Shown here piece after piece: positions 1-64,000 of a DNA stretch of 64,000 nucleotides. Positions within the stretch are counted from its first letter, which is position 1; each line of letters opens with the position of its first letter. Made by a program: the position numbers and the translations under genes. Location: positions 208-64,207 of the forward strand of contig JAOTTD010000001.1 of assembly GCA_029864565.1 (NCBI GenBank). The letters are read 5' to 3'. The DNA comes from Thermoplasmata archaeon (GTDB lineage Archaea > Thermoplasmatota > Thermoplasmata > UBA10834). The notes under the pieces are model-generated. The model was not told the DNA's origin and searched no databases. It saw nothing but the letters and a program-made list of their open reading frames with translations.

Positions 1-462
1 TCCGTATTTGAGCAGGTCGAGAGACAGCGTGACGACGATGTCGAGGGCGAACATCAGCACGAACCCGCCGAGTATCATGAGATGCATGAACCATCTCGTC
101 CGGCTGCGACCCTTCAGTTTGGACAGGTAAAGCGCGTCCTTCACGAAGACGCCGATTGCTCTGGCGAATCTCCTGCTGAAGAGCAGCCTCAACGCCTTCG
201 CGCTTAGAGAGACGAGCCGTCCCTCCGGCGTCGATACGAGGCCTCTGCCGCGCATCCAGAGCAGAGCGTTGTACAGCGTGCCAAGCAGGAAGACGACGGT
301 GCACGCGACAACGGTGACGAGGAACAGGTGCAGGTACGTCCTGTCGCGCACATATACCGTCTCGTACGGAAGGAGCAGTATCACGGCAGAGACTATGATG
401 ACGAACGCGAAGAACGGCGCGTAGAGCCATACCCTCTCGCTCAGGTACCTGCCGTCAGGCAT
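1..462 (-). CDS. polytopic membrane protein, N-terminal part (gene runs off the left edge)
   Basis: A reverse-strand ATG at 460-462 opens a frame that stays open to nt 1 (MPDGRYLSERVWLYAPFFAFVIIVSAVILLL...FMHLMILGGFVLMFALDIVVTL). It has several hydrophobic helices. It starts 8 nt after the stop of the co-oriented 470..1576 gene. It is absent from the ORF track because it is truncated. Function is not assignable. Confidence 0.55.
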   Translation of the reverse strand, partial: MPDGRYLSERVWLYAPFFAFVIIVSAVILLLPYETVYVRDRTYLHLFLVTVVACTVVFLLGTLYNALLWMRGRGLVSTPEGRLVSLSAKALRLLFSRRFARAIGVFVKDALYLSKLKGRSRTRWFMHLMILGGFVLMFALDIVVTLSLDLLKYG

Positions 463-469
463 GTTCGCT

Positions 470-1576
470 TTAATGATTATCGGCGAGTATAAACCCATCC
501 CTCGCCGCGCGGAAATGGTTGTCGACGACGAGGCGAGCGGCTTCCACGAGCAGATCGGGAGCGGAGTCCGAGTCCGATACCCTGTCAGGACCCGCCGACA
601 TCAGGTTCTCGCGCGATCGGTCCAACAGAACGGAAACGGCTTGGGAAGTGTCGCCATCGATAGAACCACTCCGCCTCTCAATCGCCCCTGCAAGCTCGAG
701 CATCCTGCTGCCATCCCATTGCTTGGCCCCCGTTATGAACGTCGCCCGCTCCATGCCCGTGATCGTGACCTTTAGGTCGGCCAATGAACGGTCCAGCGTT
801 GTGGTCTCTGATTTCGCACGCGATAGGAGGTCATGCCGAGGGCGATCCTGGTCCGGGAGCCTTGCAAGGCGCATGAAGCAGTCGTTCGCCTCGCGGAATT
901 CAGGATGTTCCAGATGCGGTCCTGCCAAAATGAGCTGGCCGTCCCCAAAATTGCACTTCACGACCGCGGGGTGGCCAATCACGACTTCCTCGGCCATCCG
1001 GAGGTTGGCCTGCAGAGTCGTCCGAGGCGTGAACGAAAGATATCGGAGAACTGGACGGTCGACCGTCGGCTCCGAGAACACTGGTCCGCCGTAGATCGGA
1101 GCGATGAGAGTATCGGTTCCGTTTCCGATCACCATTTCCCCTCTGACCGGATGGAACACACTGCAGGAACCATATCTGACGGCCAATCTCGGAGATGGTT
1201 CTGTTGAGGTCGTAGGCTCCATCCGGATATTCCTGATCCTCGTATTCGAGAGATTCAGCTGGGAGAACGGTTCTACTCTTGATGGCAATGGAAGGTAGGC
1301 ACCGGCGCATATGCCGAGATACCTGCCCCCCCGGCCTATGAACTCCCTGAGGGCGTTGAAGCCAAAGCCAGACAAGGATGATGCGATCTCGAATCCGTCA
1401 CCACCCGATATCACCGCCAAGGAGGGTGTGTCATCGAGCCCTCGGACGAATCCAGCAGCGTCGACGAAGCTGACATCCAGCATCCCTCTGGCCTCGAACA
1501 GGTCGGCCAGCCAAACCCATGAATGAGAGGATCCCTTCCCCACATAAACGAGCACTGTCTCATCGGACATGACCAC
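470..1576 (-). CDS. class-I glutamine-amidotransferase-like / BPL_N-like domain protein
   Basis: 368-aa ORF. The N-terminal pattern VLVYVGKGSSH...VISGGDGFEI...LREFIGRGGRYLGICAGAYLP is typical of the GATase1-like fold, including a nucleophile-elbow-like GICAGAY. Confidence 0.7.
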   Translation of the reverse strand: MVMSDETVLVYVGKGSSHSWVWLADLFEARGMLDVSFVDAAGFVRGLDDTPSLAVISGGDGFEIASSLSGFGFNALREFIGRGGRYLGICAGAYLPLPSRVEPFSQLNLSNTRIRNIRMEPTTSTEPSPRLAVRYGSCSVFHPVRGEMVIGNGTDTLIAPIYGGPVFSEPTVDRPVLRYLSFTPRTTLQANLRMAEEVVIGHPAVVKCNFGDGQLILAGPHLEHPEFREANDCFMRLARLPDQDRPRHDLLSRAKSETTTLDRSLADLKVTITGMERATFITGAKQWDGSRMLELAGAIERRSGSIDGDTSQAVSVLLDRSRENLMSAGPDRVSDSDSAPDLLVEAARLVVDNHFRAARDGFILADNH

Positions 1577-1681
1577 CGATTATTGCCGAGAGAGGAGAAA
1601 AAGGCATCAGCCCAACGACTGGCAGGCAATGCGAGGACAGAAAGTGTTATAGAACCCCTTGCCTTATCTTGGCCCCCGAAC

Positions 1682-1754
1682 GGGCCCATGGTCTAGTGGT
1701 TATGACATCTGCTTGACATGCAGAAAATCACCGGTTCGAATCCGGTTGGGCCCA
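1682..1754 (+). tRNA. tRNA-Val (anticodon GAC)
   Basis: Hand-folded cloverleaf. Acceptor GGGCCCA/TGGGCCC. D-stem GTC/GAC. Anticodon stem TCTGC/GCAGA with loop TTGACAT. T-arm ACCGG-TTCGAAT-CCGGT. Discriminator A. No encoded CCA. Followed by CTTTTGCTTT. Confidence 0.95.
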
Positions 1755-1896
1755 CTTTTGCTTTATCTAAGGGTTACACCGTAGACAAATAGGCTATCCA
1801 GCGCTTGTGTTGTTCTGGTCAGTCTCTATGATTTGGCTCAACCGCAAGTAAATGTATATTGGCATCATTAACATCGTATCTATAGGAGGTGTTTGG

Positions 1897-2829
1897 TTGA
1901 GAGCAATTGTATATGATAGATACGGACCGCCAGAAGTCCTTAAGATCAAAGAGGTGGAGAAACCCACTCCCAAGGACAATGAAGTACTTGTGAAGGTATA
2001 TGCGACAACAGCCCACGTAGGGGACACGAGACTGCGAAAGGCAGACCCATTTCTTGTAAGATTGGTCAATGGCCTCTTAAGACCCAAGAAAATGCCCATT
2101 TTGGGAATGGAGTTGGCCGGGGAAATTGAAACAATAGGCAAAGATGTAAAACGATTCAAGGAAGGTGATCAGGTTTTTGCATTGACCGGTTTTGGTTTTG
2201 GTGCTTATGCTGAGTATAAATGCGTCCCTGAAGAAGGGGGAGGGGCAAAGCTAGGATTGGTGGCATTAAAACCGGCCAATTTGACCTTTGAAGAAGCCAC
2301 TGCAGTTCCTGCCGGGGGGATTACAGCATTGGCTGCTATCAGAGAGGCTAATATCCAGAACGGACAAAAAGTCCTGATATACGGCGCTTCAGGAAGTGTC
2401 GGCACCTATTCGGTGCAGCTCGCCAAAAACTTCGGGGCAGAGGTTACAGGAGTATGCAGTACCAAGAATTTAGAATTGGTGAAATCTCTGGGAGCTGATA
2501 AGGTGATCGATTATACAAAAGAAGATTTCACCCAAACGGGTGAGAAATATGATGTTGTCTTTGACGCCGTACATAAGATATCCTCTTCACGAGGCAAAAA
2601 GTGTCTGAAGGAGGGCGGGACCTATCTTGACGTTCATAAGAAATACGGAGGAGAATTGAAGACTGAAGACCTGACCTACCTAAAGGAACTCATAGAAGCG
2701 GGAAGGTTGAAACCAGTCATAGACAAGCGCTATCCGATGGAACAGATCGTAGAAGCTCATAGGTACGTCGATAAAGGGCATAAGAAAGGACATGTGGTCA
2801 TCACTGTGGTATCTGACAACAAAACCTAA
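1897..2829 (+). CDS. zinc-type alcohol dehydrogenase / NADPH:quinone oxidoreductase (MDR superfamily)
   Basis: [37 protein letters not shown]... and the [15 protein letters not shown] Rossmann motif. I prefer the TTG at 1897, preceded by GGAGGTG (1886-1892), over the ATG at 1852 given by the ORF track. The segment is low in G+C. Confidence 0.85.
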
Positions 2830-2848
2830 CTCATTAGGATGATAACTC

Positions 2849-3106
2849 ATGAAAGCGATAACATTTACATCACCCGGACCGCCGCCCGTTTTCCGGTTAG
2901 CCGAGATTGAAAAGCCCATTCCCAAGGACGATGAGGTACCGGTTAAGGTACATGCCGCCGGTGTGAACTCCTGGGATTGGGAGATTCACTCCTCGCTACG
3001 CAGCTACGGCGACCGAACCACAAAAGGTTTACTGGGCATCTATTTGCCAAATCATAGAAGAAAGCATTTCAAACGACAGACAATGTCAACAGTGGGTATG
3101 CAATGA
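2849..3106 (+). pseudogene. truncated second MDR oxidoreductase (N-terminal about 45 aa only)
   Basis: MKAITFTSPGPPPVFRLAEIEKPIPKDDEVPVKVHAAGVNSWDWE parallels the N-terminus of the upstream MDR gene. The sequence then degenerates into unrelated residues and stops at 85 aa. Confidence 0.55.
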
Positions 3107-3130
3107 AGCTCGGATGGGAGGAGGCCTAGG

Positions 3131-3736
3131 ATGAACAGGAAGACTGCTTTCAGCAAGTTCCCCGAGATCAGGACGAAGCACCTGATCCTCCAGCAGCCGA
3201 CGATGAAGGATGTCGAGTGGTATTTTGAGCACTTCTCGAGGCACGAGATGGTCTGGGGAGGGGGAGAGCCTGGTCCGAAGAACATGGCGGTGGCACGGGA
3301 AGAGTTCAGAGAGTACTTGGTCGACTTGTACCGGAAGAGGCGGGGATTCAGATGGATCATAACGCTCAAGGGAGAGGGTCAGCCGATCGGTACACTGGGT
3401 TTCTACAAGTGGGCCCCTTCCGCGGGCTATCAGGCCGAGATGGGCTACGATCTGGCTAAGGAGCACTGGGGCAAGGGCATAATGACCGAGGCGATGATGG
3501 CGGTCATCGACTTCGGCTTCGAGAGGATGGAGCTTAACAGGATAGAGGTCTACATCATGCCTCGGAACAAGCGTTCGATCAAGATGATCAAGAACCTCGG
3601 GTTCAAGAGGGAAGGGCTGCTCAGGCAACGCTTTTTCGACGAGTTCGGGAACTTCGCCGACGATCTCCTCTTCTCGATGCTGAGGAGCGACTGGGAAGGG
3701 TTGAGGGCCGACTGGAAAGAGAAGAGACGGTCTTGA
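3131..3736 (+). CDS. GNAT family N-acetyltransferase (RimJ/RimL-like)
   Basis: 201 aa. The pattern LILQQPTMKDVEWYFE...IGTLGF...GYDLAKEHWGKGIMTEAMMAVIDFGFERMELNRIEVYIMPRNKRSIKMIKNLGFKREG is typical of the Acetyltransf_3 type. Confidence 0.85.
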   Translation: MNRKTAFSKFPEIRTKHLILQQPTMKDVEWYFEHFSRHEMVWGGGEPGPKNMAVAREEFREYLVDLYRKRRGFRWIITLKGEGQPIGTLGFYKWAPSAGYQAEMGYDLAKEHWGKGIMTEAMMAVIDFGFERMELNRIEVYIMPRNKRSIKMIKNLGFKREGLLRQRFFDEFGNFADDLLFSMLRSDWEGLRADWKEKRRS

Positions 3737-3857
3737 CAGACTCGGCCCTTGTCATAGGACGCTTCAGACCTAATATGGTCTACTTCGTGTTTCGGCCACA
3801 GAACAACCCTTAGACACATCGGTGATCTGGCTCCGAACCGCTTTGAGCCTCCCGATG

Positions 3858-4523
3858 CTACGGTGCCCTTCTCTTCCCGTCCTGGGAAGTTATCGCGGCC
3901 GCCAGAATCGATGCGAACACTTCGATACTCCTAATCACAGACGCGTCGGGCAGTTTCCCTCCAACGGTTCCGGGATACTCTATCCATCCGAGCAACTCGT
4001 CCCTAGGACCCTTGATGAGCGCATTGAAGAAGTCCGCCTCCAGGCTCGATTCGACCGAAGGTCTCTGCATGCTCAACAGCGCGGGTCTGTTGACTGAGTT
4101 CTCATACCCGGGGCCCAGAGGGTTCTTCTCCTCGAGGTAAATCCGGGTCAAGTCGCTTATCACCCCTGCACTGTACCATCCTGGGACAGTTGTCGAGAAC
4201 GACTCCAGTGTGTACTCCTTCTTTCTGTGCGCTGCCCATGAATCATCCCTCATCCCAGACATGAACTCGTATCTGTACTTGCCGTCTCGGCCCTTCAGAC
4301 CGATCATCACATATCTCAGCGTGAACAGGCTTCTGATGAGATCTGCAGTTTCCTGCAGAAGGGCGGGGAGGGCCAGGTGGTGTTTCCGAAAATGCGCCAG
4401 GAGCGTCACAAATCCCTCGAGAACCCTGGAATCATGAGATCTCCTCGTCTTGAGATAGGCCATCTTGAGGTTCGCTTCGACTTGGTATGGCGTCACGTTG
4501 TCCTCAGTTGTCACTTGGATCAT
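3858..4523 (-). CDS. hypothetical protein
   Basis: 221-aa ORF with ordinary composition. It is the only long ORF at this locus. I recognise no family. Confidence 0.55.
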   Translation of the reverse strand: MIQVTTEDNVTPYQVEANLKMAYLKTRRSHDSRVLEGFVTLLAHFRKHHLALPALLQETADLIRSLFTLRYVMIGLKGRDGKYRYEFMSGMRDDSWAAHRKKEYTLESFSTTVPGWYSAGVISDLTRIYLEEKNPLGPGYENSVNRPALLSMQRPSVESSLEADFFNALIKGPRDELLGWIEYPGTVGGKLPDASVIRSIEVFASILAAAITSQDGKRRAP

Positions 4524-4870
4524 GGCAATTCCGTCCTACTTGGATTTCGTAGGTCAATGAGCCGTTTTGTGAGATTCAGCACACCACGCATTTATCACAG
4601 ACGACCTTCTGGAGTAGATATCAGCGCCGGGTATATCGGCGTTTCTATCAAGAGACCTCCTCGTTCTCCCGGTTCTTGGCTCGGCTGGCAAAGGCCATAA
4701 GGGCACTGGAAACGGTTCGATGCCGGCTCCTTCGCAGCAGCCATCGAAGGACAACTGAAAGATTCTGACGGGCTGGCCTCACATACCGACAGTTCAAATG
4801 AATGCGGAAAAACGCCCCCTGGCCACGAACGAGTTCAGGCTGGGTTGGGCTCACTCCAGCCCTACAGGCT

Positions 4871-4935
4871 CCCTTTCAATCAGCAGGAATCGAAATTCAG
4901 GGAGAAATCATCAAACCCCTTTCATTTCTTCCGCC
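4871..4935 (-). repeat. R1 dispersed intergenic repeat, diverged copy F
   Basis: CCTTTCAATCAGCAGGAATCGAAATTCAGG...AAACCCCTTTCATTTCTTC shares TTTCAATCA-G-GAATCGAA-TC-GG with copy D, and AAACCCCTTTC-TTC with copy E. Confidence 0.45.
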
Positions 4936-5208
4936 CCTATGTCCTTTCCGAGAAGAAGTCGGTTGTCCGAGCGAGATTTAGATTCGCGACCTCTCCCACG
5001 CCAAGCGAACGGTCTTCCGCTGAGTTGCTGGTCCGTGTGGGATGTCGATGCACACAGTGGGTGTTACCAGAGCTTGCCTGGTTCTCCACAGGCGCGCGAT
5101 GGCGCAGGCTATATGAAAAGTGGTCGCCTGCCGGTGTGTGGCTCGTCTCGACAGGCCTTTGAATGGTTTATCCCTCAAGTCTGAGCGTCGGAATCAGGCC
5201 AAGCGCGA

Positions 5209-5553
5209 TCAGGGTGTGCAGGTGCCGTCCTCTTTGTTGTCGCAGATTCCGTCTCCATCGGCGTCGTTGTCACAGATCCCGTCGCAATCGCATGTGCAAT
5301 CGGGGTTCAACTCGGGATCTCTGATCTGGTCTTGGTCCCCGTTAACGACACCAGCGCCATTTTCGCCGCCAGTCCATTGCGCCGTGACGGCCAACGCGCT
5401 GCCAGCTAGGAGGACCGCGCCTAGCGCCAGCGAGATCCATGCCTTGCCCAAGATCTTCCTCTCCTTTTTCTGCCCAGATATGCTTCTGCCCAACTCGCTC
5501 TCGAATCCCTTCCTCATATTCTCACTTCCATGGTGCCTTGCCATCGATGGCAT
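5209..5553 (-). CDS. small secreted or membrane-anchored Cys/Asp-rich protein with TSP3-like calcium-binding motif
   Basis: Hydrophobic signal-like segment KAWISLALGAVLLAGSALAVTAQ. The C-terminus DCTCDCDGICDNDADGDGICDNKEDGTC carries a DxDxDGxxD motif. The start could also be the internal MRKGF. Confidence 0.55.
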   Translation of the reverse strand: MPSMARHHGSENMRKGFESELGRSISGQKKERKILGKAWISLALGAVLLAGSALAVTAQWTGGENGAGVVNGDQDQIRDPELNPDCTCDCDGICDNDADGDGICDNKEDGTCTP

Positions 5554-5710
5554 TCATGTCTTCACAGTCTTTCTCGATGCCTTTGTGGTCTTTGTCCGTG
5601 ACCAGAGTCTTAGGAATATGTCCTTTACGGCACGGCTATCAAAGGTTGGCACAATCGTCGAGGCACCCGATTCAGATGTAGAGCACACCTGAATCTCCTG
5701 CCGTCTATCT

Positions 5711-5762
5711 GATTTCAATCATGGGTGAATCGAACTCGGATTTAAATCCTTCACTATTTCCA
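5711..5762 (-). repeat. R1 dispersed intergenic repeat, diverged copy D
   Basis: GATTTCAATCATGGGTGAATCGAACTCGGATTTAAATCCTTCACTATTTC aligns by eye, at roughly 60%, with the reverse complement of the R1 core (GATTTCAATTTCGCGATTCTAGCACCGAGCTAAACTCCTTCTC). It begins 10 nt after the stop of the isochorismatase-like gene. Confidence 0.5.
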
Positions 5763-5771
5763 GATGTAAAT

Positions 5772-6284
5772 CTACTCACCGTTCAAACTTCTGTCGAGTT
5801 CTTGCAGGCTTATGGTATCGCAGATGTCCTCCGCGAACCGCACATGCTCCTCGTTGGCGGATGCAACGCCACCCCTGAGCAGGTAAGGGCACACATCCCA
5901 GTCGAATGCGCTGAAATATGTCGCCAGCACACACCCGCTCGCACTCAATCCCAAGATCACCATGGTGTCACATCCTTCTCTCTTGAGCATAGCTCCAAGC
6001 TCAGGGTTGGCGAAGGCGCTCGCATGTCGCTTCGTGACCTTGAAGTCGGTCTCCTCGATATCGACCGACTCCGGGACTTCGAAACTCTCAGTGCCAGGAA
6101 CCAATCCCTCCTCTTCGATCTCAGTATATCCCACGATGATAGGGAGCTTCCTCATCCTGAACCAGGCAATCGACTCGTTGATGAGGGCAAGACGCTTCTC
6201 CACGGACTTCCTCAAGTTCTGGTTGCTGTCAGGGTCATATAGCCAGGCGTTCTGGATATCCTGGACGAACAGTGCAGGTTTCAT
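5772..6284 (-). CDS. isochorismatase-family cysteine hydrolase
   Basis: MKPALFVQDIQN...KRHASAFANPELGAMLKREGCDTMVILGLSASGCVLATY carries the family's Lys and Cys catalytic signature. Start taken at the internal ATG (6282-6284). Confidence 0.85.
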   Translation of the reverse strand: MKPALFVQDIQNAWLYDPDSNQNLRKSVEKRLALINESIAWFRMRKLPIIVGYTEIEEEGLVPGTESFEVPESVDIEETDFKVTKRHASAFANPELGAMLKREGCDTMVILGLSASGCVLATYFSAFDWDVCPYLLRGGVASANEEHVRFAEDICDTISLQELDRSLNGE

Positions 6285-6440
6285 GGTAACCCCCAACTCC
6301 CAATACAAATGCCTCTAATATTGATTTCCGCACCCCGCGTCTCATCGCAAATCACAACGGATGACCATGGCAAGACTTATTACAACTGCAAATCATCCAT
6401 CACCCTAGGCACTGGCAACAGCGCCCGGGGAGGAAGAGCC

Positions 6441-7265
6441 ATGGGCAGGATATCGCGTGGGTGGGAGATGGCAAAGACAAGCCTGAGAGTTATAAAGAAG
6501 GACAAGGAATTACTGCTCTTCCCAGTGTTGTCTGGTGTGTTCACAATACTCATCATTGGCGGTTTCCTTGGAGGCATGTACCTATCTGTCGGGTGGGACG
6601 GGATGTACGATGGCATGACCGACTACGTCTTCATCGGCATGCTCATAGCGGCCTACGTCCTCGCGTACTTCGTTGTCGTCTTCTTCAATGCAGCGCTCAT
6701 CGGCTGTGCTATGATCCGTCTGGAAGATGGCGTACCGCACCTTCGGGACGGCTTCAGAATCGCACGGGAGAACCTCGGCAGAATCGTCGCATGGGCGCTG
6801 TTTGCCGCGACAGTTGGCCTCATTCTCAGGGCAATTCAGCAAAGGGTCGGATTCCTCGGTAAGATCCTTGTCGGCATCGTAGGTATCGCATGGGCGCTCG
6901 CAACCTTCTTCGTGGTCCCCGTCCTCATATTCGAGAAGCTCGGCCCGTTGAGCGCGATGAAGCGCAGTAGTGGAATATTCAAGAACGTCTGGGGAGAGAC
7001 CTTATCAGGCGGCCTCGGACTCGGGCTCATATTCTTCCTACTCGGGCTTCTGGGGCTGCCAATCATCGTCATGGGCGCACTGCTCGGCGGAATCACCGGA
7101 GCGATCATAGGCATCGTCATCACCCTGATATACTGGATCGCGTTGGCGATTGTGGCATCAGCAGCCAGCGGAGTCCTAGTTGCGGCGCTGTACAGGTACG
7201 CCACGACTGGCAAAGTGTCGAGGCAGTTTGCCTCGGAGCGGCTCATCGCAAACCCATGGAGATAA
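6441..7265 (+). CDS. polytopic membrane protein (DUF6159-like, name recalled only)
   Basis: MGRISRGWEMAKTSLRVIKKDKELLLFPVLSG... followed by 5-6 hydrophobic helices. The ATG at 6441 is preceded by GGAGGAAGAG. Confidence 0.7.
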   Translation: MGRISRGWEMAKTSLRVIKKDKELLLFPVLSGVFTILIIGGFLGGMYLSVGWDGMYDGMTDYVFIGMLIAAYVLAYFVVVFFNAALIGCAMIRLEDGVPHLRDGFRIARENLGRIVAWALFAATVGLILRAIQQRVGFLGKILVGIVGIAWALATFFVVPVLIFEKLGPLSAMKRSSGIFKNVWGETLSGGLGLGLIFFLLGLLGLPIIVMGALLGGITGAIIGIVITLIYWIALAIVASAASGVLVAALYRYATTGKVSRQFASERLIANPWR

Positions 7266-7684
7266 TGACAGGGATAGGGACCGACTCTATGATAGGGCAA
7301 GTGCGCCCGTGGGTGGAACCGAGGCGGGCGACATTTCCCATTTCCACAAGGCGGAATAGCATTAGAACAGGCTTGGTGAGAGTTGCGCACAAGAGCTCGA
7401 TTATCATTCCTGATACAATCACTGCAAATCACCGAATCGCCCATGAACACGCAAGCGCCGCTCGGCAGGAACATGAGCATACTAGTGGAGCCGAGCTCAA
7501 ACGGATGCCTGGGCCGTTACTCTCGCCCTGCTGAAAGACTTCATTCCATACTTCTCTTCAATGTGCTAATGTTCCCGCGCGACTTGTCCAGAGTGGCTCA
7601 CCCTCGGATTCTGCATGTGTCAGGAGAGCCGATGCGGGCTCAGCTCGCCTGATGCTCAACTTCTGACACGATCCCACAATTGAA

Positions 7685-8164
7685 TCAAGCGATTATCTCG
7701 CGGGCGAGCGCCCTGGCTTTCTCTAGCTCTCCGGGTGCCAGTGGTCCCTTCATGTCTGAGACCATGAACCTCAGAGGCGGCGAGTGGACCTTCAGACCTC
7801 GCTCGGCAGTGAGGACGCTTAGCCTCCCGGCAGCGCCTGGTTCGACCCACTTCATGGCCTTCTTCTGCTTCTCCGGGTCGTCTGGGAGAGGCATGTGGGT
7901 ATCGAACACGACCACCGTCTTGCCGCTCCATGCGGCGGCGTCCAACTTCTTCACGAACTTCTTTGCCTTTGCCGTCATCTTCGCGACCCGCGTCGGCGAG
8001 CCGATGAACAATAGGTCGCCTTCAGACGGGACGCGGAATTCCTTCCTGAGGTTGATGAGCTCGACCTCGTGTCCGGCCTTCTCGATCTCCTCCTTGAACG
8101 CCTCCGCTACCAGCTTCGTATTGCCATACACACTGTCTACCGCTATCACCGCTTTCAACTTCAT
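7685..8164 (-). CDS. flavodoxin-like protein
   Basis: MKLKAVIAVDSVYGNTKLVAEAFKEEIEKAGHEVELINL...LLFIGSPT. The SxYGNT phosphate-binding loop is typical of flavodoxin folds. Start taken at the internal ATG (8162-8164). Confidence 0.75.
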   Translation of the reverse strand: MKLKAVIAVDSVYGNTKLVAEAFKEEIEKAGHEVELINLRKEFRVPSEGDLLFIGSPTRVAKMTAKAKKFVKKLDAAAWSGKTVVVFDTHMPLPDDPEKQKKAMKWVEPGAAGRLSVLTAERGLKVHSPPLRFMVSDMKGPLAPGELEKARALAREIIA

Positions 8165-8505
8165 CACCTCTGCCCTTGCACTGAAGGACGTTTCACGAGC
8201 GACTTCATCGCCTATATCATTACCGTCAAAACCGCCGCATATGCCCGTCACGAACTGGCTTGTCAACTTCCTTCCAGAGGAGGCAAGGGCGAAGGTGCGC
8301 TGCAGGCTCTCGGAAATCATCGAACACCGAAACAGGTCCGGCCACGCAGTAAACCAAGTGGCAACTGAGGCTGGGGATCTTGAGAAAATGTCTTGGGACT
8401 ATGCATTCTTAGGCTGTGAACCTGGCAAGGTCGCGAACACAATAAGCTCGGCCAAGAAGTCGATGCCTGATGCGGACAATTAGAGCACGGCAGAATAGCG
8501 GGTCG

Positions 8506-9321
8506 CTAATGAACGCCGTCGACATCCTGGCCTTTGGGCAACTCCACCACAGCTCGGGTTCCCTTGCTCATGTCTCCTGGCACCCTATCCTCAATTCGAA
8601 GGCATCCGCCAAGATGTTCAAGGATCGCAGAGAAGAACATCAGGCTCGAAGGCGACCTCCTAGTGAGTCGCTTCGACGTCTCGAACGGCTGCATGAGCTC
8701 GGCTTTCAGATCGTCAGGGACTCCGGGTCCGTCATCAATGACCTCACACCTCCACACAGGCCGACCTTCATCGTCTCTCACGGCGGAGAAGGTCATCTCA
8801 ACTTCGACATCGGAGCGGAGGGCGTTTCTTATGGCATTATCCACAAGCCCCGTCATGATCCTCCTGATGTATTCAGCGCCAAGGATCTTGACCACACCCT
8901 CGGGAGATGCCGTCACACGTATCGAAAGCCTCCTGAAAGGATACTCACTTGATGCGGTCTCCTGTATGAGCTGCGCGAGGTTGTGGATATCATACAATTC
9001 AGGCTCCGTCGGAGGGTTGGAGGCGATCTCGTGAAGCATTCTGAAGCTGAGGATGAAGTTGGCTGTTCGGCGAATTTGTCTAACCATCTTGGCGGCGGAA
9101 ATCCTTGCCTCTCTTGGCAGCTCCTTGTTGAGACTGATGAATTCGGCATGGACCATGATTGGTGATATCAGATTTGTCACATCGTGAGCCAGGATGTCGA
9201 AATACGCGTCCGCTCTGCTGCGCTTCTCGTCTCCATTCAACTCACAAGGCGTGAATTTCTCCAACATCTCACCCGTATCGAACGCGATGGAACGGCATGG
9301 CGTTCGTGCTCCCCCTGGCAA
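8506..9321 (-). CDS. histidine kinase (HisKA + HATPase_c core, no obvious sensor domain)
   Basis: H-box FDILAHDVTNLISPI. N-box LVDNAIRNA. G-boxes IDDGPGVP and the LGG-containing ILEHLGGCLRIED. Confidence 0.85.
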   Translation of the reverse strand: MPGGARTPCRSIAFDTGEMLEKFTPCELNGDEKRSRADAYFDILAHDVTNLISPIMVHAEFISLNKELPREARISAAKMVRQIRRTANFILSFRMLHEIASNPPTEPELYDIHNLAQLIQETASSEYPFRRLSIRVTASPEGVVKILGAEYIRRIMTGLVDNAIRNALRSDVEVEMTFSAVRDDEGRPVWRCEVIDDGPGVPDDLKAELMQPFETSKRLTRRSPSSLMFFSAILEHLGGCLRIEDRVPGDMSKGTRAVVELPKGQDVDGVH

Positions 9322-9490
9322 CCCTTACACGAAGCCATCCGGTAGCTGCTATTTATCGATTTCCCAGCGTGACATCGGCCAAGGGCAAAAGACAAGAGGT
9401 TTGCACATTCGCTCCACCATCAAGATTGACAGCGCATATCGATGATTCTGGAGGGCACTTCTTCAGAGGGCTTCGACATTCGCCAGTCCC

Positions 9491-10264
9491 ATGATGTCAT
9501 TCTTCCATCGTGATCCACCCCCGCCTTCCTTGACTGAGGAACACGTCGAGCACTTCATAGACCAGAGGCGGAAAGAGGATGCAATAGCACCATTCATTAA
9601 CCCCTTTGGTTTATTCGGTTTCGTGTTCCGGAAGGAGTTCACCGCCAAGGATGGAACAACCGTCATCTTCAGAGAGCCGACCATCGCCGATGCCGAAGCG
9701 TTGATGAGGTTCATCAACTCGGTCATACGGGAGGACAGGTCAGGCATCGTGATGGACAGGCCCGTCACCCTCAAGGAGGAGAGCGAATGGTTGAAGGCGA
9801 GGCTCGGTGAGATAAGGAGGAGAACTACAGTCTTGCTCGTAGCTGAAGTAGACGGCAAGATCGTTGGCAACTGCGACATCAGCAGACGCATGTGGAAGGA
9901 AAGTCACAGAGCGGTCATCGGCGTCGTCCTCGCAAAGGCAGTGAGGATGATAGGCATCGGGAAGGCGATTATGACCGCGTGCATCGAGCTCGCAAAGGAA
10001 CGAATTTCAGGGCTCGAAACCATCGAACTGAGTGTCCTTGATTACAACAAATCAGCTCGGACGCTCTACGAGCAGCTTGGCTTCGCCGAGATCTGCAGGG
10101 TGCCCAACGCAATGAAGGAAGGCAGCGAATACATCGACGAATCGATCATGGCCCTGAACGTCAAGGGGAAGGGAAGGGGCAAATGCAAGCAGCAATCGCA
10201 GCCAATAGCCATACTTACAGTAGAAGCTGGAACCGCTTGTGAGAAAGTAATATCTCGGACGTGA
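9491..10264 (+). CDS. GNAT family N-acetyltransferase
   Basis: VAEVDGKIVGNCDI...GVVLAKAVRMIGIGKAIMTACIELAKE...IELSVLDYNKSARTLYEQLGFAE is the acetyl-CoA-binding beta-alpha motif region. Confidence 0.8.
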   Translation: MMSFFHRDPPPPSLTEEHVEHFIDQRRKEDAIAPFINPFGLFGFVFRKEFTAKDGTTVIFREPTIADAEALMRFINSVIREDRSGIVMDRPVTLKEESEWLKARLGEIRRRTTVLLVAEVDGKIVGNCDISRRMWKESHRAVIGVVLAKAVRMIGIGKAIMTACIELAKERISGLETIELSVLDYNKSARTLYEQLGFAEICRVPNAMKEGSEYIDESIMALNVKGKGRGKCKQQSQPIAILTVEAGTACEKVISRT

Positions 10265-10394
10265 CACTTCACCCAGTCCGTGAAAGGTCCGAACCCAGAG
10301 GGTTTGGACGTGCTACACACTCAGAATTGCCCATTGCCCGATCCACTTGGCGACCTCTTGCGACCGCCAGGCGTGAATCTCGGGCGAAGGGGGT

Positions 10395-12194
10395 TTGGTG
10401 GACGTGTTCGGAGAGTTCCAGAAGACTCTGCGGGGATACATCCGCAGCGAGTTCATGAGGGAGTACGGCAAGCTCAACGTGCTCGCCGCCATCATCGGAG
10501 TCTTCGGCGCGTTCATCGCCATAGCCTTCAGGTGGATGATAGACGCGTTCCAGCATCTGTTCTTCATTGGCGGGACGCCGATGGACAACTCCATGGGCGT
10601 CTGGATCGTCGCCGTGCCGGCAATAGGCGCCGTCTTCGTGGGAGTGATTGTCTATTGGCTAGCCCCCGAGGTCAAAGGCGCGGGCGTTGCTGACGTCATG
10701 AGAGGCATAGTCGCCAACCGCGCGCGATTCAGGGCGAGGGTACCTGGATTGAAGGCATTGGCGTCCTCCATAACACTCGCCTCAGGAGGCTCCGGAGGGC
10801 GAGAAGGCCCCATCGTGCAGATAGGCGCTTCGTTCGCGTCGGCCGTAGGCCAGGCGCTGAAGCTGACCAGCACAGAACTGAGGATAATGGTCGCCTGCGG
10901 TGCCTCGGGAGCCATCGCGGCAACGTTTAACACCCCGATTGCCGGAGCAGTCTTCGCAATTGAGCTCCTTCTGCTCGAGTTCCGCACGAGGTCGTTCATA
11001 CCTCTCATCATTTCGACGGTGTTCGCCACGCTCATCTCCAGAACATTCCTGGGCGACTACCCGACCTTCGACATCGTCTTCGAGTACAGACTGGAGAACC
11101 CGTACGAGCTCGGCCTGTATCTCGGATTGGGCGTCCTGGCCGGGCTAGCTGGTGTGCTATTCATCAAGGTCTTCTACAAGATAGAGGATGCGTTCGACTC
11201 GATATCGATTCCCATGTATGTCAAGCCGATTATCGGCGGGCTCTTCGTCGGTGCGATCGGCCTATTCTACCCACACGCTATGGGCGTCGGATACGACAGC
11301 GTCGCCGATGTGCTCAACAGCAGCCTGGAGACTCCAGCCGCGCCCTTGATGGCCATTGCCTTCTTCGCCGTTCTGCTCATACTTAAGATGCTGGCCACTT
11401 CGCTCACCATGGGATCCGGCGGCTCGGGAGGGCTGTTCGGTCCGTCGCTCTTTCTGGGGGCGATGCTTGGAGCGGGCTTCGGCATCTTCGTGACCACGGT
11501 TTCACCTTTCGACACCGCGAGTTACGGAGCGTATGCGATGGTTGGCATGGCGGCGGTCTTCGCCGCCACCAGCAGGGCGACGCTCACGGCGATACTCATG
11601 CTGTTCGAGATGACCTCGGCCTATGAGATCATCCTCCCGCTCATGTTCGCATGCGTGATCGCCGATGCGGTCAGCAGCCTGCTCTCAAAGGAGACTATAT
11701 ACACTGCGAAGCTGGCCAAACAGGGCATCAGATTCGTGCACGACCTGTCGGTAAACATACTCGAATCTGCACGTGTGAAGGACGCTATGGTCGCCGACTA
11801 CACCACGGTCAAGGACGACACTCCACTCCGAAAGGTCGTTGACATGCACCTCTACACGGGCAAGAAGGGATTCCCTGTGGTCTCCGCTGACGGCCGCCTC
11901 ACTGGAATCATCACGCTCACGGACATCAGGAAGGCTTTCGAGAGCGACAAGCGCGACGCTCTGGTAAGGGACATCATGACCAAGCGCGTGGTGACCGTGT
12001 ATCCCGACGAGACGCTCCAGACGGCGATGGAGAAGATGGTGTTGCGCAAGCTCGGGCACCTTCCCGTGGTCGACCCTAACAAGCCCAATAGGTTGGTGGG
12101 CATGCTCGACAGAGAGTCCATACTAGACAGATACCGTAATGTCCTCGCGGAGGAGGTCTCGGAGAAGTCGCTACAGGGGAGGCTCATGGAGTGA
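10395..12194 (+). CDS. ClC-type chloride channel / H+-Cl- antiporter with C-terminal CBS pair
   Basis: Selectivity-filter motifs GSGGREGP, GASGAIAATFNTPIAG and GGLFGPS. About 10-12 hydrophobic helices. Two CBS-like repeats at the C-terminus (VKDAMVADYTTV..., VRDIMTKRVVTV...). Confidence 0.9.
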   Translation: MVDVFGEFQKTLRGYIRSEFMREYGKLNVLAAIIGVFGAFIAIAFRWMIDAFQHLFFIGGTPMDNSMGVWIVAVPAIGAVFVGVIVYWLAPEVKGAGVADVMRGIVANRARFRARVPGLKALASSITLASGGSGGREGPIVQIGASFASAVGQALKLTSTELRIMVACGASGAIAATFNTPIAGAVFAIELLLLEFRTRSFIPLIISTVFATLISRTFLGDYPTFDIVFEYRLENPYELGLYLGLGVLAGLAGVLFIKVFYKIEDAFDSISIPMYVKPIIGGLFVGAIGLFYPHAMGVGYDSVADVLNSSLETPAAPLMAIAFFAVLLILKMLATSLTMGSGGSGGLFGPSLFLGAMLGAGFGIFVTTVSPFDTASYGAYAMVGMAAVFAATSRATLTAILMLFEMTSAYEIILPLMFACVIADAVSSLLSKETIYTAKLAKQGIRFVHDLSVNILESARVKDAMVADYTTVKDDTPLRKVVDMHLYTGKKGFPVVSADGRLTGIITLTDIRKAFESDKRDALVRDIMTKRVVTVYPDETLQTAMEKMVLRKLGHLPVVDPNKPNRLVGMLDRESILDRYRNVLAEEVSEKSLQGRLME

Positions 12195-12212
12195 TACCGC
12201 GACCTGTGATCG

Positions 12213-13622
12213 TCAGCGGGCGCTGTGAACGTGCTTGTGCTCGGGCTCGAAATTGGCCGGCCTAAGACGACCTATCGCGGAAGCTAACGCCTCCGTCAGG
12301 GTCGGATGTATTATCTGCGCGTGCGCGAGCGGGTAGTACGTTTGGTCCCCAGAGCTCATCATGTTGACCATCTGCTGCACGAGCGTCGCCGCCTGCGGGC
12401 CGACCACAGTAGCGCCGAGTATGCGCCTCGTTGGATGCTCAACGACGACTTTGACGAATGCATCGGGGTCGCCGTACGCATACCCCATCGCGGTGTCCAT
12501 GTACTTCGCGATGCCGACAAGGACCTTCGTCTGCGACTTCGCCTCCTCCTCAGTCATGCCGACCTGGCCCACCTGGGGATAGGTGAATACCGCATGTGGC
12601 ACCGCGTGCAGGTCCATGGAACGCTTGTCCTTCTCCCAAAGATTATGCTCGACTATCCCCGCCTGGTAGTTGGCAGTGTGCCTGAACATGTTGCGTCCCA
12701 GGGCGTCGCCGAGGGCGAATATTCCAGGCTTTGAGGTCTCAAGGAATTGGTTTGTCAGTATCCATCCCTTGCCGTCGGTCTTGACTCCGGTGTTTTCCGG
12801 CTTGAGCAAATCGGAGTTCGGCCTAACGCCAGTAGCGACGAGCAAGAGTCTGGTCTCGACGGCTCGCTCTTCCTTGCTCTTCGCATCGGATATCAGCAGC
12901 TTGATTCCATTGGAGCCGCGTTCCACGCGAAGGACATCAGTGCCTGTATAGACCTCCGCATGGCCCGAGAGCCTCTTCTTGACGAGGGCGCTCGTCTCTG
13001 GCTCCTCCCTAGGCAACAACAGGGGATTGCGCCCGATAAGAACAACCTTGGAGCCGATGGCGGAGAAGAAGTGGGTGAACTCGCACCCGATGTACCCTCC
13101 GCCCAGTATGGCTATGCTCTCGGGCTGTTCCTCTACGTCGAATATCGTCCTGTACGTATGATAATCCACATCGTCGAGGCCGGGTATCCTGGGAGTCTGT
13201 GCCCTCGCACCCGATGCAATCACTATGCGGGGAGCCGTGATCTCGTCCTTGCCGACGCGCAGGGTATGGTCGGACACGAAGGAGCCGATCGTTTTGTACA
13301 GATCGAGGCCTTTCGTCCCTTTTACTCCGCTCTCCATCTCATGCCTTCCGTCGAGGACGATGTCCCACATGCGCTTCTTTAGCCGCGGGAAATCCACCTT
13401 GGCAAGCGATAATTCCACACCTGACTCTGAGGCGGCTCCGGCCTCGCGTATTGCGTCTGCGGCGTGCATCAATACCTTCGATGGGATGCAGCCCCTGTTA
13501 AGGCACGTACCTCCCAGAGGACCCTCTTCGACGACTGCGGCTTTCATGCTCCTCGCGAGAGCTGAGCTCACGACGTTCATGCCCGCCCCGGAGCCGATGA
13601 CGATTAACCCGTACTCCTTCAT
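12213..13622 (-). CDS. class-I pyridine nucleotide-disulfide oxidoreductase (dihydrolipoamide dehydrogenase / glutathione-reductase-like)
   Basis: GLIVIGSGAGM FAD motif. Redox-active GGTCLNRGCIPSK. Second Rossmann motif ILGGGYIGCE. C-terminal HPTLTE interface motif. The ORF track extends to 13661. I prefer the internal MKEYGLIVIG start. Confidence 0.88.
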   Translation of the reverse strand: MKEYGLIVIGSGAGMNVVSSALARSMKAAVVEEGPLGGTCLNRGCIPSKVLMHAADAIREAGAASESGVELSLAKVDFPRLKKRMWDIVLDGRHEMESGVKGTKGLDLYKTIGSFVSDHTLRVGKDEITAPRIVIASGARAQTPRIPGLDDVDYHTYRTIFDVEEQPESIAILGGGYIGCEFTHFFSAIGSKVVLIGRNPLLLPREEPETSALVKKRLSGHAEVYTGTDVLRVERGSNGIKLLISDAKSKEERAVETRLLLVATGVRPNSDLLKPENTGVKTDGKGWILTNQFLETSKPGIFALGDALGRNMFRHTANYQAGIVEHNLWEKDKRSMDLHAVPHAVFTYPQVGQVGMTEEEAKSQTKVLVGIAKYMDTAMGYAYGDPDAFVKVVVEHPTRRILGATVVGPQAATLVQQMVNMMSSGDQTYYPLAHAQIIHPTLTEALASAIGRLRPANFEPEHKHVHSAR

Positions 13623-13716
13623 AACCGCCCCCACGATACGTGGATTAACATATACTGCCAATTAACCTTCCGCTGAGCTGATAAGAATAGGCACCGCGAG
13701 GGCGCTCTTGATGGAG

Positions 13717-13848
13717 CTACACCCTCTTCTTATGAACAGGGCAGTTCATACCCAATCTGCAGTATCTGCACTTCTCTTCCGGGACAGGAGGTACTGCCTT
13801 GACCATCCTGCCGTACTTGCGCCTTGGCATTCCGTCATGCCTCTGCAT
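13717..13848 (-). CDS. possible 43-aa Cys-containing mini-protein
   Basis: MQRHDGMPRRKYGRMVKAVPPVPEEKCRYCRLGMNCPVHKKRV has a CxxC...CPxH pattern. It lies between the oxidoreductase start and the kinase stop. There is no other support. Confidence 0.25.
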   Translation of the reverse strand: MQRHDGMPRRKYGRMVKAVPPVPEEKCRYCRLGMNCPVHKKRV

Positions 13849-13894
13849 GACGAACGATAGCGCGGTACATAAACTTCTGGCGAAACTTATCGAG

Positions 13895-16084
13895 TTACTC
13901 CACCCGGGGTATCTTGAGGTTGAACACGCAACCCTTCGATGAGTCTCCGCGGTCGACATCGGATATCCACATCTTCCCGGAATATCTCTCGACGATGCCC
14001 CTTGCAGAGGCCAAACCTATCCCAAAGCCTCCAGTCAGCTCCGATTTCGAGGTCTTCGTGACCTGCATCACCCTGTGTTTCAGGTCATCGGGCATGCTCC
14101 TCTGAGGATGCACCACCCTGATGACCCATGAGGGCTCGTTCTCCTCATCGGGCGATGCCGACACCACTAGGTTGACAGGTTCGTGCCTGCCCGTCCTTAT
14201 GGCGGTGAGAAACAAGTTCACGAAGAGTTCGGGCAACAGATCGTCCGCCATGATCATCATCGGGCCATTCGGAAGGTCCAACGAGAGGGTCATCTTCTCT
14301 CCCGCGCTGTACTTTCGGATTGCGATGACAGCCGCTTCCATCGATGGCTTTACATCCACGCGCCTCAGCTTATCACGCCGTATCCCACGCAGCTTCGCCA
14401 ACGTTCGCACCATTGCGATTATCATGGAGATGTTCTCGACCTGTATCCTCGCCTTCTCGAGCGTGATGGGGTCATGAGACGTTCTCTCCTTGAGCGATTC
14501 GAGGTAGCCAAGAAGAGGAGTGCTGTAGTTGGCGATGTCATGCGTCAGGAGGTCTATGTGCAGCTCGACCTCGTCCCTGACCCTGATGACTTCGTTGAGC
14601 AGGCCAGCGTTCTCCAACGCCACAGCCACGTGGTTCGCGAACATGACCGCGATTTCAAGCTCCTCCCTCGAGAAGCTCGAAGGCAGGTGCCTCATGAGTT
14701 CAATGACGCCCAGAACCTCCTTCCTGCCCAGGATGGGCACCGCGAGCATGGCCGTGTGAGTGGCCGGAGTGTCCGGTATCTGCTCGCCCCTGGGGTCTGT
14801 CTCCATATCGGCGATTATCTCCGCCCGCCTGGTCCTGGCAACAGCGCCAACCACGCCAAGGCTGGCAGGGAAATCCCTATCAGCCATCGTCTCTGCAGCA
14901 TACGGGCCGGTGGAATAGACAGGGTTGCAGAGGTTCCTGGCCCAATCGAACACATAGAACACAACCTCGTCGCTGGGGATGAGGTCCACAAGCTTGTCCG
15001 CGAGTATCCTGTATATTTCGTGAGAATCGATCTCCTTCTGCATGTCCGCCGCGGCGTCTATCAGTGCCTTCTGCGCCCGGGAGCGGAAGCCAAGTTTCCT
15101 CATCGTATCGACGCTGTCGAGGGCGCTCACAACGAGCCTCGACAGCTCGTCTGCGATTCCAACCTCCTCCGGAGCGTAGTACGAGTGCCGGGCGTTATCC
15201 CCCACGAACATAAGGGCCGTGGCATCGCCGTTCTTGACCAGGGGTATCGCCATCGCATGTTCGAAGGTCATATTCTTGACCAGTTTGACCCCTTGGCCCC
15301 TGCCCATCCGCAGGTCCATGCTGGACAGCGGCTTGCGTTCAGATATAGCGGCTGCAATCAGCGGCACTGATCCATAGTTGACCCTGGCGTATCTGGATAG
15401 GCTCAGGCCCTTGGAGAAGCATGCGATGCAAAACGCCTCCCGGGTCTCGTCATTAAGCCGGAAGAGTGCCACCATATCTGCGTCGAAGTATTCCATAGCG
15501 CTCCTGCAGAACGCCGCGTACGTCTGGTCAGGATCAGGAATCGAGCCCTCGGAATCCCAAGCACATCTTGTCAGAACACGCTGGGCCTCCAAATACTGCT
15601 CCACAATGACAACTGTCTCCTCGACGCATATGTCAACCATCTCTTCGATGAGCGACTCCGCGTACATGGCCTCGTCGGCCGTGAGTGCCTCCCTGAGAGA
15701 CCCGCGCAGTATGCGGCGGAGGATGTGATGGTCGGATACCATCTTGACGAGGCCGATGCTTCGGAGATGTTCGCCCCTGATGGTGACACGGAGCATCTCG
15801 CGAGCAGCGGCATCGCCAGGGTTCTCGGCGAGTTTGAGCAGCGCCTCCAAGCAAGAACTCAGTCTGGCAGCTCGCGCCTCCTTGGGGAATGTGAAATCGG
15901 CTATTCGGGTGTAAGGGGCTGATGTGACCTCCGCGGTCCAGAGCTCCACGATGCTGTCTGCTCTGGATCTAAGTAGCCCGATGAGGCGGGCTCTCATGTC
16001 GCCATGTTCGATCTGGTCTTCATCCGACATATCTGTTCTCTGCCTCCAGAGGCTGCCCGGGTGGTCATGATACACCGTACTCAA
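13895..16084 (-). CDS. multi-domain sensor histidine kinase (helical N-domain, two GAF-like domains, HisKA, HATPase_c)
   Basis: 729 aa. H-box IDLLTHDIANYSTPL. C-terminal GGFGIGLASARGIVERYSGKMWI. The central regions have GAF-like patterns. Confidence 0.9.
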   Translation of the reverse strand: MSTVYHDHPGSLWRQRTDMSDEDQIEHGDMRARLIGLLRSRADSIVELWTAEVTSAPYTRIADFTFPKEARAARLSSCLEALLKLAENPGDAAAREMLRVTIRGEHLRSIGLVKMVSDHHILRRILRGSLREALTADEAMYAESLIEEMVDICVEETVVIVEQYLEAQRVLTRCAWDSEGSIPDPDQTYAAFCRSAMEYFDADMVALFRLNDETREAFCIACFSKGLSLSRYARVNYGSVPLIAAAISERKPLSSMDLRMGRGQGVKLVKNMTFEHAMAIPLVKNGDATALMFVGDNARHSYYAPEEVGIADELSRLVVSALDSVDTMRKLGFRSRAQKALIDAAADMQKEIDSHEIYRILADKLVDLIPSDEVVFYVFDWARNLCNPVYSTGPYAAETMADRDFPASLGVVGAVARTRRAEIIADMETDPRGEQIPDTPATHTAMLAVPILGRKEVLGVIELMRHLPSSFSREELEIAVMFANHVAVALENAGLLNEVIRVRDEVELHIDLLTHDIANYSTPLLGYLESLKERTSHDPITLEKARIQVENISMIIAMVRTLAKLRGIRRDKLRRVDVKPSMEAAVIAIRKYSAGEKMTLSLDLPNGPMMIMADDLLPELFVNLFLTAIRTGRHEPVNLVVSASPDEENEPSWVIRVVHPQRSMPDDLKHRVMQVTKTSKSELTGGFGIGLASARGIVERYSGKMWISDVDRGDSSKGCVFNLKIPRVE

Positions 16085-16251
16085 ATAAATCGGTTTCCCA
16101 ATATTCGACGCATGTGCTGCAATTGGGCCTCTACGAAGGACGGATGGTGCTGGAGAACAGAGTTGACATCGTTACGAAGAAATCGCCCTTTAGCTCGCAT
16201 ACGCTTATATTCCTGCACCCGTTAGCAAGACATACGGAGTGTTGTATTGCG

Positions 16252-17271
16252 ATGACCGCACAGCACGCTTCTGTCAAGACCCTTCTGCTCACCGGAAGGC
16301 AGGTGAAGAGACTACTGAAGATGAAGGACGTCATTGGAGCCGTCGAGGACGCGTTCAGACACAAGGGGCTGTCGAAGGTCCAGATGCCACCCAAGGTGTA
16401 TCTGTTCTACGACAAGTTCGATGGCGACCTACGCACAATGCCTTCTTATGTCGAGGACATGGACGTCTCGGCCGTCAAGATTGTCAACGTCCACCCGCGT
16501 AACGCCAAGGAGCACGGCTTGAGGACCGTCATGGGGTTGCTCGTGCTCGTGAGCCCTCACAATGGTGCCCCGATGGCCATCATGGACGCTACCCACATAA
16601 CAGACATGCGGACCGGAGCGGCGTCGGCGGTGGCCTCGAAGTATCTTGCCAACAAGAACCCGAAGAGCCTCAGCATCATAGGCGCCGGAAACCAGGCGAG
16701 GACGCAGATGATGGCGCTCATAACGCAGTACGGACACTTCGACGAGGTGCGTCTGTTCGACATCGACGCTGAGAAGACCAAGGCCGCAGCCCGCCAATTC
16801 AGGAGGCTCTACGGAGACCAGATCGGCAAGGTCCGGGCGACCACCTCGCCAGAGGACGCCGTCGAGGGCTGCGACATAATCGTCACGGCGACATCGTCGC
16901 GCGCGCCCATAGTTATGAACGACTGGGTCAAGGACGGCGCCCACATCAACTGCATAGGCGCCGACGCCCCTGGCAAGCAGGAACTCGACCCCGCGATTCT
17001 CAAGCGGGCACAGGTCATAATCGACGACTGGGAGCAGGCGAGCCATTCCGGTGAGATCAACGTCCCGCTGTCGAAGGGTGAGGTCACCCGGAACGAGATC
17101 GACGGCGAGATCGGGGAGATAGTCGCCGGCATGAGTGTCGGAAGGCGGAGCGAGTCGGAGGTGACCGTGTTCTGCTCGACCGGACTCGCGGTCCAGGACT
17201 GCCTCACGGCGAAGATAGTCTATGACACCGCCTTGGCCCAGGGAGTCGGACGCCTAGTCCAGATAGTCTGA
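16252..17271 (+). CDS. ornithine cyclodeaminase / mu-crystallin family protein (archaeal alanine dehydrogenase-like)
   Basis: LSIIGAGNQARTQM Rossmann motif, VTATSSRAPIV and HINCIGADAPGKQELD, all typical of the OCD/Mu-crystallin family. Start taken at the internal ATG 16252. Confidence 0.85.
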   Translation: MTAQHASVKTLLLTGRQVKRLLKMKDVIGAVEDAFRHKGLSKVQMPPKVYLFYDKFDGDLRTMPSYVEDMDVSAVKIVNVHPRNAKEHGLRTVMGLLVLVSPHNGAPMAIMDATHITDMRTGAASAVASKYLANKNPKSLSIIGAGNQARTQMMALITQYGHFDEVRLFDIDAEKTKAAARQFRRLYGDQIGKVRATTSPEDAVEGCDIIVTATSSRAPIVMNDWVKDGAHINCIGADAPGKQELDPAILKRAQVIIDDWEQASHSGEINVPLSKGEVTRNEIDGEIGEIVAGMSVGRRSESEVTVFCSTGLAVQDCLTAKIVYDTALAQGVGRLVQIV

Positions 17272-17348
17272 GGGCGAGGCGCGTCAGCGACCACTGGTCG
17301 CTCGTGGACGAACCATATCCTTTTTACCCCTCAGTCGATTAACCGCCG

Positions 17349-18332
17349 ATGATCTGTCTCGGCATCGAAGGCACCGCCCACACAATAGGCGTCGGGCTGG
17401 TAGACCAGGACTGCACCGTCCTCGCCAACCTTACCAAGATGATAGATGGGTCGAAGGGAGGCATACACCCTCGCGAAGCGGCGAACCACCATGCGGAGAA
17501 CGTGGTTCCTATCATACATCGCGCCATGGAGGAGGCTGGTCAATCATACGACGACATCGGCCTGGTCGCGTTCTCCCAGGGGCCGGGCCTGGGACCATGT
17601 CTGAGAACGGCGGCGACCGCCGCGAGAGCTCTGTCGCTGTCAATAGGCGTGGACTTGATTGGTGTCAATCATTGCGTCGCCCATCTCGAGATAGGCCGGA
17701 AAGTCACGGGATGCGAGGACCCTACACTCCTGTACGCTTCAGGCGGGAATACACAGGTGATAGCGTATTCCGGTGGGAGATACCGTGTTTTCGGGGAGAC
17801 GCTAGACGTCGGCATCGGCAACATGATCGACAAGTTCGGGAGGTCCGTTGGCATGCCGTTCCCCGCAGGGCCTCACCTGGAAAGACGTGCAAAGGAAGGC
17901 AGCAAGCTCCTAGACTTGCCGTACAGCGTCAAGGGGATGGATGTCGCGTTCTCGGGCATATTGACTGCCGCGCTCCAACTTCGCCGGAACGGCGAACGCC
18001 TCGAGGACATATGTCACTCAATACAGGAGACCTGCTTCGCCATGCTCGTCGAGGTTACCGAACGTGCGATGGCGCATGTGGAAAAGGACCAGGTCTTGCT
18101 CGGCGGCGGAGTCGTCCAGAACAAGCGCCTCCAAGAGATGGTCAGAATCATGGCGGAGGAGCGCGGGGCGACGATGTATGTCCCCCCTGGGCCGCTGTGC
18201 GTTGACAATGGGGCCATGATAGCCTGGACTGGAATCGTCATGCATGCAGCTGGCGTGCGAACGCCCATAGGCGAGAGCGCCGTCAGGCAACGGTTCAGAA
18301 CGGACGAAGTCGATCTCCCTTGGATGAGCTGA
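17349..18332 (+). CDS. kae1: tRNA N6-adenosine threonylcarbamoyltransferase Kae1
   Basis: MICLGIEGTAHTIGVGLV..., GVNHCVAHLEIG (metal-binding His pair), YASGGNTQV and GGGVVQNKRLQEM. It is not fused to Bud32. Confidence 0.95.
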   Translation: MICLGIEGTAHTIGVGLVDQDCTVLANLTKMIDGSKGGIHPREAANHHAENVVPIIHRAMEEAGQSYDDIGLVAFSQGPGLGPCLRTAATAARALSLSIGVDLIGVNHCVAHLEIGRKVTGCEDPTLLYASGGNTQVIAYSGGRYRVFGETLDVGIGNMIDKFGRSVGMPFPAGPHLERRAKEGSKLLDLPYSVKGMDVAFSGILTAALQLRRNGERLEDICHSIQETCFAMLVEVTERAMAHVEKDQVLLGGGVVQNKRLQEMVRIMAEERGATMYVPPGPLCVDNGAMIAWTGIVMHAAGVRTPIGESAVRQRFRTDEVDLPWMS

Positions 18333-18447
18333 CATCGTTCAAGATATACGACGAAACCGAACAATTCATGGAAAATGATATTAACGCTCTACATCACTCT
18401 TCCGTCGAGGAGGGATTGGCGTAGAGGCTTCTGATGAGACTAAGTTC

Positions 18448-19188
18448 GTGAAGCTGAAGAATTTCAACCTTGCCATGGGCCTTCTGCACCTATTCCAGGG
18501 CGCGCTGATGCTCTGGCTCGCCCCGCCTGGCAAGGGTCAGATATGGACCACATTCCTGGACTATGAGAACGGGCAGATAGTATCCGTCCAGGATGTGATC
18601 GCCTCGGTGCCCCTGGGACCGCTCGTGGCATCGTTCCTGTTCGTATCTGCGATAGCGCACTTGTCACTGGCCACGTACGCCTACGAGTGGTACGTGGCGA
18701 ACCTGAGGAAGGGAATCAACTACGCCAGGTGGGTCGAGTACGCCATAAGCTCATCCATCATGATAGTGCTCATCGCCATATTGGTCGGCATATTCGAGCT
18801 CGCCAGTCTGATGCTGATATTCGCCCTGAACGCGACTATGAACCTGTTCGGCTTGATGATGGAGCTGCACAACCAGACGACGGAGAAGACCGACTGGTCC
18901 GCTTACATCATGGGCTGCTTCGCGGGGCTCGTGCCATGGATAGTCCTCGGCATATACTTCTTCGGCGCGATATTGCACAGCCCAGATTCCGTGCCTCTGT
19001 TCGTTTACGCGATATACTTCATGCTAGCGGCGTTCTTCAATGTATTCGCCATCAACATGGCGCTACAGTACCGCGGCAAGGGCAAATGGGCTGATTACTT
19101 GTACGGCGAGAAGGTGTACATCATCCTCAGCCTGACGGCGAAGTCGACGCTCGCGTGGCTGGTGTTCGGCGGTACCTACAGGTTCTAA
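18448..19188 (+). CDS. heliorhodopsin
   Basis: 246 aa with seven hydrophobic helices. Blocks match my recollection of HeR 48C12: RWVEYAISSSIMIVLIA (counterion Glu97, codon 18736-18738), GLVPWIVLGIYF, YRGKGKWADYLYGEKVYIILSLTAKSTLAW (Schiff-base Lys232, codon 19141-19143), plus His14 and His71 equivalents. GTG start. Confidence 0.9.
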   Translation: MKLKNFNLAMGLLHLFQGALMLWLAPPGKGQIWTTFLDYENGQIVSVQDVIASVPLGPLVASFLFVSAIAHLSLATYAYEWYVANLRKGINYARWVEYAISSSIMIVLIAILVGIFELASLMLIFALNATMNLFGLMMELHNQTTEKTDWSAYIMGCFAGLVPWIVLGIYFFGAILHSPDSVPLFVYAIYFMLAAFFNVFAINMALQYRGKGKWADYLYGEKVYIILSLTAKSTLAWLVFGGTYRF

Positions 19189-19227
19189 ACAGCGCTCGAA
19201 GATCCACAAGAAACCCTTCGCGCCAGT

Positions 19228-19476
19228 TCATCTGCCTCTGTAGTCGTGACCACAGTACTGACACGCGTTGGCGTCCCACGATATCGACCTGCCGCAGGAG
19301 ACGCATCGCCTGTGTGAGGCGGCGGTCTGAACCTGTTTGCCCGTGGGCTTTTCGGCAGGTCTGACTAGCTTTCCACAGTAGCCACAGAAGCGCATGTCGT
19401 CAGGAACATCCTTTCCGCAAGTGCTGCACTTCAATACGATCTCCCCGCATACACCATTGGCTACCGCTCTATTCAA
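19228..19476 (-). CDS. double zinc-ribbon protein
   Basis: Two CxxC...CxxC units (CSTCGK...FCGYCGK and CVSCGR...CQYCGH). Last gene of the flpA-nudix-rps15-recJ string. Confidence 0.7.
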   Translation of the reverse strand: MNRAVANGVCGEIVLKCSTCGKDVPDDMRFCGYCGKLVRPAEKPTGKQVQTAASHRRCVSCGRSISWDANACQYCGHDYRGR

Positions 19477-19481
19477 CTTTC

Positions 19482-20825
19482 TCAGTCAAGCTGACGGCCC
19501 ACGATCGAATCGCAAGATGCGATGAAGTCTTCCTTCTTGTTCGCGGGTATCGTCGCGCCCGACGCAACCGCGTGTCCTCCGCCGCCGCCGCCGACGCCTT
19601 CAGCCGCCTTCTTTAGGGCGGCGGCGAGGTCGAGCCCCTTTGACACCAAGTACTTCGTCCCGCGGCTGGAGACCTTGATCTTGCTGCCGACGGTCGACAG
19701 CGCCAGAGTTGGCTTGGCCTGGTCGAGGATGTACTGCATCGCGAGCCCGCACTCGGCGCCGGCCATAGACGCTACCGGAGCTTCGAAGTGCTGTATGTGG
19801 TCGCGCTGCTCGACGCCTTCGGTCTCGATGAACATGAGCCGGTCCCTCAGCCTGGCGTTGTACTCGCTCCTGAGAGAGTCTGCCTCGTCCCTGGCACCCT
19901 TGTCGCCCAAGCACAATGCCAACCCAAGCGACTCGTGGCCGAGCCTGCCGCATGCGTTGAGCAGGTCTGCGAGGTCTGCTGCGCTCAGCTCCATCGTGGG
20001 GATCCACATTACATCGGTCACCAGCTCCTCGACGGTCTCCGGACGGCATCCCTGGCCCATGAGGCGGAGAGAGAGCATCGACGTCAGTTTGCGCCTGTAG
20101 AAATCGTCCAACGAGCCAAGGGCGGTATCGGGGTTAATCTTCATTGAGTCCAAGAAGGCAGTCACGTTCTCCCCTCTGCCAGATAGTCCGACGAAGTACG
20201 GGTCCACCGAATCCGCGATGGCCTTGAAAATTGTCGTGCCTTTCAGATTGAGGCTCTTCTGGATTGACAGATACTCCTTTTCAGCCGCCTGGTCGAGCAC
20301 CTGCTGGTTCAGGCCCTTCATCCCACCCATGTGCTGTCGGTCCCCCACCGCGCCAGCGAGGGCGATCGGGGATAGGGCCCAGTTACGCGGGTCGAGGGTG
20401 ATGGCAAGAAGAAGGCTGAGGGTGGATGAGCACGCCTCGGTCATGCCGTTGATGCCGTGAAAATGCGGGTTGACCTGGAGCACCTTTCTTGACTTGCGCA
20501 CCGGCTTGTGGTGGTCCAGTGCTATGGTGACGCCCTCGAGTGTCTCCAGCTTGTCTATCTGGCCAGAGCCCATGTCGAGGAATACGACCATGTCGTTGCC
20601 CTCCTTGGTCAGCCTGTCCATGAGGTCGTCATCGAAGCCCTTCGCCATCGTGAGATGGAACTGCCGGTCCTCGCGAGCCAACGCCCCAGCGAGAACCGCC
20701 CCTGCGGCGATGCCGTCGGCGTCGTAGTGCGTCACGACCCTGAGCTGCCCGTTCGAGCGCAAGGCTTTCGCCACGTGGCCGAGCGCTTCTGAGAATTCTG
20801 CCGGGAGAGTCACGCTCCCGCTCAT
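19482..20825 (-). CDS. RecJ-like DHH/DHHA1 phosphoesterase (archaeal GAN/Cdc45-RecJ type)
   Basis: VVTHYDADGIAAGAVLAGAL (DHH motif I/II region), FLDMGSG, LDHH and C-terminal GGGGGHAVASGA (DHHA1). It lies next to rps15, a linkage I recall as conserved in archaea. Confidence 0.85.
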   Translation of the reverse strand: MSGSVTLPAEFSEALGHVAKALRSNGQLRVVTHYDADGIAAGAVLAGALAREDRQFHLTMAKGFDDDLMDRLTKEGNDMVVFLDMGSGQIDKLETLEGVTIALDHHKPVRKSRKVLQVNPHFHGINGMTEACSSTLSLLLAITLDPRNWALSPIALAGAVGDRQHMGGMKGLNQQVLDQAAEKEYLSIQKSLNLKGTTIFKAIADSVDPYFVGLSGRGENVTAFLDSMKINPDTALGSLDDFYRRKLTSMLSLRLMGQGCRPETVEELVTDVMWIPTMELSAADLADLLNACGRLGHESLGLALCLGDKGARDEADSLRSEYNARLRDRLMFIETEGVEQRDHIQHFEAPVASMAGAECGLAMQYILDQAKPTLALSTVGSKIKVSSRGTKYLVSKGLDLAAALKKAAEGVGGGGGGHAVASGATIPANKKEDFIASCDSIVGRQLD

Positions 20826-20832
20826 GAGCTCA

Positions 20833-21288
20833 TCACTCTACTTGCAGTGCGGCGGTAGACAGCGAGTAGTTCCATCCTTCCGGGAGGACACCCTCTCGCT
20901 TGTAATACTTCACCAGCCTGCGGATCTTGGACTCTATCAGATGCATTCCGCGGATGTTGTGCATGTCCTTCTTGTTGGTCTTGACATGGCCGCTGAGCTT
21001 GACCGCCCGTCTCATAAGGGCGGTGAGATCCTCTGGCAACTCGAACTTGACACCCTTCTCCGCGCAGATCTCCTTCATGCTCATCCCCGTCACGAGCCTC
21101 ACGTTGGGAACGGCGTGTTGGTCACGCAGTATAAGCCCTATCTTGGCCATGGAGATACCCTCTCCGGCCATCTTCGCCACCAAGTTCTTTACCTCCTCTG
21201 GCGACTGCTGAACCCATTCGGGGACCTTATCTGTCAAAGGCCTCTTCGAGCCAGAGCGGCCGCGTCGGCTGGCATGCATCCTCGACAT
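20833..21288 (-). CDS. rps15: 30S ribosomal protein S15 (uS15, eukaryotic S13e type)
   Basis: MSRMHASRRGRSGSKRP...PEWV...IGLILRDQHAVPNVRLVTG...DLTALMRRAVKLSGHVKTNKKDMHNIRGMHLIESKIRRLVKYYKREGVLPEGW. Confidence 0.95.
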   Translation of the reverse strand: MSRMHASRRGRSGSKRPLTDKVPEWVQQSPEEVKNLVAKMAGEGISMAKIGLILRDQHAVPNVRLVTGMSMKEICAEKGVKFELPEDLTALMRRAVKLSGHVKTNKKDMHNIRGMHLIESKIRRLVKYYKREGVLPEGWNYSLSTAALQVE

Positions 21289-21295
21289 TGTGTAT

Positions 21296-21718
21296 CTACT
21301 CCGATGAAAGGGGTTTCATAAGTGGCGAAGCAGAAGCGCTTATACCCTTCCTTCTTTTAAAGCTTTCTACGGCATCTCGGGCCATGGCCAGCACCCGCTC
21401 GTACTCCACCAACGGGAAGGACAGGCCCCCGGGCAGCTCGCGGAAGGTCTTGACCTCGGTTATCTCCTCAGGAAGCGGCGAGGAGCGCGTGGCATTACGT
21501 ACCACACCAGCGAACACCGTCCCCTCTCCAAGGTCTATCTGTTTGACTATGTCGAAGCCCATGCCGGTCTCCTCCTCGAACTCCCTGATGGCGGCGTCGC
21601 GAGGGGCCTCGCCCTCCTCGACATGCCCTCCAGGCATCTCCCAGCCCCGCCTCCGGTGGCGGACCATGACGAAACCGTCACCGTCGAATGCCACCGCATA
21701 AACGAACCTGTGCGTCAA
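21296..21718 (-). CDS. NUDIX hydrolase
   Basis: Nudix box GGHVEEGEAPRDAAIREFEEETG. It overlaps the flpA stop by 4 nt. Confidence 0.85.
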   Translation of the reverse strand: MTHRFVYAVAFDGDGFVMVRHRRRGWEMPGGHVEEGEAPRDAAIREFEEETGMGFDIVKQIDLGEGTVFAGVVRNATRSSPLPEEITEVKTFRELPGGLSFPLVEYERVLAMARDAVESFKRRKGISASASPLMKPLSSE

Positions 21719-22440
21719 AGGCCGGCCTCCACAACGAACGCCGCATGGTCTTTGGAGTAGCGCTCGAGTTCCACCGCCTCCACCACATGCAATCCCTCTG
21801 CCGACAGCTTCCCCTTGACTTCGGCGAACACCCTTCTTGGGTCGCGGTTCACATCGACGCTGCGCGATTTGAGCATGAGAACGCCAGCGGGTGCCTCGAA
21901 ATGCCGCATGTTCGTCAAGAAGATGTCAGTCTGCTGCCGCTGGGCGATGTCTTGGTAGACGAAGTCGACTCGTTCTACCATGGAGTCGAAGCCCTCCGGA
22001 AGAGAGGCGTCGGCCATTATTGGTATCATGTTCGATCGAACCTCGCACAGGCCGACGAGGTCCCTGAACGATCGCTGAGAAACCTCCACGCAGTAAACGA
22101 TCCCTTCTGAGCAGATGTCCGATACATGAGACGCTGTCGTACCGGAGGCAGATCCGAGGTAGAGCACTCTGCTGTCCCTCTTCAGTGGCAGCTCCCGCTC
22201 GCAAAGCAGGAGCAGCGCGGCGAGCTTGGACCTCATCGGATTCCACTGTCTGTGTTCAATCCCATCGATATCGACGAGGCGCTCGCCGTACACAGTCGCG
22301 CCTGGCACGGCATTGGCCGTGAACAACGAGTCTCCATGTCGCACCACGTTGGGCAGAGGCCCTGTGTTCGAGGAGGTCAATCGTCCGTCGCTCATCAGCT
22401 GGTCGAAGACTTCCACCAATAAAAGAGTTATACACGGCAT
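21715..22440 (-). CDS. flpA: fibrillarin-like rRNA/tRNA 2'-O-methyltransferase
   Basis: VYGERLV...RQWNPMRSKLAA...VLYLGSASGTTASHVSDI...VYCVEVSQRS...IPIMADA...VDFVYQDIAQ. The start may be the internal Met (22395). Confidence 0.9.
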   Translation of the reverse strand: MPCITLLLVEVFDQLMSDGRLTSSNTGPLPNVVRHGDSLFTANAVPGATVYGERLVDIDGIEHRQWNPMRSKLAALLLLCERELPLKRDSRVLYLGSASGTTASHVSDICSEGIVYCVEVSQRSFRDLVGLCEVRSNMIPIMADASLPEGFDSMVERVDFVYQDIAQRQQTDIFLTNMRHFEAPAGVLMLKSRSVDVNRDPRRVFAEVKGKLSAEGLHVVEAVELERYSKDHAAFVVEAGL

Positions 22441-22455
22441 ATCATTGACACAGCG

Positions 22456-22932
22456 ATGGTCGAGGAGGACATCCAGGAGCAGATCAAGTCCCTCTCGGAG
22501 AAGATGGAGGGACTCGAAGAGTCGATGAGGAAGGTGGCCACGCCGTACTCGCAGCTCCTCGAGTATCTCGAGAGGTTCCAGAAGATATCCTCCAGCTACT
22601 TCCGACTAATGGACCTCTACCAGAGATACGGCGAGATATCTCCCGACCTGCTCGTGCCTGGCGTCAAGGACTCGATATCCAGGGAGATCGTCAAAATACT
22701 GTTCGACCGTGATGGGCAGAACACATCCCAGATAACCGAGAAGCTCAAGAAACGCAGAGGGACATCCTCCAGAAGGATCGTGCGCGAGCGACTGAAGAAG
22801 CTCCAGGAAGACGGCGTCGTGGTGACCCGTGGCTCGGAGAGGTCCAAGGTGTACTGGCTCGCTGAAGATTATGTCAAGAAGTGGTACGAGCTCCTTGGCC
22901 TCGGCCTCGGCAAGAAGGAGCAGAGTGACTAA
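22456..22932 (+). CDS. winged-helix transcriptional regulator with N-terminal coiled coil
   Basis: REIVKILFDRDGQNTSQITEKLKKRRGTSSRRIVRERLKKLQEDGVVVTRGSERSKVYWL is a wHTH-like segment. It is divergent from flpA. Confidence 0.65.
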   Translation: MVEEDIQEQIKSLSEKMEGLEESMRKVATPYSQLLEYLERFQKISSSYFRLMDLYQRYGEISPDLLVPGVKDSISREIVKILFDRDGQNTSQITEKLKKRRGTSSRRIVRERLKKLQEDGVVVTRGSERSKVYWLAEDYVKKWYELLGLGLGKKEQSD

Positions 22933-23026
22933 TCATTGGCCACTTTTGCCCAGTTCTTTCAAATACGGATTCTTGTCATAGTACATTCGAGAGGCCCGGG
23001 AGAGGGCCGACGGAAGGTGAAATGAA

Positions 23027-23395
23027 ATGAGTTGGGACGATGACGACATGGATGCGGAGAAGCTGAAGGAGATACTCGGGGTCGTATCGAGCGAGATACC
23101 GAAACTCGTCGAGGCGATCACGAAGACCCTGTACAATCAAGAGAACGCGGAGAACATGGCCAAGTCGGTGGCGCAGTTCTACAAGTCCATGAGGGACGCG
23201 GGAATGGACGACGCCCAGGCGTATGCTCTGACCAAGCAGTTCATGTCGAACGTCAGCGTCGGTGGACTCATCGCGAAGGCGTTCACCGCTGGAAGCGACC
23301 ACGACGACGATGACGGCATTGACAAGAAGATCGAGAAGGAGATCGAGAGCCGAATCAAGGCCAAGCTGAAGATGGACAAGGATGAGGATGAGTGA
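23027..23395 (+). CDS. hypothetical acidic protein
   Basis: 122-aa ORF, helical-looking, with acidic termini (DDDDMDAEK..., DHDDDDGIDKK). Its end overlaps the next ORF by 14 nt, suggesting an operon. Confidence 0.5.
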   Translation: MSWDDDDMDAEKLKEILGVVSSEIPKLVEAITKTLYNQENAENMAKSVAQFYKSMRDAGMDDAQAYALTKQFMSNVSVGGLIAKAFTAGSDHDDDDGIDKKIEKEIESRIKAKLKMDKDEDE

Positions 23396-23660
23396 CCGCG
23401 CCGAATATCGGGCCGACCTGCCGAGGATGGTCGGTACGATTGGCGCCAAGGCTCCTGGGATGTTGATAAGGCTGGGGTTCTCCTATCTCAGGCACAAGAA
23501 GAGCACCCAGAGGGCCTACAACACTTTCGTCAGGACGCTGGAGAGTAACGGAGTTCCCGAGGGCTTCGCGAGAGAGCTTGGGGAGATATACTCCTCCGAC
23601 ATCAGCGTCAGGAAGCTGATCAACGGCGGCAGGTTCTCGATGCTCGGCATCTTCAAATGA
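23382..23660 (+). CDS. hypothetical protein
   Basis: 92-aa basic ORF overlapping the end of 23027..23395. I recognise no family. Confidence 0.45.
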   Translation: MRMSDRAEYRADLPRMVGTIGAKAPGMLIRLGFSYLRHKKSTQRAYNTFVRTLESNGVPEGFARELGEIYSSDISVRKLINGGRFSMLGIFK

Positions 23661-23705
23661 TGAGAGCGAAGTCAGGAAACTAATATAGTCGATAGGCCTG
23701 ATACT

Positions 23706-24491
23706 TTGGCCGTGAAGGCCGAGCTGAGCAATATAGCGGACGAGGTAATGCGCAAGTACCATGAGCTGCCCATGGATTTCGCGGGGCATGTCAAGGTCGG
23801 CAGGGGGGCGAGTGGCTCCGAGACCTCGAAGATAGACAAGTTCGCGGAGGACGCGGTCATCGAACATGTGGCGCACGAAGGTCTGGACCTCAACATCCTC
23901 AGCGAGGAGGTAGGGCACATCGACAGAGGTGCGAAGAAGACCCTCGTGCTCGACCCGATAGATGGGACCCTCAATTGCACCCATGGAATACCGTTCTTCT
24001 CGGTGTCGTTGGCGATATGCACCGACCGCATGAGCGATTGCGACCACGCGTTGATCAGGAACCTGTACACGGGCGATACCTACTACGCCCGCAGAGGCGG
24101 GGGCGCGACGCTGAACGACCACAGGATAGGCGTCTCGAGATATCTGGCGGACGAGTCCATATTCATCATCTACGATGGCAAGGACGCCGGCACGGAGACA
24201 GAGGTCGTCAGGAACCTGCCGAGCAGGGTCAGGACCATGGGCTGCGCGTCGCTCGAGATGTGCCTCGTGGCGCAGGGTGCCGTCGACGGGCACTACATGA
24301 ACTGCTCCAACCCCCGAAGGATGATACGCATAGTCGACATCGCGGCGAGCGCGTTGATACTGCGCGAGGCGGGCGGAGAATTGTGCGACCTAGAAGGTAA
24401 CAAGTATGACGTTAGACTCTCACTAGACGACAGGAAGAACTTCCTCGCCTACGGCGACCCAGTCGTTAAGGAGTTGGTCCTACGAGGATAG
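23706..24491 (+). CDS. suhB: inositol monophosphatase / FBPase / NADP-phosphatase family protein
   Basis: ILSEEVG, LDPIDGTLN, the WVLDPIDGT-type motif and the GCASLEMCLVAQG region. TTG start. Confidence 0.9.
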   Translation: MAVKAELSNIADEVMRKYHELPMDFAGHVKVGRGASGSETSKIDKFAEDAVIEHVAHEGLDLNILSEEVGHIDRGAKKTLVLDPIDGTLNCTHGIPFFSVSLAICTDRMSDCDHALIRNLYTGDTYYARRGGGATLNDHRIGVSRYLADESIFIIYDGKDAGTETEVVRNLPSRVRTMGCASLEMCLVAQGAVDGHYMNCSNPRRMIRIVDIAASALILREAGGELCDLEGNKYDVRLSLDDRKNFLAYGDPVVKELVLRG

Positions 24492-24571
24492 GCATAATTG
24501 GCACCCCGGATCTGGACAGGTTCAAGCCTGTTGCTGACGGCGTCCTCAGAGCCCTCAAGGGGCACGAATAC

Positions 24572-25309
24572 GTGCTCGAAGCCGAGACGGCTGCCGCTCT
24601 CGGCAAGAAGGGGGTCCCGCTCCCGAGCATGGATGTCGATGTCGTAATCTCAATCGGCGGCGACGGGACCGTCCTCAGAACCCTGCGGCATACCGAGCTG
24701 CCCGTGCTTGGGGTTAATGCGGGAGTTCTTGGCTTCCTCACGGAGGTCAAGCCCAACGAGATACAGTCTTCGATCGAAAGGCTGCTGAGAGGAGACTATC
24801 ACATAGACGAGAGAATCAAGCTCACGACGACCATGGACGGACGCCGTCTGCAGGACGCGGTCAACGAAGCGGTCATCCACACCGCTCACATCGCCAAGAT
24901 GCGGCATTTCTCGGTATCCGTCGATGGGCAGCCGGCGACGGAGCTGCGCGCTGACGGCGTCATCGTCGCTACACCCACGGGGTCCACATGCTACGCTATG
25001 AGTGTTGGCTCATCCATCGTCGACCCGCGGGTTGAGGCGCTGGTCATCGCCCCGATAGCGCCTTTCAGACTGGCGGCGAGGCCGTTCGTGGTCCCCGCGA
25101 AGAGCAAGATAAGCATCACCATCGCGGAGCCTAAGGAGTGCACGATGGTCATCGACGGACAGGAGGTGCTCGAGATGGGCGGCAGCGAATTGCTCGAGTT
25201 CACGGCGTCAGAGAAGAAGGCGAGGTTCGTCAGCTTCGAGGACGACTTCTACAAGGACCTCCAGGAGAAGCTGATTGCGTTCACCCCGCACGCGGTCCAC
25301 CGTCATTGA
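24572..25309 (+). CDS. nadK: NAD kinase (first canonical start; a conserved N-terminal strand lies upstream, see findings)
   Basis: VVISIGGDGTVLRT, GVNAGVLGFLTE, VNEAVIH, DGVIVATPTGSTCYAMSVGSSIVDP. Confidence 0.9.
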   Translation: MLEAETAAALGKKGVPLPSMDVDVVISIGGDGTVLRTLRHTELPVLGVNAGVLGFLTEVKPNEIQSSIERLLRGDYHIDERIKLTTTMDGRRLQDAVNEAVIHTAHIAKMRHFSVSVDGQPATELRADGVIVATPTGSTCYAMSVGSSIVDPRVEALVIAPIAPFRLAARPFVVPAKSKISITIAEPKECTMVIDGQEVLEMGGSELLEFTASEKKARFVSFEDDFYKDLQEKLIAFTPHAVHRH

Positions 25310-25329
25310 CTGGAGCGAATGGAGTAGCC

Positions 25330-25860
25330 ATGCAATCATGGAAGTTGGCGACTGTCAGGATTGGTTACGCCAAACGATGGTTCATATTGGGCAACGTCGC
25401 GTGCGCCGCCATGATCACACTCGCATTGTCCCTCGCGCTAGTCGCAGTGGAGGATTTCACCGTCGCGTTCTGGCTCGTCGTCGCAGTGTCTGTCGCGGCT
25501 CTGCTGATTCTATTCCCGCTTCCATGCATATTCACATATCACATAGCTGGCGAGCGCTCCCTGAGACTTCACATGGGTCTCATCATGAAGGTCGACGTGC
25601 CGTATTCGATCATCCGCGAGGCCTTGCGGGGGGAGATAAGGAGAGGCATACTCAGCGTCGGCATAGGTGTTCGGTACAACGACAAGACCGGGACGATGTT
25701 CGTGGTGTCTTCCTTCGACAACATCGTCTTGCTCAAGCTCGGCGAGGAGCTCAAGGTAAGGGCGTGGAGGCCGCTCGTCCACGAGATCGTTTTCAGCGTG
25801 AAAGACGCTGAGGGGACGATTGAGCTGCTATCGTCCAAGATGAAGCGTGACGAGGGCTGA
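25330..25860 (+). CDS. membrane protein with two TM helices and a bacterial-PH (YdbS/bPH_2)-like domain
   Basis: MQSWKLATVRIGYAKRWFILGNVACAAMITLALSLALVAV...FWLVVAVSVAALLILFPLP is followed by a soluble domain of about 110 aa. The ATG at 25330 is preceded by TGGAG. Confidence 0.6.
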   Translation: MQSWKLATVRIGYAKRWFILGNVACAAMITLALSLALVAVEDFTVAFWLVVAVSVAALLILFPLPCIFTYHIAGERSLRLHMGLIMKVDVPYSIIREALRGEIRRGILSVGIGVRYNDKTGTMFVVSSFDNIVLLKLGEELKVRAWRPLVHEIVFSVKDAEGTIELLSSKMKRDEG

Positions 25861-25863
25861 CAC

Positions 25864-26268
25864 ATGCCGCTCTTTGACTTCTCGAATGACCCGCGAGCCA
25901 AGGTCGACCGCATCCGCAGGCGGACGCTGAAGATGATCATGGAAGCTTCGAAGTCCTCCTTCCCGAGCGAGTTCGCCGCGTTCCTGCGTGCGGAGGAGGG
26001 CGTGATCAAGGAGTTGATGCTCCTCCCAGGGACTGTCTCAGGCAACTCCCACGCTATATTCAGGATGAGCATGTTGCCAATCGACTTCACCGTCGTAGGG
26101 ACGATCCATTCGCATCCTTCGGATACGAGCCTGCCATCGGACGCGGACCTCGATCTGTTCAGGAGATACGGATGGGTCCACATCATCACGCACGCGCCTT
26201 ACGAGATGGACTGCTGGACGTCCTACAGCGGAAGGGGCGACATAATCGAGCTGAAGGTCGTCGACTGA
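25864..26268 (+). CDS. JAB1/MPN/Mov34 (JAMM) metalloprotease domain protein
   Basis: An upstream Glu (PSEFAAFL) and a complete JAMM motif, HSHPSDTSLPSDAD. Confidence 0.85.
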   Translation: MPLFDFSNDPRAKVDRIRRRTLKMIMEASKSSFPSEFAAFLRAEEGVIKELMLLPGTVSGNSHAIFRMSMLPIDFTVVGTIHSHPSDTSLPSDADLDLFRRYGWVHIITHAPYEMDCWTSYSGRGDIIELKVVD

Positions 26269-26304
26269 CCGGCCCAGTAGCAGTGCGAATTCTTCTCTGA
26301 GACC

Positions 26305-27540
26305 CTAGAACACCTTGCTACGAGGGGCGATCGTGCCCTTCGCGAGAGCTCCCATGCCAATGAACGACCCCTCACCGATGATCGTGCCCACATCGATTGT
26401 GGCGTTGATGCCGGTCTTGACATCGTCGCCCATGATGGCACCGAGCTTACGCCTGCCGGAGCCGGCCCTCTTGCCGTCGACGATGACGCTTACCTCCCTC
26501 TCGTCGAGGCGGAGATTGGCTATCTTCGTCCCGGCGCCCAGGTTGCACCTCTCGCCGATCACGCTATCGCCTACATAGCTGAGATGAGGCACTTTGGTGT
26601 CGCCCATTATTATCGAGTTCTTGATCTCCACGGCGTTGCCTATCTTGCAGCCGTCCCCGATGTATGTGCTCGGCCTGATGTACGCGTTGGGTCCCACCAG
26701 GGAACCGTTTCCGATTATGGCCGGGCCGGTGATGTAGCTGCCGGCCATCACCCTGGACCCCTCGCCCACCTGGACTGGCCCTTCCATGGTGGCCTTCTCG
26801 GAGACTTCGCCGTCTATCCTGGTCTCCATGTCGGCCATCAGTATGCGGTTGGCTTCCAGGAGGTCCCAAGGCCTCGCAACATCTATCCACTCGCCCTCGA
26901 GCCTGTGGGCGAACATGTGCTTCTTGTCGATCAGTATCTTCAGCGAGTCCGTCACCTCGTACTCTCCCCTGGGGGACTTCTTCGTCTCGTCAATCGCCTC
27001 GAATATCTCAGGCTCGAGCACGTACGCCCCTGCGTTCACGAGGTTGCCCGACGGGGTCTCTGGCTTCTCGATGATGTTCGTGACGACGCCGTCCTCCACT
27101 TCCACGCAGCCGTAGCGCTTCGGGTCTTGGACAGACGTGAGCGCGATGACCGACCCATTGACCTTCCTGTGGTGTTCTACTAGGTCCTTGACAGACTGCT
27201 TCGCGAGCACCACATCGCCGTATACGCAGAGGAAAGGTTCCGCCACCTTCTCGCGTATTATGCTTATCGCGTGGGCGGTGCCGAGGCGTTCTTTCTGCTC
27301 GACGTACTCTATTCGCACGTTGAACGCCTTGCCATCCTGAAAATGCTCCCTGACCCGGTTCGCCTTCCAGCCGACCAGAAGCAGGATGTCCTTGATCCCC
27401 GCAGCCTTGAGCGCTTCGATATTATGCTCAAGGAACGGCTTGCCCGCAACCGGCAGTAGCGGTTTAGGTATGTTGGATGTGAGCGGTCGCATGCGCACAC
27501 CCTCGCCGGCCGTCAGTATGAATCCTTTCACTTCAAGCAC
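26305..27540 (-). CDS. bifunctional sugar-1-phosphate nucleotidyltransferase / acetyltransferase (archaeal GlmU-like)
   Basis: N-terminal LTAGEGVRMRPLTSNIPKPLLPVAGKP nucleotidyltransferase signature. The C-terminus has left-handed beta-helix hexapeptide repeats (IGNGSLVGPNAYI..IGDGCKIGNAVEI..). Confidence 0.9.
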   Translation of the reverse strand: MLEVKGFILTAGEGVRMRPLTSNIPKPLLPVAGKPFLEHNIEALKAAGIKDILLLVGWKANRVREHFQDGKAFNVRIEYVEQKERLGTAHAISIIREKVAEPFLCVYGDVVLAKQSVKDLVEHHRKVNGSVIALTSVQDPKRYGCVEVEDGVVTNIIEKPETPSGNLVNAGAYVLEPEIFEAIDETKKSPRGEYEVTDSLKILIDKKHMFAHRLEGEWIDVARPWDLLEANRILMADMETRIDGEVSEKATMEGPVQVGEGSRVMAGSYITGPAIIGNGSLVGPNAYIRPSTYIGDGCKIGNAVEIKNSIIMGDTKVPHLSYVGDSVIGERCNLGAGTKIANLRLDEREVSVIVDGKRAGSGRRKLGAIMGDDVKTGINATIDVGTIIGEGSFIGMGALAKGTIAPRSKVF

Positions 27541-28847
27541 CCCTTCACCTTGTCGCTGATCATCGTCAACAGCTCCTCAGCCCTTTCGGCTCTACGTGCT
27601 TCCGCGACGACACGTATCTTGGGCTCCGTTCCTGACGGCCTCACGAGGGTCCAGCCGTCCTCGAACAGCAGCCTGTAGCCGTCGAGGGTGAGCAGCTCGT
27701 CGCAATCTATGGCCGTCATCTCGTCCCTCAGTCGATCGAGGATTTCGTCCCTGCTTTTGAGGTCGTATTCGAATGCGGCTCTCAAGGTCGGATACCGCGG
27801 TATAGACTCCCTGACCTTCGACAGCTTCTCAGAAGAGGCTATCTCGACTATCCTCGCTGCAGCGAGGATGCCGTCGGGGCAATATGTCTGGTCCGGGAAG
27901 ATCCAGGTGCCCGATGGCTCCCCGCCGAAGTCTGCCTCCGTCCTCTTGACCTCTTCGCTGACGAACACATCGCCCACGCGCGTGCGCACGACCTCAACGT
28001 CTACAGTGTCGTCGACGGCCATCGACGCGTCCACAGATACCACGATGCGCTGGGATGCGTACCTGCTGGCGAACAGGGCGAGTGTCTCGTCACCCGAAAG
28101 GGTGACGCCTTTGTCGTCGACAGCTATCATCCTGTCGGCGTCCCCATCATGGGCGATACCCAGGTCCGCCTTCATCGAGACGACCGACCTCTTGAGGTCG
28201 GAGATGTTCTCGTCAGTCGGCTCCGGCATTCTGCCGGAGAAATGACCGTCACGATTCGAATTCAGCGTCACCACTCTGCACCCCATCTGCTGGAGCACAA
28301 GTGGCGTTATGGTAAGCGCAGGGCCGTTGGCGCAGTCGACCACCACCTTGAGGCTGGCGGATCCTACGCCTGCCATTACCCGCTCCATATGGGTCTCGAC
28401 AGCATCTGGAAACAGATGGGAGGAGCCCACCAAGTTCCAGGGCTTCGTGGAGTACTTGTCCTCCTCTATCATCTGCTCTATCTGAGCGGACTGCTCCGCA
28501 CTGAACCCCATGCCGTCAGGGTTCCAAAGCTTGATACCTGCGTACTCGGGAGGGTTGTGGCTCGCGGTCAGCATCACACCGCAGTCGTGGCATCGGGCGG
28601 CCTCTGCCAGGGTGGGGGTCGTGATGAATCCTGCTGAGTATACCTCGCATCCGCATGCCATCATGCCGCTGGATGCCACAGCGGACATCATATCATTGGC
28701 TGTCCGGGAGTCATGTCCCATCACTGCCGTCTTGGCCATGCTGCCCACGGCCATGCCTATGTTCATGGCTAGGTCAAGGGTCATCTCCTTGTTGACCACC
28801 CCTCGAACGCCAGATGATCCGAAAATTCCCATTTCGATGCTCCTCAC
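27528..28847 (-). CDS. glmM: phosphoglucosamine mutase / phosphohexomutase
   Basis: Active-site loop MLTASHNPPEYAGIK, metal loop HDGDADR and the GEPSG sugar-binding loop. It overlaps the downstream GlmU-like gene by 13 nt. Confidence 0.9.
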   Translation of the reverse strand: MRSIEMGIFGSSGVRGVVNKEMTLDLAMNIGMAVGSMAKTAVMGHDSRTANDMMSAVASSGMMACGCEVYSAGFITTPTLAEAARCHDCGVMLTASHNPPEYAGIKLWNPDGMGFSAEQSAQIEQMIEEDKYSTKPWNLVGSSHLFPDAVETHMERVMAGVGSASLKVVVDCANGPALTITPLVLQQMGCRVVTLNSNRDGHFSGRMPEPTDENISDLKRSVVSMKADLGIAHDGDADRMIAVDDKGVTLSGDETLALFASRYASQRIVVSVDASMAVDDTVDVEVVRTRVGDVFVSEEVKRTEADFGGEPSGTWIFPDQTYCPDGILAAARIVEIASSEKLSKVRESIPRYPTLRAAFEYDLKSRDEILDRLRDEMTAIDCDELLTLDGYRLLFEDGWTLVRPSGTEPKIRVVAEARRAERAEELLTMISDKVKGCLK

Positions 28848-29124
28848 GACCTCGAATAGTGTACACGATTATATTCTATTTCATCGGAACAGGTGTTCGA
28901 CAGGCCCGTTATGGGGAGCGCGGATGAGCTTCGCCCCGCCGTCGAAAACTGGGTGAATCCGAGCCAGTATATTTGGCCGCCGGCTATTTTTTGGTCGAAT
29001 CCGCTCAGAGCCAGATACTCGTTTGGGAGTAGCCAGCATACGCAAAGTCTTATATATCGTCCATAGTGATACATATCTGGGTCATGCCTGGATGGCGTGG
29101 CCAGCACGAATGGAGGGATCATAA

Positions 29125-29355
29125 ATGGTCATGGAGCCCATAAGCATCGAGAAAGCGATGGAGATCGCGAAGAAGAAGGGCATCAAACCCGGCCGCGTCA
29201 AGGGAACGAATGGAGTACAGTTCACGAAGGGAAGGAACCCACGCCTGGAGATAGTGAACTGGGACGAGTTCAAGGCCACACTCAGCAAGAGGAAGCTTGC
29301 GGTCTACGAGAGTGGCGGCTGGATGAAGATAATGAAGGCCAAGAGGAAGAAGTAA
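29125..29355 (+). CDS. small basic hypothetical protein
   Basis: 76-aa Lys-rich ORF of ordinary composition. It is the only plausible ORF in a gap of about 690 bp. Confidence 0.5.
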   Translation: MVMEPISIEKAMEIAKKKGIKPGRVKGTNGVQFTKGRNPRLEIVNWDEFKATLSKRKLAVYESGGWMKIMKAKRKK

Positions 29356-29539
29356 ACGCGATCTTCTCCTCAAACCCCTTAACGCCTTTCACTTCTTGTT
29401 TTTCACGTTCAGTCTAGGAAGCGGGCACGCTGGAGTGACAGAGTTATCTATACGGCAATCATAATCACAGCTTTCGCTTTGTCCGCAAGCATGGGTTCAT
29501 AAACTATTCTGCCTCTCGGGGGTGTGAGGGTGCCTCGAT

Positions 29540-30493
29540 TTGGACTTCACCGCAATCGACGTGCTCAGGGCGCGTAAGGTTTTAGCAGGCGTCGTCGACA
29601 GGACTCCGTTGACTCGCTCCGATGGTCTGAGCGACCTGGCTGGAGCCGAGGTGCATCTGAAGTGGGAGAACCTGCAGCGAACAGGCTCGTACAAGGTTCG
29701 TGGAGCTCTCTACAGGATGAGCCTCCTCTCCTCAGAGGAGAGGAGCAGGGGCGTGATTACCACTTCCGCGGGCAATTGGGCGCTAGGAGTCGCCCTCGGT
29801 GCCAAGAGCCTGGGCATCGATGCGACCATATGCGTCCCCGAGAACACACCGAAGGTCAAGATCGACAAGTGCAAAGCGCTCGGCGCGGAAGTCGTGCTCC
29901 GCGGGAGGTATTTCGACGAGGCGTTTGCGCACTGTCAGGAACTTGCAGGTAAGAGCGGCAAGACGTTCGTCTCGGGAACTGAAGACTTCAGCGTGATGGC
30001 GGGTCACGGCACCGTGGGGATGGAGATGCTCGAGGACCTCCCGGATGTCGAGACTATTGTGTGCCCAGTCGGCGGAGGAGGCCTGCTAACAGGCATCGCG
30101 ACTTGGGCTAAGACAGTGAATCCTGCCATCAGGATCATCGGCGTTCAGTCAACGGCGGCGCACACGCTACACGAGTGCTTCAAGTCAAAGAGGTTGGTGG
30201 AGGTCCCTGTTCCCGCTACAATCTGTGAGGGACTCGCGGGCGGTATCACTCAGCTCAACCTAGACCTTGCCCTCAAGTGGTTCGATGACGTCGTGCTTGC
30301 GGAAGAGGAGAAGCTGAAGGATGCAATCGTCTGGATGATGAGAAACGAACAGCAGATAATCGAGGGGGCCGCCGTGGTCGGCCCGGCCGCCATCATGCAG
30401 GAAAAGCTCAGGTTCGCCGATGGGGAGAGAGTTGGCGTTGTGGTCTCAGGCGGGAACATCGACCTAGACTGGCTTGGGATATCCGGGGCCTGA
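29540..30493 (+). CDS. PLP-dependent threonine/serine dehydratase (no ACT regulatory domain)
   Basis: LKWENLQRTGSYKVRGA (PLP lysine), VITTSAGNWALGVA and GGGGLLTGIA (phosphate loop). TTG start. Confidence 0.9.
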   Translation: MDFTAIDVLRARKVLAGVVDRTPLTRSDGLSDLAGAEVHLKWENLQRTGSYKVRGALYRMSLLSSEERSRGVITTSAGNWALGVALGAKSLGIDATICVPENTPKVKIDKCKALGAEVVLRGRYFDEAFAHCQELAGKSGKTFVSGTEDFSVMAGHGTVGMEMLEDLPDVETIVCPVGGGGLLTGIATWAKTVNPAIRIIGVQSTAAHTLHECFKSKRLVEVPVPATICEGLAGGITQLNLDLALKWFDDVVLAEEEKLKDAIVWMMRNEQQIIEGAAVVGPAAIMQEKLRFADGERVGVVVSGGNIDLDWLGISGA

Positions 30494-30606
30494 CTTCTCG
30501 TTCCAGGTTCCTCCGCCCTTCTGGATTTGAGCTGCCGAGTTCAATCGAACCCGACTGTTTTGAGCTGGTGAAGGTCGAGCATCCTTTCTAGAGGCCATTG
30601 TTGCAG

Positions 30607-30720
30607 TTCGACATGGTCTGTATTCTCATCATGGGAAAAGACAAAGGAGAAGGAGTTTAGCTCGGTGTTAAAACCGCGAAATTCAAATTCGGCCAGTGTT
30701 CGAAGCATAAATCCGGCTCG
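30607..30720 (+). repeat. R1 dispersed intergenic repeat, copy A
   Basis: ...GAGAAGGAGTTTAGCTCGGTGTTAAAACCGCGAAATTCAAATTCGGCCAGTGTTCGAAGCATAAATCCGGCTCG. Collinear with copy C: 55/72 identical with no indel over the right-hand 72 nt, and weaker similarity back to about 30541. Confidence 0.7.
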
Positions 30721-30743
30721 CAGCATCGGCCAGCTGGCCGCGC

Positions 30744-30941
30744 TCAGTCGTCCCCGAAGATGAACAGCTCGTCCACCGTGATCTTCAGAACCTTGGCAAT
30801 GTCGTGTGCGAGCTTCAGGGACGGGACATACTTGCCGTTCTCGATGAACAGGATTGTCTCGCGCCGAACTCCTACCTTCCTCGCCAGATCGTCCTGGGTC
30901 ATGTCGTATCTCGCTCTCAGCTCCTTGATCCTCGTCTTCAT
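30744..30941 (-). CDS. XRE/HTH_3-family transcriptional regulator
   Basis: [60 protein letters not shown]. Its ATGA overlaps the upstream membrane-protein gene. Confidence 0.85.
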
Positions 30942-31390
30942 TGCACGCCCTTCCCTCTTGACGCGACTGCCCAAATCACGATGAAGATTATGCACATCAA
31001 TCCGGCCAGAACGAACATCATCTCTGCGAGCGGGATGAAACCCGTTGACGTATCCTCGACGAACAGGCTGATAATCCATCCGAGAGCGAAACAGAGGTAC
31101 ACGCTCACCCAGAAGGCAAGGTACCCAATACGCATCTTCATCGCCGCAGATCTCTCGTCTTCGCTCGGAAAACCGCTCTTCAGGTCCTTCAGTTTCTTTC
31201 TAGTGACGACAATCGCGACTAGCGCTGTGGCAACCAGAATCACGATCGACGCAACTATCGCCCAGCTGTCACCGTCTACGACTACCGACCCGATTCCGAA
31301 GATTGCACCAACGACGATCACGGCAGCCAATATCCCGACGAACGCTCTGAATCTCTTTCTCTCATCCATCATACCACGCTTCCGCCGCAT
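30938..31390 (-). CDS. four-helix membrane protein (DUF2178-like partner of the XRE regulator)
   Basis: Hydrophobic helices [59 protein letters not shown] and [19 protein letters not shown]. Translationally coupled to the HTH gene. Confidence 0.7.
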
Positions 31391-31575
31391 TTTGGGTTAT
31401 CTTGTGCTAACTTTATGTTAGCTGTGAGCCACTTTATGTTAGCAATAACACACATTGCCTATATGAGACCTTCGGTGGGACTTCTGTGGATGTTGAATCT
31501 TGGCTTCTGATATTCGGGCCGTTCTTCCGAAGACGGGGAGAAACATGGCGACAATAATCACAATCGGCCCGGGAA

Positions 31576-32154
31576 CTACGATCGCAGCGCCATGACCTCT
31601 TTGTGACGGTAGCAGCCGACGACGTGGTCGTTGACCATCCCGACCGCCTGCATGTATGCGTAGCATATGGTCGGGCCAACGAACCTGAACCCTCTCTTAA
31701 CAAGGTCTGTACTCATCCTCTTGGCCTCAGGCGTGGCAACTGGAATCTGGGCGGGCCTCTTCCACTCGTTGCAGATCGGCTTTCCGCCTACGAAGGACCA
31801 TATGTAGGAATCGAAGCTTCCGTATTCCTTCTGAATGGTCAACAAGGCCTTCGCGTTGGATATCGCCGACTCTATCTTCCGACGGTTGCGGACGATTCCT
31901 GGGTCTGCTAGTAGCTTCTTGATCTTCCTACCGTCGAATGCAGCGACTTTCTCGGGATTGAAGCCCGCAAACGCTCGCCTGTAGTTCTCCCGCTTGTTCA
32001 GAATCGTCTTCCAGCTCAGGCCCGCTTGAGCTCCTTCGAGCACCAAGAACTCGAACAGTTTCTGGTCGTCATGAACGGGCATACCCCATTCCTTGTCATG
32101 GTATTCAAGGTAGAGCGAATCATCGGAGTTCGCCCACGGACATCTCTTCTTCAT
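31576..32154 (-). CDS. tag: DNA-3-methyladenine glycosylase I
   Basis: MKKRCPWANSDDSLYLEYHDKEWGMPVHDDQKLFEFLVLEGAQAGLSWKTIL...TICYAYMQAVGMVNDHVVGCY, including the Tag zinc-snap Cys/His residues. Confidence 0.92.
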   Translation of the reverse strand: MKKRCPWANSDDSLYLEYHDKEWGMPVHDDQKLFEFLVLEGAQAGLSWKTILNKRENYRRAFAGFNPEKVAAFDGRKIKKLLADPGIVRNRRKIESAISNAKALLTIQKEYGSFDSYIWSFVGGKPICNEWKRPAQIPVATPEAKRMSTDLVKRGFRFVGPTICYAYMQAVGMVNDHVVGCYRHKEVMALRS

Positions 32155-32233
32155 GTGGTTCCCTAGTGTAATCCTCCAAATGAGATTAATCGTTTTGTGG
32201 GGAGAATGTGCTCACGACCACATAGTGGTGGCT

Positions 32234-32310
32234 ATGAAATAGGGCTGAGAAGGAGTTTAGCTCGGTGCTAGAATCGCGAAATTGAAATCTGGCCAGTCAC
32301 CTGATTTCAA
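32234..32310 (+). repeat. R1 dispersed intergenic repeat, copy B (partial; ends in an 8-bp inverted repeat)
   Basis: ATGAAATAGGGCTGAGAAGGAGTTTAGCTCGGTGCTAGAATCGCGAAATTGAAATCT is 54/57 identical to copy C. It is followed by TTGAAATC-N12-GATTTCAA. Confidence 0.8.
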
Positions 32311-32372
32311 GGTCGAACAGACTGAAGTGGCTATTCTCGATGGGGTGTCAGTGGACCTTATTACGACTCTAC

Positions 32373-34739
32373 TCAGTAGATGCTCCCATCGGACTGATCG
32401 GAGTACAACACACCATCGATCGCTGAGAGTGTGTACCCGGTGCCTCCCTCGCCCGTCCACGTTGCCAGGTTGAAGGTCGCACCGGCCGATATCCGGTACA
32501 CCGAGACCCCTGTGTATGTGAGTGGTGTGTTGGGATCGCAGACATCGGGTGGTCCAGGCGTGCGCAACATATACACGGAGCCAGTCGTGTACCCGGGCAG
32601 GCTGAATACCGTCACATCGCCGTTCTCGTCGACGCCAAGAGCGGTCTTCTCATCGATGCCTATGCCCATCGCCACATCGGACCATCCGTCCTCGACTATG
32701 CGTGCAAGGAAGGTCACGAGCCTGCCCATGCGGTCCCTGGCGACGAAATGGCTGTCGGTTATCTTGTCCTCCATGTGCTCCATGCTGAGGAAGTCGCGCT
32801 CTATGGCCACACTGCGGTTGTATGGGTTGATGAGGGCCGCCTCTGAGTCGATTGTGTCGTACTTGGCTGAGAACGCGAACTCCCCCAGTATGGCGAGGCC
32901 TGCACTAGTGCCCCCTACAGGAGCAGGCTTGTTCGCGACGAAGTGTATGGCGTCCTCGACGGGCGTCCCATTCCACATGCTGACGTAGTCCCACTGATCG
33001 CCACCAGCGATGAAGAGCGCCTCAGCGTTGCGAATTGTGTTCAGGATGAACGAGTCGTAGCAGGCCTCCTGCGACAGGAACACTATCGACTCGACCGAGT
33101 CGACGCCACCGAGCCTGTTGAAGACCCACGGGTTGTAGCCGTCTGAGCCGGAGCAGCGTATGACGACGAAGTCCCCGCCGCCAGATTTGGAAATCATCCA
33201 TCTCATTGCGTCGGCGATGTCATTGCTGCCACCTGCTAGCAACATGCCCTGCGATGTCTGAGTGACCACATCCTCAGGGTTGCCTGTCAGATAGTATTCA
33301 TAGGTCACCGTCTCGGTTGCCACGCCCCAGTAAGTCTCGAGGAACGCCCACCAGCCACTGTTCGGGAACTCGAAGCTCATGTAGGGCACGTGGGTATTTG
33401 CAGTGTAGCTGCTCGTGGTGTACATAGCGTATGCCGGCGGGAACCTGATCCCCATGCCCTCATAGCCGAACCGCTCGCTGTTCTTCGTGGTGCCCATGCC
33501 AATCATGCATGCCTCGTATGCGGAAAGCACTTCGGCACACGCAACCGCAGCAGGATCGTTCTTCTCAAGACTGTCCATGATGTACCCTACGAAAGTGGGC
33601 ATGTCTATCCGGCCAACTGCTGGCGAGCCTGGGGTGATAGCAGCTCGACGAGCTGTGGAGATCACCGAGCTGTACGAGTCGATGTCCTCAGCGAGCGTGT
33701 CCGCCAGGACCAGGACCGCCTGGCCCAGCGCCTCTACCTCGGACATCTTGAACACCGACTGCGTCGTCAGTATCTCCCATTGGAACGGAGCAACGCTGAA
33801 CAGCTCCGTGAACTCATCGACTATGATGAGGCTCAACTCCTCCTCGCTCATCTCAGGACACGCGTTCAGGCTGAGCAGTATCTCATCGTACGAGAAGCCG
33901 CGGTAGCCGATGCTGCTCTCGCTCGCGACCATGTAGTCCGTGTCAAGACCCTTGACACGGTACTCGTACACCGTTTCCATCTGGCCTATGGAACACTCGT
34001 CCATGGCCATGATGTCCACATGGTGGCCATCGAGAGCGGCGATGGCCTCGTGGTGCGAGAGCCAGTCGCCGCCCCATTCATCGTCCCCTGGCGAGCCGTC
34101 CTCCATCGTCTGGTCCCACGCTATTCCATCCACGTCCGAACCGTGATTCCAGAAGAACAAGAGCATGTGCTCAGAAGGATAGTTGGTAGAGCTGTAGTCT
34201 ACGAACTGTTCCAGCGTCTTCTGGTCGCCCATGTTGACCTCTCCGAGGCTCTCGAGCTTCACCAGCTCATGGTCTTCGACGGACAACAGATAGGCGGGCT
34301 CGTAGAGTGTGTCCAGCAGTATGAGCACATTGACATCAGAACTGGAGCCGCCTCTCTTCAGCTCCTCGAGGTCCGTCTCATTGAGGGCGTCCAAGTCGTT
34401 GTCCGCGGTCAGATACACGAGCACGGTCCATTGAGCGATCTCGGACAACACGACCGCGTCTACCGTATCCCTATAATTCTCCGCGGATGCGAACCCTGCG
34501 AAGAGCGAGGCCGCTATCGCCACGGACACAAACACACGGAGTATTCTCCCCGAATCATCAGTCCGAAGTATCCTCTCACCCCCCTTGGTGATTGGGGGGG
34601 CAACAGCATCGTTGGGTTTAGACTTGCCGATACTGACTCCGTGGAACATTAGGCAGCTTCGGAAGGAACCATGTTCAACTTCAATTCCCTGCGATAGAGA
34701 AGACCCACTCAACCAGGCTTGCATGTCGCATCGTGCCAA
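32373..34739 (-). CDS. secreted two-peptidase fusion: clostripain-like C11 cysteine peptidase + S51 (cyanophycinase/dipeptidase-E-like) serine peptidase
   Basis: Signal-like RILRVFVSVAIAASLFAGFASA. C11 blocks WTVLVYLTADNDL, FFWNHGSDVDG (His199) and AMDECSIGQMETVYE (Cys249). The C-terminal 300 aa carry the S51 blocks GGGDFVVI, FIAGGDQ and VGGTSAGLAILG (Ser612). The true start is uncertain (Met31 at 34649, or further downstream). Confidence 0.85.
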   Translation of the reverse strand: MARCDMQAWLSGSSLSQGIEVEHGSFRSCLMFHGVSIGKSKPNDAVAPPITKGGERILRTDDSGRILRVFVSVAIAASLFAGFASAENYRDTVDAVVLSEIAQWTVLVYLTADNDLDALNETDLEELKRGGSSSDVNVLILLDTLYEPAYLLSVEDHELVKLESLGEVNMGDQKTLEQFVDYSSTNYPSEHMLLFFWNHGSDVDGIAWDQTMEDGSPGDDEWGGDWLSHHEAIAALDGHHVDIMAMDECSIGQMETVYEYRVKGLDTDYMVASESSIGYRGFSYDEILLSLNACPEMSEEELSLIIVDEFTELFSVAPFQWEILTTQSVFKMSEVEALGQAVLVLADTLAEDIDSYSSVISTARRAAITPGSPAVGRIDMPTFVGYIMDSLEKNDPAAVACAEVLSAYEACMIGMGTTKNSERFGYEGMGIRFPPAYAMYTTSSYTANTHVPYMSFEFPNSGWWAFLETYWGVATETVTYEYYLTGNPEDVVTQTSQGMLLAGGSNDIADAMRWMISKSGGGDFVVIRCSGSDGYNPWVFNRLGGVDSVESIVFLSQEACYDSFILNTIRNAEALFIAGGDQWDYVSMWNGTPVEDAIHFVANKPAPVGGTSAGLAILGEFAFSAKYDTIDSEAALINPYNRSVAIERDFLSMEHMEDKITDSHFVARDRMGRLVTFLARIVEDGWSDVAMGIGIDEKTALGVDENGDVTVFSLPGYTTGSVYMLRTPGPPDVCDPNTPLTYTGVSVYRISAGATFNLATWTGEGGTGYTLSAIDGVLYSDQSDGSIY

Positions 34740-34746
34740 TCCACGG
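34702..34746 (+). repeat. R2 short repeat, copy X1 (shortened)
   Basis: CAACCAGGCTTGCATGTCG (34710-34728) is 18/19 identical to 62776-62794. The flanks GACCCA and TCCACGG are also shared with X2. Confidence 0.6.
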
Positions 34747-34763
34747 CTAGATTCACGGAATTC

Positions 34764-34807
34764 TTGATATAGCGCAACGGAGATTGGCTGTGCAGTGGCT
34801 TGGGAGG
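34764..34807 (+). promoter_or_regulatory. putative TATA-like box and Shine-Dalgarno for the 34814 C11 gene
   Basis: TTGATATA lies at 34764-34771, about 43 nt upstream of the ATG. GGAGG lies at 34803-34807, 6 nt before the ATG at 34814. Pattern only. Confidence 0.3.
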
Positions 34808-34813
34808 ATTGGT

Positions 34814-36010
34814 ATGATTAAGCTTATCCGCGAAAATTCTGTGGGCAAGTCAGTGATTATTCTGGCAGCAGTGATCCTCGCTGTCCCTGGATTCACAGGG
34901 CTATCGATTGCTGTTGATCAGGAGGACAACGGCATTCCGGAGTGGACTATCGCCCTCTTCATAAATGCCGACAACAACCTGGAAATCTGCTACGACGACT
35001 TCACCTATCCGTGGCTGTGTGCCCTCCCAGATAACGACGAGGTAGACATCGTCTCGTGGGTGGACAGGCTGAGCACGACGGGGTATGAAATCATCGAGTT
35101 CTCAGGCGAGGACACGACGATCAGCTACGTGGAGACGGAGCTGGGATTCGGCCTTTCCTCCACACTGAGGGATTTCCTCATATGGACCAACACCGAACAC
35201 CCGTCGGAGAACTTGGCAGTGATAATGTGGGACCACGGCAGCGCGTGGCGATCCTTCAGCAGCGACGATACGGATGGATCGAGGATGTATGGCCCTGACC
35301 TGGACCAGGCGCTGCGGGAAGCCGACATACCACTGGACATATTGGGCTTCGATGCCTGCTCGATGTCAAGCATGGAGAGGCTGTACGAGGTCGGTTACTC
35401 CGGGTATGTCGACATAATGGTGGCCTCGGAGGAGCTTGTGCCCGGCAACGGTTTCCCGTATGATTTGATGTTCACACCATTGATACAGGACTCCACCAGG
35501 GCACCCGTGCAGGTCGCGGGAGACATGGTGATGGGTTGGGAATCGTACTACCACCAATCTCAGAGGGTAAACCTCGCAGCGATAGACGTGAACCAGTTCA
35601 TGGCCGCAATGAATTCCTTCAGCGACTGGACAGACGACATGATAGACGGAATCGACCTGTTTAAGAATGCATACAATCACGCGGCCAAGGATGCATATGC
35701 CGACTGCGGGACTCAGTTCCAGCTAGATATGATCGACCTGGCCGAATTGCTCTATGAGGAATTGGCCAGATGTCCTGCAAGCGATGAGCGGACGGCCCTG
35801 TCGGACTCGACCCTTGGACTGACCGACGCTTTGAAGGGTTCGGTCATAGCCATATCCACATCGGCTGTTACGAGGGACACCCACGGCATGACGATATACT
35901 GGGGATGGTATGGCTCCTGGAACTCGTTCGAGACGCGGTATCTTGAGACGCTCTGGTTCCCCGACGATACAGGTTGGGGAGAGTTCCTTGAGCTGTTCAA
36001 CCTGAAGTAG
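34814..36010 (+). CDS. secreted clostripain-like C11 cysteine peptidase
   Basis: Signal-like KSVIILAAVILAVPGFTGLSIA. WTIALFINADNNLE, VIMWDHGSAWRSF (His) and GFDACSMSSMERLYE (Cys). It ends GWGEFLELFNLK. The ORF track starts at 34784. I prefer the ATG at 34814, which has an SD. Confidence 0.85.
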   Translation: MIKLIRENSVGKSVIILAAVILAVPGFTGLSIAVDQEDNGIPEWTIALFINADNNLEICYDDFTYPWLCALPDNDEVDIVSWVDRLSTTGYEIIEFSGEDTTISYVETELGFGLSSTLRDFLIWTNTEHPSENLAVIMWDHGSAWRSFSSDDTDGSRMYGPDLDQALREADIPLDILGFDACSMSSMERLYEVGYSGYVDIMVASEELVPGNGFPYDLMFTPLIQDSTRAPVQVAGDMVMGWESYYHQSQRVNLAAIDVNQFMAAMNSFSDWTDDMIDGIDLFKNAYNHAAKDAYADCGTQFQLDMIDLAELLYEELARCPASDERTALSDSTLGLTDALKGSVIAISTSAVTRDTHGMTIYWGWYGSWNSFETRYLETLWFPDDTGWGEFLELFNLK

Positions 36011-36146
36011 AGGCAGTTGAGAGCACGAACGCTCTACTGGGGCCTGGGCTTAGCCGTAGAATCGACCAGGCAGGCCTGCAGATCGCACTAACCAGGACTG
36101 AGCCAGGGGCCCGCGAAAGAGCAGGAAGAGGCGCACCCGGTCGTCG

Positions 36147-37670
36147 TTACAGCGACAGTTCGAGTATGAACTCGTATGCCTCCAGCCCCAGGACAGTGTC
36201 CGATTCCGTGAGCGCGGATACGGCTCCGCCAGTGTCTCCATCAGCTATAGCCTCGGCAGCGATCGCCTCCGCCTCCGCGTTCTTCTCGAAGGCCCCGGAC
36301 TCCCACTCGGTCAGCACTGGCGCGAGCTCTACCCAGGTTTCGAATGTCCCCTCCCTGAGTAGGCTCGCGGCCTTCCATACGATGCCGTTGACATACGCCG
36401 AGAGCGTCTCTACGAGCTCGCCAGGACGCTTCATGAGACCGTTGTGGAGGGGGAAGTAGGGCGTGTACCCAGGGTTGTTGATGGCAGTCCACATGACCGA
36501 CATGATGGACGGGTTCTCAGAGTCTATCTCGAACACACCCGCGGCGACGGTCCTGATGTTGCATATCGAGAATCCGGGCCAACCGAAGCCCCATGTACCC
36601 CAGGGCATCTCGTCGAGATGCCTCTCGATAATCTCCCAGGGCTGCGAGTTGCCGTAGTCGTCCACATCCCTCGTGAACGACACGAGGTCCTGGACCGTGA
36701 CGACGTTGCCACTCTCCGAGAGCAACTCGTAGGCGCGGTCCATCCTGGAGACCGAGGGGACCCAGAAGTACCCGAACTCCTCGTTCACGACCCAATTGAA
36801 GAACGGCGGCAACGTGTAGTGGTTCGTGTGCACGGCAACGCCGTCCGTTATCTCCTGCCAAACGGTGTCCTCGCCATCCTGGGTCTGGTAGCACGACGAC
36901 ACCGCCTCTATGAACGCAGCCGAGTTCTTGTCCGCGACCATCACGCTCGTGCCCCCGTACTTGTCGACGCTGCGGACGAGCTCGATTGCCTCGTCCACGG
37001 TCGAGCACATCTCAAGCACATGGCGGTTCAGGGGGTTCTCGTCCCAGCCGCCCTCGTAAAACTCGGGCACGGGCACCCAGTTGTTGCCGTCGCTTAGGCC
37101 AGCATCGTTGAGGCCGAATGAGATGCCCCAGTCACCCGCGCCCGCGACGGCAATGAACCCGTGCCTTCCATCGATGGGCTCGACGACAAGGAGTACGTTC
37201 GGGCAGTTCGCGTCCCTTGTCTTCGATGCGAGCGTGTTCCCAGTCACGGAGCCCGACCCAACGGCGACGAGTATCGTGCAGCCGTCATGGCTTCGAACTG
37301 AGGAGCCGAACATGTTCATCGCCAGGAGTTCGCCGAAGTCCACGTCCGAGGCGGCTGCCATGGCGCGTATCTCCGTGATCATGTGCTCAGGCATCGACGA
37401 GGACAGCGATACGGCCTGAGCGGCCGTGGCCATCTTGTCCATTCCCTTAGCCTCGGCCTCCTCCCAGAACCCGTTCAAGTTGTCCCTGATCATCTGGCCT
37501 ACAGCGAGGCCGTAGGCCGTCCCGCGCTCTTCCGGCGCGCCTGAGAGCACCACGACGGGCATCCCGTCGAGTATAGGCAAGGCCGCCTCCGCTCCCCCGG
37601 AGCCGACAGGCATGAACGCCATAAGACACAACGCGGTCGCTACACATACTGCAAACGATACGCAAGACAC
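36147..37670 (-). CDS. secreted peptidase C45 / acyl-CoA:6-APA acyltransferase-like Ntn hydrolase
   Basis: Signal-like MSCVSFAVCVATALCLMAFMPVGSGGAEA. PEERGTAYGLAVGQMIRDN. Putative autoprocessing site SHDG|CTILVAVG. SKTRDANCP...GFIAVAGAGDWGISFGLNDAGL. Confidence 0.8.
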   Translation of the reverse strand: MSCVSFAVCVATALCLMAFMPVGSGGAEAALPILDGMPVVVLSGAPEERGTAYGLAVGQMIRDNLNGFWEEAEAKGMDKMATAAQAVSLSSSMPEHMITEIRAMAAASDVDFGELLAMNMFGSSVRSHDGCTILVAVGSGSVTGNTLASKTRDANCPNVLLVVEPIDGRHGFIAVAGAGDWGISFGLNDAGLSDGNNWVPVPEFYEGGWDENPLNRHVLEMCSTVDEAIELVRSVDKYGGTSVMVADKNSAAFIEAVSSCYQTQDGEDTVWQEITDGVAVHTNHYTLPPFFNWVVNEEFGYFWVPSVSRMDRAYELLSESGNVVTVQDLVSFTRDVDDYGNSQPWEIIERHLDEMPWGTWGFGWPGFSICNIRTVAAGVFEIDSENPSIMSVMWTAINNPGYTPYFPLHNGLMKRPGELVETLSAYVNGIVWKAASLLREGTFETWVELAPVLTEWESGAFEKNAEAEAIAAEAIADGDTGGAVSALTESDTVLGLEAYEFILELSL

Positions 37671-37824
37671 CCTAATGCGATACTCCCCCTATCACACGGG
37701 CCACCAGCCAACCGATGTGCTCTGCGGGGATGCCCGTGCTCCGATACCCTGACCGCAGTACATGCTAGAAATCGATTGCGGTCAGTGCAATCGCCCGATG
37801 TGGCGTCGGAGTGCCAAACAGCCT

Positions 37825-37950
37825 TTCGACCTGATTCTCCGAGACCCACGAGGAAAGGCGATGAAATAGGGCTGAGAAAGAGTTTAGCTCGGTGCTAGAA
37901 TCGCGAGATTGAAATCCTGCTAGCCGTCCAAGTGTAAATCCGGCTCTCCG
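37825..37950 (+). repeat. R1 dispersed intergenic repeat, copy C (longest, best conserved)
   Basis: TTCGACCTGATTCTCC...GATGAAATAGGGCTGAGAAAGAGTTTAGCTCGGTGCTAGAATCGCGAGATTGAAATCCTGCTAGCCGTCCAAGTGTAAATCCGGCTCTCCGCA. It matches copy B at 54/57 and copy A at 55/72. Confidence 0.8.
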
Positions 37951-37999
37951 CACTTACATGCTAAATAGGACAAGAGGATTAGACTGGAGAGTTGATTCG

Positions 38000-38674
38000 A
38001 TGCACGGATTGAATGTGCTGGCAACATGGAGCGGGGGCAAGGATAGCTGCTTTGCCAGCTACAAGGCAATGCTCGATGGTGCCAATATAACCAACTTGGT
38101 AAACACAATTTCTGAAGAAACCCAAAGAGTGAGATTTCATGGGATTGAAGATACACTAGTTCAGGCACAAGCGGAAGCGATTGGAATCCCTCTCCATCAA
38201 ATAGAAACAAGAGGTGACGATTATGAAAGTGACTTCAAAGAAGGCATAAGAAGTCTGATTCTAGACAGAAACATTCAGGCCATGGTCTTTGGCGATATCC
38301 ACTTAGAGCCTTGTAGAAAATGGGCGGAAAGAATTTGCAGAGAATTAGATATAGACGTCATGGAGCCTCTGTGGAATAGACCCGTAAAAGAAATCTTAAT
38401 AGATTTCATGCGCAGTGGATTTGAAGCATGCATAACCAGCTGTCAAGCAGATTTGGTGAGCGGCAAGTATGTTGGAAGAAGATTAAATGAAGACTTGCTG
38501 GAAGAAATCATTGGACTAGGAATCGATGTTTGTGGAGAGAATGGTGAATTTCACACGGTAGTTACCGATGGCCCCATTTTCAAACGAAGAATAGATGTTC
38601 TTGAATCTCAGAAGGTACTGAGAAACGGCTATTGGTTCTGGGATATCAAGGAATATGAATTAGTCAATAAGTAA
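38000..38674 (+). CDS. PP-loop ATPase of the MJ0570 / diphthine-ammonia ligase (Dph6 N-domain) family
   Basis: NVLATWSGGKDSCFASYKAM (SGGKDS PP-loop), MVFGDI, EPLW and ENGEFHT. Very low G+C (22/60 at 38221-38280). Start taken at the internal ATG 38000. Confidence 0.8.
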   Translation: MHGLNVLATWSGGKDSCFASYKAMLDGANITNLVNTISEETQRVRFHGIEDTLVQAQAEAIGIPLHQIETRGDDYESDFKEGIRSLILDRNIQAMVFGDIHLEPCRKWAERICRELDIDVMEPLWNRPVKEILIDFMRSGFEACITSCQADLVSGKYVGRRLNEDLLEEIIGLGIDVCGENGEFHTVVTDGPIFKRRIDVLESQKVLRNGYWFWDIKEYELVNK

Positions 38675-38815
38675 CCTGGCGGGCTCAAATGCTGCTTCGT
38701 ACCCTGCACATTCCAATCATCGGGATTACATCTTCCCTGCGCAACTATTCATCTTCAAAGCAGTTCGAAAGGCCTATGATGCGACTCGGGCATAGTCGAC
38801 GAGGAGACGATATCG

Positions 38816-39601
38816 TTGCAGATCACGGATTTGAGTGAAGAGAACGAGAGGCTCTACTTCGTCTGTCTCGAGGATTGGTCAGATGAAATGAAGGACGCAG
38901 GAGACCACAAGGAACGATGGTACCTAAGAATGAAAGAGAGTGGCCTCAGAGTCAAACTAGCTGTTGATGACAATGGTGTCGTTGGCGGGATGATCCAGTA
39001 CATCCCAGTAGAGTTCTCAAACGTTCGCGGTGAAGACCTCTATTTCATCAACTGCATCTGGGTACACGGGTACAAGCAGGGAAGGGGCGATTTCCGCAAG
39101 AAGGGAATGGGAAAGGCACTTCTCAAAGCGGCGGAAGATGACGCTAGAAAACTCGGGGCGAAGGGGATGGCTGCGTGGGGCGCCAGTTTGCCCGTGTGGA
39201 TGAGAGCGTCGTGGTTCAAGAAGCAAGGATACGAGAAAGCGGATAAGGATGGCATGGCTGTGCTCCTATGGAAACCCTTCACCCAATATGCTAAACCGCC
39301 ACATTGGATCGAGCAGAAGAAGAGGCCGCAGGCAACTTCGGGGAAGGTGACTGTGACTGCGTTCATAAACGGATGGTGCCCTGCCCAGAACCTGGTATAT
39401 GAAAGGGCTAAACGAATTGCTGCTGAGCTGGGTGACAAGGTGGTGTTCAACGGTGTCGACACTTCTGAGAGGAGTACGTTCCTTGAATGGGGCATAAATG
39501 ACGGCCTGTTCATAGATGACAAGGTTGTGAGAACCGGGCCCCCACCAACTTACGAGAAGTTGCGGAGGCTGATCGCAAAAAGGCTCAGGAGACTGAAGTA
39601 G
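38816..39601 (+). CDS. GNAT acetyltransferase fused to a thioredoxin-fold C-terminal domain
   Basis: GGMIQYIP...INCIWVHGYKQGRGDFRKKGMGKALLKAAEDDARKLGAKGM (GNAT), then VTVTAFINGWCPAQNLVYERAKRIAAELGDKVVFNGVD (Trx-like beta-alpha-beta). TTG start. Confidence 0.65.
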   Translation: MQITDLSEENERLYFVCLEDWSDEMKDAGDHKERWYLRMKESGLRVKLAVDDNGVVGGMIQYIPVEFSNVRGEDLYFINCIWVHGYKQGRGDFRKKGMGKALLKAAEDDARKLGAKGMAAWGASLPVWMRASWFKKQGYEKADKDGMAVLLWKPFTQYAKPPHWIEQKKRPQATSGKVTVTAFINGWCPAQNLVYERAKRIAAELGDKVVFNGVDTSERSTFLEWGINDGLFIDDKVVRTGPPPTYEKLRRLIAKRLRRLK

Positions 39602-39673
39602 GACTCTCACGTCGAGAATCCTGGCACCCTTGGGAACGCTTGACAGAACGAACTGGCAGACTCTCAAAGGATT

Positions 39674-39970
39674 CTATGGCTTGAACCTGGCCAGAAAGTC
39701 ATCAATGGGGATTGCCGATAGCGTGTTCGTCTCGAGGGTTCCGCGGGAACCCAGGTCCACCATGACCTTTGAGATTGTGAGATTGTCCTGTGCTTCCAGG
39801 ATGGTGAGGAAATCGTATTCGCCGAGGAGTGCGAACTGGTGCATAACTCGTGCGCCCATCTTCGAAATCTCCTCGTTCACTTCCTTCACGCGTTCCGGCT
39901 TGGCCTTGAGTGTCTTTCGTCCTTCATCTGTCAGTTTCGACAATACGACGTACACCGCCACTTCAACCAC
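39674..39970 (-). CDS. GYD domain protein
   Basis: 98 aa. YVVLSKLTDEGRKTLKAKPERVKEV...LLGEYDFLTILEAQDNLTISKVMVDLGSRG is typical of the GYD family. Confidence 0.8.
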   Translation of the reverse strand: MVEVAVYVVLSKLTDEGRKTLKAKPERVKEVNEEISKMGARVMHQFALLGEYDFLTILEAQDNLTISKVMVDLGSRGTLETNTLSAIPIDDFLARFKP

Positions 39971-40148
39971 CTACACGACCGCATGAAAATCGTCCCTCTT
40001 ATCTCTTTTGCCGATTAGCGGTGAGCCGTCGATCCGGGTATGCAAGTCGCCCAAAGTGAGAAAATGCATCAAGGGCTGGAAATAGGAAAAGGGTTTGCCT
40101 GATCCGGGGCTTCTGATCGAGAGCAGCACACTAAGAACTGGCGTCTGT

Positions 40149-40562
40149 TTATGGTATCTGGACTGTGTCGATCACGTGGATTACGCCATTGCTGGCATCA
40201 ATGTCCGTCTTGATGACCTTGGCAGATCCAACCCTGACACCTTGCGAGAGGTCGACCCTGAGATCCTTTCCCTGGACGGTTCTCAGTGAAGCCTGTTTTG
40301 TAACGGCCTCAGCGTCCATCTTCCCAGAAACCAGGTGATACTTCAGAATCGCACTCAGCTTCTCCCTGTCCTTCAGGAGACCTTCAACTGTCCCCGATGG
40401 GAGCTTGGCGAACGCTTCATCCGTCGGGGCGAACACTGTGAAAGGTCCGCCCTTGCTCAAAGTATCTACCAGACCAGCCTCTGTTGCGGCTTTCAAGAGG
40501 GTCTTGAACGATCCCGCTTCCGATGCGACTTCGACTATGTTCTTCATCCATTCCTCCTCCAC
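40149..40562 (-). CDS. fasciclin (FAS1) domain protein
   Basis: [48 protein letters not shown]...LKYHLVSG...[10 protein letters not shown] (H1, H2 and YH motifs). No clear signal peptide. Confidence 0.85.
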
Positions 40563-40976
40563 TCACTATGTGAGCCACTTCGAATGGGCACTTTTGTTGT
40601 TATAGAATTGGACGTACAGGTGCGGTATCATGCGCCGATTTGCATAATGAAAGGAGATGATCTTTCGAGATTCACATTTGTTCGCTCTCGAGACGTGACA
40701 ATAATTCAGTACTATGTATCCAAACCGCGAGGAATTTCCTACGCTTCGAATTTGATGCATGCTAGTGTGCTGCAAAACCGCATAGACCGAGCTCCAGGCT
40801 CCCCCTTCGCATTGTGGATGGGCGCAAGGCTTATCTTGGGGCCGTTGCTCTTCTTCAGCAGCCGGGTCATCCTCACGTATGCTGATCGTGGAACAAGTCG
40901 TGGGCGCCTCAGGAACGAGCGCCGCCGTAGCGGCCTGCCATGGGCGCTGAGCCCGGGCCAGATGTCGATGTATGGG

Positions 40977-41861
40977 TCATGCGAGCAACCAACCAGCTGT
41001 CATTGCAGTCATCACAGCACCCATAGTGATCGCTCCAAGAATGGGCTTTGGAGTGCGCATGAAAACAAATCCAGAGTAAATCCCAAGCGGCAATGTCGCC
41101 GCCGTGGCAACGCTGACCTCTAATGGAAACAAGTCTCCCGTGAACGCGAAGACGTAGACATAGGTCGAGGCAATCACGACCATGTGCAACAACCTTGTTC
41201 GATCGCCCAGTCTAACGACTAAAGTGAGCTTACCAGATTGCCTGTCCGCCATCATGTCGGCCCAATGAATGCCCAAGAGGTTTGCCATCACGATTAAGAA
41301 AACTGGCACACACCATAAGACAGCTCTCGCAGGTATTTCACTAGTCTGAGAGGCGAGCGCGAGGAGGGGCATAAGGAACCCGCCGAGAATGGCATTGTCA
41401 AGCTCCCCCCAGCCCCGCCTTATGAGCCGCATCGGAGACATAGAATATATCCAGCCTCCGGCTAGTCCCGACACAACGACCAATCCCGTGACGGGATAAA
41501 GAATTCCTGAAGTGATGCCTACGGCCGTTAGGATCATGGCGGACCCAAATGAGACCACAGCTGCATTCAACGCCAGCGATCTAGGAACCTGCTTCGATAT
41601 GAGAACACCACTGCCTCCTGTAACTATGGTTCTTGCTGTAAGTGAGTCTGTGTCCACATCTGCATACTCGTCGGCATAGTGTGCCATCATTATCGCCGAG
41701 ATCAAAATGACAAAGCCGAGAAAGGCAGCGGCCAAATCGACCGCTCCCATTTCGTACTGTGCCATGGCCAAACCAAGGGCGTATGAAATGATGCCGGCAA
41801 CAATAATCAGAGGCCTCGCCATCTTCACTAACGCAATCGACGTTGAATAGAGCATAGCCAT
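40977..41861 (-). CDS. UbiA-family prenyltransferase
   Basis: Eight or nine hydrophobic helices. Asp-rich motif HYADEYADVDTD and a second D-rich region HWADMMADRQ. Confidence 0.8.
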   Translation of the reverse strand: MAMLYSTSIALVKMARPLIIVAGIISYALGLAMAQYEMGAVDLAAAFLGFVILISAIMMAHYADEYADVDTDSLTARTIVTGGSGVLISKQVPRSLALNAAVVSFGSAMILTAVGITSGILYPVTGLVVVSGLAGGWIYSMSPMRLIRRGWGELDNAILGGFLMPLLALASQTSEIPARAVLWCVPVFLIVMANLLGIHWADMMADRQSGKLTLVVRLGDRTRLLHMVVIASTYVYVFAFTGDLFPLEVSVATAATLPLGIYSGFVFMRTPKPILGAITMGAVMTAMTAGWLLA

Positions 41862-41864
41862 AGC

Positions 41865-42629
41865 TCATCTCCTAGAATAGTAGTAGTCGAATATCTGGTC
41901 AAGATCCCCGCCGAGTGCGTACCAAACGCGGCACTTCAGGAATTTAACAGTATGACGGATATTGCCGTGCTTCCGAAAAGCATCGGCGCTTGTGATTACA
42001 GTCTCTCGAAGAAGTCTCACCTTCCCGTGCTTCCTCATGCATTTGCCAAGTCTGACGTCTTCCATGATCGGCACATCAATAGCCTGAAGGCATCCCCTCA
42101 GGATTCCTGTTCGCAAGAATATCCCCCTGTCGCCCCAGACATCTCCCAGGACCCACGAAAAGAGGCTGCCCAATGGCAAAAGAAACTGAAGATAAGCGCT
42201 TCTTTTGTCGAACGACCTGGAGAATGCGCCACCGGCGGTCTTCGGATCCGACATGGCCTTGATTATGGCAGAATCCCAATCATTCGGCAGCGTGGTATCA
42301 GAGTGCAGGAGTAGAGATATGTCTCCTTTAGCGATCTTTGCGCCCTCTATGAACGCATATCCGCGTCCGATCCGATTGGAAACTACGACTATCTCGCTCG
42401 GTCCTTCGGGAGAGATCTTACCCACCAGTTCCGGGCTATTGATGACGATGATCAGCTCGGCGATGACATTAGAAGCATGGACAGACTCTCTGATCTGCAG
42501 AAGCCTGGAAATGCCCTCATGAACGGGCACTATGACCGATATGATTGTTCTGCCTTCATTCGGCGAACCTTTCTCAACCATATTCGCAATCATTTCCTCG
42601 ATCATCTCAACAAAGCCTTGTTCTCGCAA
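41865..42629 (-). CDS. GT2-like glycosyltransferase (rSAM/selenodomain-associated transferase 2 type, recalled as TIGR04283)
   Basis: ISVIVPVHEG...LIIVINSP...GRGYAFIEGAKIAKGDISLLLHSDTTLP, a GT-A fold with a DxD-like HSD. Confidence 0.75.
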   Translation of the reverse strand: MREQGFVEMIEEMIANMVEKGSPNEGRTIISVIVPVHEGISRLLQIRESVHASNVIAELIIVINSPELVGKISPEGPSEIVVVSNRIGRGYAFIEGAKIAKGDISLLLHSDTTLPNDWDSAIIKAMSDPKTAGGAFSRSFDKRSAYLQFLLPLGSLFSWVLGDVWGDRGIFLRTGILRGCLQAIDVPIMEDVRLGKCMRKHGKVRLLRETVITSADAFRKHGNIRHTVKFLKCRVWYALGGDLDQIFDYYYSRR

Positions 42630-43315
42630 ATGAAGCGCATTGTTCTTTGTGCGAATGAAGACTGCTCGCAGAGATCCTGGAATAGCGCGCTAAGATCATC
42701 CATTGTGTCGACATCGCTCCATTCTTGAAGTATGTGAATTTTCAGGCCTGCCCCTTCCAACTTTGATAAAGTGTCCTCGAACACCTGCGAAGTACTCCAA
42801 TGGATCCCCTCAAAAGCATCTGGAAGAAATGCGCGGCGACTGAATCCTATGAGGTAGTATCCTCCATCGGTCGAAGGGCCAATCACTGCATCGTGACCAT
42901 CGAGCGCGGAAGAGGACTCGACCAGAATCCTGACGGGCAGATCCGGCGAGTCGCTTCCAATCGCCACGACCTTTTCGAACTCCTTATTGAATGCATCGCT
43001 GAAGGCGTTCCTAAGCCTTTGTCCCATGTCTCGTCCGCGCTGAGGGATATAGGTCACGTTTGTTCCAAGCCAACTCTGAAATCCTCCCAGCTTGGTGCTC
43101 GGATAGTAGCAGATGGAAAACGGAATTCCTGATGCCTTGAGAGTCTCAATCGAATCCAGTACGAAGCAACCGTAGAGATCTATGACCTTGTCCTCTGGCA
43201 GGTTCCGTGCAAGTCTTTGCTTGACAACCCCTTTCTGCGGGTATTTCGTGAGGAGAAGAATGCATGCGTTTGATGCAGTCCCGCAATGCTCAGGATTCTT
43301 ATTTCTATCGGACAA
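42602..43315 (-). CDS. DUF2064 / CofC-like nucleotidyltransferase-fold protein (rSAM/selenodomain-associated transferase 1 type, recalled as TIGR04282)
   Basis: ACILLLTKYPQKGVVKQRLA...VAIGSDSPDLP...GPSTDGGYYLIG...WSDVDTMDDL. Confidence 0.75.
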   Translation of the reverse strand: MSDRNKNPEHCGTASNACILLLTKYPQKGVVKQRLARNLPEDKVIDLYGCFVLDSIETLKASGIPFSICYYPSTKLGGFQSWLGTNVTYIPQRGRDMGQRLRNAFSDAFNKEFEKVVAIGSDSPDLPVRILVESSSALDGHDAVIGPSTDGGYYLIGFSRRAFLPDAFEGIHWSTSQVFEDTLSKLEGAGLKIHILQEWSDVDTMDDLSALFQDLCEQSSFAQRTMRFICENKALLR

Positions 43316-44261
43316 GTGCTCCCCCGCAAGACGACCCTTGGCCCGCGGTGCAACCGAAGCAGTGGCTCTCCGTTACGATTCTCCTGCGGGAATATTGCTT
43401 TGGGTCGCAATCACGAATGTGCTGAGGTACAGAGTCATCGACCGTCAATCCAAGACCGAGGTTGAAGTCGCAGTCGTAGACTTTTCCGTCCCAACCAACA
43501 TTAATCTGGCTTCTGCACATCAGTCCATCGATGGTTTCTTTGTTGAAGGCCTTCCGTAGCAGCCAATCATACCTCTGGAAATGGCCCTTTTGGCGCAACA
43601 TCTCGTTGAAGCGGCCGACTGGCATATTAGCAATCGTGATAAGGCTATTGAAGTCAATGCCGTATTCCCTGAAGAGTATCTCCCGGTACTCCTGCTCCAA
43701 GGCAGACTGCTCTGCTGGCAGGAAATCACCCTCTGGGTTGAATACCAAATCCAGCTGAAGTTCGAGAACCCTTCCGTAGCCAGCTTTGTTGAGTCTCTTC
43801 AGAGCTTCGATGCTGCGATTGAAGACGCCATCTCCGCGCACAGCGTCGACCTCCTTTCTTAGATAGCAGGGAAGAGACGCTACGAGCTTCACTCGATTCT
43901 GCTTGAAGAAATCAATCATCGACTTCATTCTTGGCTCAATAAGAATTGTCAGATTTGTCCTGATCTGGACTCTGAAGCCTTCTGCGGACATCGCCTTGAC
44001 GAACCTCTTCAGATTAGGATTCATCTCGGGGGCTCCTCCGGTAATGTCCACAAGCTTCGGTCTGATGTCACGCGCAGCAGTTATCACGAGCTGCATGGTG
44101 TTCCAATCCATCAGCTCCCTCCTCTCGGGACCCGCCTCGAGATGACAGTGTTTGCAGCGATTGTTGCAGAGGAATCCAACATTCACCTGAAGCGTATCCA
44201 CTCGCTCCGAAAACAGCTCAGTTCCAACAGCATTCTTTATCCTCTTCTCAAAGTCATTCAT
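43305..44261 (-). CDS. radical SAM / Cys-rich C-terminal domain protein (ArsS-like, recalled as TIGR04167)
   Basis: CNNRCKHC radical-SAM cluster motif, ITGGAPEMNP, and a C-terminal DUF3641-like HCFGCTAGQGSSCGGAL. Confidence 0.85.
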   Translation of the reverse strand: MNDFEKRIKNAVGTELFSERVDTLQVNVGFLCNNRCKHCHLEAGPERRELMDWNTMQLVITAARDIRPKLVDITGGAPEMNPNLKRFVKAMSAEGFRVQIRTNLTILIEPRMKSMIDFFKQNRVKLVASLPCYLRKEVDAVRGDGVFNRSIEALKRLNKAGYGRVLELQLDLVFNPEGDFLPAEQSALEQEYREILFREYGIDFNSLITIANMPVGRFNEMLRQKGHFQRYDWLLRKAFNKETIDGLMCRSQINVGWDGKVYDCDFNLGLGLTVDDSVPQHIRDCDPKQYSRRRIVTESHCFGCTAGQGSSCGGALVR

Positions 44262-44402
44262 GTTCCCGCCATTTCCCGGTGCCTGAATTGCGATAATGGC
44301 CTTTAATGACTCTTCCTACCGGAGAATCTTCCGTCTTGTCTATGCGGCAGTAGTGTTCAGAGTCGAATGCCTAGTATGACAGGCCAGTCATGTCGCAATG
44401 CG

Positions 44403-44478
44403 AGGCCAATCAGGCCGAATTGATGTCGGAGCTAAACCCCTTTCTTCTGATTTCAATCAGGGGTAAGTCCGAGCTTCC
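44403..44478 (-). repeat. R1 dispersed intergenic repeat, copy E (about 1.5 tandem diverged units)
   Basis: GGCCGAATTGATGTCGGAGCTAAACCCCTTTCTTC is followed by TGATTTCAATCAGGGGTAAGTCCGAGCTTCC. The second part matches copy D (CTGATTTCAATCATGGGTGAATCGAACTCGG). Confidence 0.5.
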
Positions 44479-44514
44479 TATCGCAATACGGGAAGACTCG
44501 GCTTACTTCGGCGG

Positions 44515-45108
44515 CTACTTATTGACCACGGGAGCTTCGTATGGCTCCAATTCTAGGGGACGTGCTCTTGAGGAGACTGCTTTGGAATGAAGTAGAACAG
44601 CCGATGCTTGCAGGATGCATGCGATTGCACATAGGTAGAATCCTCCTCCAGGACCACCGGTGTATACAACGTCCCCATCGGTTGTGCTCGAAAAGAATCC
44701 CGACACATACTGCGAAGGGGCCGCGCTAGGGAAAGCCAACGTGAAGTACACAAGCATCCCGACGCCAATCGTAACCGGTGCCATTCCAGATGCTATGTCC
44801 CTGATTGCAGATCCTTTTGTGTCTGACATGACCCAATACGCGTAGTGGAGGGATGCGAGAAACCACAGGACGGCGAAGAACTTCAGCATTTCCATTACTT
44901 CCCCTACGGGGTTCCAATCGCGGTAACTCTCGGCTGTTCCGTATAGTGGGTCAAAATGATTCAGATAATACTCAGACACGATTATGTGTCCATTTGAGAT
45001 GTAGTACCACGACATCCAAAATGACCCCATGACAAAGAAGACTGCGATAAATGTCAGAAGAACGCTGCCCATAGAATAGCCTGGCAGCCTCGCCATTGTA
45101 TCCCTCAT
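44515..45108 (-). CDS. hypothetical four-helix membrane protein
   Basis: 197 aa with helices VLLTFIAVFFVMGSFWMSWYY, FFAVLWFLASLHYAYWV, VTIGVGMLVYFTLAF and FYLCAIACILQASAVLL. Confidence 0.6.
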   Translation of the reverse strand: MRDTMARLPGYSMGSVLLTFIAVFFVMGSFWMSWYYISNGHIIVSEYYLNHFDPLYGTAESYRDWNPVGEVMEMLKFFAVLWFLASLHYAYWVMSDTKGSAIRDIASGMAPVTIGVGMLVYFTLAFPSAAPSQYVSGFFSSTTDGDVVYTGGPGGGFYLCAIACILQASAVLLHSKAVSSRARPLELEPYEAPVVNK

Positions 45109-45353
45109 ATCCTACATCAGATACTATACTCCTCCCACCTTATTGACTTTTCTCACGTGGAATTGCCGGGGTTAGATCCTTTTCTCTTTTCTTGTCAATA
45201 TCAGATAGGTTAGCAAGGTCTCAATTCCCTCCGATAGAACCGAACCATCCGACCGGGGTTAGAGATCGCACCAAGAGAAAGAGCCATGGGAGGCGAAAGA
45301 AACCCTTAAGCCATGCCAGGCAATTCCGGCCATGGGCACGGGGGAACTCGGGT

Positions 45354-46670
45354 ATGTCAATCAGTGACTCTTCGAAGCGTCTAATGTGTTTGATGGTTTC
45401 TGCGGCGTTCGCCGTCCCGCTCTTCGCGAGCCTGGCGGCAGGAGAGGGTGAAGACGGTGCTGCAGACTGGACACTGGCGATATACCTCGACTCCGATAAC
45501 GATCTCGACTTCTGGGCGCAGGAAGACGTGAACCAGATGCTAAGCATCGGCTCCACAGAATCTGTCAACATTATCCTTCTGTGGGATACGGAGATAGGCC
45601 CTGCGCATGTCTATCACGTGCTCAAAGGAGAGCTTCGAGAGCAGGAAGACTGCGGGCTGCACGGGGTCGAGACGAATATGGGTGACTCGGAGACACTCAG
45701 AGAGTTTGTCACGTACGCCACCTCGAATTTCGAATCGGAGTACTTCCTGCTCGTTCTCTGGAACCACGGGGACGACTCCCTGGGAGTATGCTTCGACTAC
45801 GACACCGGAGCCGACGATAGCATAGACTACCTCACCCACCAAGAGGTGGTGTCAGCCCTAACCGACTACGAAGTAGACGTGCTCCTGTTTGCTGCCTGTA
45901 TTCTCGCAATGGTTGAGGTTGCCTACGAATACTACGCATCTGGAGCGGACATTGACTATGTCGTAGCCAGTGAGGGGTACGACCCGATGCCTGGCTTCCC
46001 GTGGGACACCATTCTGACGAAACTCGTTGCCCAGCCTGGCATGGCTCCACTTACGCTCGCCACGACCTTGGTTGACGAACACGTCGACTACTACAACGTT
46101 AAACACCGGGGAGAGGAGGGACCACACCAAGACGGGCAACTGGAGGATGACCCAGGAACTGCCTGGTGGTACATGTCATACGAGCACGTGACCTTCTCCG
46201 TGATAGAACTCTCCGGAATGGGAGAAGTCGTATGCGACATCAAGGACATGGCGTCTGCGCTAATCCTCGAGATGGATGAGTATGCAAGTATTGTGTCATA
46301 CGCGAGAGCGCAGGCAATCCTGCCCTGGTCCCAGAACGGCTGGGAAAGAACTGTCGACCTCCCGACGCTTGTGGAGGCTATTCGCGATCGAAGCCTCGGT
46401 GCTGTCATGTCTGCGTGCGAGAATGTGATGATGAGTCTGTCGGATGCGGTTGTCTACTATCGCAGTATAGACGAACGGTCGGGATACGAAGGTATGGGCG
46501 TACTCTTCCCCAGATCGCTCGCGATGTATGAGAATTGCCAGGTGAACGTAGGCCATTGGCCCATGCCACAATGGTCCGAGTATTACGGGCAGATGCTCTT
46601 CGTGGATGAGATTTGGCTTGACTTCCTTGACGCATATTGGAGCGCCGCGCCTTCTGGTCCATCTTCATGA
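45354..46670 (+). CDS. secreted clostripain-like C11 cysteine peptidase
   Basis: Signal-like RLMCLMVSAAFAVPLFASLAAG. WTLAIYLDSDNDLD, LVLWNHGDDSLG (His) and LLFAACILAMVEVAYE (Cys). It ends IWLDFLDAYWSAAPSGPSS. The ORF track starts at 45192 (TTG). I prefer the ATG at 45354. Confidence 0.85.
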   Translation: MSISDSSKRLMCLMVSAAFAVPLFASLAAGEGEDGAADWTLAIYLDSDNDLDFWAQEDVNQMLSIGSTESVNIILLWDTEIGPAHVYHVLKGELREQEDCGLHGVETNMGDSETLREFVTYATSNFESEYFLLVLWNHGDDSLGVCFDYDTGADDSIDYLTHQEVVSALTDYEVDVLLFAACILAMVEVAYEYYASGADIDYVVASEGYDPMPGFPWDTILTKLVAQPGMAPLTLATTLVDEHVDYYNVKHRGEEGPHQDGQLEDDPGTAWWYMSYEHVTFSVIELSGMGEVVCDIKDMASALILEMDEYASIVSYARAQAILPWSQNGWERTVDLPTLVEAIRDRSLGAVMSACENVMMSLSDAVVYYRSIDERSGYEGMGVLFPRSLAMYENCQVNVGHWPMPQWSEYYGQMLFVDEIWLDFLDAYWSAAPSGPSS

Positions 46671-46736
46671 GTAAACGGTGGGTCAGAACCGCTGGCGAGA
46701 GGAGTGGGACAAAGCCATAGGAGCGGAGAGAAGCCC

Positions 46737-47624
46737 TTAGGCCGAAGGCGATTCAAGGATGGGGGAATGGCGACGGTCAAGAGGGAACCATCTCTGAGTG
46801 TGATTCTCGCTCAGTTCCCACAATCTTCTGGCCAGTTCAGGGTCGTTGGACTCTTTAGAGGTCTTTGTCACCCTCCTCTTTCTGAAGCATTCTCCCGAGA
46901 TGTTCATCACGTTCTGCGAGCTAGCCAAGTAGACAGAGGTGTCTGCACCTTTCTCGGGACTGGCTCCGAACACCCTGAAGAAAGTCCTGCCAAACGCTCC
47001 TGCGTTTCTCGACAGGCCCGTGGCGACAAGCCCCGGCATCAGACAATTGGCGGTGACGCCTGTGCCTGTCAGTCTCCTTGAAAGCTCCTTGATGAAGAGT
47101 ATGTTCGCCAGCTTTGATTGCCTGTAGGCCTTCATCGCGTTGAACTTAGTTTTGAATTCAACGTCGTCAAAATTGATGGTCCCTCCATGAAGCCCCGAGG
47201 AAACACTGATGATCCTTGCTGGGCTGCTCCTCTCCATCAAGTCAAGGAGAAGGTTCGTCATAAGGAATGGCGCAAGATGGTTTACCGCGAATGTATTCTC
47301 TATTCCGTCCTTCGAAACCTTCCTTTCTCTCTCCCACGTCCCTGCGTTGTTGATCAGAATGTGCAACCTGTCGTATCTCTCCCGGAAGTTGGCGCAACAA
47401 TCATGCACAGAAGACAGAGATGATAGGTCGCATTCGAGGGAATCAATCATTTCGTTCTTGGAAACAGCTGTTATTTGGCCTCTTGTGGCCTTTCCCTTCT
47501 CGGCGCTCCTCGCCGTGAACACAACAGTTGCTCCCATCTTCCCTAACGCTAACGCTGTTTCCCTTCCGATGCCAGATGTGGCCCCAGTTATCAGGCATAT
47601 CTTGCCGCTCATCATACCTGTCAT
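46737..47624 (-). CDS. short-chain dehydrogenase/reductase (retinol-dehydrogenase-like SDR)
   Basis: ITGATSGIGRETA, NNAG and the catalytic YRQSK. Confidence 0.9.
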   Translation of the reverse strand: MTGMMSGKICLITGATSGIGRETALALGKMGATVVFTARSAEKGKATRGQITAVSKNEMIDSLECDLSSLSSVHDCCANFRERYDRLHILINNAGTWERERKVSKDGIENTFAVNHLAPFLMTNLLLDLMERSSPARIISVSSGLHGGTINFDDVEFKTKFNAMKAYRQSKLANILFIKELSRRLTGTGVTANCLMPGLVATGLSRNAGAFGRTFFRVFGASPEKGADTSVYLASSQNVMNISGECFRKRRVTKTSKESNDPELARRLWELSENHTQRWFPLDRRHSPILESPSA

Positions 47625-47832
47625 GCCATCATCGTATGTTATGACTGCAATTGTTCTTTTGCCCGATTTAGATAGGACTCGCTTCTCGCGAAGAACAAGC
47701 TCAAATCGCTTCCAGCTGAGAGAAGGCCGCGGGGAGGAGCCAAAAGATGACCCAGTAATTCAGGCTTGAATGTCGCACAAACTGAATTCCCCACTCCACG
47801 AGGAAGAGCGATGAAATCACCTACATCCGAGT

Positions 47833-47893
47833 GCAAGAGCGCCCTGATTGAAGACGAGCCATCCGTCCCGTTTCATCCAGGGTTCCCCCTGCA
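47833..47893 (+). repeat. R2 short repeat, copy X3
   Basis: GCAAGAGCGCCCTGATTGAAGACGAGCCATCCGTCCCGTTTCATCCAGGGTTCCCCCTGC aligns with 62786-62848 (GCATGTCGTACCCTCCAACCGGAGAAGAGCCGGCCATCTCGTTTCATCCACGGTTCCCTGC). Confidence 0.55.
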
Positions 47894-47966
47894 GCTCGGC
47901 CATTCTTGCCGTACGCGAATGCTGATAATCGCCTATAATTTGACGATGTTTGATATCGTCAGCCCT

Positions 47967-50900
47967 TCAGGTCGGCGGCGCCTTCCTCCTGCGGACTGCG
48001 ATGGCTACTGCTATAAGGGTGATCGCGGCCAAGGCCGCGAGTGCAATCAATAGCCACGGCATCTCCGAACCTGGGAGACCCTCGTCCGGCTGACCAGCTA
48101 TGCCGAAGAGGGACAACCCTGACACGTTGGCCCACAGATACCCCTCGTAGGACATGCCGAAGAGTTCCACATCCGTCGTGTTCACACCGGTGGTATCGAC
48201 GATGTCAGAAAGTCTTACCCATTCGCCGTCTGCCGACAGGAGGAAGAGCTGCAGCGAGCTCTCATTCAGATCCTCAGGGTCGCCCGCGTCGCCGTCGCCA
48301 TTGACGTCGAGGTCGGAGGCCGTGTAGTATATCTTAATCAGCGAGCCCGAAACGACGGCCGACAGGTCCGGATCGAGTGACTGGAACTCTATCCGAACAT
48401 ACTTATCCATCATGAGTTCGCCAGGCGCCAGGGCGTCAGACCCGGAGAGACTATCCGAGACCTCGTCGTCATGGAGCTTGTCCACTCTCACGCTGAACGT
48501 GGCCATGTTGTCGAGCTTCGTCCACACGAACGTGTCGGTGGCCCTCATGGTATCCATCTGGTCGAGCATGAAGCAGGCCCTCGGGTTCAGGTAGTCCACC
48601 ATCACGCTCCTCTCCGATACGGTCATGCGCATGCTCTTCAGGACGCCCAGTACCCGGATCCAGTCGGTGTCGTAGACGTGCGAGAGCATCACTACCGTCT
48701 GCGTCTCGTTCCACAGCCCGTACCTGACCGCCATCCGACCGTATTCCGAGTCGAGCATCTGAACAAGGACTTCACCAGAGTCCTCTAGTATTGAGTATAT
48801 GATTCCGCCCGCGGTGCCTTCGCCCGCTTCGGGGTGGCCAACGAGGACGATGTACCTCGCATCGGCATGTTCCGCCAGCAACGTATCGGGACCTACGGTT
48901 CTGACATCTGCGTTCTGCGTAAGATGCAGCGCGAACTCGGCCGAGCCTTCGATGTCGTCGTAGCAGAGTACGATCTCGTCCTCAAGCTCGAGCAGGTAGT
49001 CGAGGTCGAGTGAGTCGGGCACGCCATCGCCGTCGGAGTCGGTGCTCCTCGGATTGAGACCCAACTCCAGCTCTCTAGAGTCGTTAACCCCGTCGCCGTC
49101 CGTGTCCTCCGACAGGGGGCTCATCATTGACGATATCTCGAACCCGTCCGAGAGCTTGTCTCCGTCAGAGTCTCCGGAGGTCGCGTTGGTGTTGAACAGA
49201 ACCTCTTGGCCGTCATCGATGCCGTCAGCGTCGGTGTCTGCAGAGTTGGGATTTGCCCCGAGCTCGTACTCCTGACCGTCGAACATGGAATCCCCGTCGG
49301 TGTCTGGATTCTTGGGATCAGAGCCGAAGCCGATCTCCTTGAAGTCATCCAGGCCGTCCTGGTCGGTGTCAGGTGTGTTCGGGTCAAGGTCCAGGATGAA
49401 CTCCTCGTAATCTGTCAGCCCTTCGCCGTCGGTGTCCTGAACCTTCGGGTCACTTTCGAACTCGACCTCGGCCCCGTCCCCGAGCCCATCGCCGTCCGTG
49501 TCCCAGTGTGTCAAGTTGGTCCCGAGCTGCCACTCCTCCATGTCCTGAAGCCCGTCCTCGTCCGGGTCAATCGAACGCGGATCGGACTGCATAGCAGCCT
49601 CGTCGGGGTCGGGAACGCCGTCGGCATCTGTGTCGGGCGTCATCGGCTCGCTGCTGACCGTGAGCGAGGAAGTAGACTCCTCTGTCGTGACAGTAATAGA
49701 CCATCCGCTTTCCTCTTGGACATCGGTCAGGCCGTCGCTGTCAGCGTCGAGGAACACATAGTCGGGCTCTGCCTGAATCAGCTCCATGTCGTGAGAGCAT
49801 CTGGTCACGTTCCCCCAGCTCGCTAGGTAGATGCGATTCCCGCCGTCCACTGTAATGCCGTTGGCTGCGATGTAGTCCTCTTCAAGGCTGCACATCCATC
49901 TGCCGTCCGATGTCCATTTCTGTATCCGGCCCGCGAAATCCCCGCTACCATCAAGCGTCAGTATGTCGCCATTGACGTCGACCCTGATGCTCCTGACTCG
50001 GTCGAGAAAACCGTCCTGGGTGCCTGTCTCGCCCCACATCGTCACGAACGTGCCGTCGGGTTCGAACTTCTGAATCCTGTCGTTGTTCGTGTCTGAGATG
50101 TAGACATACCCATCCTCATCGACATCGATGTCTGCCGCGTACCATCCCAGGTCGAACTGCCCAGGTCCGGTGCCGGATTCTCCCCAAAGAGCCTCCTGCG
50201 ATATCATTTCAGTTCCATTCATCAAGAACTTGCGAACACGATCGTAGGAGTCCAGAACGTACAGATAGTACGTGTTGGGGTCCGGACCGTTGGGGTCCAG
50301 AGTCATCCCGAATATTGAGACGTCGATGCCCACGAGAACGCTGCCAGGTATCTGACTCAAGAGCGTTCCGTTTGTTGCATAGACAAGGACATCCGCGCCC
50401 GTGCATACGACCAGGAGTGTCTGGCGCTCGCCGGACAAGTTCAGGTAGATGCATTCCAACTCATCCGGCCTGTAGTCGGGGACCGGAAATCCTCCGACCT
50501 CAGTCCCGTTCTGATCGAAGACCACGACGTTGGTGGAGTTGTCTGTGTACACAAATCCGTCCTCGTCTACTGCGACGCAATTCGGGGAGTATCCCACAGC
50601 CTCGGGCACGAAGGAGGAGCTGAAATCGATATGCGTAAGATAGTAGTCCGTGATCTCGTCCTGAATGCCGTCCCCATCAGTGTCGGCACTCCTCGGGTTC
50701 AGTAGACAGTAGTACTCCTCGAAGTCGCCGATTCCGTCTCCGTCGGTGTCGCTCAGATGGGGGTCGGAATTGACCAGCCAGTAGTAGGTGTCGTTCCTGT
50801 ACGTGAAATTCACCGCCCATCCGTGATACTCGAAGAAGTCCGTGAGGCCGTCCCCGTCCGAATCAGGGCTGGAGAAGTTGTATCCTCTGGCGTGTTCGAA

Positions 50901-53900
50901 TCGGTCGTCGAGACCATCCAAGTCGGTGTCGCGTCCGTGCCGGATGCTCGGGTCTGAGCCGATCGTCAACTCGTATGCATCGCCGAGGCCGTCGCCATCG
51001 GAGTCCCACCTCCATGGATCCGTCCCAGCCGCAGCCTCTTCTGACTTGTTCAAGCCGTCCCCGTCAGAGTCGCTCGAGACCATCCCCCTCCACTCGCCGA
51101 ACTCGTCGATGCTGCCAGGCATGACGTCGAAGTAGATCGTGGTCCAGTGGGAGACCTGGGTGTCGGACGGGCTGTTGGTCTGGGACTCCCTGTCGCACCA
51201 CCATCCGAAGAACCACCAACAATCGTCGTAGTATATCCTGTAGTCGGAATACAGGCCGATGGCCACCGGGAAGTTGACCATGCCGATGCCCGGCTTAACC
51301 CAAGCCTCGGTCTCGTACAGTACCGACTTGGACGTGGATGTGTAGACGGTGGAGTTCTCGACCGTCCAGCCACCGCGCGTGGACCTAGAACCCCATGGTA
51401 CCGAAATGACCTGGTGCGGGATGATGTAGCTGTCTACGAGGTCGGAGTAGCTCCCGTCGCCGGTGATCGTCACATTGCCGTACAGCCTGCTCCGGTAAGA
51501 TATGTTGTCGCCGGCATCTATGCCGTTCCCGTCCACGTCCACGAATGACATCTCGGAGTCAACATAGGCCAAGTCGACCTCGCTCCTGGTCCTGGTGTCT
51601 GTGAAGCAGTCGATGAGCCACCCGATGAACAACCCGATGAAATCGATTCCGAAGAGCTGCAATACCATGTCCACCACGGCGATTATCATGGCGATAACCG
51701 CACCTACGGGGCCGCCGAATGCGGCCAAGGCTATCAGCGTCAGAGAGTACGCTAGCATGACTATCGAGTAGGTGACGGCGATGCCCGTTCCGACCGCGCC
51801 CCAACCGAGCTCTTCGCCTATCGCGAACAGGGCGTACAGCGAGATTCCCACGGCCAGGATCACGCCGATAATGTTCATGGCTGTACTGATGCGCTCGAGA
51901 ACAGTGGTCGAACTCGTCAGGGATTGTTTGATTGAGTTGAACGTGGTCTTGAACAGATCCCATGTGCTCTGACCGGCAGTCTTGGCGATGGTTCCGAGTC
52001 GGGCGAAGGTCTCGCAGAACGCATAGGCAGTATCGAGTATCTCGAAGGTCGTCAAGAAGATGTCTATCGACATCAAGCTGACTTCAATGATGGTCTGGAC
52101 GGTTTCGTCCAGTAGCACGACTTCCGGGAAGTCGTGGTCCACGGTCACGCCTCCGACTGATGCGATTGCGAACTCGCCACAATACCACGCCGACACCAGA
52201 CCGACCGTGGTTATCAGAGAGCTCTCGTTCAGATCCCAGGTCCTGACCTCGTCGATGACCTGGAACAGCTCGAGGGGCGTGTCGACGCCTCCGGTATACC
52301 AGCTGGAGCGGAGAACCTTTGATACGATTGCGGGTTCGCCCCTCAGGTCAATCGAAAAGGGGCCGTCGAGGACATACTCATCGGAGAGCTGTGCCAACTC
52401 GATGCCGACAGCCTCGTCTTCTATCCCGACGATTACAGGAAGAGTCTCCCCCAACGCTACGGATTCCACTGCGGAGGGGATCATTGTCGACAAGGCCTCT
52501 TGCAGGGCCTCGTCGTGGTGGGAGAAGCTTCTGATATCCGAGGTGATCGCTGTGAGGTTGTAGTCATCAAGCAACGCGGGAGTATCATGCAAGCTGTTCG
52601 ATGAATTCCTGAGGTACTCATACGCGAGAAGCAGATTGGCAGCAATCAACTGGTCGAGCTCGGCTCCGTGGAACACGCCGACGCTGGAGCCGAAGTTCTC
52701 GCTGACCTCCAGCCCTGTCAGCATGAAATCCTCGTAGTACGTAGCGAGGATAGTCGGAGATGATACGACTCCAAGGTCGGCCTCGGTGAAAGTGCTGCTG
52801 CCTTCAGACTCCGCACCATCAGCCGTCAATGCCCCGTCCGATGTAGCCGTTAGGTTGTTGCCATTGCCTGCGACGATTACGACGGAACCATCCTCACCCT
52901 TGTTGAATATGAACTCGGTATCGGCCGTTATCTCATCCGACGACGCGGATATCGACCCGTCCTGATTCAGCGTCATATAGAGGCCGTTGGAGGCCATGAG
53001 AGCGGCCCTGTCTTTCCCTAACGACATCCAGACGAAGGTCTCATTCGCCCCGATGTCATCCCCATTGGCCAGGATAGACCCATCGGGCTGAAGGCGCAAG
53101 TAGTCGCCACTCTCAGATGCGAACGCCCTGATCTCGTTGTCGTTCAGGCCGCTGACCCTCCACACTAGGCTGAGGTCTAGGGATGCGCTCAGCGGTGATG
53201 CCGTCTCGGGGAAGAACATCCTGCCCTTAAGGGCGACCATGTTGCCATATTCCCACACAGGGAACAATGGGACGAATGCCGACGACTCGTCCACTATGAT
53301 TCCATACTCCTCGACGTCTACCTGATCTGGGAGATTCTGACAGTCAATCCTCAGGGTCGGTATGATGACGACATCGTCTACAGAGCCGTCTAGGTCCCTG
53401 AACGATCCCTTCGAATCGGTGGGCCAGTCCCAACTCTGTTGCATCAGCCTCATATGGTCGGGATTGTTAGTCCTGAGCTGAAACGATGCGTAGGTAGGGT
53501 TTCCAGAAGTCTGGACTGTAATCTGGAAGTAGCTCTGGAGCGTCGTTTTGGCGAAGGGTGACAGGTCAAGATAGTCAGATACTCCATCATCATCGTTGTC
53601 AGGATCCCACGCATTTGGCAGTCCGTCTCCGTCGAGGTCGAACGTTACGTTTGTAAGTTCGCAGTAATCGGGAAATCTATCATCGTTGGAATCGGCCTTG
53701 TTGGGATCCATGCCCATGAACGCTTCGTCGTAATCGTTCAGCCTGTCGAAATCGCTATCTGGATTGAAAGGGTCGGTGCCGATGACGAGCTCAACCGAGT
53801 CGGGCAGGCCGTCGGTGTCCGAGTGATTCGTATCGTCCGTGTTGTTCATCAGCTCGCCCACGAACCTACTGAGATCCCGGAAGGCCGCCGGAATTTCGTG

Positions 53901-54068
53901 CGGGGTCTGCTGGGTGGTTGCCTCTCTCTCGTTCAAATTGCTGAGCATAGGCTGAAACGCGACCAGCATTAGACAGACTACGACTGCCAGTGAGACTGCG
54001 GCCATATAGCGGCAAGATAGCATTGCGATCCTCTCCCCAATGTGCGCTTCTTGTTTGCGGGATACCAC
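47967..54068 (-). CDS. giant (2033 aa) membrane-embedded surface protein: TSP3-like Ca-binding repeat arrays, beta-trefoil-like region, internal TM cluster, NHL-type beta-propeller, C-terminal TM anchor
   Basis: N-terminal anchor AAVSLAVVVCLMLVAFQ. Three arrays of DxDxDGxxDxxE repeats (aa about 80-170, 998-1140, 1438-1690). Threefold G-Y-L/DG-I-A repeats at aa about 310-430. Hydrophobic helices at aa about 731-821. NHL-like blades (YVYISDTNNDRIQKFEPDGTF, GRIQKWTSDGRW) at aa about 1150-1425. C-terminus LPGSEMPWLLIALAALAAITLIAVAIAVRRRK. Confidence 0.9.
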   Translation of the reverse strand: MVSRKQEAHIGERIAMLSCRYMAAVSLAVVVCLMLVAFQPMLSNLNEREATTQQTPHEIPAAFRDLSRFVGELMNNTDDTNHSDTDGLPDSVELVIGTDPFNPDSDFDRLNDYDEAFMGMDPNKADSNDDRFPDYCELTNVTFDLDGDGLPNAWDPDNDDDGVSDYLDLSPFAKTTLQSYFQITVQTSGNPTYASFQLRTNNPDHMRLMQQSWDWPTDSKGSFRDLDGSVDDVVIIPTLRIDCQNLPDQVDVEEYGIIVDESSAFVPLFPVWEYGNMVALKGRMFFPETASPLSASLDLSLVWRVSGLNDNEIRAFASESGDYLRLQPDGSILANGDDIGANETFVWMSLGKDRAALMASNGLYMTLNQDGSISASSDEITADTEFIFNKGEDGSVVIVAGNGNNLTATSDGALTADGAESEGSSTFTEADLGVVSSPTILATYYEDFMLTGLEVSENFGSSVGVFHGAELDQLIAANLLLAYEYLRNSSNSLHDTPALLDDYNLTAITSDIRSFSHHDEALQEALSTMIPSAVESVALGETLPVIVGIEDEAVGIELAQLSDEYVLDGPFSIDLRGEPAIVSKVLRSSWYTGGVDTPLELFQVIDEVRTWDLNESSLITTVGLVSAWYCGEFAIASVGGVTVDHDFPEVVLLDETVQTIIEVSLMSIDIFLTTFEILDTAYAFCETFARLGTIAKTAGQSTWDLFKTTFNSIKQSLTSSTTVLERISTAMNIIGVILAVGISLYALFAIGEELGWGAVGTGIAVTYSIVMLAYSLTLIALAAFGGPVGAVIAMIIAVVDMVLQLFGIDFIGLFIGWLIDCFTDTRTRSEVDLAYVDSEMSFVDVDGNGIDAGDNISYRSRLYGNVTITGDGSYSDLVDSYIIPHQVISVPWGSRSTRGGWTVENSTVYTSTSKSVLYETEAWVKPGIGMVNFPVAIGLYSDYRIYYDDCWWFFGWWCDRESQTNSPSDTQVSHWTTIYFDVMPGSIDEFGEWRGMVSSDSDGDGLNKSEEAAAGTDPWRWDSDGDGLGDAYELTIGSDPSIRHGRDTDLDGLDDRFEHARGYNFSSPDSDGDGLTDFFEYHGWAVNFTYRNDTYYWLVNSDPHLSDTDGDGIGDFEEYYCLLNPRSADTDGDGIQDEITDYYLTHIDFSSSFVPEAVGYSPNCVAVDEDGFVYTDNSTNVVVFDQNGTEVGGFPVPDYRPDELECIYLNLSGERQTLLVVCTGADVLVYATNGTLLSQIPGSVLVGIDVSIFGMTLDPNGPDPNTYYLYVLDSYDRVRKFLMNGTEMISQEALWGESGTGPGQFDLGWYAADIDVDEDGYVYISDTNNDRIQKFEPDGTFVTMWGETGTQDGFLDRVRSIRVDVNGDILTLDGSGDFAGRIQKWTSDGRWMCSLEEDYIAANGITVDGGNRIYLASWGNVTRCSHDMELIQAEPDYVFLDADSDGLTDVQEESGWSITVTTEESTSSLTVSSEPMTPDTDADGVPDPDEAAMQSDPRSIDPDEDGLQDMEEWQLGTNLTHWDTDGDGLGDGAEVEFESDPKVQDTDGEGLTDYEEFILDLDPNTPDTDQDGLDDFKEIGFGSDPKNPDTDGDSMFDGQEYELGANPNSADTDADGIDDGQEVLFNTNATSGDSDGDKLSDGFEISSMMSPLSEDTDGDGVNDSRELELGLNPRSTDSDGDGVPDSLDLDYLLELEDEIVLCYDDIEGSAEFALHLTQNADVRTVGPDTLLAEHADARYIVLVGHPEAGEGTAGGIIYSILEDSGEVLVQMLDSEYGRMAVRYGLWNETQTVVMLSHVYDTDWIRVLGVLKSMRMTVSERSVMVDYLNPRACFMLDQMDTMRATDTFVWTKLDNMATFSVRVDKLHDDEVSDSLSGSDALAPGELMMDKYVRIEFQSLDPDLSAVVSGSLIKIYYTASDLDVNGDGDAGDPEDLNESSLQLFLLSADGEWVRLSDIVDTTGVNTTDVELFGMSYEGYLWANVSGLSLFGIAGQPDEGLPGSEMPWLLIALAALAAITLIAVAIAVRRRKAPPT

Positions 54069-54127
54069 GCTTCAGAACGATAGCCCTTTGGGTTAACAAC
54101 CCGAAGAGAAGGCCGCTTGGACTCCTC

Positions 54128-54487
54128 CTATCCGGCCTCTATCAGATTCGTCCACGAATGCGTGGAGGGCTCGACCAGTTCGACAAGCTCGCTCCAATAC
54201 CCGGCATATGTGCTGTCAGCTCCGTATATCTTGGAATACTCGGCGTATTCTTCCCAGCTCCCGAACTCCCACATGTCGACGTATTCGCCGAACACGCCGC
54301 CTATATGTCTGGTATACAACTTCCTCGACTTGAGCGCGGTGAACTTGTCCGGGTTCTCTTTCATGTACTGAGAGATCTTCTTAAGGACGTTCCTCAGCTC
54401 GCCGTCCTTATCGGGTTTTGCGGAATAAACGCCAATGTTGATGAATCCCACTCGCTTCACCCCCTCCTCGATCCACCCTCGAGGCAT
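54128..54487 (-). CDS. hypothetical small alpha+beta protein
   Basis: 119-aa ORF ending 60 nt upstream of the giant gene's start, on the same strand. Ordinary composition. The family is not recognised with confidence. Confidence 0.5.
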   Translation of the reverse strand: MPRGWIEEGVKRVGFINIGVYSAKPDKDGELRNVLKKISQYMKENPDKFTALKSRKLYTRHIGGVFGEYVDMWEFGSWEEYAEYSKIYGADSTYAGYWSELVELVEPSTHSWTNLIEAG

Positions 54488-54629
54488 GCGAGATAACGGC
54501 GTTATCGGATATCAATTCGTTCTCAAATATGGAGGTACGGGCTGCTCCGTCCCATCGTCGGAATACCAGACGTATGAATCAAAATCAGAGGGCTTCACGC
54601 TTGACGCATTGGTCCTCCTCGGAGAATCC

Positions 54630-55721
54630 ATGCCATTTCGTGACAAGTTTTATCACGGCAAACTGGCCTGGAGGGCCAATAGTGAGGGGGGGTTCGTGCC
54701 AGTCGAGGACGCAGTCGTTGTTGTGGACAAGCTGGAGAAGGTGTTCAGCGGCGACGTTCGGGCGGTTGACTCCATATCCTTCGAGGTCGGCCGTGGCGAG
54801 ATATTTGGGTTCCTGGGGCCGAACGGAGCCGGCAAGACGACTACGATATCCATCCTGACGACTCAGACTCTGCCAACGGGTGGAAGAGCCGAGGTGCTCG
54901 GGCACGACGTCGTCAAGGAGCCCAGCAAGGTGAGGAAGGGCATCGGCTTAGTCGCGCAGGAACTCACGGTCGACGATGAGCTGACGGGCAGAGAGAACAT
55001 GGAGCTGCAGGCGAGACTCTATGCGGTTCCCTACAGCGAGGCGAAGAAGAGAATCGACGAGCTGCTCGACCTTGTCAAGCTCGTCGACTCCGCCGACAGG
55101 CTTGTGAAGACCTATTCGGGTGGTATGAAGAAGCGTCTGGAGCTATCAGAGGGGCTTATCCACAGACCCCAAGTACTCTTCCTAGACGAGCCCACCTTGG
55201 GTCTCGACATTCAGACGAGGACCAGCATGTGGGAGCACATCAATAAACTCAAGAAAGAGACCAATATGACGATATTCCTCACGACACACTACCTCGAGGA
55301 GGCGGATGCTCTCTGCGACAGAATCGGGATAATCGACCACGGGAGGGTCATCGCGCTGGACACCCCGGAAGGCCTCAAGAAGACGGTGGGCGGGGACGTC
55401 ATCGAAATCGAAGTTGCCGAGTGCGATGAAGACATCCTCGAGGTGATCAAAGGGATGCCTGGAATAGCTTTGCTGGACGGCACGTGCACGGGCAACAAGG
55501 CGAGAATCAAGGTCCCCGACAGCAAGACTTCTCTCCCGAAGATTCTGAACAGCTTCATGTCCAAGAGGATCGACGTCGCTTCGGTGGTAATCAGGAAGCC
55601 GTCACTCGACCAGGCCTTCCTCGAGTTCACGGGCAGGGAACTCAGGGACGAGGAGTCCAACTCCAAACCCGGACACAAGGATCAGAGCACGTCCAGAGGA
55701 CGTTTCCGCAGGAGGCGGTGA
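54630..55721 (+). CDS. ABC transporter ATP-binding protein (ABC-2/DrrA type)
   Basis: Walker A GPNGAGKTT, Q-loop, signature YSGGMKKRL, Walker B VLFLDEPTLGLD and H-loop TTHY. Start taken at the ATG 54630 after GGAGA. The ORF track opens at 54435. Confidence 0.9.
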   Translation: MPFRDKFYHGKLAWRANSEGGFVPVEDAVVVVDKLEKVFSGDVRAVDSISFEVGRGEIFGFLGPNGAGKTTTISILTTQTLPTGGRAEVLGHDVVKEPSKVRKGIGLVAQELTVDDELTGRENMELQARLYAVPYSEAKKRIDELLDLVKLVDSADRLVKTYSGGMKKRLELSEGLIHRPQVLFLDEPTLGLDIQTRTSMWEHINKLKKETNMTIFLTTHYLEEADALCDRIGIIDHGRVIALDTPEGLKKTVGGDVIEIEVAECDEDILEVIKGMPGIALLDGTCTGNKARIKVPDSKTSLPKILNSFMSKRIDVASVVIRKPSLDQAFLEFTGRELRDEESNSKPGHKDQSTSRGRFRRRR

Positions 55722-55725
55722 GGCA

Positions 55726-56559
55726 GTGATTGGTGAAACGCTCGCTCTTATCGCGCGCGACCTGAAGAGATGGTACAGGACGCCAGCTCAGATCATCCTC
55801 GTCTTCACGACGCCTCTGATGTGGCTGCTTCTGTTCGGTCAGGCGTTCAACATCGGCAGGCTGGCGCAGGTGGACGGAACAGGGATGGATCTACGCCTCG
55901 TGTTCGGCGGAGCGCCGGACTACTTCTCGTTCATGGCTGTCGGCCAGACGGCGTTCATCATGCTCTTCGCGTCCTTCTTCAGCGGCGTGTCCATCCTATG
56001 GGACCGGAAGTTCGGGTTCCTGTCCAAGCTGCAGGTGGCGCCAATCCCGCGATCGGTCATACCGCTCTCCAGGATTGCCTCCTCGCTTGTGAAATCGATG
56101 CTCCAGGCCACTGTCGTGATTCTTCTGGCGGCCTCCTTCGTGCTCATTCCAGGGTTGAGCGGGTTGAGGTTCAGCCCCTCGTTTGGCATCGTCGAAGCCG
56201 CCGGCATGGCCTTGTTCCTTGCCTTGCTTGGAATAGGCCTCGCAGCTCTGTTCGTAGCCTTGGGTCTAGTCGTCAGGAACGAGGAGACCCTCTTTGGATT
56301 AATCAACCTTCTGAATTTCCCGTTGATGTTCACGAGCAGCGCTCTGATACCAATCGCACTGATGCCAGATTGGCTGAGAACCGTCGCCCTGTACAACCCG
56401 ATAACTTTCGTCGTGGACGGGATGAGACAGCTGGTATTCAGCACTGACGTAGGGGCGGAGTACTCCGTGGCCGTCGACATGTTGGGCATCGGGGTGTTCT
56501 CCGGGCTTATGATCGGCTTGGGGGCGGTTCTTGCGAGGAGGGCTCTGCTCAGAAACTAG
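55726..56559 (+). CDS. ABC-2 type transporter permease
   Basis: Six hydrophobic helices. It starts 5 nt after the ATPase stop. GTG start. Confidence 0.85.
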   Translation: MIGETLALIARDLKRWYRTPAQIILVFTTPLMWLLLFGQAFNIGRLAQVDGTGMDLRLVFGGAPDYFSFMAVGQTAFIMLFASFFSGVSILWDRKFGFLSKLQVAPIPRSVIPLSRIASSLVKSMLQATVVILLAASFVLIPGLSGLRFSPSFGIVEAAGMALFLALLGIGLAALFVALGLVVRNEETLFGLINLLNFPLMFTSSALIPIALMPDWLRTVALYNPITFVVDGMRQLVFSTDVGAEYSVAVDMLGIGVFSGLMIGLGAVLARRALLRN

Positions 56560-56687
56560 GGCGGTCTCCGCCGCTCAACAATCACCTGGCATAAGAAAGG
56601 CCTCAACTCACATAGACAATCTATCAGGCCAATCCTCACGGCACGAGAATCAGAATCCGAACAGGAGTTGCAGGTCGCGCTCTCTGA

Positions 56688-57155
56688 TTGAGAAAAGGCC
56701 AGGGCGGCTCGATGGGCTCGTGGGACACATTCCTCCGCACAGATCAACATGTTAATGATTACATCAGCCTCAACGATGCTATCGCCGGTTTGTCGAGTGG
56801 TTCCACAAACAACGCCATCAACGCGCTCGAAGGCATCTACACTATGGACTGGGCGCCGTCGTGTAGCCTTGAGACGTACAATCTACTCATGAGCTGGATG
56901 ATAAACGACGAGATGTGCTGGGCCGACGATTTCGACCAGCAGCAGGGATATCTAGACGTTTACTGGGTCTACTTGGGACTAATCAATGAGACTCTTTCAA
57001 GTGGCGAGGCACGGCTCATCCTCCAAGACATGAGAGACGACCTGCTGATTCCATGGTTGCAGGATGATCTCCTTACTCTCGAGTGGGCGTGGACAGAAGC
57101 GTCTGGTCTTCTTACCGAGATTCAGATTCGACGGTCGCCCTTGCCTATCTCTTGA
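56688..57155 (+). CDS. hypothetical protein, possibly a C-terminal fragment of a larger gene
   Basis: 155-aa helical-looking ORF (LEGIYTMDW..., LTLEWAWTEASGLL) with no signal peptide or recognisable N-terminal domain. It lies beside a decayed peptidase gene. Confidence 0.35.
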   Translation: MRKGQGGSMGSWDTFLRTDQHVNDYISLNDAIAGLSSGSTNNAINALEGIYTMDWAPSCSLETYNLLMSWMINDEMCWADDFDQQQGYLDVYWVYLGLINETLSSGEARLILQDMRDDLLIPWLQDDLLTLEWAWTEASGLLTEIQIRRSPLPIS

Positions 57156-57377
57156 GATGCTGGAGGAACGGGCTCTTGCCAAGACCTGCACTGCCCGTGA
57201 TGAGTTTGACCCGGTGCAGAAACCCCTTCATTGAGAATGAGTCAGACTTCTCACTCCATCCATGGCTCGGTGAGAGAAGCCATAGGGACGAGAAGACTTG
57301 AGACGGCTCGACCACTAAGACGTCAAGAATTGGCCGGGAAAAAGCGGGTAAGTCGTTTTGTGAGTTTCGTGGCGGTT

Positions 57378-57640
57378 CTACGCCACGCCCCAGTACGTCT
57401 CGAGGAACGCTCGCCAACCTGTGTTCGGAGGCTCGAAGTCATGTCCGGGTCATCATTGAGCCTGAGAAGCATATCGTCGTACGTCAAGCCGCGATGGCCT
57501 ATGCCGTTCTCGTTCGCGGCCCGGCAACCACACACGTGAGAAGAGGTCGCCCACTCGGGATCCCTTAGTCTCGAGAGGGAAGAGCAATCGGCGCGAGTTC
57601 TATGGATGGGACTATGCCAATTACCTGCGGGTGACTCGGA
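57378..57640 (-). pseudogene. decayed clostripain-like C11 peptidase paralog (remnant)
   Basis: On the reverse strand, one frame reads ...DPEWATSSH...AANENGIGHRGLTYDDMLLRLNDDPDM (compare SIGYRGFSYDEILLSLNACPEM in the 788-aa protein). After a 1-nt deletion it reads FEPPNTGWRAFLETYWGVA-stop (compare FEFPNSGWWAFLETYWGVA). About 85% nt identity to 33319-33383 over about 64 nt. About 155 codons are missing internally, and the N-terminus is lost. Confidence 0.65.
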
Positions 57641-57643
57641 TGG

Positions 57644-58171
57644 TCAGGCCGTCTCGTAACTGTGCTCGAATTCGTCCTCCCAAAATGACGCGTACGATGC
57701 CTCGCCATCCGCGAGCTTTCTTAATGCCAGTTCGGCCAGTGTATGGGCAAGCTCGGCGTCCCTCTCCCTCCAGGTCGCCCTCGCGTCCGGAGGAACGAAC
57801 AGATATGTTGGTGACTCGTCAATGAACCTCGGCGGTAACCTAGCAAGGGCGAATATGTCACAAGTTCTCTCGCCTCCAGGTATACTATGGGAATTGAACT
57901 GGGCCAGATGCATGAGCTCATGGGCGATCGTCCAATACGTTGGATATCGCCAAGCGCCGTTCTTCTGCTTCCGCACATCCAGCTTCAGCTTGACGGACCC
58001 ACTGTTCGACTGAAAGACGAACCCCTCAAGGAAACGCGTCAACCCTATCTTGACCTGAGGTTTCAGCTCTGGGAAGTACGGTTGTAGCGTGTTCAACCTC
58101 CGCGAAATCTCTTCCCTAACCTCTTCAGGCAGCCTGCGTGCTTTCCTCGTCCACGAGATCTCCATCGACAT
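57644..58171 (-). CDS. putative HExxH zinc metalloprotease-like protein (SprT/WLM-like)
   Basis: 175 aa with IAHELMHLAQ. I recognise no other family feature. Confidence 0.55.
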   Translation of the reverse strand: MSMEISWTRKARRLPEEVREEISRRLNTLQPYFPELKPQVKIGLTRFLEGFVFQSNSGSVKLKLDVRKQKNGAWRYPTYWTIAHELMHLAQFNSHSIPGGERTCDIFALARLPPRFIDESPTYLFVPPDARATWRERDAELAHTLAELALRKLADGEASYASFWEDEFEHSYETA

Positions 58172-58476
58172 CAGGTCCCGGTAATGTCCGCCCCGTTATT
58201 AGTTAATCCGACTCGAATCCCTGAGAAATGTATCGAGAAGAAGTCTATCATAGGCGCCAAGAGGTCCGCCACGAAGGCGTTTCGGAGAGATTGAGATCGG
58301 CCCCATGAATCACCTCACTACGCAAAGAGGCGGGAACCCTGAGGAGGGTTGAAGATAACGGCGTCACGGCCTATCGGACAGATCTCGACGACACGGTTAC
58401 GATGACGACTGATGGCGCGACTGGCGACTCGTGTGAGGGTTCTTAAAATCGGCCTATCACAAACCCGACACCGCAC

Positions 58477-59226
58477 TCAGACCAGCGCCACGGTTGAAAC
58501 CATGTACTCCAGCGTGCAGTCGGGGTTGTCCGTGTCCCCCTCCCCGCAATAGGTCCAGGTGGAGCAGCAGGGAAGATCAATAGTCTGGTCATCTGCCATG
58601 AGCCCGTCCAAAGGCACGTAGTCCAATATCTCGAAGTCCGCGACCTCGTTGTTGTCCACGTCCCAGACGTCGTATACTACTATCGAGAACCTCACGCTCT
58701 TGGCATCGTCTCTCAGATCGACGACGGCCTCGAAGAAGCACTCCAGGTAGTCTTCGCAATAGAACACCTCACTCTGGAAAATGATCTCGAAGTCGCCATC
58801 ACAGTCGGCGTCGACTCTAATTTCGAACCATGGATCTGGACTGTATTTGGTGCGATGACAACTTGACGTGTATCCCTCGAATTCGAATTTTACGAGCGAG
58901 ATCTTCACTCCGCCGTTACCCTCGTCCATGAAGTCGAGATTATCACCTATTCCGTCGCCATCGGAATCAAGGGTTTCGTTGGGATCATCCGGGAACGCAT
59001 CGATTGCGTCACCAACGCCATCGTTGTCAGAGTCACACCATTCGCTCGGGTCAGCGGGGAAGATATCCGTGCTGTCGGGAACGCCGTCCGCGTCGAGATC
59101 TGCGATTGACGTCAGAGGTGACATCGAAGGGCTCAGAATCGAGAACGAGAGCAGCACTACTAATGACGTCAGAAGCATGATCGAGGTGATGAAGAGTCTA
59201 CCTCCATCAAGCGCAATCTTTATCAA
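58477..59226 (-). CDS. membrane-anchored protein with TSP3-like Ca-binding repeats and a Cys-rich C-terminal domain
   Basis: Anchor LFITSIMLLTSLVVLLSFSIL. DLDADGVPDSTD, DSDNDGVGDAID, DSDGDGIGDNLD. The C-terminal domain contains 10 Cys. Confidence 0.75.
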   Translation of the reverse strand: MIKIALDGGRLFITSIMLLTSLVVLLSFSILSPSMSPLTSIADLDADGVPDSTDIFPADPSEWCDSDNDGVGDAIDAFPDDPNETLDSDGDGIGDNLDFMDEGNGGVKISLVKFEFEGYTSSCHRTKYSPDPWFEIRVDADCDGDFEIIFQSEVFYCEDYLECFFEAVVDLRDDAKSVRFSIVVYDVWDVDNNEVADFEILDYVPLDGLMADDQTIDLPCCSTWTYCGEGDTDNPDCTLEYMVSTVALV

Positions 59227-59430
59227 TAGCGTCCCCCCGCCCTACATAGGCCTAGAGGTCATCATTCCGCACATGGTTAAAATCCTTTTCTATTCGAGGG
59301 TTAGAAAGTCTTATAAGTAGGGTAGAGAGCCCGTATCGTACTGACTTAGTTCTGACACTCGTAGGTAGCCGATGGAGATGGACGTGCATCTCGGGAAGTG
59401 TGAAATATCGCAACCGGTGTTACGTGGCTC

Positions 59431-59943
59431 GTGAGAACAAGGACGCTTCAGCTCGCTTTTTCTGCCGTTTCAGTCTGCATCTCCTCGGCAGTATTTGCCA
59501 TTGCACTGACTGCAGCAACGCAGTCCGGCGATGGAATCAGCCCGGACTTCTCTCGGGGTAGGGGGCTGGTGGCTGTCCTTTCCGTCGCGTTCATGGCGAT
59601 ATCAGTGTACATTCTCGTTCATTCCATTCCGGAGCGCCAACCAGTTGCATCCGATGCATCCTCTGCCAAATCCAGCCCTGATCAGCCTGCCGAAGAGGCT
59701 AACGAGTCGGCGACAGAGCCCACGGAGGACGACGAGCGCACCCTTAGTACGCTCGGCGCAGACGAGCTTCGTCTCTACGAGATGATACGGGGCGCCGGTG
59801 GCGAGCTCTTGCAGATGCATGTGGTTTCTGCGAAGGTATTCTCCAAGGCGAAGGTCACTAGGCTTCTGGACAAGCTCGAGAAACGCGGACTCGTCGTAAG
59901 GGAGCGGCACGGGATGACCAACCGAATCCGGATCATCAAGTAG
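59431..59943 (+). CDS. membrane-associated winged-helix (MarR-like) regulator
   Basis: Two N-terminal helices (LAFSAVSVCISSAVFAIALTAA, LVAVLSVAFMAISVYILV), an acidic linker, then ELRLYEMIRGAGGELLQMHVVSAKVFSKAKVTRLLDKLEKRGLVVRER. Confidence 0.7.
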   Translation: MRTRTLQLAFSAVSVCISSAVFAIALTAATQSGDGISPDFSRGRGLVAVLSVAFMAISVYILVHSIPERQPVASDASSAKSSPDQPAEEANESATEPTEDDERTLSTLGADELRLYEMIRGAGGELLQMHVVSAKVFSKAKVTRLLDKLEKRGLVVRERHGMTNRIRIIK

Positions 59944-60094
59944 CGAGAATCCGCAGAAGCTTCAGATGGACCCGACGAATCTCGTACATCTGAAACTGAT
60001 TTCGTGCGAGCGAAGAAATACTGTTTCGGTATACAGGTTTTACTTCAGACAGTATGCGACATACATGACTGATGTATCGGGGGGGGACAAACAA

Positions 60095-61030
60095 ATGAAT
60101 CAGAAGAAAGTATCGGCAGTTGTGATCGCTGTGCTTTTCGGGATAACATCCTGTGCATGCGTGATCGGCGCCAGCGAGGAGGAAGGCGAACCGTTGATCA
60201 TAACGGCGCCCTCGGGGAGTGCACCCGTCTCATGTGCTGTGTTTTACGCGGACAACATGGTTTATGCACCACAATGGCGACTGGACAACTACGTTCGGAT
60301 TGAGACTATGGTCATAGACATGACCGGGTACGATTCGTCGAGGGACATACTGACGACAGACGTCAACCTGTACCCAGGCGTATTCGATGACGGCCTCGAG
60401 CAACAGGCGGCGATCATCGCCGACTCGGCAACGGTCCTGCCAATGACGAGGATGGTGTCAGTCTCGTACATCGAGATCACCGTTACGTCAGACGAGTTGG
60501 ACGAGCCGCTGGTTTTCGAGGCTGGCTGGGACCCGCTGACCGGAGAGAAGGTCATTGAAGAGAGGGGACTGGGCCGCGAGGTGAACAAGGCAGGCCACGT
60601 AATATATGGGACACTTTGGGACACGACCGGGCTTGATGAGGGCGTTTACACGGTGGAGACTCGGCTCGGCTGTGTTGTCGACGGCGTCGGCGTGATTGGC
60701 CAGTGGTACAGCGTGGACTACGCCATTGCCCATCTCTACAACCCAGAGGGCGAAGAGGGCGAGCTGCTCGATCCCGCCCATCCGTTCTCAGACCTCGTCG
60801 AGGAGGACAGCGCTGACTACGCCACGTATAAGATTGGAGTTGGCGGTGTCGACGGCGGAGCTGCTTGGATCGTTCTCGGCCCGCTGATCCCACAGGGCTC
60901 AGGCGGAGGCAACGGCGGCGATGGCGGTGGCAACGGTAACGGCGGCAACGGCGGTGGCAACGGTAACGGCGGCAACGGCGGTGGCAACGGCCACGGCCAC
61001 AGCAAAAGAGGCCACACTCGCGGGAACTAG
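60095..61030 (+). CDS. secreted protein with Gly/Asn-rich repetitive C-terminus
   Basis: Signal-like MNQKKVSAVVIAVLFGITSCACVIGA. C-terminus GGGNGGDGGGNGNGGNGGGNGNGGNGGGNGHGH. The ATG at 60095 follows a G-rich run. The ORF track opens at 59966. Confidence 0.7.
   Translation: MNQKKVSAVVIAVLFGITSCACVIGASEEEGEPLIITAPSGSAPVSCAVFYADNMVYAPQWRLDNYVRIETMVIDMTGYDSSRDILTTDVNLYPGVFDDGLEQQAAIIADSATVLPMTRMVSVSYIEITVTSDELDEPLVFEAGWDPLTGEKVIEERGLGREVNKAGHVIYGTLWDTTGLDEGVYTVETRLGCVVDGVGVIGQWYSVDYAIAHLYNPEGEEGELLDPAHPFSDLVEEDSADYATYKIGVGGVDGGAAWIVLGPLIPQGSGGGNGGDGGGNGNGGNGGGNGNGGNGGGNGHGHSKRGHTRGN
60902..61000 (+). repeat. 27-bp in-frame tandem repeat (about 2.5 perfect units plus degenerate flanks) inside the 60095..61030 gene
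   Basis: GGCGGTGGCAACGGTAACGGCGGCAAC occurs at 60923-60949 and again at 60950-60976, then GGCGGTGGCAACGG. The leading unit GGCGGAGGCAACGGCGGCGAT is degenerate. Confidence 0.9.
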
Positions 61031-61491
61031 GCTCGACCATACTTGTCACGAGAATCAGCTCGTGACACAAACCTCTTCCATTTCCTCCCTGCATCTCATT
61101 CTTTCCAAATGGCGAGCCGCGCGAGGTTCATGCATCTGTCGCCAGCAGCCTCATCTTGGAGCCTTGGCTGCAAACAGATAGGCGAGCGACGTTATGGCTG
61201 CTCTCGAAGTGAGTTCCCTTCATTCTCCTGGATTCCACAAAGGACACGGTTACCCATGCCACTCTCCTCCACGCCGTCGTAGAAGGCTGCTGTGCCTATA
61301 CACTCAACTTCCCTCACTTCGCGAATCCGGTCCGCACCTCGGGCCGCTTGCCAATCATTCCATCGATAGGGTTCATTGTGCACATTGCATCGTTGGGGCG
61401 AGCAGACATTGTGCGTGTTTGAAATACGCCTATGCCGATACCGCCGAGGGGGGAAATACTGTTCGCATACTGACCTCTCTAGGTTGGGTGT

Positions 61492-62652
61492 ATGGAAATG
61501 ATGAAAAGAGCGAGTAGATTATGCGTTGTGGTGCTATTCAGCGCCGCCCTCGTGGCGCCGGGGCTATTGGTGATCCCTAACGCCGCGGCAGAGACCGTAT
61601 CGTGGACTTTTGCCCTGTACGTCAACGGGGACAACAATCTTGAGGATGAGTGGGATGGAACGAGCCTCCCTCTCCTGCTGAACATACCCGCGAATTCAGA
61701 AGTCAACATTGTCGCGATGGTGGACCTGAAATCGACTGACGGTACAGACCTGGTCGAGATATCAGGCAGCAGTTGGGAGGTCGTGGACTCCTACCCGGAG
61801 ATGAACTTCGGCGATGGAGCGACCCTTGAATGGTTCATAACCGAGGTGGCCACGCTGTACCCGTCGGACAATCTGGGCATCACCATCTGGGACCATGGGA
61901 TGGGATGGATAGAATGCAGTTTCGATGAGACATCTTGGGACAGGATCCACATGCCCGAGATGAAGGCCGCGATAGAGAATGCGAACGTCTACATCGACAT
62001 CCTCTCGTTCGACGCGTGCAACATGGGCAACATAGAGGTGGCGTACGAAGCCTACACGACCGGATTGGTAGGCTACATGGTCGGCTCGGAGGAATCCGTG
62101 CCGTTCGACGGATATCCGTACGACTTCATGTGGACGCCTGTCGCCAACGACGAAACGAGGACACCGGCCCAGGTATGCGTTGATATGGTCGACGGGTGGG
62201 GGCAGTACTACGACGAGACCAGTTTCACGACCGTGAATCTCGCAGCGGTGGATGTCTCGAGCATCGGAGCATCTGCATCCGTCTTTGAGACATGGTGTGG
62301 TCTTATGCACGACAACCTGGCAGCATACGCAAAAGTGTACTCGACCGCGCTCAGGAACGCCTATGTGGCCTGGTCGACGAAGTACTTCGTGGATATGGCA
62401 GACCTTGGGGAAACGCTGCTGGCGAGCAGCAAGTTCTCCAACGCGGCTCTTAGAAGCGCTACAACCGCCATGGTCGCTGCAGTCGACGATGCCGTCCTAG
62501 CCGTCCACTCGTGCTCCGCTCTCCCGGACGCTCGAGGTCTCACCTTGTGGTGGGGCAGCAAAGGTTCCTGGAGCTATTACGGCGCATCATATATCGAAAC
62601 CCAGTGGGGCGTCGATATGGGATGGTATGATTTCCTGGTCGACTACAACTGA
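61492..62652 (+). CDS. secreted clostripain-like C11 cysteine peptidase
   Basis: Signal-like RLCVVVLFSAALVAPGLLVIPNAAA. WTFALYVNGDNNLE, ITIWDHGMGW (His) and SFDACNMGNIEVAYE (Cys). It ends GWYDFLVDYN. Confidence 0.88.
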   Translation: MEMMKRASRLCVVVLFSAALVAPGLLVIPNAAAETVSWTFALYVNGDNNLEDEWDGTSLPLLLNIPANSEVNIVAMVDLKSTDGTDLVEISGSSWEVVDSYPEMNFGDGATLEWFITEVATLYPSDNLGITIWDHGMGWIECSFDETSWDRIHMPEMKAAIENANVYIDILSFDACNMGNIEVAYEAYTTGLVGYMVGSEESVPFDGYPYDFMWTPVANDETRTPAQVCVDMVDGWGQYYDETSFTTVNLAAVDVSSIGASASVFETWCGLMHDNLAAYAKVYSTALRNAYVAWSTKYFVDMADLGETLLASSKFSNAALRSATTAMVAAVDDAVLAVHSCSALPDARGLTLWWGSKGSWSYYGASYIETQWGVDMGWYDFLVDYN

Positions 62653-62767
62653 AAGCGTTCAAACCTCAATGCCCGTCCGAGCAGGGCGGGCGCAACTCCT
62701 TTCCTCATATGAGTCTCTCTATGTGTTCCATCAACTGTTGATTCTTCTTGTATGCGGAATCATTGTT

Positions 62768-62848
62768 GACCCATCCAACCGGGCTTGCATGTCGTACCCT
62801 CCAACCGGAGAAGAGCCGGCCATCTCGTTTCATCCACGGTTCCCTGCC
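62768..62848 (+). repeat. R2 short repeat, copy X2 (longest)
   Basis: GACCCATCCAACCGGGCTTGCATGTCGTACCCTCCAACCGGAGAAGAGCCGGCCATCTCGTTTCATCCACGGTTCCCTGC. The left part matches X1 and the right part matches X3. Confidence 0.6.
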
Positions 62849-63051
62849 TGTTTGCGTGTAGATAACTGGGTTCTTAGTAGCGCGGCACTGGCTCGACTCC
62901 GATTTCGTCGAAGTCCGAGGATGCCCTTTCGAGTCCTCTGATGGCGCTGCACTGGTTCATGCCTGAGGGAACGGTTCGGCCGGTTCAAGGATTGCCTAAC
63001 CACGGCGCCATTCTAATAGCCGTGACCGCCATCACGTAGTGGCAGGATACC

Positions 63052-63978
63052 GTGCCGGAGAAACCATTGTTCATCCGACGACTGGAGCAAAACGACTGCT
63101 ATGCAAGCGTTGTCTCAGCCAAACATCTCGAAGAACTCGGTGAGGAGATTAGGTCATTGCACAGCGAGGGACTACTCGACGAAGACTTCTACCGCGAATT
63201 TGCAGACCCCTATTTTACACCGACACTGCCTAAGAGCCTCCCGAATGCGAAATCGATAATCGTGATTGCGGTGCCGAAGCCCATCTTTCGCACGACTTTC
63301 CACTGGAAGAACCGTAAGGTTCAGGTTTTCGTTCCCCCAAACTACCCTGACGGGCACAAGGTGATCTGGCGAGCCAGAAACGAATTGAAAAGGGCTTTCA
63401 TGCCAAGGCAATACAGGCTCGTAAGGGCTGTGTTGCCCGTCAAGCTCCTTGCCGTCAGAAGCGGCCTGGCCAAATACGGCAGGAACAACATCGCATACAT
63501 ACCGAAGTACGGCAGCTTTCACCGCCTAACAGCGTTCTATTCTGACTACCAAAGCCCGATCGACAACTGGCAGGACAAAGAGGCGCTTCCACTGTGTGCG
63601 AAGTGCAGGGCATGCATCAACGCCTGTCCAACGAGCGCCATCCAGAAGGACAGGTTCTTGATCCGGGTTGAGAGGTGTCTAACTTATCTGAACGAAAAGG
63701 AGGCAAAGCACGAGTTCCCTAAATGGGTAGATGCTTCGGCCCACAACTCCATCGTTGGCTGCATGCGCTGTCAGAGGGCTTGCCCCTACGACAAGGATAT
63801 TATCGACTGGTGCGAGGACCGAGGAGAGTTCGGCGAGGAGGAGACCGCATATCTTCTCCGAGGCAGGTTCGGAGGTGACAAGGCCGCGGAGATGCAGAAG
63901 AAGTTGAAGAGAGTCGGCCTCGACCTGAGCCTGTTCCCAAGGAACTTGAGGGTCCTCTTGGGCAAAGGGTGCCAATAG
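63052..63978 (+). CDS. QueG-like / reductive-dehalogenase-like protein with two 4Fe-4S motifs
   Basis: CAKCRACINACP and CMRCQRACP ferredoxin-type motifs, in a C-terminal layout resembling epoxyqueuosine reductase. GTG start. Confidence 0.75.
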   Translation: MPEKPLFIRRLEQNDCYASVVSAKHLEELGEEIRSLHSEGLLDEDFYREFADPYFTPTLPKSLPNAKSIIVIAVPKPIFRTTFHWKNRKVQVFVPPNYPDGHKVIWRARNELKRAFMPRQYRLVRAVLPVKLLAVRSGLAKYGRNNIAYIPKYGSFHRLTAFYSDYQSPIDNWQDKEALPLCAKCRACINACPTSAIQKDRFLIRVERCLTYLNEKEAKHEFPKWVDASAHNSIVGCMRCQRACPYDKDIIDWCEDRGEFGEEETAYLLRGRFGGDKAAEMQKKLKRVGLDLSLFPRNLRVLLGKGCQ

Positions 63979-64000
63979 CCTCGATTCGGAGTGACATTGA

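Follow-up and report, generated by a model that had tools for sequence, protein, structure and literature searches.

A heliorhodopsin gene of an uncultured Thermoplasmata archaeon in a variable slot of a conserved housekeeping block

In the 64,000-nt stretch of Thermoplasmata DNA analyzed here (hereafter the window), a gene for a seven-helix membrane protein sits among housekeeping genes, and a first-pass annotation had read it as a heliorhodopsin (HeR) without retinal-synthesis genes nearby. The locus therefore raises the question of whether the gene encodes a genuine HeR that still works and, if it does, from where its retinal would come and with which partner it would act. Our answer is that this is very probably a functional HeR, which is vertically inherited but dispensable to the uncultured Thermoplasmata archaeon carrying it. 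While the identification held, the significance attached to it was overstated since the flagged features have already been published for the HeR family, namely missing retinal-synthesis genes, inconsistent neighbors, nearby histidine kinases, nearby short-chain dehydrogenases (SDR), and a connection to zinc. Within a large and already annotated archaeal HeR group, the protein is a routine member, correctly identified but of low novelty. As it stands, it matters little, adding one more uncharacterized Thermoplasmata HeR to more than 7,000 homologs.

Family identity, fold, and conserved residues

The ORF at 18448–19188 (+ strand) is real, and as called it starts with GTG and encodes a 246-aa product. 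In a search with Pfam models, it matched the HeR family PF18761 with 310 bits (threshold 26.7) and an E-value of 1.3e-92, over model positions 1–241 of 242, and no other Pfam family matched the protein at E ≤ 1. It also scored 323.6 bits against NF038020, the NCBIfam equivalog model for HeR, for which the cut-off is 100, so the NCBI pipeline would name this protein a HeR automatically. At E ≤ 1e-10, the window HeR has more than 7,470 database matches, and the nearest of them (92% identity) already carries the NCBI name "heliorhodopsin HeR [Thermoplasmata archaeon]". Among solved structures, the best match is TaHeR from Thermoplasmatales archaeon SG8-52-1 (PDB 6IS6, 7U55, and 7CLJ), with an E-value of 9e-70 (6IS6/7U55) and 56% identity over the whole length. 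The HeR 48C12, from a freshwater actinobacterial fosmid (PDB 6SU3 and 6UH3), follows with an E-value of ~3e-52 and 45% identity.

The fold leads to the same assignment. An AlphaFold2 model built on 43 homologs (pLDDT 83.9, pTM 0.81) has the seven helices proposed from the sequence, at residues 3–24, 56–75, 92–112, 118–144, 150–177, 184–210, and 217–243. It also displays an A–B β-hairpin with strands at 29–40 and 43–55 and a short helix at 79–87 in the B–C loop. When this model was compared to known structures using Foldseek, TM scores were 0.85 to TaHeR (6IS6) and 0.81 to 48C12 (6SU3). Type-1 rhodopsins matched with E ≥ 1.3e-3, TM ≤ 0.67, and 8–17% identity. Hence, neither a type-1 rhodopsin nor a non-opsin family is a better match than HeR, whether by sequence or by fold. 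The predicted cytoplasmic loops contain six Lys and Arg residues vs. two in the extracellular loops, which leans toward a cytoplasmic N terminus, although these numbers are small. Taken together, profile, alignment, and fold all match HeR and support the identification.

The residues expected of a HeR are in place. The motifs RWVEY (94–98), YRGKGKW (208–214), and SLTAKSTLAW (228–237) are exactly as first described, and so are the positions of His14, His71, Glu97 (codon 18736–18738, +), and the helix-G residue Lys232 (codon 19141–19143, +). Glu97, the predicted Schiff-base counterion, aligns with E108 in TaHeR and E107 in 48C12, while Lys232, the predicted retinal Schiff-base lysine, aligns with K238 and K241, respectively, and is invariant in 43 relatives. 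Kovalev 2020 (PMC7049168) lists 17 polar or charged residues that are conserved family-wide, and upon mapping of the 48C12 numbering, all 17 were found to be present. Glu97 is the single Glu counterion, Ser228 being aligned with 48C12 Ser237, the serine that replaces the second carboxylate of type-1 rhodopsins, and both counterion-stabilizing serines (Ser67 and Ser101) are present. The cytoplasmic polar cavity, formed in 48C12 by His23, His80, Asn16, Asn101, Arg104, Tyr92, Tyr108, Glu230, Glu149, Gln216, Tyr226, and Trp105 (PMC7049168), has all its equivalents in His14, His71, Asn7, Asn91, Arg94, Tyr82, Tyr98, Glu221, Glu139, Gln207, Tyr217, and Trp95. Also kept are Pro163 in helix E and Trp237 on the surface.

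TaHeR is the closest known system. Like the window HeR, it is of archaeal origin, and the two proteins share the Lys, the Glu, and the two His positions, together with the MELHNQTT and GEKVYIILSL blocks. They differ in that the window HeR, as called, has an N terminus 9–11 residues shorter, an E–F loop 5 residues longer, and an A–B hairpin 2 residues shorter, and it has Leu161 for Phe172 at the lateral fenestration. A further difference concerns the Schiff-base cavity, where Ala93 (codon 18724–18726, in the motif NYARW) replaces a lining aromatic residue that is Tyr104 in TaHeR and Phe103 in 48C12. All 43 aligned relatives from this HeR clade have Ala at this position, and we counted the substitution against our best explanation. 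The 48C12 protein shares the family-wide polar residues but comes from a bacterial rather than an archaeal host. Compared to it, the window HeR has Asn132 for Ile142, Glu117 for the dimer residue Asp127, and Met204 for Gln213, the last of which is a variant that Kovalev 2020 (PMC7049168) calls common. It also has Ala194 for Phe203, which suggests a wider fenestration.

Expression signals, selection, and retinal supply

The gene had been described as monocistronic-looking, which is backed by its upstream region. Kae1 ends with a stop codon at 18332, leaving a spacer of 115 nt before HeR. Within this spacer lies an archaeal BRE/TATA-like element, GGAAAATGATATTAAC (18370–18385, +; TATA-like box at 18377–18383), in a block that recurs in about six relatives. 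The block, GGAAAA..TATTAA/TTTTAT, aligns in L006, L007, and L008 and more loosely in L017 and L009, and a similar block is also found in L093 and L107 (these and similar labels are our handles for related loci). This conservation suggests that HeR has its own, putative promoter. On the 3′ side, HeR is convergent with a double-zinc-ribbon gene on the − strand, and 39 nt separate their stop codons. Judging from this arrangement, HeR appears to lie outside any operon with its neighbors.

The start codon is less clear-cut. The called GTG at 18448 is the first canonical start past an in-frame stop at 18382, which is 66 nt upstream of it. In an alignment of 17 syntenic loci, a GGAGGG box is followed, after 6 nt, by the start codon. 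The corresponding Shine–Dalgarno-like GGAGGG in the window is at 18409–18414 (+), followed by ATT at 18415–18417, and the ancestral start column reads GTA (18421–18423). This column contains ATG, GTG, TTG, or CTG in 12 of the 17 loci, while in the subclade of the window, it contains ATA (L006 and L017), ATT (L008), GCG (L007), or GTA (the window itself). The in-frame codons upstream of GTG 18448 (..SDETKF) match the N termini of relatives with synonymous differences and, since they are conserved as amino acids, they appear to be translated. The NCBI annotation of the 92%-identical protein begins at ATT. The true N terminus may thus lie ~9–11 residues upstream of GTG 18448, possibly at ATT 18415, which would give a 257-aa product. 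The start column implies that initiation either is near-cognate, at ATT 18415, or has shifted to GTG 18448. This question touches the cytoplasmic tail only. Nevertheless, since a canonical start has been lost at the ancestral position, the expression level of HeR and its exact N terminus are uncertain, which counts against a functional reading.

The window is 99.7–99.99% identical to an ENA metagenome contig of 131.9 kb (ERZ27296442:k141_865516), and its relatives are uncultured Thermoplasmata metagenome-assembled genomes, including two complete chromosomes, with CP070748.1 and CP070732.1 as the closest complete genomes. When compared to five relatives, HeR showed a dN/dS of 0.06–0.22, vs. 0.10–0.22 for the flanking RecJ gene. 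HeR is thus under purifying selection, like its housekeeping neighbors.

No blh/brp or crt genes had been seen in the window, and we came to the same result by Pfam annotation of all called genes in the window plus the 10 kb past its 3′ end. Blh/BCD, RPE65-type enzymes, phytoene synthase, phytoene desaturase, and lycopene cyclase were all absent from these ~74 kb of a genome of ~1.7–2 Mb. Two genes that had been put forward as isoprenoid or retinoid flavored do exist as described, a UbiA gene (40977–41861, −) and an adh_short SDR gene (46737–47624, −), but we rejected both as retinoid genes. The best NCBIfam match of UbiA is MenA-like, with 43 bits vs. a cut-off of 277, and the protein falls below every cut-off. 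The SDR, 28 kb from HeR, is a generic one. In what appears to be an operon (40977–44261, −), UbiA comes last, after genes for a radical SAM/DUF3641 protein, a DUF2064 protein, and a family 2 glycosyltransferase, which is a non-carotenoid context.

The lack of nearby retinal genes is the published norm for the family. Among 381 genomes with HeR as their only rhodopsin, a full de novo retinal pathway was reported in 1, β-carotene monooxygenase in 55%, and retinol dehydrogenase in 63% (bioRxiv 10.1101/2021.02.01.429150). TaHeR belongs to a host without retinal synthesis, and a lateral fenestration has been proposed to serve for uptake of exogenous retinal (PMC9385722, citing Shihoya 2019). At the fenestration position, Ala194 of the window HeR corresponds to Ala200 of TaHeR. 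Retinal would most likely be scavenged through this opening, which lies between helices E and F and is lined by small residues, as in TaHeR. Alternatively, it might be supplied by a carotenoid-cleaving or retinol-oxidizing enzyme whose gene lies in another part of the genome.

The RecJ–Kae1 slot and the zinc-ribbon neighbor

HeR lies in a defined genomic slot (18333–19481), between the convergent 3′ ends of Kae1 (17349–18332, +) and a RecJ-family nuclease gene (19482–20825, −), which it shares with the double-zinc-ribbon (DZR) gene. The order alanine dehydrogenase, Kae1, HeR, DZR, RecJ-family nuclease, S15, NUDIX, and fibrillarin is kept in nine species-level genomes. With DZR present or not, these 9 genomes share the synteny Kae1–HeR–(DZR)–RecJ–S15 with several metagenome contigs.

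A metagenome scan anchored on the RecJ protein yielded 52 related loci, which showed that the slot is variable in content. It is empty (13–79 nt) in 12 loci, contains a DUF5678 gene in 15, a 4–5 kb cassette alone in 9, and a GAF histidine kinase in 1. HeR is therefore absent from the slot in 37 loci. In the others, the slot contains DZR and HeR (12 loci), DZR, a 4.6-kb cassette, and HeR (1 locus), or HeR alone (2 loci, L093 and L107). The cassette carries genes for a small transmembrane (TM) protein, a ~555-aa secreted protein, a ~465-aa radical-SAM-like protein, and a methyltransferase. Since HeR is missing from the slot in many close relatives, it is not essential. In a neighbor-joining tree of RecJ and Kae1, the loci with DZR and HeR fall into two subclades of a single larger clade, in which one empty locus and one kinase locus are found beside them. 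When mapped on this tree, the slot contents indicate that HeR is dispensable, mostly vertically inherited, and repeatedly lost. This is of modest evolutionary value, since the housekeeping block is otherwise conserved and HeR appears in one defined slot of it as a gene that can be dispensed with or swapped.

Two loci appear to depart from vertical inheritance. The slot HeR of L032 and L034 is 64% identical to the window HeR and belongs with another HeR clade (the L018–L030 type), while RecJ and Kae1 place these loci beside L009, whose HeR is 80% identical to the window HeR. On these sequence groupings, the pattern suggests that the HeR gene has been replaced in situ in L032 and L034.

The convergent neighbor is a genuine DZR gene (19228–19476, −), which encodes 68 aa as called from 19434 and 82 aa in its longest ORF, with a match to PF12773 (DZR) at E = 1.9e-15. 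In eight relatives (L006, L009, L032, L034, L091, L095, L016, and L087), we found a long form of 170–196 aa, with an N-terminal double zinc ribbon followed by ~3 TM helices. In four loci (the window, L007, L008, and L017), there is a ribbon alone of 64–82 aa, the membrane domain being deleted. The window DZR is a truncated version of what is predicted to be a lineage-restricted, membrane-anchored double-zinc-ribbon protein. The long form has 25 detectable homologs, all from this lineage, and is found beside RecJ either with HeR or with the cassette.

Zinc ribbons have been associated with HeR in the same archaeal group, in the Znf-HeRs described by Bulzu et al. 2021. Here, in contrast, the zinc ribbon is encoded by a separate convergent gene with no fusion. 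We found no N-terminal zinc-ribbon fusion in the window HeR, since at most 21 codons fit between the stop at 18382 and the called start, none of them for Cys. CxxC motifs were absent from the N-terminal extensions of HeR in all 80 related loci. When we scanned all loci for zinc ribbons at the HeR N terminus and for small ORFs rich in CxxC in its vicinity, no fusion came to light. Another difference is that most Znf-HeRs are flanked by carotenoid or photolyase genes, while the window HeR has neither. We also looked for linkage between HeR and DZR outside the syntenic clade, but tblastn with the membrane-anchored form of DZR returned only distant DZR-TM-like genes 8–10 kb away (L020, L023, and L033), and this candidate link was dropped.

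Other candidate partners fared no better. Histidine kinases near HeRs have been reported (Bulzu 2021), and the window has a GAF histidine kinase gene 2.4 kb upstream (13895–16030, −). This candidate was rejected since the kinase is equally found in loci without HeR (L092, L094, L102, L103, L128, and L132). Clustering of three genes per side in 81 loci gave vertical-synteny blocks only, with no partner shared across HeR clades. Similarly, none of the ten recurrent classes of HeR neighbors listed in PMC11109279 adjoins the window HeR. AbHeR with glutamine synthetase, TfHeR with photolyase, and OcHeR with an ABC transporter belong to the same family and presumably make light-dependent protein contacts on the cytoplasmic side. 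However, in those cases, HeR and partner share an operon, while the window HeR is monocistronic-looking.

Proposed mechanism, alternatives, and other features of the window

By analogy with TaHeR and 48C12, we propose the following mechanism. The N terminus would be cytoplasmic, and all-trans retinal would be bound to Lys232 as a protonated Schiff base, with Glu97 as the counterion. Light would isomerize the retinal, and the Schiff-base proton would move to the cytoplasmic polar cavity (His14, His71, Asn7, Asn91, Arg94, and Glu221) with no net transport. A seconds-long O-like state would then alter the cytoplasmic face of HeR and modulate a partner protein encoded outside any HeR operon.

Could the protein instead handle energy or ions? 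It would then be a proton transporter like the viral V2HeR3, which transports protons (PMC9448325), or a two-chromophore harvester with exogenous xanthophylls at the fenestration. A 2025 preprint argues for a carotenoid-binding fenestration in 91% of HeRs, and the fenestration in the window HeR is lined by small residues, as in TaHeR. However, this antenna idea is based on docking, and archaeal HeRs were outside its tests. The closest characterized relatives, TaHeR and 48C12, exhibit no transport and have long photocycles, and the pattern of conserved residues in the window HeR is of their type, with a hydrophobic extracellular half. We therefore consider a role in energy or ion handling to be improbable. 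It is even harder to believe that this is a remnant gene, decaying or without a chromophore, heading for the deletion seen in sister lineages. Such decay would fit with the GTA in the start column (GCG, ATA, or ATT in the nearest relatives), with the 37 related loci in which the slot has no HeR, and with the lack of retinal genes within ~74 kb. Yet the reading frame is intact, all the catalytic and structural residues are kept, and dN/dS (0.06–0.22) is like that of the housekeeping neighbors. Moreover, the codons upstream of GTG 18448, conserved with synonymous changes, appear to be translated, and GTG 18448 is itself usable as a start.

A further alternative is that HeR and DZR form a two-gene photosensor/transducer module, in effect a split Znf-HeR, in which the ribbon would dock on the cytoplasmic face and relay the signal. 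Bulzu 2021 reported N-terminal zinc-ribbon fusions in six Thermoplasmatales HeRs and cited zinc binding by TaHeR and 48C12. Among the slots that are fully visible, DZR is present in 13 with HeR vs. 0 of 37 without it, and in the relatives, the protein is anchored in the membrane by its ~3 TM helices and belongs to a family confined to this lineage, with 25 homologs. This association is weakened by its distribution since the loci with both genes fall within one larger clade and may represent one ancestral state followed by whole-slot deletions. Because co-occurrence follows host phylogeny, the link is inseparable from shared ancestry. In addition, HeR occurs without DZR at L093 and L107, and no DZR homolog adjoins HeR in ~65 other HeR loci that we examined. 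DZR is on the RecJ strand, 5–47 nt downstream of RecJ, and being convergent to HeR, it is not co-transcribed with it. Its membrane domain is deleted in the window, L007, L008, and L017, and genome bin41 has a full-length DZR paralog ~11 kb from HeR, beside an integrase. On balance, a two-gene module seems unlikely. Much the same doubt attaches to a narrower version, quite unlikely in our view, where the window DZR would be what is left of a membrane-anchored protein, specific to this lineage, that serves the HeR clade as physical partner or transducer, and the pair would have been gained and lost together in a recombination-prone RecJ–Kae1 slot. If true, this would provide a concrete and testable signaling partner for an archaeal HeR, and there would be a reason for the zinc binding that has been reported. 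A link between HeR and DZR would, if it exists, bear on what archaeal HeRs signal to. We retain the reading of a probably functional HeR, with no specific partner apparent from this locus.

Elsewhere in the window, we made several minor observations. The window and the ENA contig diverge at ~1736, inside a tRNA-Val(GAC) gene (1682–1755). Beyond this point, the ENA contig has a phage-type integrase gene, and the window has a gene for a BPL_N-domain protein (470–1576, −), which looks like a strain-specific element integrated at tRNA-Val(GAC). There are four paralogous genes for clostripain-family proteases (Peptidase_C11), at 32373–34739 (−), 34784–36010 (+), 45192–46670 (+), and 61492–62652 (+), with one more just past the window. 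Finally, the gene at 47967–54068 (−) encodes a 2,033-aa protein with faint matches to thrombospondin type-3 repeats.

Follow-up and report, generated by a model that had tools for sequence, protein, structure and literature searches.

The window that we analyzed (i.e., the whole 64-kb stretch of contig sequence) carries four co-directional genes, g1-g2-g3-g4, on the minus strand at positions 40977-44261. g1 (43305..44261) encodes a 318-aa ArsS-family radical SAM enzyme, g2 (42602..43315) a 237-aa CofC-like GT-A-type transferase of the DUF2064/TIGR04282 family, g3 (41865..42605) a 246-aa divergent GT2-type (GT-A fold) glycosyltransferase-like protein, and g4 (40977..41861) a 294-aa polytopic prenyltransferase of the UbiA superfamily. 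An earlier note made from the DNA alone had described a tight four-gene operon here, and we reproduced its coordinates and strand, its 11-nt overlap between g1 and g2 (whose start codon is TTG), and its 3-nt gap between the g3 stop and g4. The 28-nt overlap that it reported between g2 and g3 applies to the longest ORF of g3 (41865-42629, TTG start at 42629, 254 aa) and arose because the longest ORF was chosen. If g3 instead starts at the in-frame ATG at 42605, it is 246 aa long, which is its length in relatives according to gene callers, and it overlaps the g2 stop codon by 4 nt (ATGA). A Shine-Dalgarno-like AGGAGA lies within the end of g3, 8 nt upstream of the g4 ATG.

Upstream of g1, nucleotide similarity to two related loci (82%; L005 and L015) ends at 44315, and a four-way alignment revealed a conserved AGAAGAG-N2-ATTAA block ~40-55 nt 5′ of the g1 ATG, immediately preceded by GGCGGGAAC. 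This similarity and the conserved block mark the 5′ leader (44262..44315, minus strand) as a candidate archaeal promoter region. A sigma-70 scan of the leader returned nothing above chance, and the sigma-70 model is not applicable to archaea. At the opposite end, the cassette finishes in a short conserved 3′ tail (40958..40976, minus strand), delimited by blastn borders at 40958 and 40962 and by alignment.

HMM searches were run for all four families, and Pfam returned Radical_SAM plus DUF3641, DUF2064, Glycos_transf_2, and UbiA. Against TIGR04167 in NCBIfam, g1 scored 418.9 bits where the curated equivalog cutoff, a whole-protein score, is 300, and the match spans residues 18-316 and positions 4-303 of the 303-position model. 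In addition to its Radical_SAM and DUF3641 domains (PF12345, 177 bits), g1 carries CNNRCKHC (CX3CX2C at C32/C36/C39) and the Cys-rich C-terminal DUF3641 tail HCFGCTAGQGSSCGGAL (a CFGC...SSC tail), and all nine of its cysteines, including C32, C36, C39, C301, C304, and C312, are invariant in an alignment of 12 ArsS homologues. The earlier call of an ArsS-like radical SAM enzyme, made on the motif and the tail, is thus borne out. The family is taxonomically broad, with at least 7999 homologues of g1 at E ≤ 1e-20, and is very uniform: its alignment columns average 66% identity over bacterial and archaeal members. The characterized ArsS is cyanobacterial in origin, and to our knowledge no other family member has been characterized. 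The same note mentioned selenocysteine in the tail of some homologues; leaving its position aside, this is consistent with the NCBIfam name '(seleno)protein ArsS' and with PMC9312934, which lists TIGR04167 among predicted selenoprotein families. The characterized enzyme adenosylates DMAs(III) to 5′-deoxy-5′-dimethylarsinoyl-adenosine (PMC13598754).

g2 passed the TIGR04282 cutoff in NCBIfam (185.6 bits; cutoff 134), matched DUF2064 (PF09837) at 111 bits, and matched PDB 3CGX, a 'putative nucleotide-diphospho-sugar transferase', at E = 2e-49. The best NCBIfam family for g3 was TIGR04283, matched over the full model length at 117.7 bits; this is under the cutoff of 182, so we describe g3 as TIGR04283-like and not as a member. 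Its score against Pfam Glycos_transf_2 was 32.7 bits. Both genes had been assigned to the transferases that accompany this radical SAM family, an assignment that holds at family level for g2 and, for g3, extends to a GT2-like protein below the TIGR04283 cutoff. The AF2 model of g3 (pLDDT 86) matched GT2 structures including ArnC, DPMS, and hyaluronan synthase, and polyprenyl-phosphate GT2s (DPMS, ArnC) are among the enzymes that both its profile and its model resemble. Its LHSDT, GRG, and GDR motifs are conserved, and LHSDT (acidic, DXD-type) is invariant. Close relatives of g3 form only 13 clusters among 5.8 billion proteins, and its identity to the Bathyarchaeota GT2 is only 26-28%; by these comparisons g3 belongs to a rare divergent branch near TIGR04283. 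The NCBIfam trio of TIGR04167, TIGR04282 (glyco_like_cofC), and TIGR04283 (glyco_like_mftF) has the same families in the order g1-g2-g3, an arrangement also present in Bathyarchaeota (L014) and at many metagenome loci; in contrast to that trio, g3 here comes from the divergent branch and a UbiA gene is appended as a fourth. At this locus, then, a UbiA prenyltransferase extends the widespread ArsS/TIGR04282/TIGR04283 trio. Elsewhere, DUF2064-GT2 pairs adjoin membrane-lipid-type proteins, namely VTT/DedA (7 loci) and LPG_synthase_TM (4 loci). The name that NCBI gives, 'arsenosugar biosynthesis glycosyltransferase', derives from a hypothetical-equivalog model.

g4 scored 68.2 bits against PF01040 (gathering score 34.2) and retains both Asp-rich motifs (ADEYADVDTD and HWADxxAD), alongside the subfamily-specific motifs GGSG and YSMPP. 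Its AF2 model (pLDDT 94.7) aligned with UbiA-family structures at a TM of 0.7-0.78. The best structural matches were DGGGP synthase, AfUbiA, UBIAD1, and ApUbiA, with DGGGP synthase (7BPU/6M31) at the top in Foldseek, while the nearest solved relative by sequence was UBIAD1 (8DJK; E = 7.8e-10). The UbiA-type polytopic call made previously agrees with the Pfam score, the motifs, and the modeled fold, and the retained motifs together with the confidently predicted fold suggest that g4 is catalytically competent. Like the UBIAD1/MenA branch (its nearest by sequence) and DGGGP synthase (its best structural match), g4 has a nine-helix-type fold and both Asp-rich Mg2+/diphosphate motifs, but unlike them it has its own GGSG/YSMPP motifs and reaches at most 43 bits with MenA models. 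MenA was rejected as an identity (best 43.1 bits, where the NCBIfam MenA cutoffs are 102-555), and these scores, far under the cutoffs, also leave the JGI name 'octaprenyltransferase' for g4-type proteins unsupported. DGGGP synthase was rejected by sequence: no DGGGP synthase model in NCBIfam matched at E ≤ 0.01, and the resemblance is structural only, at 13% identity. By its profile scores, g4 belongs to an unnamed UbiA subfamily outside every named NCBIfam subfamily, one that is scattered among methanogens (e.g., Methanobacterium), haloarchaea, Bathyarchaeia, and Chloroflexi. Fold searches do not discriminate the acceptor of g3 or g4.

A chimeric contig could in principle have joined UbiA to the trio, and a misassembly of this kind had been named as something that would undo the linkage. 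We found nothing positive in its favor. A unitig from the source run (41009-42376) spans the g4/g3 junction with zero differences and an even depth of ~24, the junctions are also bridged by contigs of two other sediment metagenomes at ~92-93% identity, one of which covers 41243-43527, and gene order is identical in the ENA, JGI, NCBI, and Logan assemblies. We thus regard the assembly as sound and a chimera as extremely improbable.

A survey of co-occurrence revealed that the linkage is not unique to this contig. It was found in one clade of Thermoplasmata-like archaea, and in one Methanomassiliicoccaceae genome (L029) the trio and an adjacent UbiA gene are convergent, and a flavodoxin gene lies upstream of ArsS. 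The trio was nearby in only 2 of the 80 species-level loci of the g4 subfamily (52 of which are flanked by 3 kb or more on each side), and UbiA lay downstream in only 2 of the ~15 loci that carry a close relative of g3 and could be assessed. The linkage is recurrent but uncommon, with most subfamily members and most trios unlinked, and the two counts indicate that it is clade-specific and that the subfamily must serve a different role in other organisms (e.g., Methanobacterium, haloarchaea, and Chloroflexi). They would also fit a reading in which UbiA is a passenger, co-transcribed with the trio but serving an unrelated membrane pathway, the general role of its subfamily, and hitch-hiking by inherited synteny whenever the cassette moves. 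In favor of that reading, neighbor clustering gave no universal partner of the subfamily, and UbiA is missing from most trios with close g3 relatives and from the Bathyarchaeota trio (L014). In an NJ tree, moreover, the operon-linked UbiAs group as one clade, which may mean that one fusion event gave rise to the tight operon. The trio is nonetheless the most recurrent neighborhood among 91 UbiA loci, and the Methanomassiliicoccaceae locus provides a second adjacency in another orientation.

The way in which the linked loci are built also argues against a passenger. In five independent assemblies (L005, L006, L007, L009, and L015), gene order and spacing are as in the window; the L010/L011 lineage keeps both at only 63% ArsS and 47% UbiA identity, and g3 followed by UbiA is also present in L008 and L100. 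The g3-g4 spacing stays at 3-14 nt across the clade, down to that 47% UbiA identity. Between L005 and L015, identity is 97.5% over a 3416-nt stretch that comprises exactly the four genes and 60-70 nt on each side, and we found no similarity between their flanks. The window matches these two loci only over 40958-44315 (blastn), and in L005 UbiA is followed directly by part of an integrase gene and by a tRNA-Val gene. The block common to unrelated contexts stops 60 nt past UbiA and not before it. Furthermore, dS is alike across the four genes (0.55-0.62, window versus L005), and their dN/dS of 0.12-0.29 indicates similarly purifying selection. We therefore consider a passenger UbiA rather unlikely. 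The best explanation of the four genes is a single biosynthetic cassette, transcribed together and present in genomic contexts that are unrelated to each other. The bounded unit shared between contexts, the co-divergence, the linkage kept to 47% identity, and the second orientation make it likelier that UbiA and the trio are functionally linked.

Taken as one pathway, the cassette may join the arsenosugar trio to a membrane prenyltransferase for arsenolipid synthesis in a sediment Thermoplasmata archaeon, a reading that we favor tentatively and with less than even confidence. Its gene content suggests an isoprenoid-tailed arsenic-sugar lipid as the product; we infer each chemical step, and arsenic as the substrate, from the gene families. 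By its equivalog-level similarity, g1 would reductively cleave SAM and add the 5′-deoxyadenosyl radical to dimethylarsenite, giving 5′-deoxy-5′-dimethylarsinoyl-adenosine. g2 (like nucleotidyl/NDP-sugar transferases) and g3 (GT2-like) would then process the 5-deoxy-5-dimethylarsinoyl-ribosyl unit and transfer it to an acceptor. Finally, g4 would use a prenyl diphosphate, which in archaea is plausibly geranylgeranyl diphosphate, and may either O-prenylate the riboside or aglycone or build the isoprenoid acceptor. DGGGP synthase and chlorophyll synthase likewise prenylate oxygen nucleophiles. The product is predicted to be an arsenoriboside that carries an isoprenoid tail and is anchored in the membrane, and would be the archaeal equivalent of algal phytyl arsenosugars and arsenosugar phospholipids. 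The earlier note had proposed, as one possibility, a prenylated or lipid-linked output derived from a 5′-deoxyadenosyl group or a sugar; the link between UbiA and the trio on which this depends has become likelier, and the product itself stays a prediction. Its remark that no such pathway is known as characterized in archaea agrees with our literature searches, which found no such paper, nor any paper tying arsenosugars or ArsS to a UbiA enzyme or prenyltransferase.

Isoprenoid-linked arsenoribosides are present in plankton and sediments (PMC11009773, PMC7345539), and we found no biosynthetic genes for them reported in the literature. AsSugPhytol (phytyl or 'isoprenoyl' 2-O-methyl arsenoribosides) combines the ArsS-type 5-dimethylarsinoyl-ribose with an isoprenoid chain and thus resembles a possible product of ArsS and UbiA (PMC11009773, PMC7345539). 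However, it is known only as a compound, from eukaryotic (green) algae and environmental samples, and it is 2-O-methylated whereas the cassette has no 2-O-methyltransferase. A stronger claim would be that, with this cassette, genes for making isoprenoid-linked arsenoribosides (AsSugPhytol- or archaeol-type) have been identified for the first time, with UbiA as the missing arsenosugar prenyltransferase and with uncultured anoxic-sediment Thermoplasmata, not algae alone, as a source of sediment lipid-soluble arsenic; we think this doubtful. In relation to the ArsM/ArsS pathway, g1 has the equivalog-level TIGR04167 match, the CX3CX2C motif, and the complete Cys-rich DUF3641 tail, but the host here is an anaerobic archaeon, UbiA is in the operon, and no arsM lies within 64 kb.

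As the earlier note had observed, the window holds no arsM or ars resistance gene: our Pfam scan of the 64 kb, which covered all non-overlapping ORFs ≥90 aa long and speaks for those ORFs with Pfam matches, detected no ArsM-like methyltransferase, Acr3, ArsB, ArsA, ArsC, ArsD, or ArsR. There was also no obvious nucleosidase or phosphorylase in the 64 kb, and none of these (arsM, ars resistance genes, or an obvious nucleosidase/phosphorylase) lay within 8 kb of any UbiA-linked locus. The lack of arsM and ars genes would fit a single pathway without arsenic, in which g1 adds the 5′-deoxyadenosyl radical to another acceptor and the output is a 5′-deoxyribosyl isoprenoid lipid or cofactor. By analogy with adenosylhopane, the acceptor could be a double bond in whatever product UbiA prenylates; another soft nucleophile could serve as well. 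The HpnH/HpnG adenosylhopane route belongs to bacteriohopanepolyol synthesis, and HpnH attacks an isoprenoid C=C bond. That route, too, has a radical SAM enzyme adding a 5′-deoxyadenosyl unit and ends in a ribosyl-isoprenoid lipid, and HpnH is among the weak NCBIfam matches of g1 (28 bits); but HpnH is of another family (TIGR03470), while the locus here pairs a UbiA transferase with an ArsS-type radical SAM enzyme. The size and breadth of the ArsS family, for one characterized member, leave room for other substrates, and the original definition of TIGR04167 was of a radical SAM family that contains selenoproteins and had no known function (PMC9312934). Nevertheless, g1 lies 119 bits over the ArsS equivalog cutoff, and the uniformity of ArsS, invariant cysteines included, holds with or without UbiA, an argument that all members act on one and the same small substrate. 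UbiA, as an add-on of one clade, is unlikely to provide the radical SAM substrate. Moreover, DMAs and arsM are common in anoxic sediments, where arsM carriers include Thermoplasmatota (PMC10060404). On balance, we judge a pathway without arsenic to be improbable.

For the arsenolipid reading, the cassette matters because an enzyme has been assigned in arsenosugar synthesis for the ArsS step only; our literature searches turned up no reported genes that convert dimethylarsinoyl-adenosine to arsenosugars, arsenosugar phospholipids, or phytyl arsenosugars, nor any for such chemistry in archaea. Four small genes can be co-expressed, which makes the cassette a directly testable candidate for an arsenolipid pathway and a handle on the function of two uncharacterized GT-A proteins, DUF2064/TIGR04282 and TIGR04283. 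Should the arsenic reading prove wrong, the cassette would still be a lead to a 5′-deoxyribosyl isoprenoid lipid or cofactor in abundant sediment archaea.

The cassette also differs from the window in base composition (G+C of 0.511 versus 0.558), as the earlier note had seen. The operon is not alone in this dip: G+C is low throughout the 38-48 kb zone (0.515 versus 0.566 outside it).

Four open reading frames follow one another head to tail at 40977-44261 of the minus strand: g1 (43305-44261, 318 aa), g2 (42602-43315, 237 aa with a TTG start), g3 (41865-42629 if the longest ORF is taken) and g4 (40977-41861, 294 aa). Reading of the DNA bore out the 11-nt overlap of g1 and g2 and the 3-nt gap between g3 and g4 described in the earlier note, and an AGGAGA stands 8 nt ahead of the g4 ATG. 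The 28-nt overlap of g2 and g3 that was also described holds under a longest-ORF rule, but an ATG at 42605 instead overlaps the g2 stop as ATGA. Read from this ATG, g3 is 246 aa, as it was called in all relatives; the additional N-terminal stretch of the longest ORF is not conserved. A candidate promoter, the conserved AGAAGAG..ATTAA block, lies ~40-55 nt ahead of g1. A scan for sigma-70 promoters and intrinsic terminators, which does not apply to archaea, returned nothing above chance, and an Rfam search of the window found only a tRNA-Val, located away from the cassette.

Pfam and NCBIfam HMMs confirmed the reading of these genes as a cassette of an ArsS-type radical SAM protein, two transferases and a UbiA prenyltransferase. 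g1 (Radical_SAM and DUF3641) scored 418.9 bits against TIGR04167 ArsS (cutoff 300), and its CX3CX2C motif and every cysteine of its C-terminal tail are kept, all being invariant in 12 bacterial and archaeal homologues. Its family is very large, with at least 7999 homologues at E<=1e-20 (7999 of 8000 scored candidates). g2 (DUF2064) scored 185.6 bits against TIGR04282 (cutoff 134) and matched PDB 3CGX, a structural-genomics entry annotated as a 'putative nucleotide-diphospho-sugar transferase', at E=2e-49. g3 (Glycos_transf_2) scored 117.7 bits against TIGR04283, below the cutoff of 182, and represents a rare, divergent branch for which 5.8 billion proteins yielded 13 clusters of relatives. g4 (UbiA) retains both Asp-rich motifs, carries the subfamily-specific motifs GGSG and YSMPP, and matched only MenA-type NCBIfam models at <=43 bits (cutoffs 102-555). 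To our knowledge, methanogens such as Methanobacterium do not have menaquinone; because g4 falls far below every MenA cutoff and its subfamily is present in such methanogens, we ruled out MenA as its identity.

The AF2 model of g3 (pLDDT 86) adopts a GT-A fold, with matches to GT2 enzymes that include ArnC, dolichyl-phosphate mannose synthase (DPMS) and hyaluronan synthase (HAS), and that of g4 is very confident (pLDDT 94.7), with DGGGP synthase (DGGGPS), AfUbiA, UBIAD1 and ApUbiA as the nearest structures. The models are confident but their Foldseek rankings are mixed (DGGGPS, UBIAD1 and ApUbiA for g4; ArnC, DPMS, HAS and soluble GT2 enzymes for g3), so no acceptor can be read from them and we dropped structure as a guide to acceptor identity.

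Reads and independent assemblies refuted the possibility that a chimera had joined UbiA to the other genes. A source-run unitig (41009-42376) crosses the g4/g3 junction at even depth and without a single difference, which supplies the read support on which the earlier note had made the UbiA linkage depend. Furthermore, contigs from two other sediment studies cross the cassette junctions at ~92-93% identity, one of them covering 41243-43527, and gene order is the same in the ENA, JGI, NCBI and Logan assemblies.

Comparison with related loci revealed that the cassette has sharp boundaries and acts as a unit. By blastn, similarity between the window and two such loci, L005 and L015 (Thermoplasmata MAG SG225.bin4, the nearest named cassette), is 82% and limited to 40958/40962-44315. 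Between L005 and L015, identity is 97.5% across a 3416-nt block that begins ~70 nt ahead of g1 and stops 60 nt beyond g4; the sequences flanking this block in the two loci are unrelated. Downstream of the L005 cassette (7262-7940) are a tyrosine-integrase gene that is truncated and a tRNA-Val(TAC) gene; 660 nt upstream is a gene for an ArsR-family HTH protein (2735-3205), too generic to count as ars evidence. A third locus, L009, is 92.6% identical to the window and has the same downstream fasciclin gene; the interval between its cassette and a giant surface-protein gene holds two MttB-family genes, compared with three other genes in the window. Between the window and L005, dS is equal for g1-g4 (0.55-0.62) and dN/dS is 0.12-0.29, so that the four genes share one history, and purifying selection acts on all of them.

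Short repeats occur in the window and near the cassette boundaries of L005 and L015. A ~60-nt conserved intergenic repeat (...ACTGGCCAGATTTGAATTTCGCGATTCTAGCACCGAGCTAAACTCCTTCTC...) is found at 32236-32297 and 30648-30719 (minus strand) of the window and at 3621-3704 of L005, ~100 nt upstream of the cassette block; it could be a promoter or leader or a recombination site. In L015, a related tail, GCACCGAGCTAAAC, closes the element just past the cassette. Also just past the L015 cassette, 10968-11114 resembles intergenic or gene-start stretches of the window (47745-47875 and 34682-34730) at 71-86% identity, making it a second short dispersed element close to the cassette border.

A survey centred on UbiA, using a profile of the subfamily, covered 80 species-level loci and placed it in Thermoplasmata, Methanofastidiosia, Methanobacteriaceae, Methanomassiliicoccales, Methanomicrobiales, Halobacteria, Bathyarchaeia and Chloroflexi. 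Genes of the trio (i.e., the g1-g3 families) were within reach of UbiA only in L015 and L029 (2/80 loci, 52 of the 80 having at least 3 kb on both sides). This neighbourhood survey found no universal partner gene, the sole minor recurrences being an SDR fusion in some Chloroflexi and a ~237-aa gene in Methanobacteriaceae. In L029 (Methanomassiliicoccaceae), a flavodoxin-ArsS-DUF2064-GT2 series runs convergently into UbiA. The flavodoxin gene (13380-13883, minus strand) is directly upstream of ArsS, and a flavodoxin gene also adjoins the cassette in L015; GT2 similarity in L029 (10789-11604, minus strand) stops after 'PIFEG', apparently through a frameshift that may be an error of long-read assembly.

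A second archaeal operon lineage, L010/L011 (63% identity to the window in ArsS and 47% in UbiA), has the four genes in the same order, followed by DUF2769 and EamA-family transporter genes (L010 11385-12681, same strand as UbiA); this transporter is a possible exporter of the cassette product. In L008 and L100, g3 is followed by UbiA. In a second survey, 22 metagenome loci carried g3 at >=39% identity, and 2 of the ~15 assessable ones had UbiA; several complete trios have no UbiA, as does the Bathyarchaeota trio L014. In a neighbour-joining tree, the operon-linked UbiAs form one clade and that of L029 falls in a separate Methanomassiliicoccaceae clade. The UbiA-trio link is thus real and recurrent, yet confined to a minority clade. 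The cassette can be described as the known ArsS trio to which, in one archaeal clade, UbiA has been added. Such rarity speaks for UbiA being a passenger beside the trio, a reading that we consider unlikely given the cassette boundaries, the divergence common to all four genes and the second gene orientation in L029.

Across 90 loci, the g2-g3 pair was found with ArsS (24 loci), UbiA (11), VTT/DedA (7), C_GCAxxG_C_C (6), LPG_synthase_TM (4) and rhodanese (4) genes, and its recurrent membrane-protein partners are circumstantial evidence for a lipid-associated product. In bacterial loci (L127, L129, L152, L158, L117, L149, L150 and L170), DUF2064-GT2 occurs with VTT/DedA, LPG_synthase_TM, rhodanese and C_GCAxxG_C_C genes; no description of this conserved neighbourhood was found in the papers searched. 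In L111 (3405-5298) and L112 (3-401), the pair follows another radical SAM/SPASM gene and Methyltransf_11, forming a variant cluster without ArsS.

ArsS adenosylates dimethylarsenite, DMAs(III), to 5'-deoxy-5'-dimethylarsinoyl-adenosine (PMC13598754). In the pathway we propose, g2 and g3 would process or transfer the arsenoribosyl unit and UbiA would attach or supply an isoprenoid chain, the output being a membrane arsenoriboside lipid. Phytyl or 'isoprenoyl' arsenoribosides occur in algae, plankton and sediments (PMC11009773, PMC7345539); in the literature searched, no report of their biosynthetic genes was found, and no paper that connects arsenosugars with UbiA or prenyltransferases. When every non-overlapping window ORF of >=90 aa was scanned with Pfam, no ArsM-like methyltransferase or ars resistance gene emerged, as had been noted from the sequence, and no arsM was found near any UbiA-linked locus. 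Since arsM is widespread in sediment communities, Thermoplasmatota included (PMC10060404), the ArsS substrate could come from elsewhere in the genome or community. With no ars genes nearby and little of the very large ArsS-type family characterised, g1-g4 might instead form one pathway whose radical SAM acceptor is not arsenic; that the ArsS family is uniform whether or not UbiA is present counts against this alternative, which we regard as unlikely. The lipid-linked or prenylated product proposed in the earlier note is plausible and now better supported by gene linkage, its chemistry being what we infer. The cassette is of moderate interest, which would become high if an arsenolipid product were demonstrated.

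The window is archaeal, as its genes for fibrillarin, Kae1 and a protein of the Diphthami_syn_2 (diphthamide synthase) family show, and the runs holding the sequence are sediment metagenomes. One of its housekeeping proteins, RecJ-like, falls at 90% identity into one cluster with a protein that bears the NCBI name 'Thermoplasmata archaeon'. The cassette is lower in G+C than the window (0.511 vs 0.558), as first remarked, but the dip is not operon-specific; because it covers the whole zone of about 10 kb at 38-48 kb (0.515 at 38001-48000 vs 0.566 elsewhere, with the cassette inside), we rejected low G+C as an operon marker. The gene content of 38001-48000 differs from that of the ~93%-identical relative L009, and the zone looks like a variable region. 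Elsewhere, the window carries a full-length heliorhodopsin gene at 18448-19188 (plus strand; PF18761, 310 bits). Four Peptidase_C11 (clostripain-family) genes in 64 kb (32373-34739, minus; 34784-36010, 45192-46670 and 61492-62652, plus), one being a fusion with a Peptidase_S51 domain, suggest a protein-degrading lifestyle. Finally, the protein encoded at 47967-54068 (minus strand) is 2033 aa long, combines bacterial TSP3 repeats with fascin/FRG1-like and NHL segments, and is membrane-anchored at its C terminus; a homologue in L009 is 87% identical to it.

Follow-up and report, generated by a model that had tools for sequence, protein, structure and literature searches.

Gene and reading frame

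The window, a 64,000-nucleotide stretch of a Thermoplasmata archaeon contig, carries as its largest gene an intact open reading frame on the reverse strand (47967..54068 (−)), as stated in the sequence-only reading. It encodes 2033 amino acids from a GTG codon and contains no internal stops. The mechanical ORF reaches back to GTG 54068, yet the true start is probably ATG 54023 (M16), because close homologues all begin at the equivalent MLS(C/R)R and an RBS-like GGAGAGGA lies 7 nt 5′ of this codon. The gene would then span 47967..54023 (−) and encode 2018 aa. Residue numbers for domains are counted from the GTG of the 2033-aa ORF throughout.

The repeat arrays described below had raised the worry of an assembly collapse. 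We found no DNA-level tandem repeats within them, which makes such a collapse unlikely, and the repeat register is identical in homologues. An assembly chimera or a pseudogene, the former named in the sequence-only reading only as a finding that would refute it, has a negligible probability: we found no point in its favor, and independent contigs from ENA, NCBI, JGI, and Logan give collinear proteins of 2008–2052 aa with 72–100% identity, next to the uninterrupted frame, the lack of tandem repeats, and a dN/dS of 0.12.

Domain architecture

The domain order proposed from the sequence stands with two corrections, which concern an α/β region and the repeat number of the third array. Domain scans for TSP_3, NHL, and fascin-type trefoil modules returned TSP3_bac, Fascin, and NHL, each above its Pfam cut-off.

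The protein starts with a hydrophobic segment (aa 24–42, 53943..53999 (−); Kyte-Doolittle 2.36) that is conserved in homologues, is followed by a conserved QP, and could serve as a signal peptide or as a signal anchor. A first TSP3-like array (aa ~80–170, 53559..53831 (−)) with four to five repeats was delimited by motif scan, and its D/N/E columns are almost invariant in 61 homologues. It leads into a family-specific β-sandwich (aa ~171–290, 53199..53558 (−); AlphaFold pLDDT 87–96) that holds a DWPxD...DLDxS...D motif with invariant columns and has no match in Pfam.

Next comes a Fascin/CBM92-like β-trefoil (aa about 323–415, 52824..53102 (−)), carried between long β-strands of 20–26 residues in the AlphaFold model. 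It scores above the Pfam cut-offs for Fascin (PF06268, 28.7 vs. 23.1 bits) and FRG1 (PF06229, 27.7 vs. 27 bits), is found by a PDB profile search (E 4e-25) and by Foldseek (E 2e-9), and superposes on Symfoil, CBM92, and fascin domains with TM-scores of 0.80–0.85 normalised to the trefoil targets. In contrast to CBM92 and fascin, the trefoil is one module among many here and has no actin context. The following region (aa 440–640), which had been described as long helical or unknown, is instead confidently modelled by AlphaFold as a family-specific α/β domain (aa ~470–640, 52149..52661 (−); pLDDT ~85–95), for which searches of PDB, Pfam, and Foldseek gave no match.

The middle of the protein is hydrophobic. 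A juxtamembrane segment (aa ~648–722, 51903..52127 (−)) is amphipathic and partly hydrophobic (Kyte-Doolittle 1.69) and is modelled with low confidence: it has a pLDDT below 50 in the first AlphaFold model and forms long helices in the second. The adjoining bundle of four hydrophobic helices (aa ~724–822, 51603..51899 (−); Kyte-Doolittle up to 2.5, pLDDT 75–82) appears in both models, and we take these helices to be transmembrane. In an 831-aa model (pLDDT 84, pTM 0.67), the four helices lie between the β domains. The bundle scores 12.8–15.9 bits against DUF456 (PF04306), below the gathering cut-off of 29.4 bits. One NCBI fragment is named DUF456.

The second half opens with a post-membrane β-sandwich (aa ~823–990, 51099..51602 (−); AlphaFold pLDDT 87–94) containing a DxDxNGxDxGD loop and a CWWFFGWWCDRES motif. 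D844 and D854 are invariant and N848 and G849 at least 90% conserved among 61 homologues; a search for structural matches to this domain found none. A second TSP3 array of five to six repeats (aa ~998–1142, 50643..51077 (−)), delimited by motif scans, includes the best Pfam TSP3_bac stretch (aa 1000–1018). It precedes an NHL-type β-propeller (aa ~1150–1430, 49779..50621 (−)), which scores 22.5 bits against the NHL family (PF01436, cut-off 20). A family profile matches PDB NHL propellers (TRIM71/Thin/Brat/PknD) with E-values of 1e-65 to 1e-27, those of 6d69/7qrx-like chains being 1e-65 to 1e-45. The third TSP3 array (aa 1438–1690, 48999..49757 (−)) has 11 repeats in the motif scan rather than the at least 12 counted before, and nine of these recur every 22 residues exactly. 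Overall, TSP3_bac (PF18884) is matched in four stretches with 51.1 bits (cut-off 25), and 19 matches to the DxDxDGxxDxxE motif are distributed over the three arrays.

Alignment of homologues defines a family-specific C-terminal domain (aa 1691–1995, 48084..48998 (−)) without a match in PDB or Pfam. It includes a DLDxNGDGD loop, the motif RxxVRYGxW..TQT, and the ending GVNTTD...YxGYxWA...S.FG, and nine of its positions are invariant (G55, Q101, T102, Y226, D244, E247, W261, G282, and G287 in domain numbering). The protein ends with a PG-motif, a transmembrane helix (aa 2007–2025; Kyte-Doolittle 2.91), and an RRRK tail (together aa ~2003–2033, 47970..48062 (−)). This end is not a recognized sorting tail: PGF_CTERM (TIGR04126) gave no match and GG_III-CTERM 18.1 bits (cut-off 22), and the tail of one relative reaches 16.1 of the 24.5 bits set for PGF_CTERM.

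Potential N-glycosylation sites are enriched: the protein has 28 N-x-S/T sequons where 11.9 ± 3.2 would be expected, and none of 1000 shuffles reaches that number. Its composition is strongly acidic (D+E 18% vs. K+R 4.7%). Both sequons and TSP3 arrays occur on either side of the transmembrane cluster, suggesting that the two halves flanking the bundle are extracellular. This predicted topology rests on the sequons and arrays rather than on the helices, since the charged residues around the bundle do not follow the positive-inside rule cleanly (K-rich before, TDTRTRS after).

A rare archaeal protein family

The sequence-only reading did not recognize this architecture, and in Pfam, NCBIfam, and PDB no curated family covers it as a whole; nor did the domain searches reveal a well-known characterized family. 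The family-defining parts, that is, the N-terminal β-sandwich, the α/β domain, the four-helix bundle, the post-membrane β-sandwich, and the 300-aa C-terminal domain, have no match in Pfam, NCBIfam, PDB sequences, or PDB folds, and a literature search for the family or anything related found nothing. The architecture is nevertheless not unique to this gene. More than 100 full-length public archaeal proteins of 2000–2500 aa share it, collinear over 95–99% of the query at 34–83% identity, with a column occupancy of ~1 along the full length in 25 diverse members. Their hosts are Thermoplasmata, Methanomassiliicoccus, cultured Methanolobus, Bathyarchaeia, and Thorarchaeota.

The core formed by the α/β domain, the four-helix bundle, and the post-membrane sandwich matches collinearly in these relatives. 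A HMMER search with this core among 1.84 billion representatives returned 134 clusters at E ≤ 1e-10, whose proteins are 2000–3700 aa long and carry the core internally. With 158 clusters at 50% identity among the same representatives, the family is rare, and its occurrence is patchy within lineages. The gene belongs to a rare, unstudied archaeal family of giant membrane-anchored surface proteins.

The homologues are likewise uncharacterized. They include a 2120-aa "ricin B lectin" of Methanolobus psychrophilus R15 (CP003083.1 3032390-3038752) and "hypothetical proteins" of Thermoplasmata and Thorarchaeota, and they keep the same block order (three TSP3 arrays, sandwich, trefoil, α/β domain, bundle, post-membrane sandwich, and C-terminal domain). 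The Methanolobus proteins, covered by BLASTP over only 46–47%, possess the core and the C-terminal domain but differ in having added ricin-B trefoils and in lacking the NHL propeller. Other homologues have added PKD or CarboxypepD_reg domains, carry more NHL blades, or have the C-terminal transmembrane anchor replaced by another, and the region after a conserved FGIAG motif differs among relatives.

The gene is under purifying selection, with an overall dN/dS of 0.12–0.13. Values are lowest in the TSP3 arrays and the transmembrane bundle (0.03–0.11; second array 0.04–0.07, bundle 0.08). The two comparisons differ in which folded modules have the highest values (0.15–0.24): one singles out the NHL propeller, the other the C-terminal α/β domain and the trefoil. 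The short C-terminal tail also evolves fast.

As in thrombospondin/COMP, a fixed number of DxDxDGxxDxxE repeats stands directly ahead of a conserved globular C-terminal domain. The COMP signature domain consists of a "wire" of type-3 repeats, an acidic, calcium-dependent array of fixed repeat number, that wraps a lectin-like C-terminal domain. The archaeal protein differs in being membrane-embedded, in the lack of a TSP_C Pfam match, and in having TSP3_bac-type repeats without the cysteine pattern. The best NCBIfam similarities are to CglD and MtsD of Myxococcus, surface proteins implicated in adhesion (gliding and cohesion) that also possess long TSP3 arrays. Both are below threshold (CglD, NF033765: 95.4 vs. 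400 bits; MtsD, NF047639: 68.5 vs. 800 bits) and limited to the arrays, with the third matched at aa 1434–1686, and the lipoprotein/VWA architecture of these proteins is absent. Residues 1163–1406 resemble the NHL region of ScyF, again below threshold (NHL/PEP-CTERM, NF035926: 46.6 vs. 350 bits). Teneurin-like proteins and NHL-propeller receptors (the PknD sensor and TRIM-NHL proteins) provide a precedent for an NHL propeller as the exposed binding module of a very large surface protein. The match, including that to a teneurin-like PDB entry, is confined to the propeller, whereas a YD/Rhs shell, toxin domains, and kinase domains are lacking, and no Pfam match to teneurin-like or Rhs-YD polymorphic toxins was obtained.

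Proposed membrane layout and function

The domain searches support the earlier view of a membrane-anchored surface protein with calcium repeats, a lectin module, and a propeller. We propose that it is a surface scaffold or adhesin that is loaded with calcium, binds glycans, and is anchored at several points, a reading to which we assign about an even chance. The chain would enter the membrane at the N-terminal hydrophobic segment and display a first ectodomain made of a TSP3 array, the β-sandwich, the trefoil lectin on its long β-strands, and the α/β domain. It would then cross the membrane via the four-helix bundle and form a second, larger ectodomain (β-sandwich, TSP3 array, NHL propeller, 11-repeat TSP3 array, and C-terminal domain), the post-membrane β-sandwich packing against the first ectodomain, before ending in the C-terminal transmembrane helix and a basic cytoplasmic tail. 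About 22 TSP3 repeats and the extra DxDxNG loops may bind calcium, resulting in a rigid, protease-resistant, and strongly acidic scaffold. The trefoil and the propeller, both among the folded modules that evolve fastest, would bind glycan or protein ligands on the cell's own envelope, on neighboring cells, or on particulate substrates. In this way, the protein, held by several anchors, could act as an adhesin that depends on calcium or as such a scaffold of the envelope, and, judged from its sequence, a role as adhesin or capture scaffold is plausible.

Two observations count against simple adhesion: it leaves the purpose of the mid-protein four-helix bundle unaccounted for, and whole-length collinearity with a constant repeat number across phyla is unusual for adhesins, whose repeat counts normally vary. 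A structural or mechanical envelope role fits the latter at least as well. It is possible, if rather unlikely, that the protein is no adhesin but a structural envelope organizer, a spacer or anchor of fixed geometry that would link membrane and S-layer (or glycocalyx) or set the width of a pseudo-periplasm, with lectin modules gripping the cell's own glycans. Such a function would agree with collinearity over the full protein and with repeat number and register kept from Thorarchaeota to Thermoplasmata, the very strong constraint on TSP3 arrays and bundle, three separate membrane attachments, the numerous sequons, and, by analogy, the COMP signature domain. However, one would not expect a core envelope component to be so rare and patchy, the hosts of the family span S-layer-bearing Methanolobus and wall-less Thermoplasmata, and its lectin modules diversify among relatives.

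The core could also be a new membrane-embedded fold, with two β-rich ectodomains clamped on the four-helix bundle plus the C-terminal domain, that defines an unrecognized envelope machine. We consider this unlikely; if true, Thermoplasmatota, methanogens, Bathyarchaeia, and Asgard (Thor) archaea would have in common, for example, a calcium-gated device for cell–cell contact or bridging rather than a passive adhesin. Doubtful as well is a membrane-active machine (a channel, a cell–cell bridge or fusion device, or a carrier of contact-dependent toxins) that would work through its helical bundle and use the ectodomains for targeting. The conserved bundle with its very short loops and Gly-rich faces, a core fold without PDB counterpart, and the variable sequence after the FGIAG motif are in line with this idea, as are the hosts, sediment archaea that often dwell in consortia. 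Against it, a cytoplasmic domain is absent, no toxin, YD/Rhs, or fusogen signature turned up (hits to EFF-1 and Gc have a Foldseek probability of 0.06–0.08), and the variable C-terminal parts are PKD/Ig-like domains and anchors, not enzymes.

Genomic context

The small ORF at 54128–54487 does exist; no Pfam family matches it, and none of 41 loci has a homologue. Divergently oriented genes for an ABC ATPase and an ABC-2 permease are present as reported. Of the two other ORFs noted for the same repeat, ORF 58477–59226 contains three DxDxDG-type repeats by eye but no TSP3_bac match at E ≤ 0.01, and ORF 5209–5553 has a DxDxDG-type motif, but only one.

We searched for a conserved neighbor in seven fully annotated loci of distant relatives and in 34 genome loci recovered by the C-terminal-domain motifs and found none, which leaves no pointer to a pathway, and even orthologues with 80–94% identity show rearranged neighborhoods. 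The suggested connection of the gene with the ABC-2 genes, the small ORF, or the peptidases is therefore unsupported. That the protein captures substrate for the neighboring secreted peptidases of clostripain type and for the ABC-2 exporter, trapping detrital polymers for digestion, is very unlikely and largely refuted by the absent synteny. In favor of it, two C11 peptidase genes (45192–46670 and 61492–62652) flank the gene, the ABC-2 pair is divergent from it, and a C11-like gene and an ABC ATPase also occur a few kb downstream in the close relative L008. The genes of L008, though, are only 28–29% identical to those of the window and differ in order and orientation, a 73%-identical relative has wholly different neighbors, neither a C11 gene nor a comparable ABC-2 pair adjoins the gene in the loci of Methanolobus, Thorarchaeota, and other Thermoplasmata, and the small ORF lacks homologues in the 41 loci. 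In one complete genome, the gene sits between two 1300-aa β-helix/PKD surface proteins.

Gene model and assembly

The giant gene occupies positions 47967..54068 on the minus strand as an uninterrupted ORF and is, as a sequence-only reading had stated, the largest in the window. The mechanically called ORF opens with GTG. Close homologues all begin at the equivalent of M16 (MLSCRY... or MLSRR...), and GGAGAGGA is located seven bases upstream of the ATG at 54023. Based on these two observations, the best annotation is 47967..54023, encoding 2018 aa; residue numbers used here count from the GTG.

The TSP3 calcium-repeat arrays had been suspected of being prone to assembly collapse, which our data do not bear out. 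Tandem Repeats Finder reported only two short, low-scoring rows in the giant gene, both outside the TSP3 arrays, and no DNA-level tandem repeats within them. Moreover, the repeat register is identical among homologues from independent assemblies. Repeat collapse or a chimeric assembly is therefore very unlikely.

Known modules on a family-specific core

The domain order proposed from the sequence alone was almost entirely correct. A hydrophobic N-terminal segment (aa 24–42) is followed by a first TSP3-like array of four to five repeats (aa ~80–170), a family beta-sandwich without Pfam or NCBIfam match (aa 171–290), a fascin-type beta-trefoil (aa ~310–415), a hydrophobic cluster corresponding to a helical bundle (aa 724–822), a second TSP3 array (aa ~998–1142), an NHL propeller (aa ~1150–1430), a third TSP3 array (aa 1441–1688), a family-specific C-terminal domain of 300 aa and, at the protein end, a C-terminal TM helix with the sequence RRRK. 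Two items had to be revised: the third array contains 11 repeats, nine of them at exact 22-residue spacing, instead of at least 12, and the “long helical or unknown region” is confidently modelled by AlphaFold as an alpha/beta domain.

The domain scans suggested in that reading placed TSP3_bac, Fascin and NHL above their Pfam cut-offs, with FRG1 also above cut-off for the trefoil. The family profile matches fascin at E 4e-25, and Foldseek gave TM-scores of 0.80–0.85, normalised to target, to Symfoil and CBM92. For the propeller, profile matches to PDB entries include the TRIM71, Thin, Brat and PknD propellers (E 1e-65 to 1e-27). All three module types, TSP3, trefoil and NHL, are thus of ordinary, known kinds.

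In contrast to these modules, about 40% of the protein length belongs to no Pfam or NCBIfam family and has no PDB sequence match. The beta-sandwich at aa 171–290, the alpha/beta domain, the helical bundle, the post-membrane sandwich and the C-terminal domain gave no Pfam or NCBIfam match at E≤10, apart from a sub-threshold similarity of the hydrophobic helices to DUF456 and sub-threshold similarities to sorting tails. Profiles of the core (alpha/beta domain, bundle and post-membrane sandwich) and of the C-terminal domain had no match among PDB sequences. An AlphaFold model of aa 170–1000 (831 aa; pLDDT 84.1, pTM 0.67) shows beta-strands of 20–26 residues carrying the trefoil between them and four long hydrophobic helices (aa ~724–754, 758–784, 786–805 and 810–822) connected by loops of 1–5 residues; the mutual placement of the beta-rich domains flanking the helices is of moderate confidence. 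Foldseek searches with this model returned trefoil matches only. The trefoil-free core model (aa 425–1000; pLDDT 75.9) retrieved nothing from the PDB at E≤1e-3, with TM-scores normalised to query of ~0.1, and had no meaningful match among viral models. According to these models, the known modules sit on a family-specific, membrane-embedded core that is structurally unmatched over aa 425–1000, the region covered by the fold comparison.

Several candidate relationships were discarded. The DUF456 lead arose from a single NCBI name and scored sub-threshold; the giant protein also falls below the cut-offs for the PGF-CTERM sorting tail, CglD, MtsD and ScyF, and it carries no teneurin/Rhs hallmarks. 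Readings as a class II fusogen, pore-forming toxin or polymorphic toxin were rejected, as no significant match was found for any of them.

A rare family of giant archaeal proteins

A search of 5.8 billion proteins identified more than 100 proteins of 2000–2500 aa that cover 95–99% of the query at 34–83% identity. These full-length relatives derive from Thermoplasmata and Thermoplasmatota MAGs, Bathyarchaeota and Thorarchaeota, and Methanolobus proteins were recovered with partial BLASTP coverage (46–47%). Homologues in public databases are named “hypothetical” or “RICIN domain-containing”, that of M. psychrophilus R15 “ricin B lectin”, and our literature searches found no paper describing the family. 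When 25 diverse members are aligned, essentially all sequences have residues in each 30-residue block of the query, the propeller being the least conserved part. Two of the homologous proteins (ACMUIG_05150 and ACMUIG_10330) share a locus-tag prefix, which suggests two paralogues in at least one Thermoplasmatota MAG.

Scanning one genome per GTDB species by motif and tblastn yielded 34 loci, hosted by Thermoplasmata, Methanomassiliicoccus, many Methanolobus, other Methanosarcinales, Ca. Methanolliviera, Methanospirareceae, Bathyarchaeia and Thorarchaeota. Cultured hosts among the Methanolobus include M. bombayensis DSM 7082, M. psychrotolerans YSF-03 and strain WCC5. Of the species representatives, Thermoplasmata archaeon SG225.bin4 (locus L008) is closest, with 94% identity in a 113-aa probe and 85% over the whole protein. 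One member lies on a 14-kb contig (DATKXZ010000026.1) of a “Desulfobacteria bacterium” MAG; since every other member is archaeal, either misbinning of the contig or a rare transfer would explain it.

An exhaustive HMMER search with the core only (aa 435–1000) against 1.84 billion 50%-identity representatives returned 158 clusters at E≤1e-3. The core always resides within proteins of 2000–3700 aa, and shorter matches resemble contig fragments. Taken together, these results indicate that the family is rare, archaeal and always giant.

Topology, selection and a proposed role

TSP3 arrays flank the helical bundle on both sides, and the protein contains 28 N-x-S/T sequons, spread over aa 75–614 and aa 855–1981, compared with 11.9 ± 3.2 expected from shuffling (0 of 1000 shuffles reached 28). 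With repeats and sequons on both sides of the bundle, both halves would most simply be extracellular, which implies an even number of membrane passes within it. The C-terminal helix with RRRK is predicted to provide a third membrane anchor. Because basic residues flank the bundle on the side assigned as outside, and the amphipathic stretch aa 648–722 is poorly modelled, the helix count stays a prediction.

Overall dN/dS is 0.13 against the L008 orthologue and 0.12 against that of the second close relative, L009. The TSP3 arrays (0.03–0.13) and the TM bundle (0.08) have the lowest values. Of the folded modules, the propeller ranks highest against L008 (0.24), and the C-terminal alpha/beta domain (0.21) and the trefoil (0.16) rank highest against L009; the short C-terminal tail evolves fast as well (0.17–0.31).

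The best-supported reading is that of a surface scaffold that is loaded with calcium, heavily glycosylated and anchored at several points, and whose trefoil and propeller would bind glycans or proteins. It is favored because these modules are of known binding types, vary among members and are among the fastest-evolving folded parts. Members differ mainly in their binding modules and C-terminal anchor, with extra ricin-B trefoils (Methanolobus), PKD domains or expanded NHL arrays, while the scaffold is fixed. Its mode of action would most resemble that of calcium-dependent repeat adhesins and of the thrombospondin signature domain, yet the protein is a member of neither group; its repeat number, fixed across phyla, is closer to the thrombospondin/COMP signature domain than to a variable stalk.

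This fixed repeat number also disfavors a simple adhesin, as does the helical bundle, for which an adhesin does not account. For these reasons we keep two alternatives in view. A structural role as an envelope spacer is the likelier of them, but less likely than the reading above. That the protein is a membrane-active machine built around the bundle is more doubtful still.

Archaeal cell surfaces apart from S-layers and pili are poorly understood. A large archaeal surface protein is in itself unsurprising, but 2000 aa conserved over their full length in four archaeal phyla, with a predicted, unusual triple membrane attachment, a novel core and cultured hosts, make a good target. In our judgement, the homologues in cultured Methanolobus strains bring genetics, surface proteomics and cryo-tomography within reach. 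Understanding this protein could reveal by what means anaerobic archaea in sediments attach to partners or to particles, or how their envelope is organised.

Gene neighborhood

The sequence-only reading noted, beside the giant gene, a divergent pair of ABC ATPase and ABC-2 permease genes and a co-oriented 119-aa ORF; all are indeed present, and none of them travels with the giant gene across loci. A possible link to the nearby secreted peptidases had also been suggested. In the annotated loci (Methanolobus, two Thermoplasmata lineages, a Thorarchaeote and a 73%-identical relative) the neighbors are unrelated to those of the window. When ten window neighbors were compared by BLAST with all ORFs of 41 loci, only an SDR gene was shared, and only with the two closest relatives, L008 and L009 (86–87% identity); the remainder were weak C11/ABC paralogues (28–36% identical). 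In L008, the SDR gene lies upstream of the giant-gene orthologue instead of downstream. A partnership with the peptidases or the ABC exporter is thus largely refuted by this lack of synteny and appears very improbable, and the giant gene behaves as a stand-alone unit.

Within the window, the SDR gene (46737–47624) is co-oriented with the giant gene and separated from it by a 342-bp non-coding gap (47625–47966). For the 119-aa ORF (54128–54487, minus strand), neither a Pfam match nor a homologue in any of the 41 related loci was found. It shares about 50 bp with the mechanically called beginning of the ABC ATPase ORF (54435–55721, plus strand), so that the ATPase probably starts further downstream. 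Two Peptidase_C11 (clostripain-family) genes, at 45192–46670 and 61492–62652 on the plus strand (E 1e-37 and 2e-36), lie within 8 kb of the giant gene, one on each side, and a 29%-identical C11-like gene is found 2 kb downstream of the L008 orthologue. Sediment Thermoplasmata that break down detrital protein are noted for their extracellular C11 peptidases.

Three DxDxDG-type repeats (aa ~43–100) follow a hydrophobic segment at the N-terminus of a 249-aa ORF (58477–59226, minus strand), whose C-terminal half is acidic and rich in Cys. A chance-level SUR7 match aside, this ORF has no Pfam family at E≤0.01, its sole match among the loci is at repeat level (in L017), and the protein downstream of the Methanolobus giant gene is unrelated to it. 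In one complete Thermoplasmata genome, the giant gene is flanked by two 1300-aa beta-helix/PKD surface proteins.

Further away, co-oriented genes at 40977–44261 (minus strand) encode a radical SAM protein with a DUF3641 C-terminal domain, a DUF2064 protein, a family-2 glycosyltransferase and a UbiA prenyltransferase; the first three resemble the ‘rSAM/selenodomain-associated’ gene set of TIGRFAMs. The GC content drops to 0.49 at 38001–40000, around diphthamide-synthase-like and GNAT acetyltransferase genes, compared with about 0.56 for the window.
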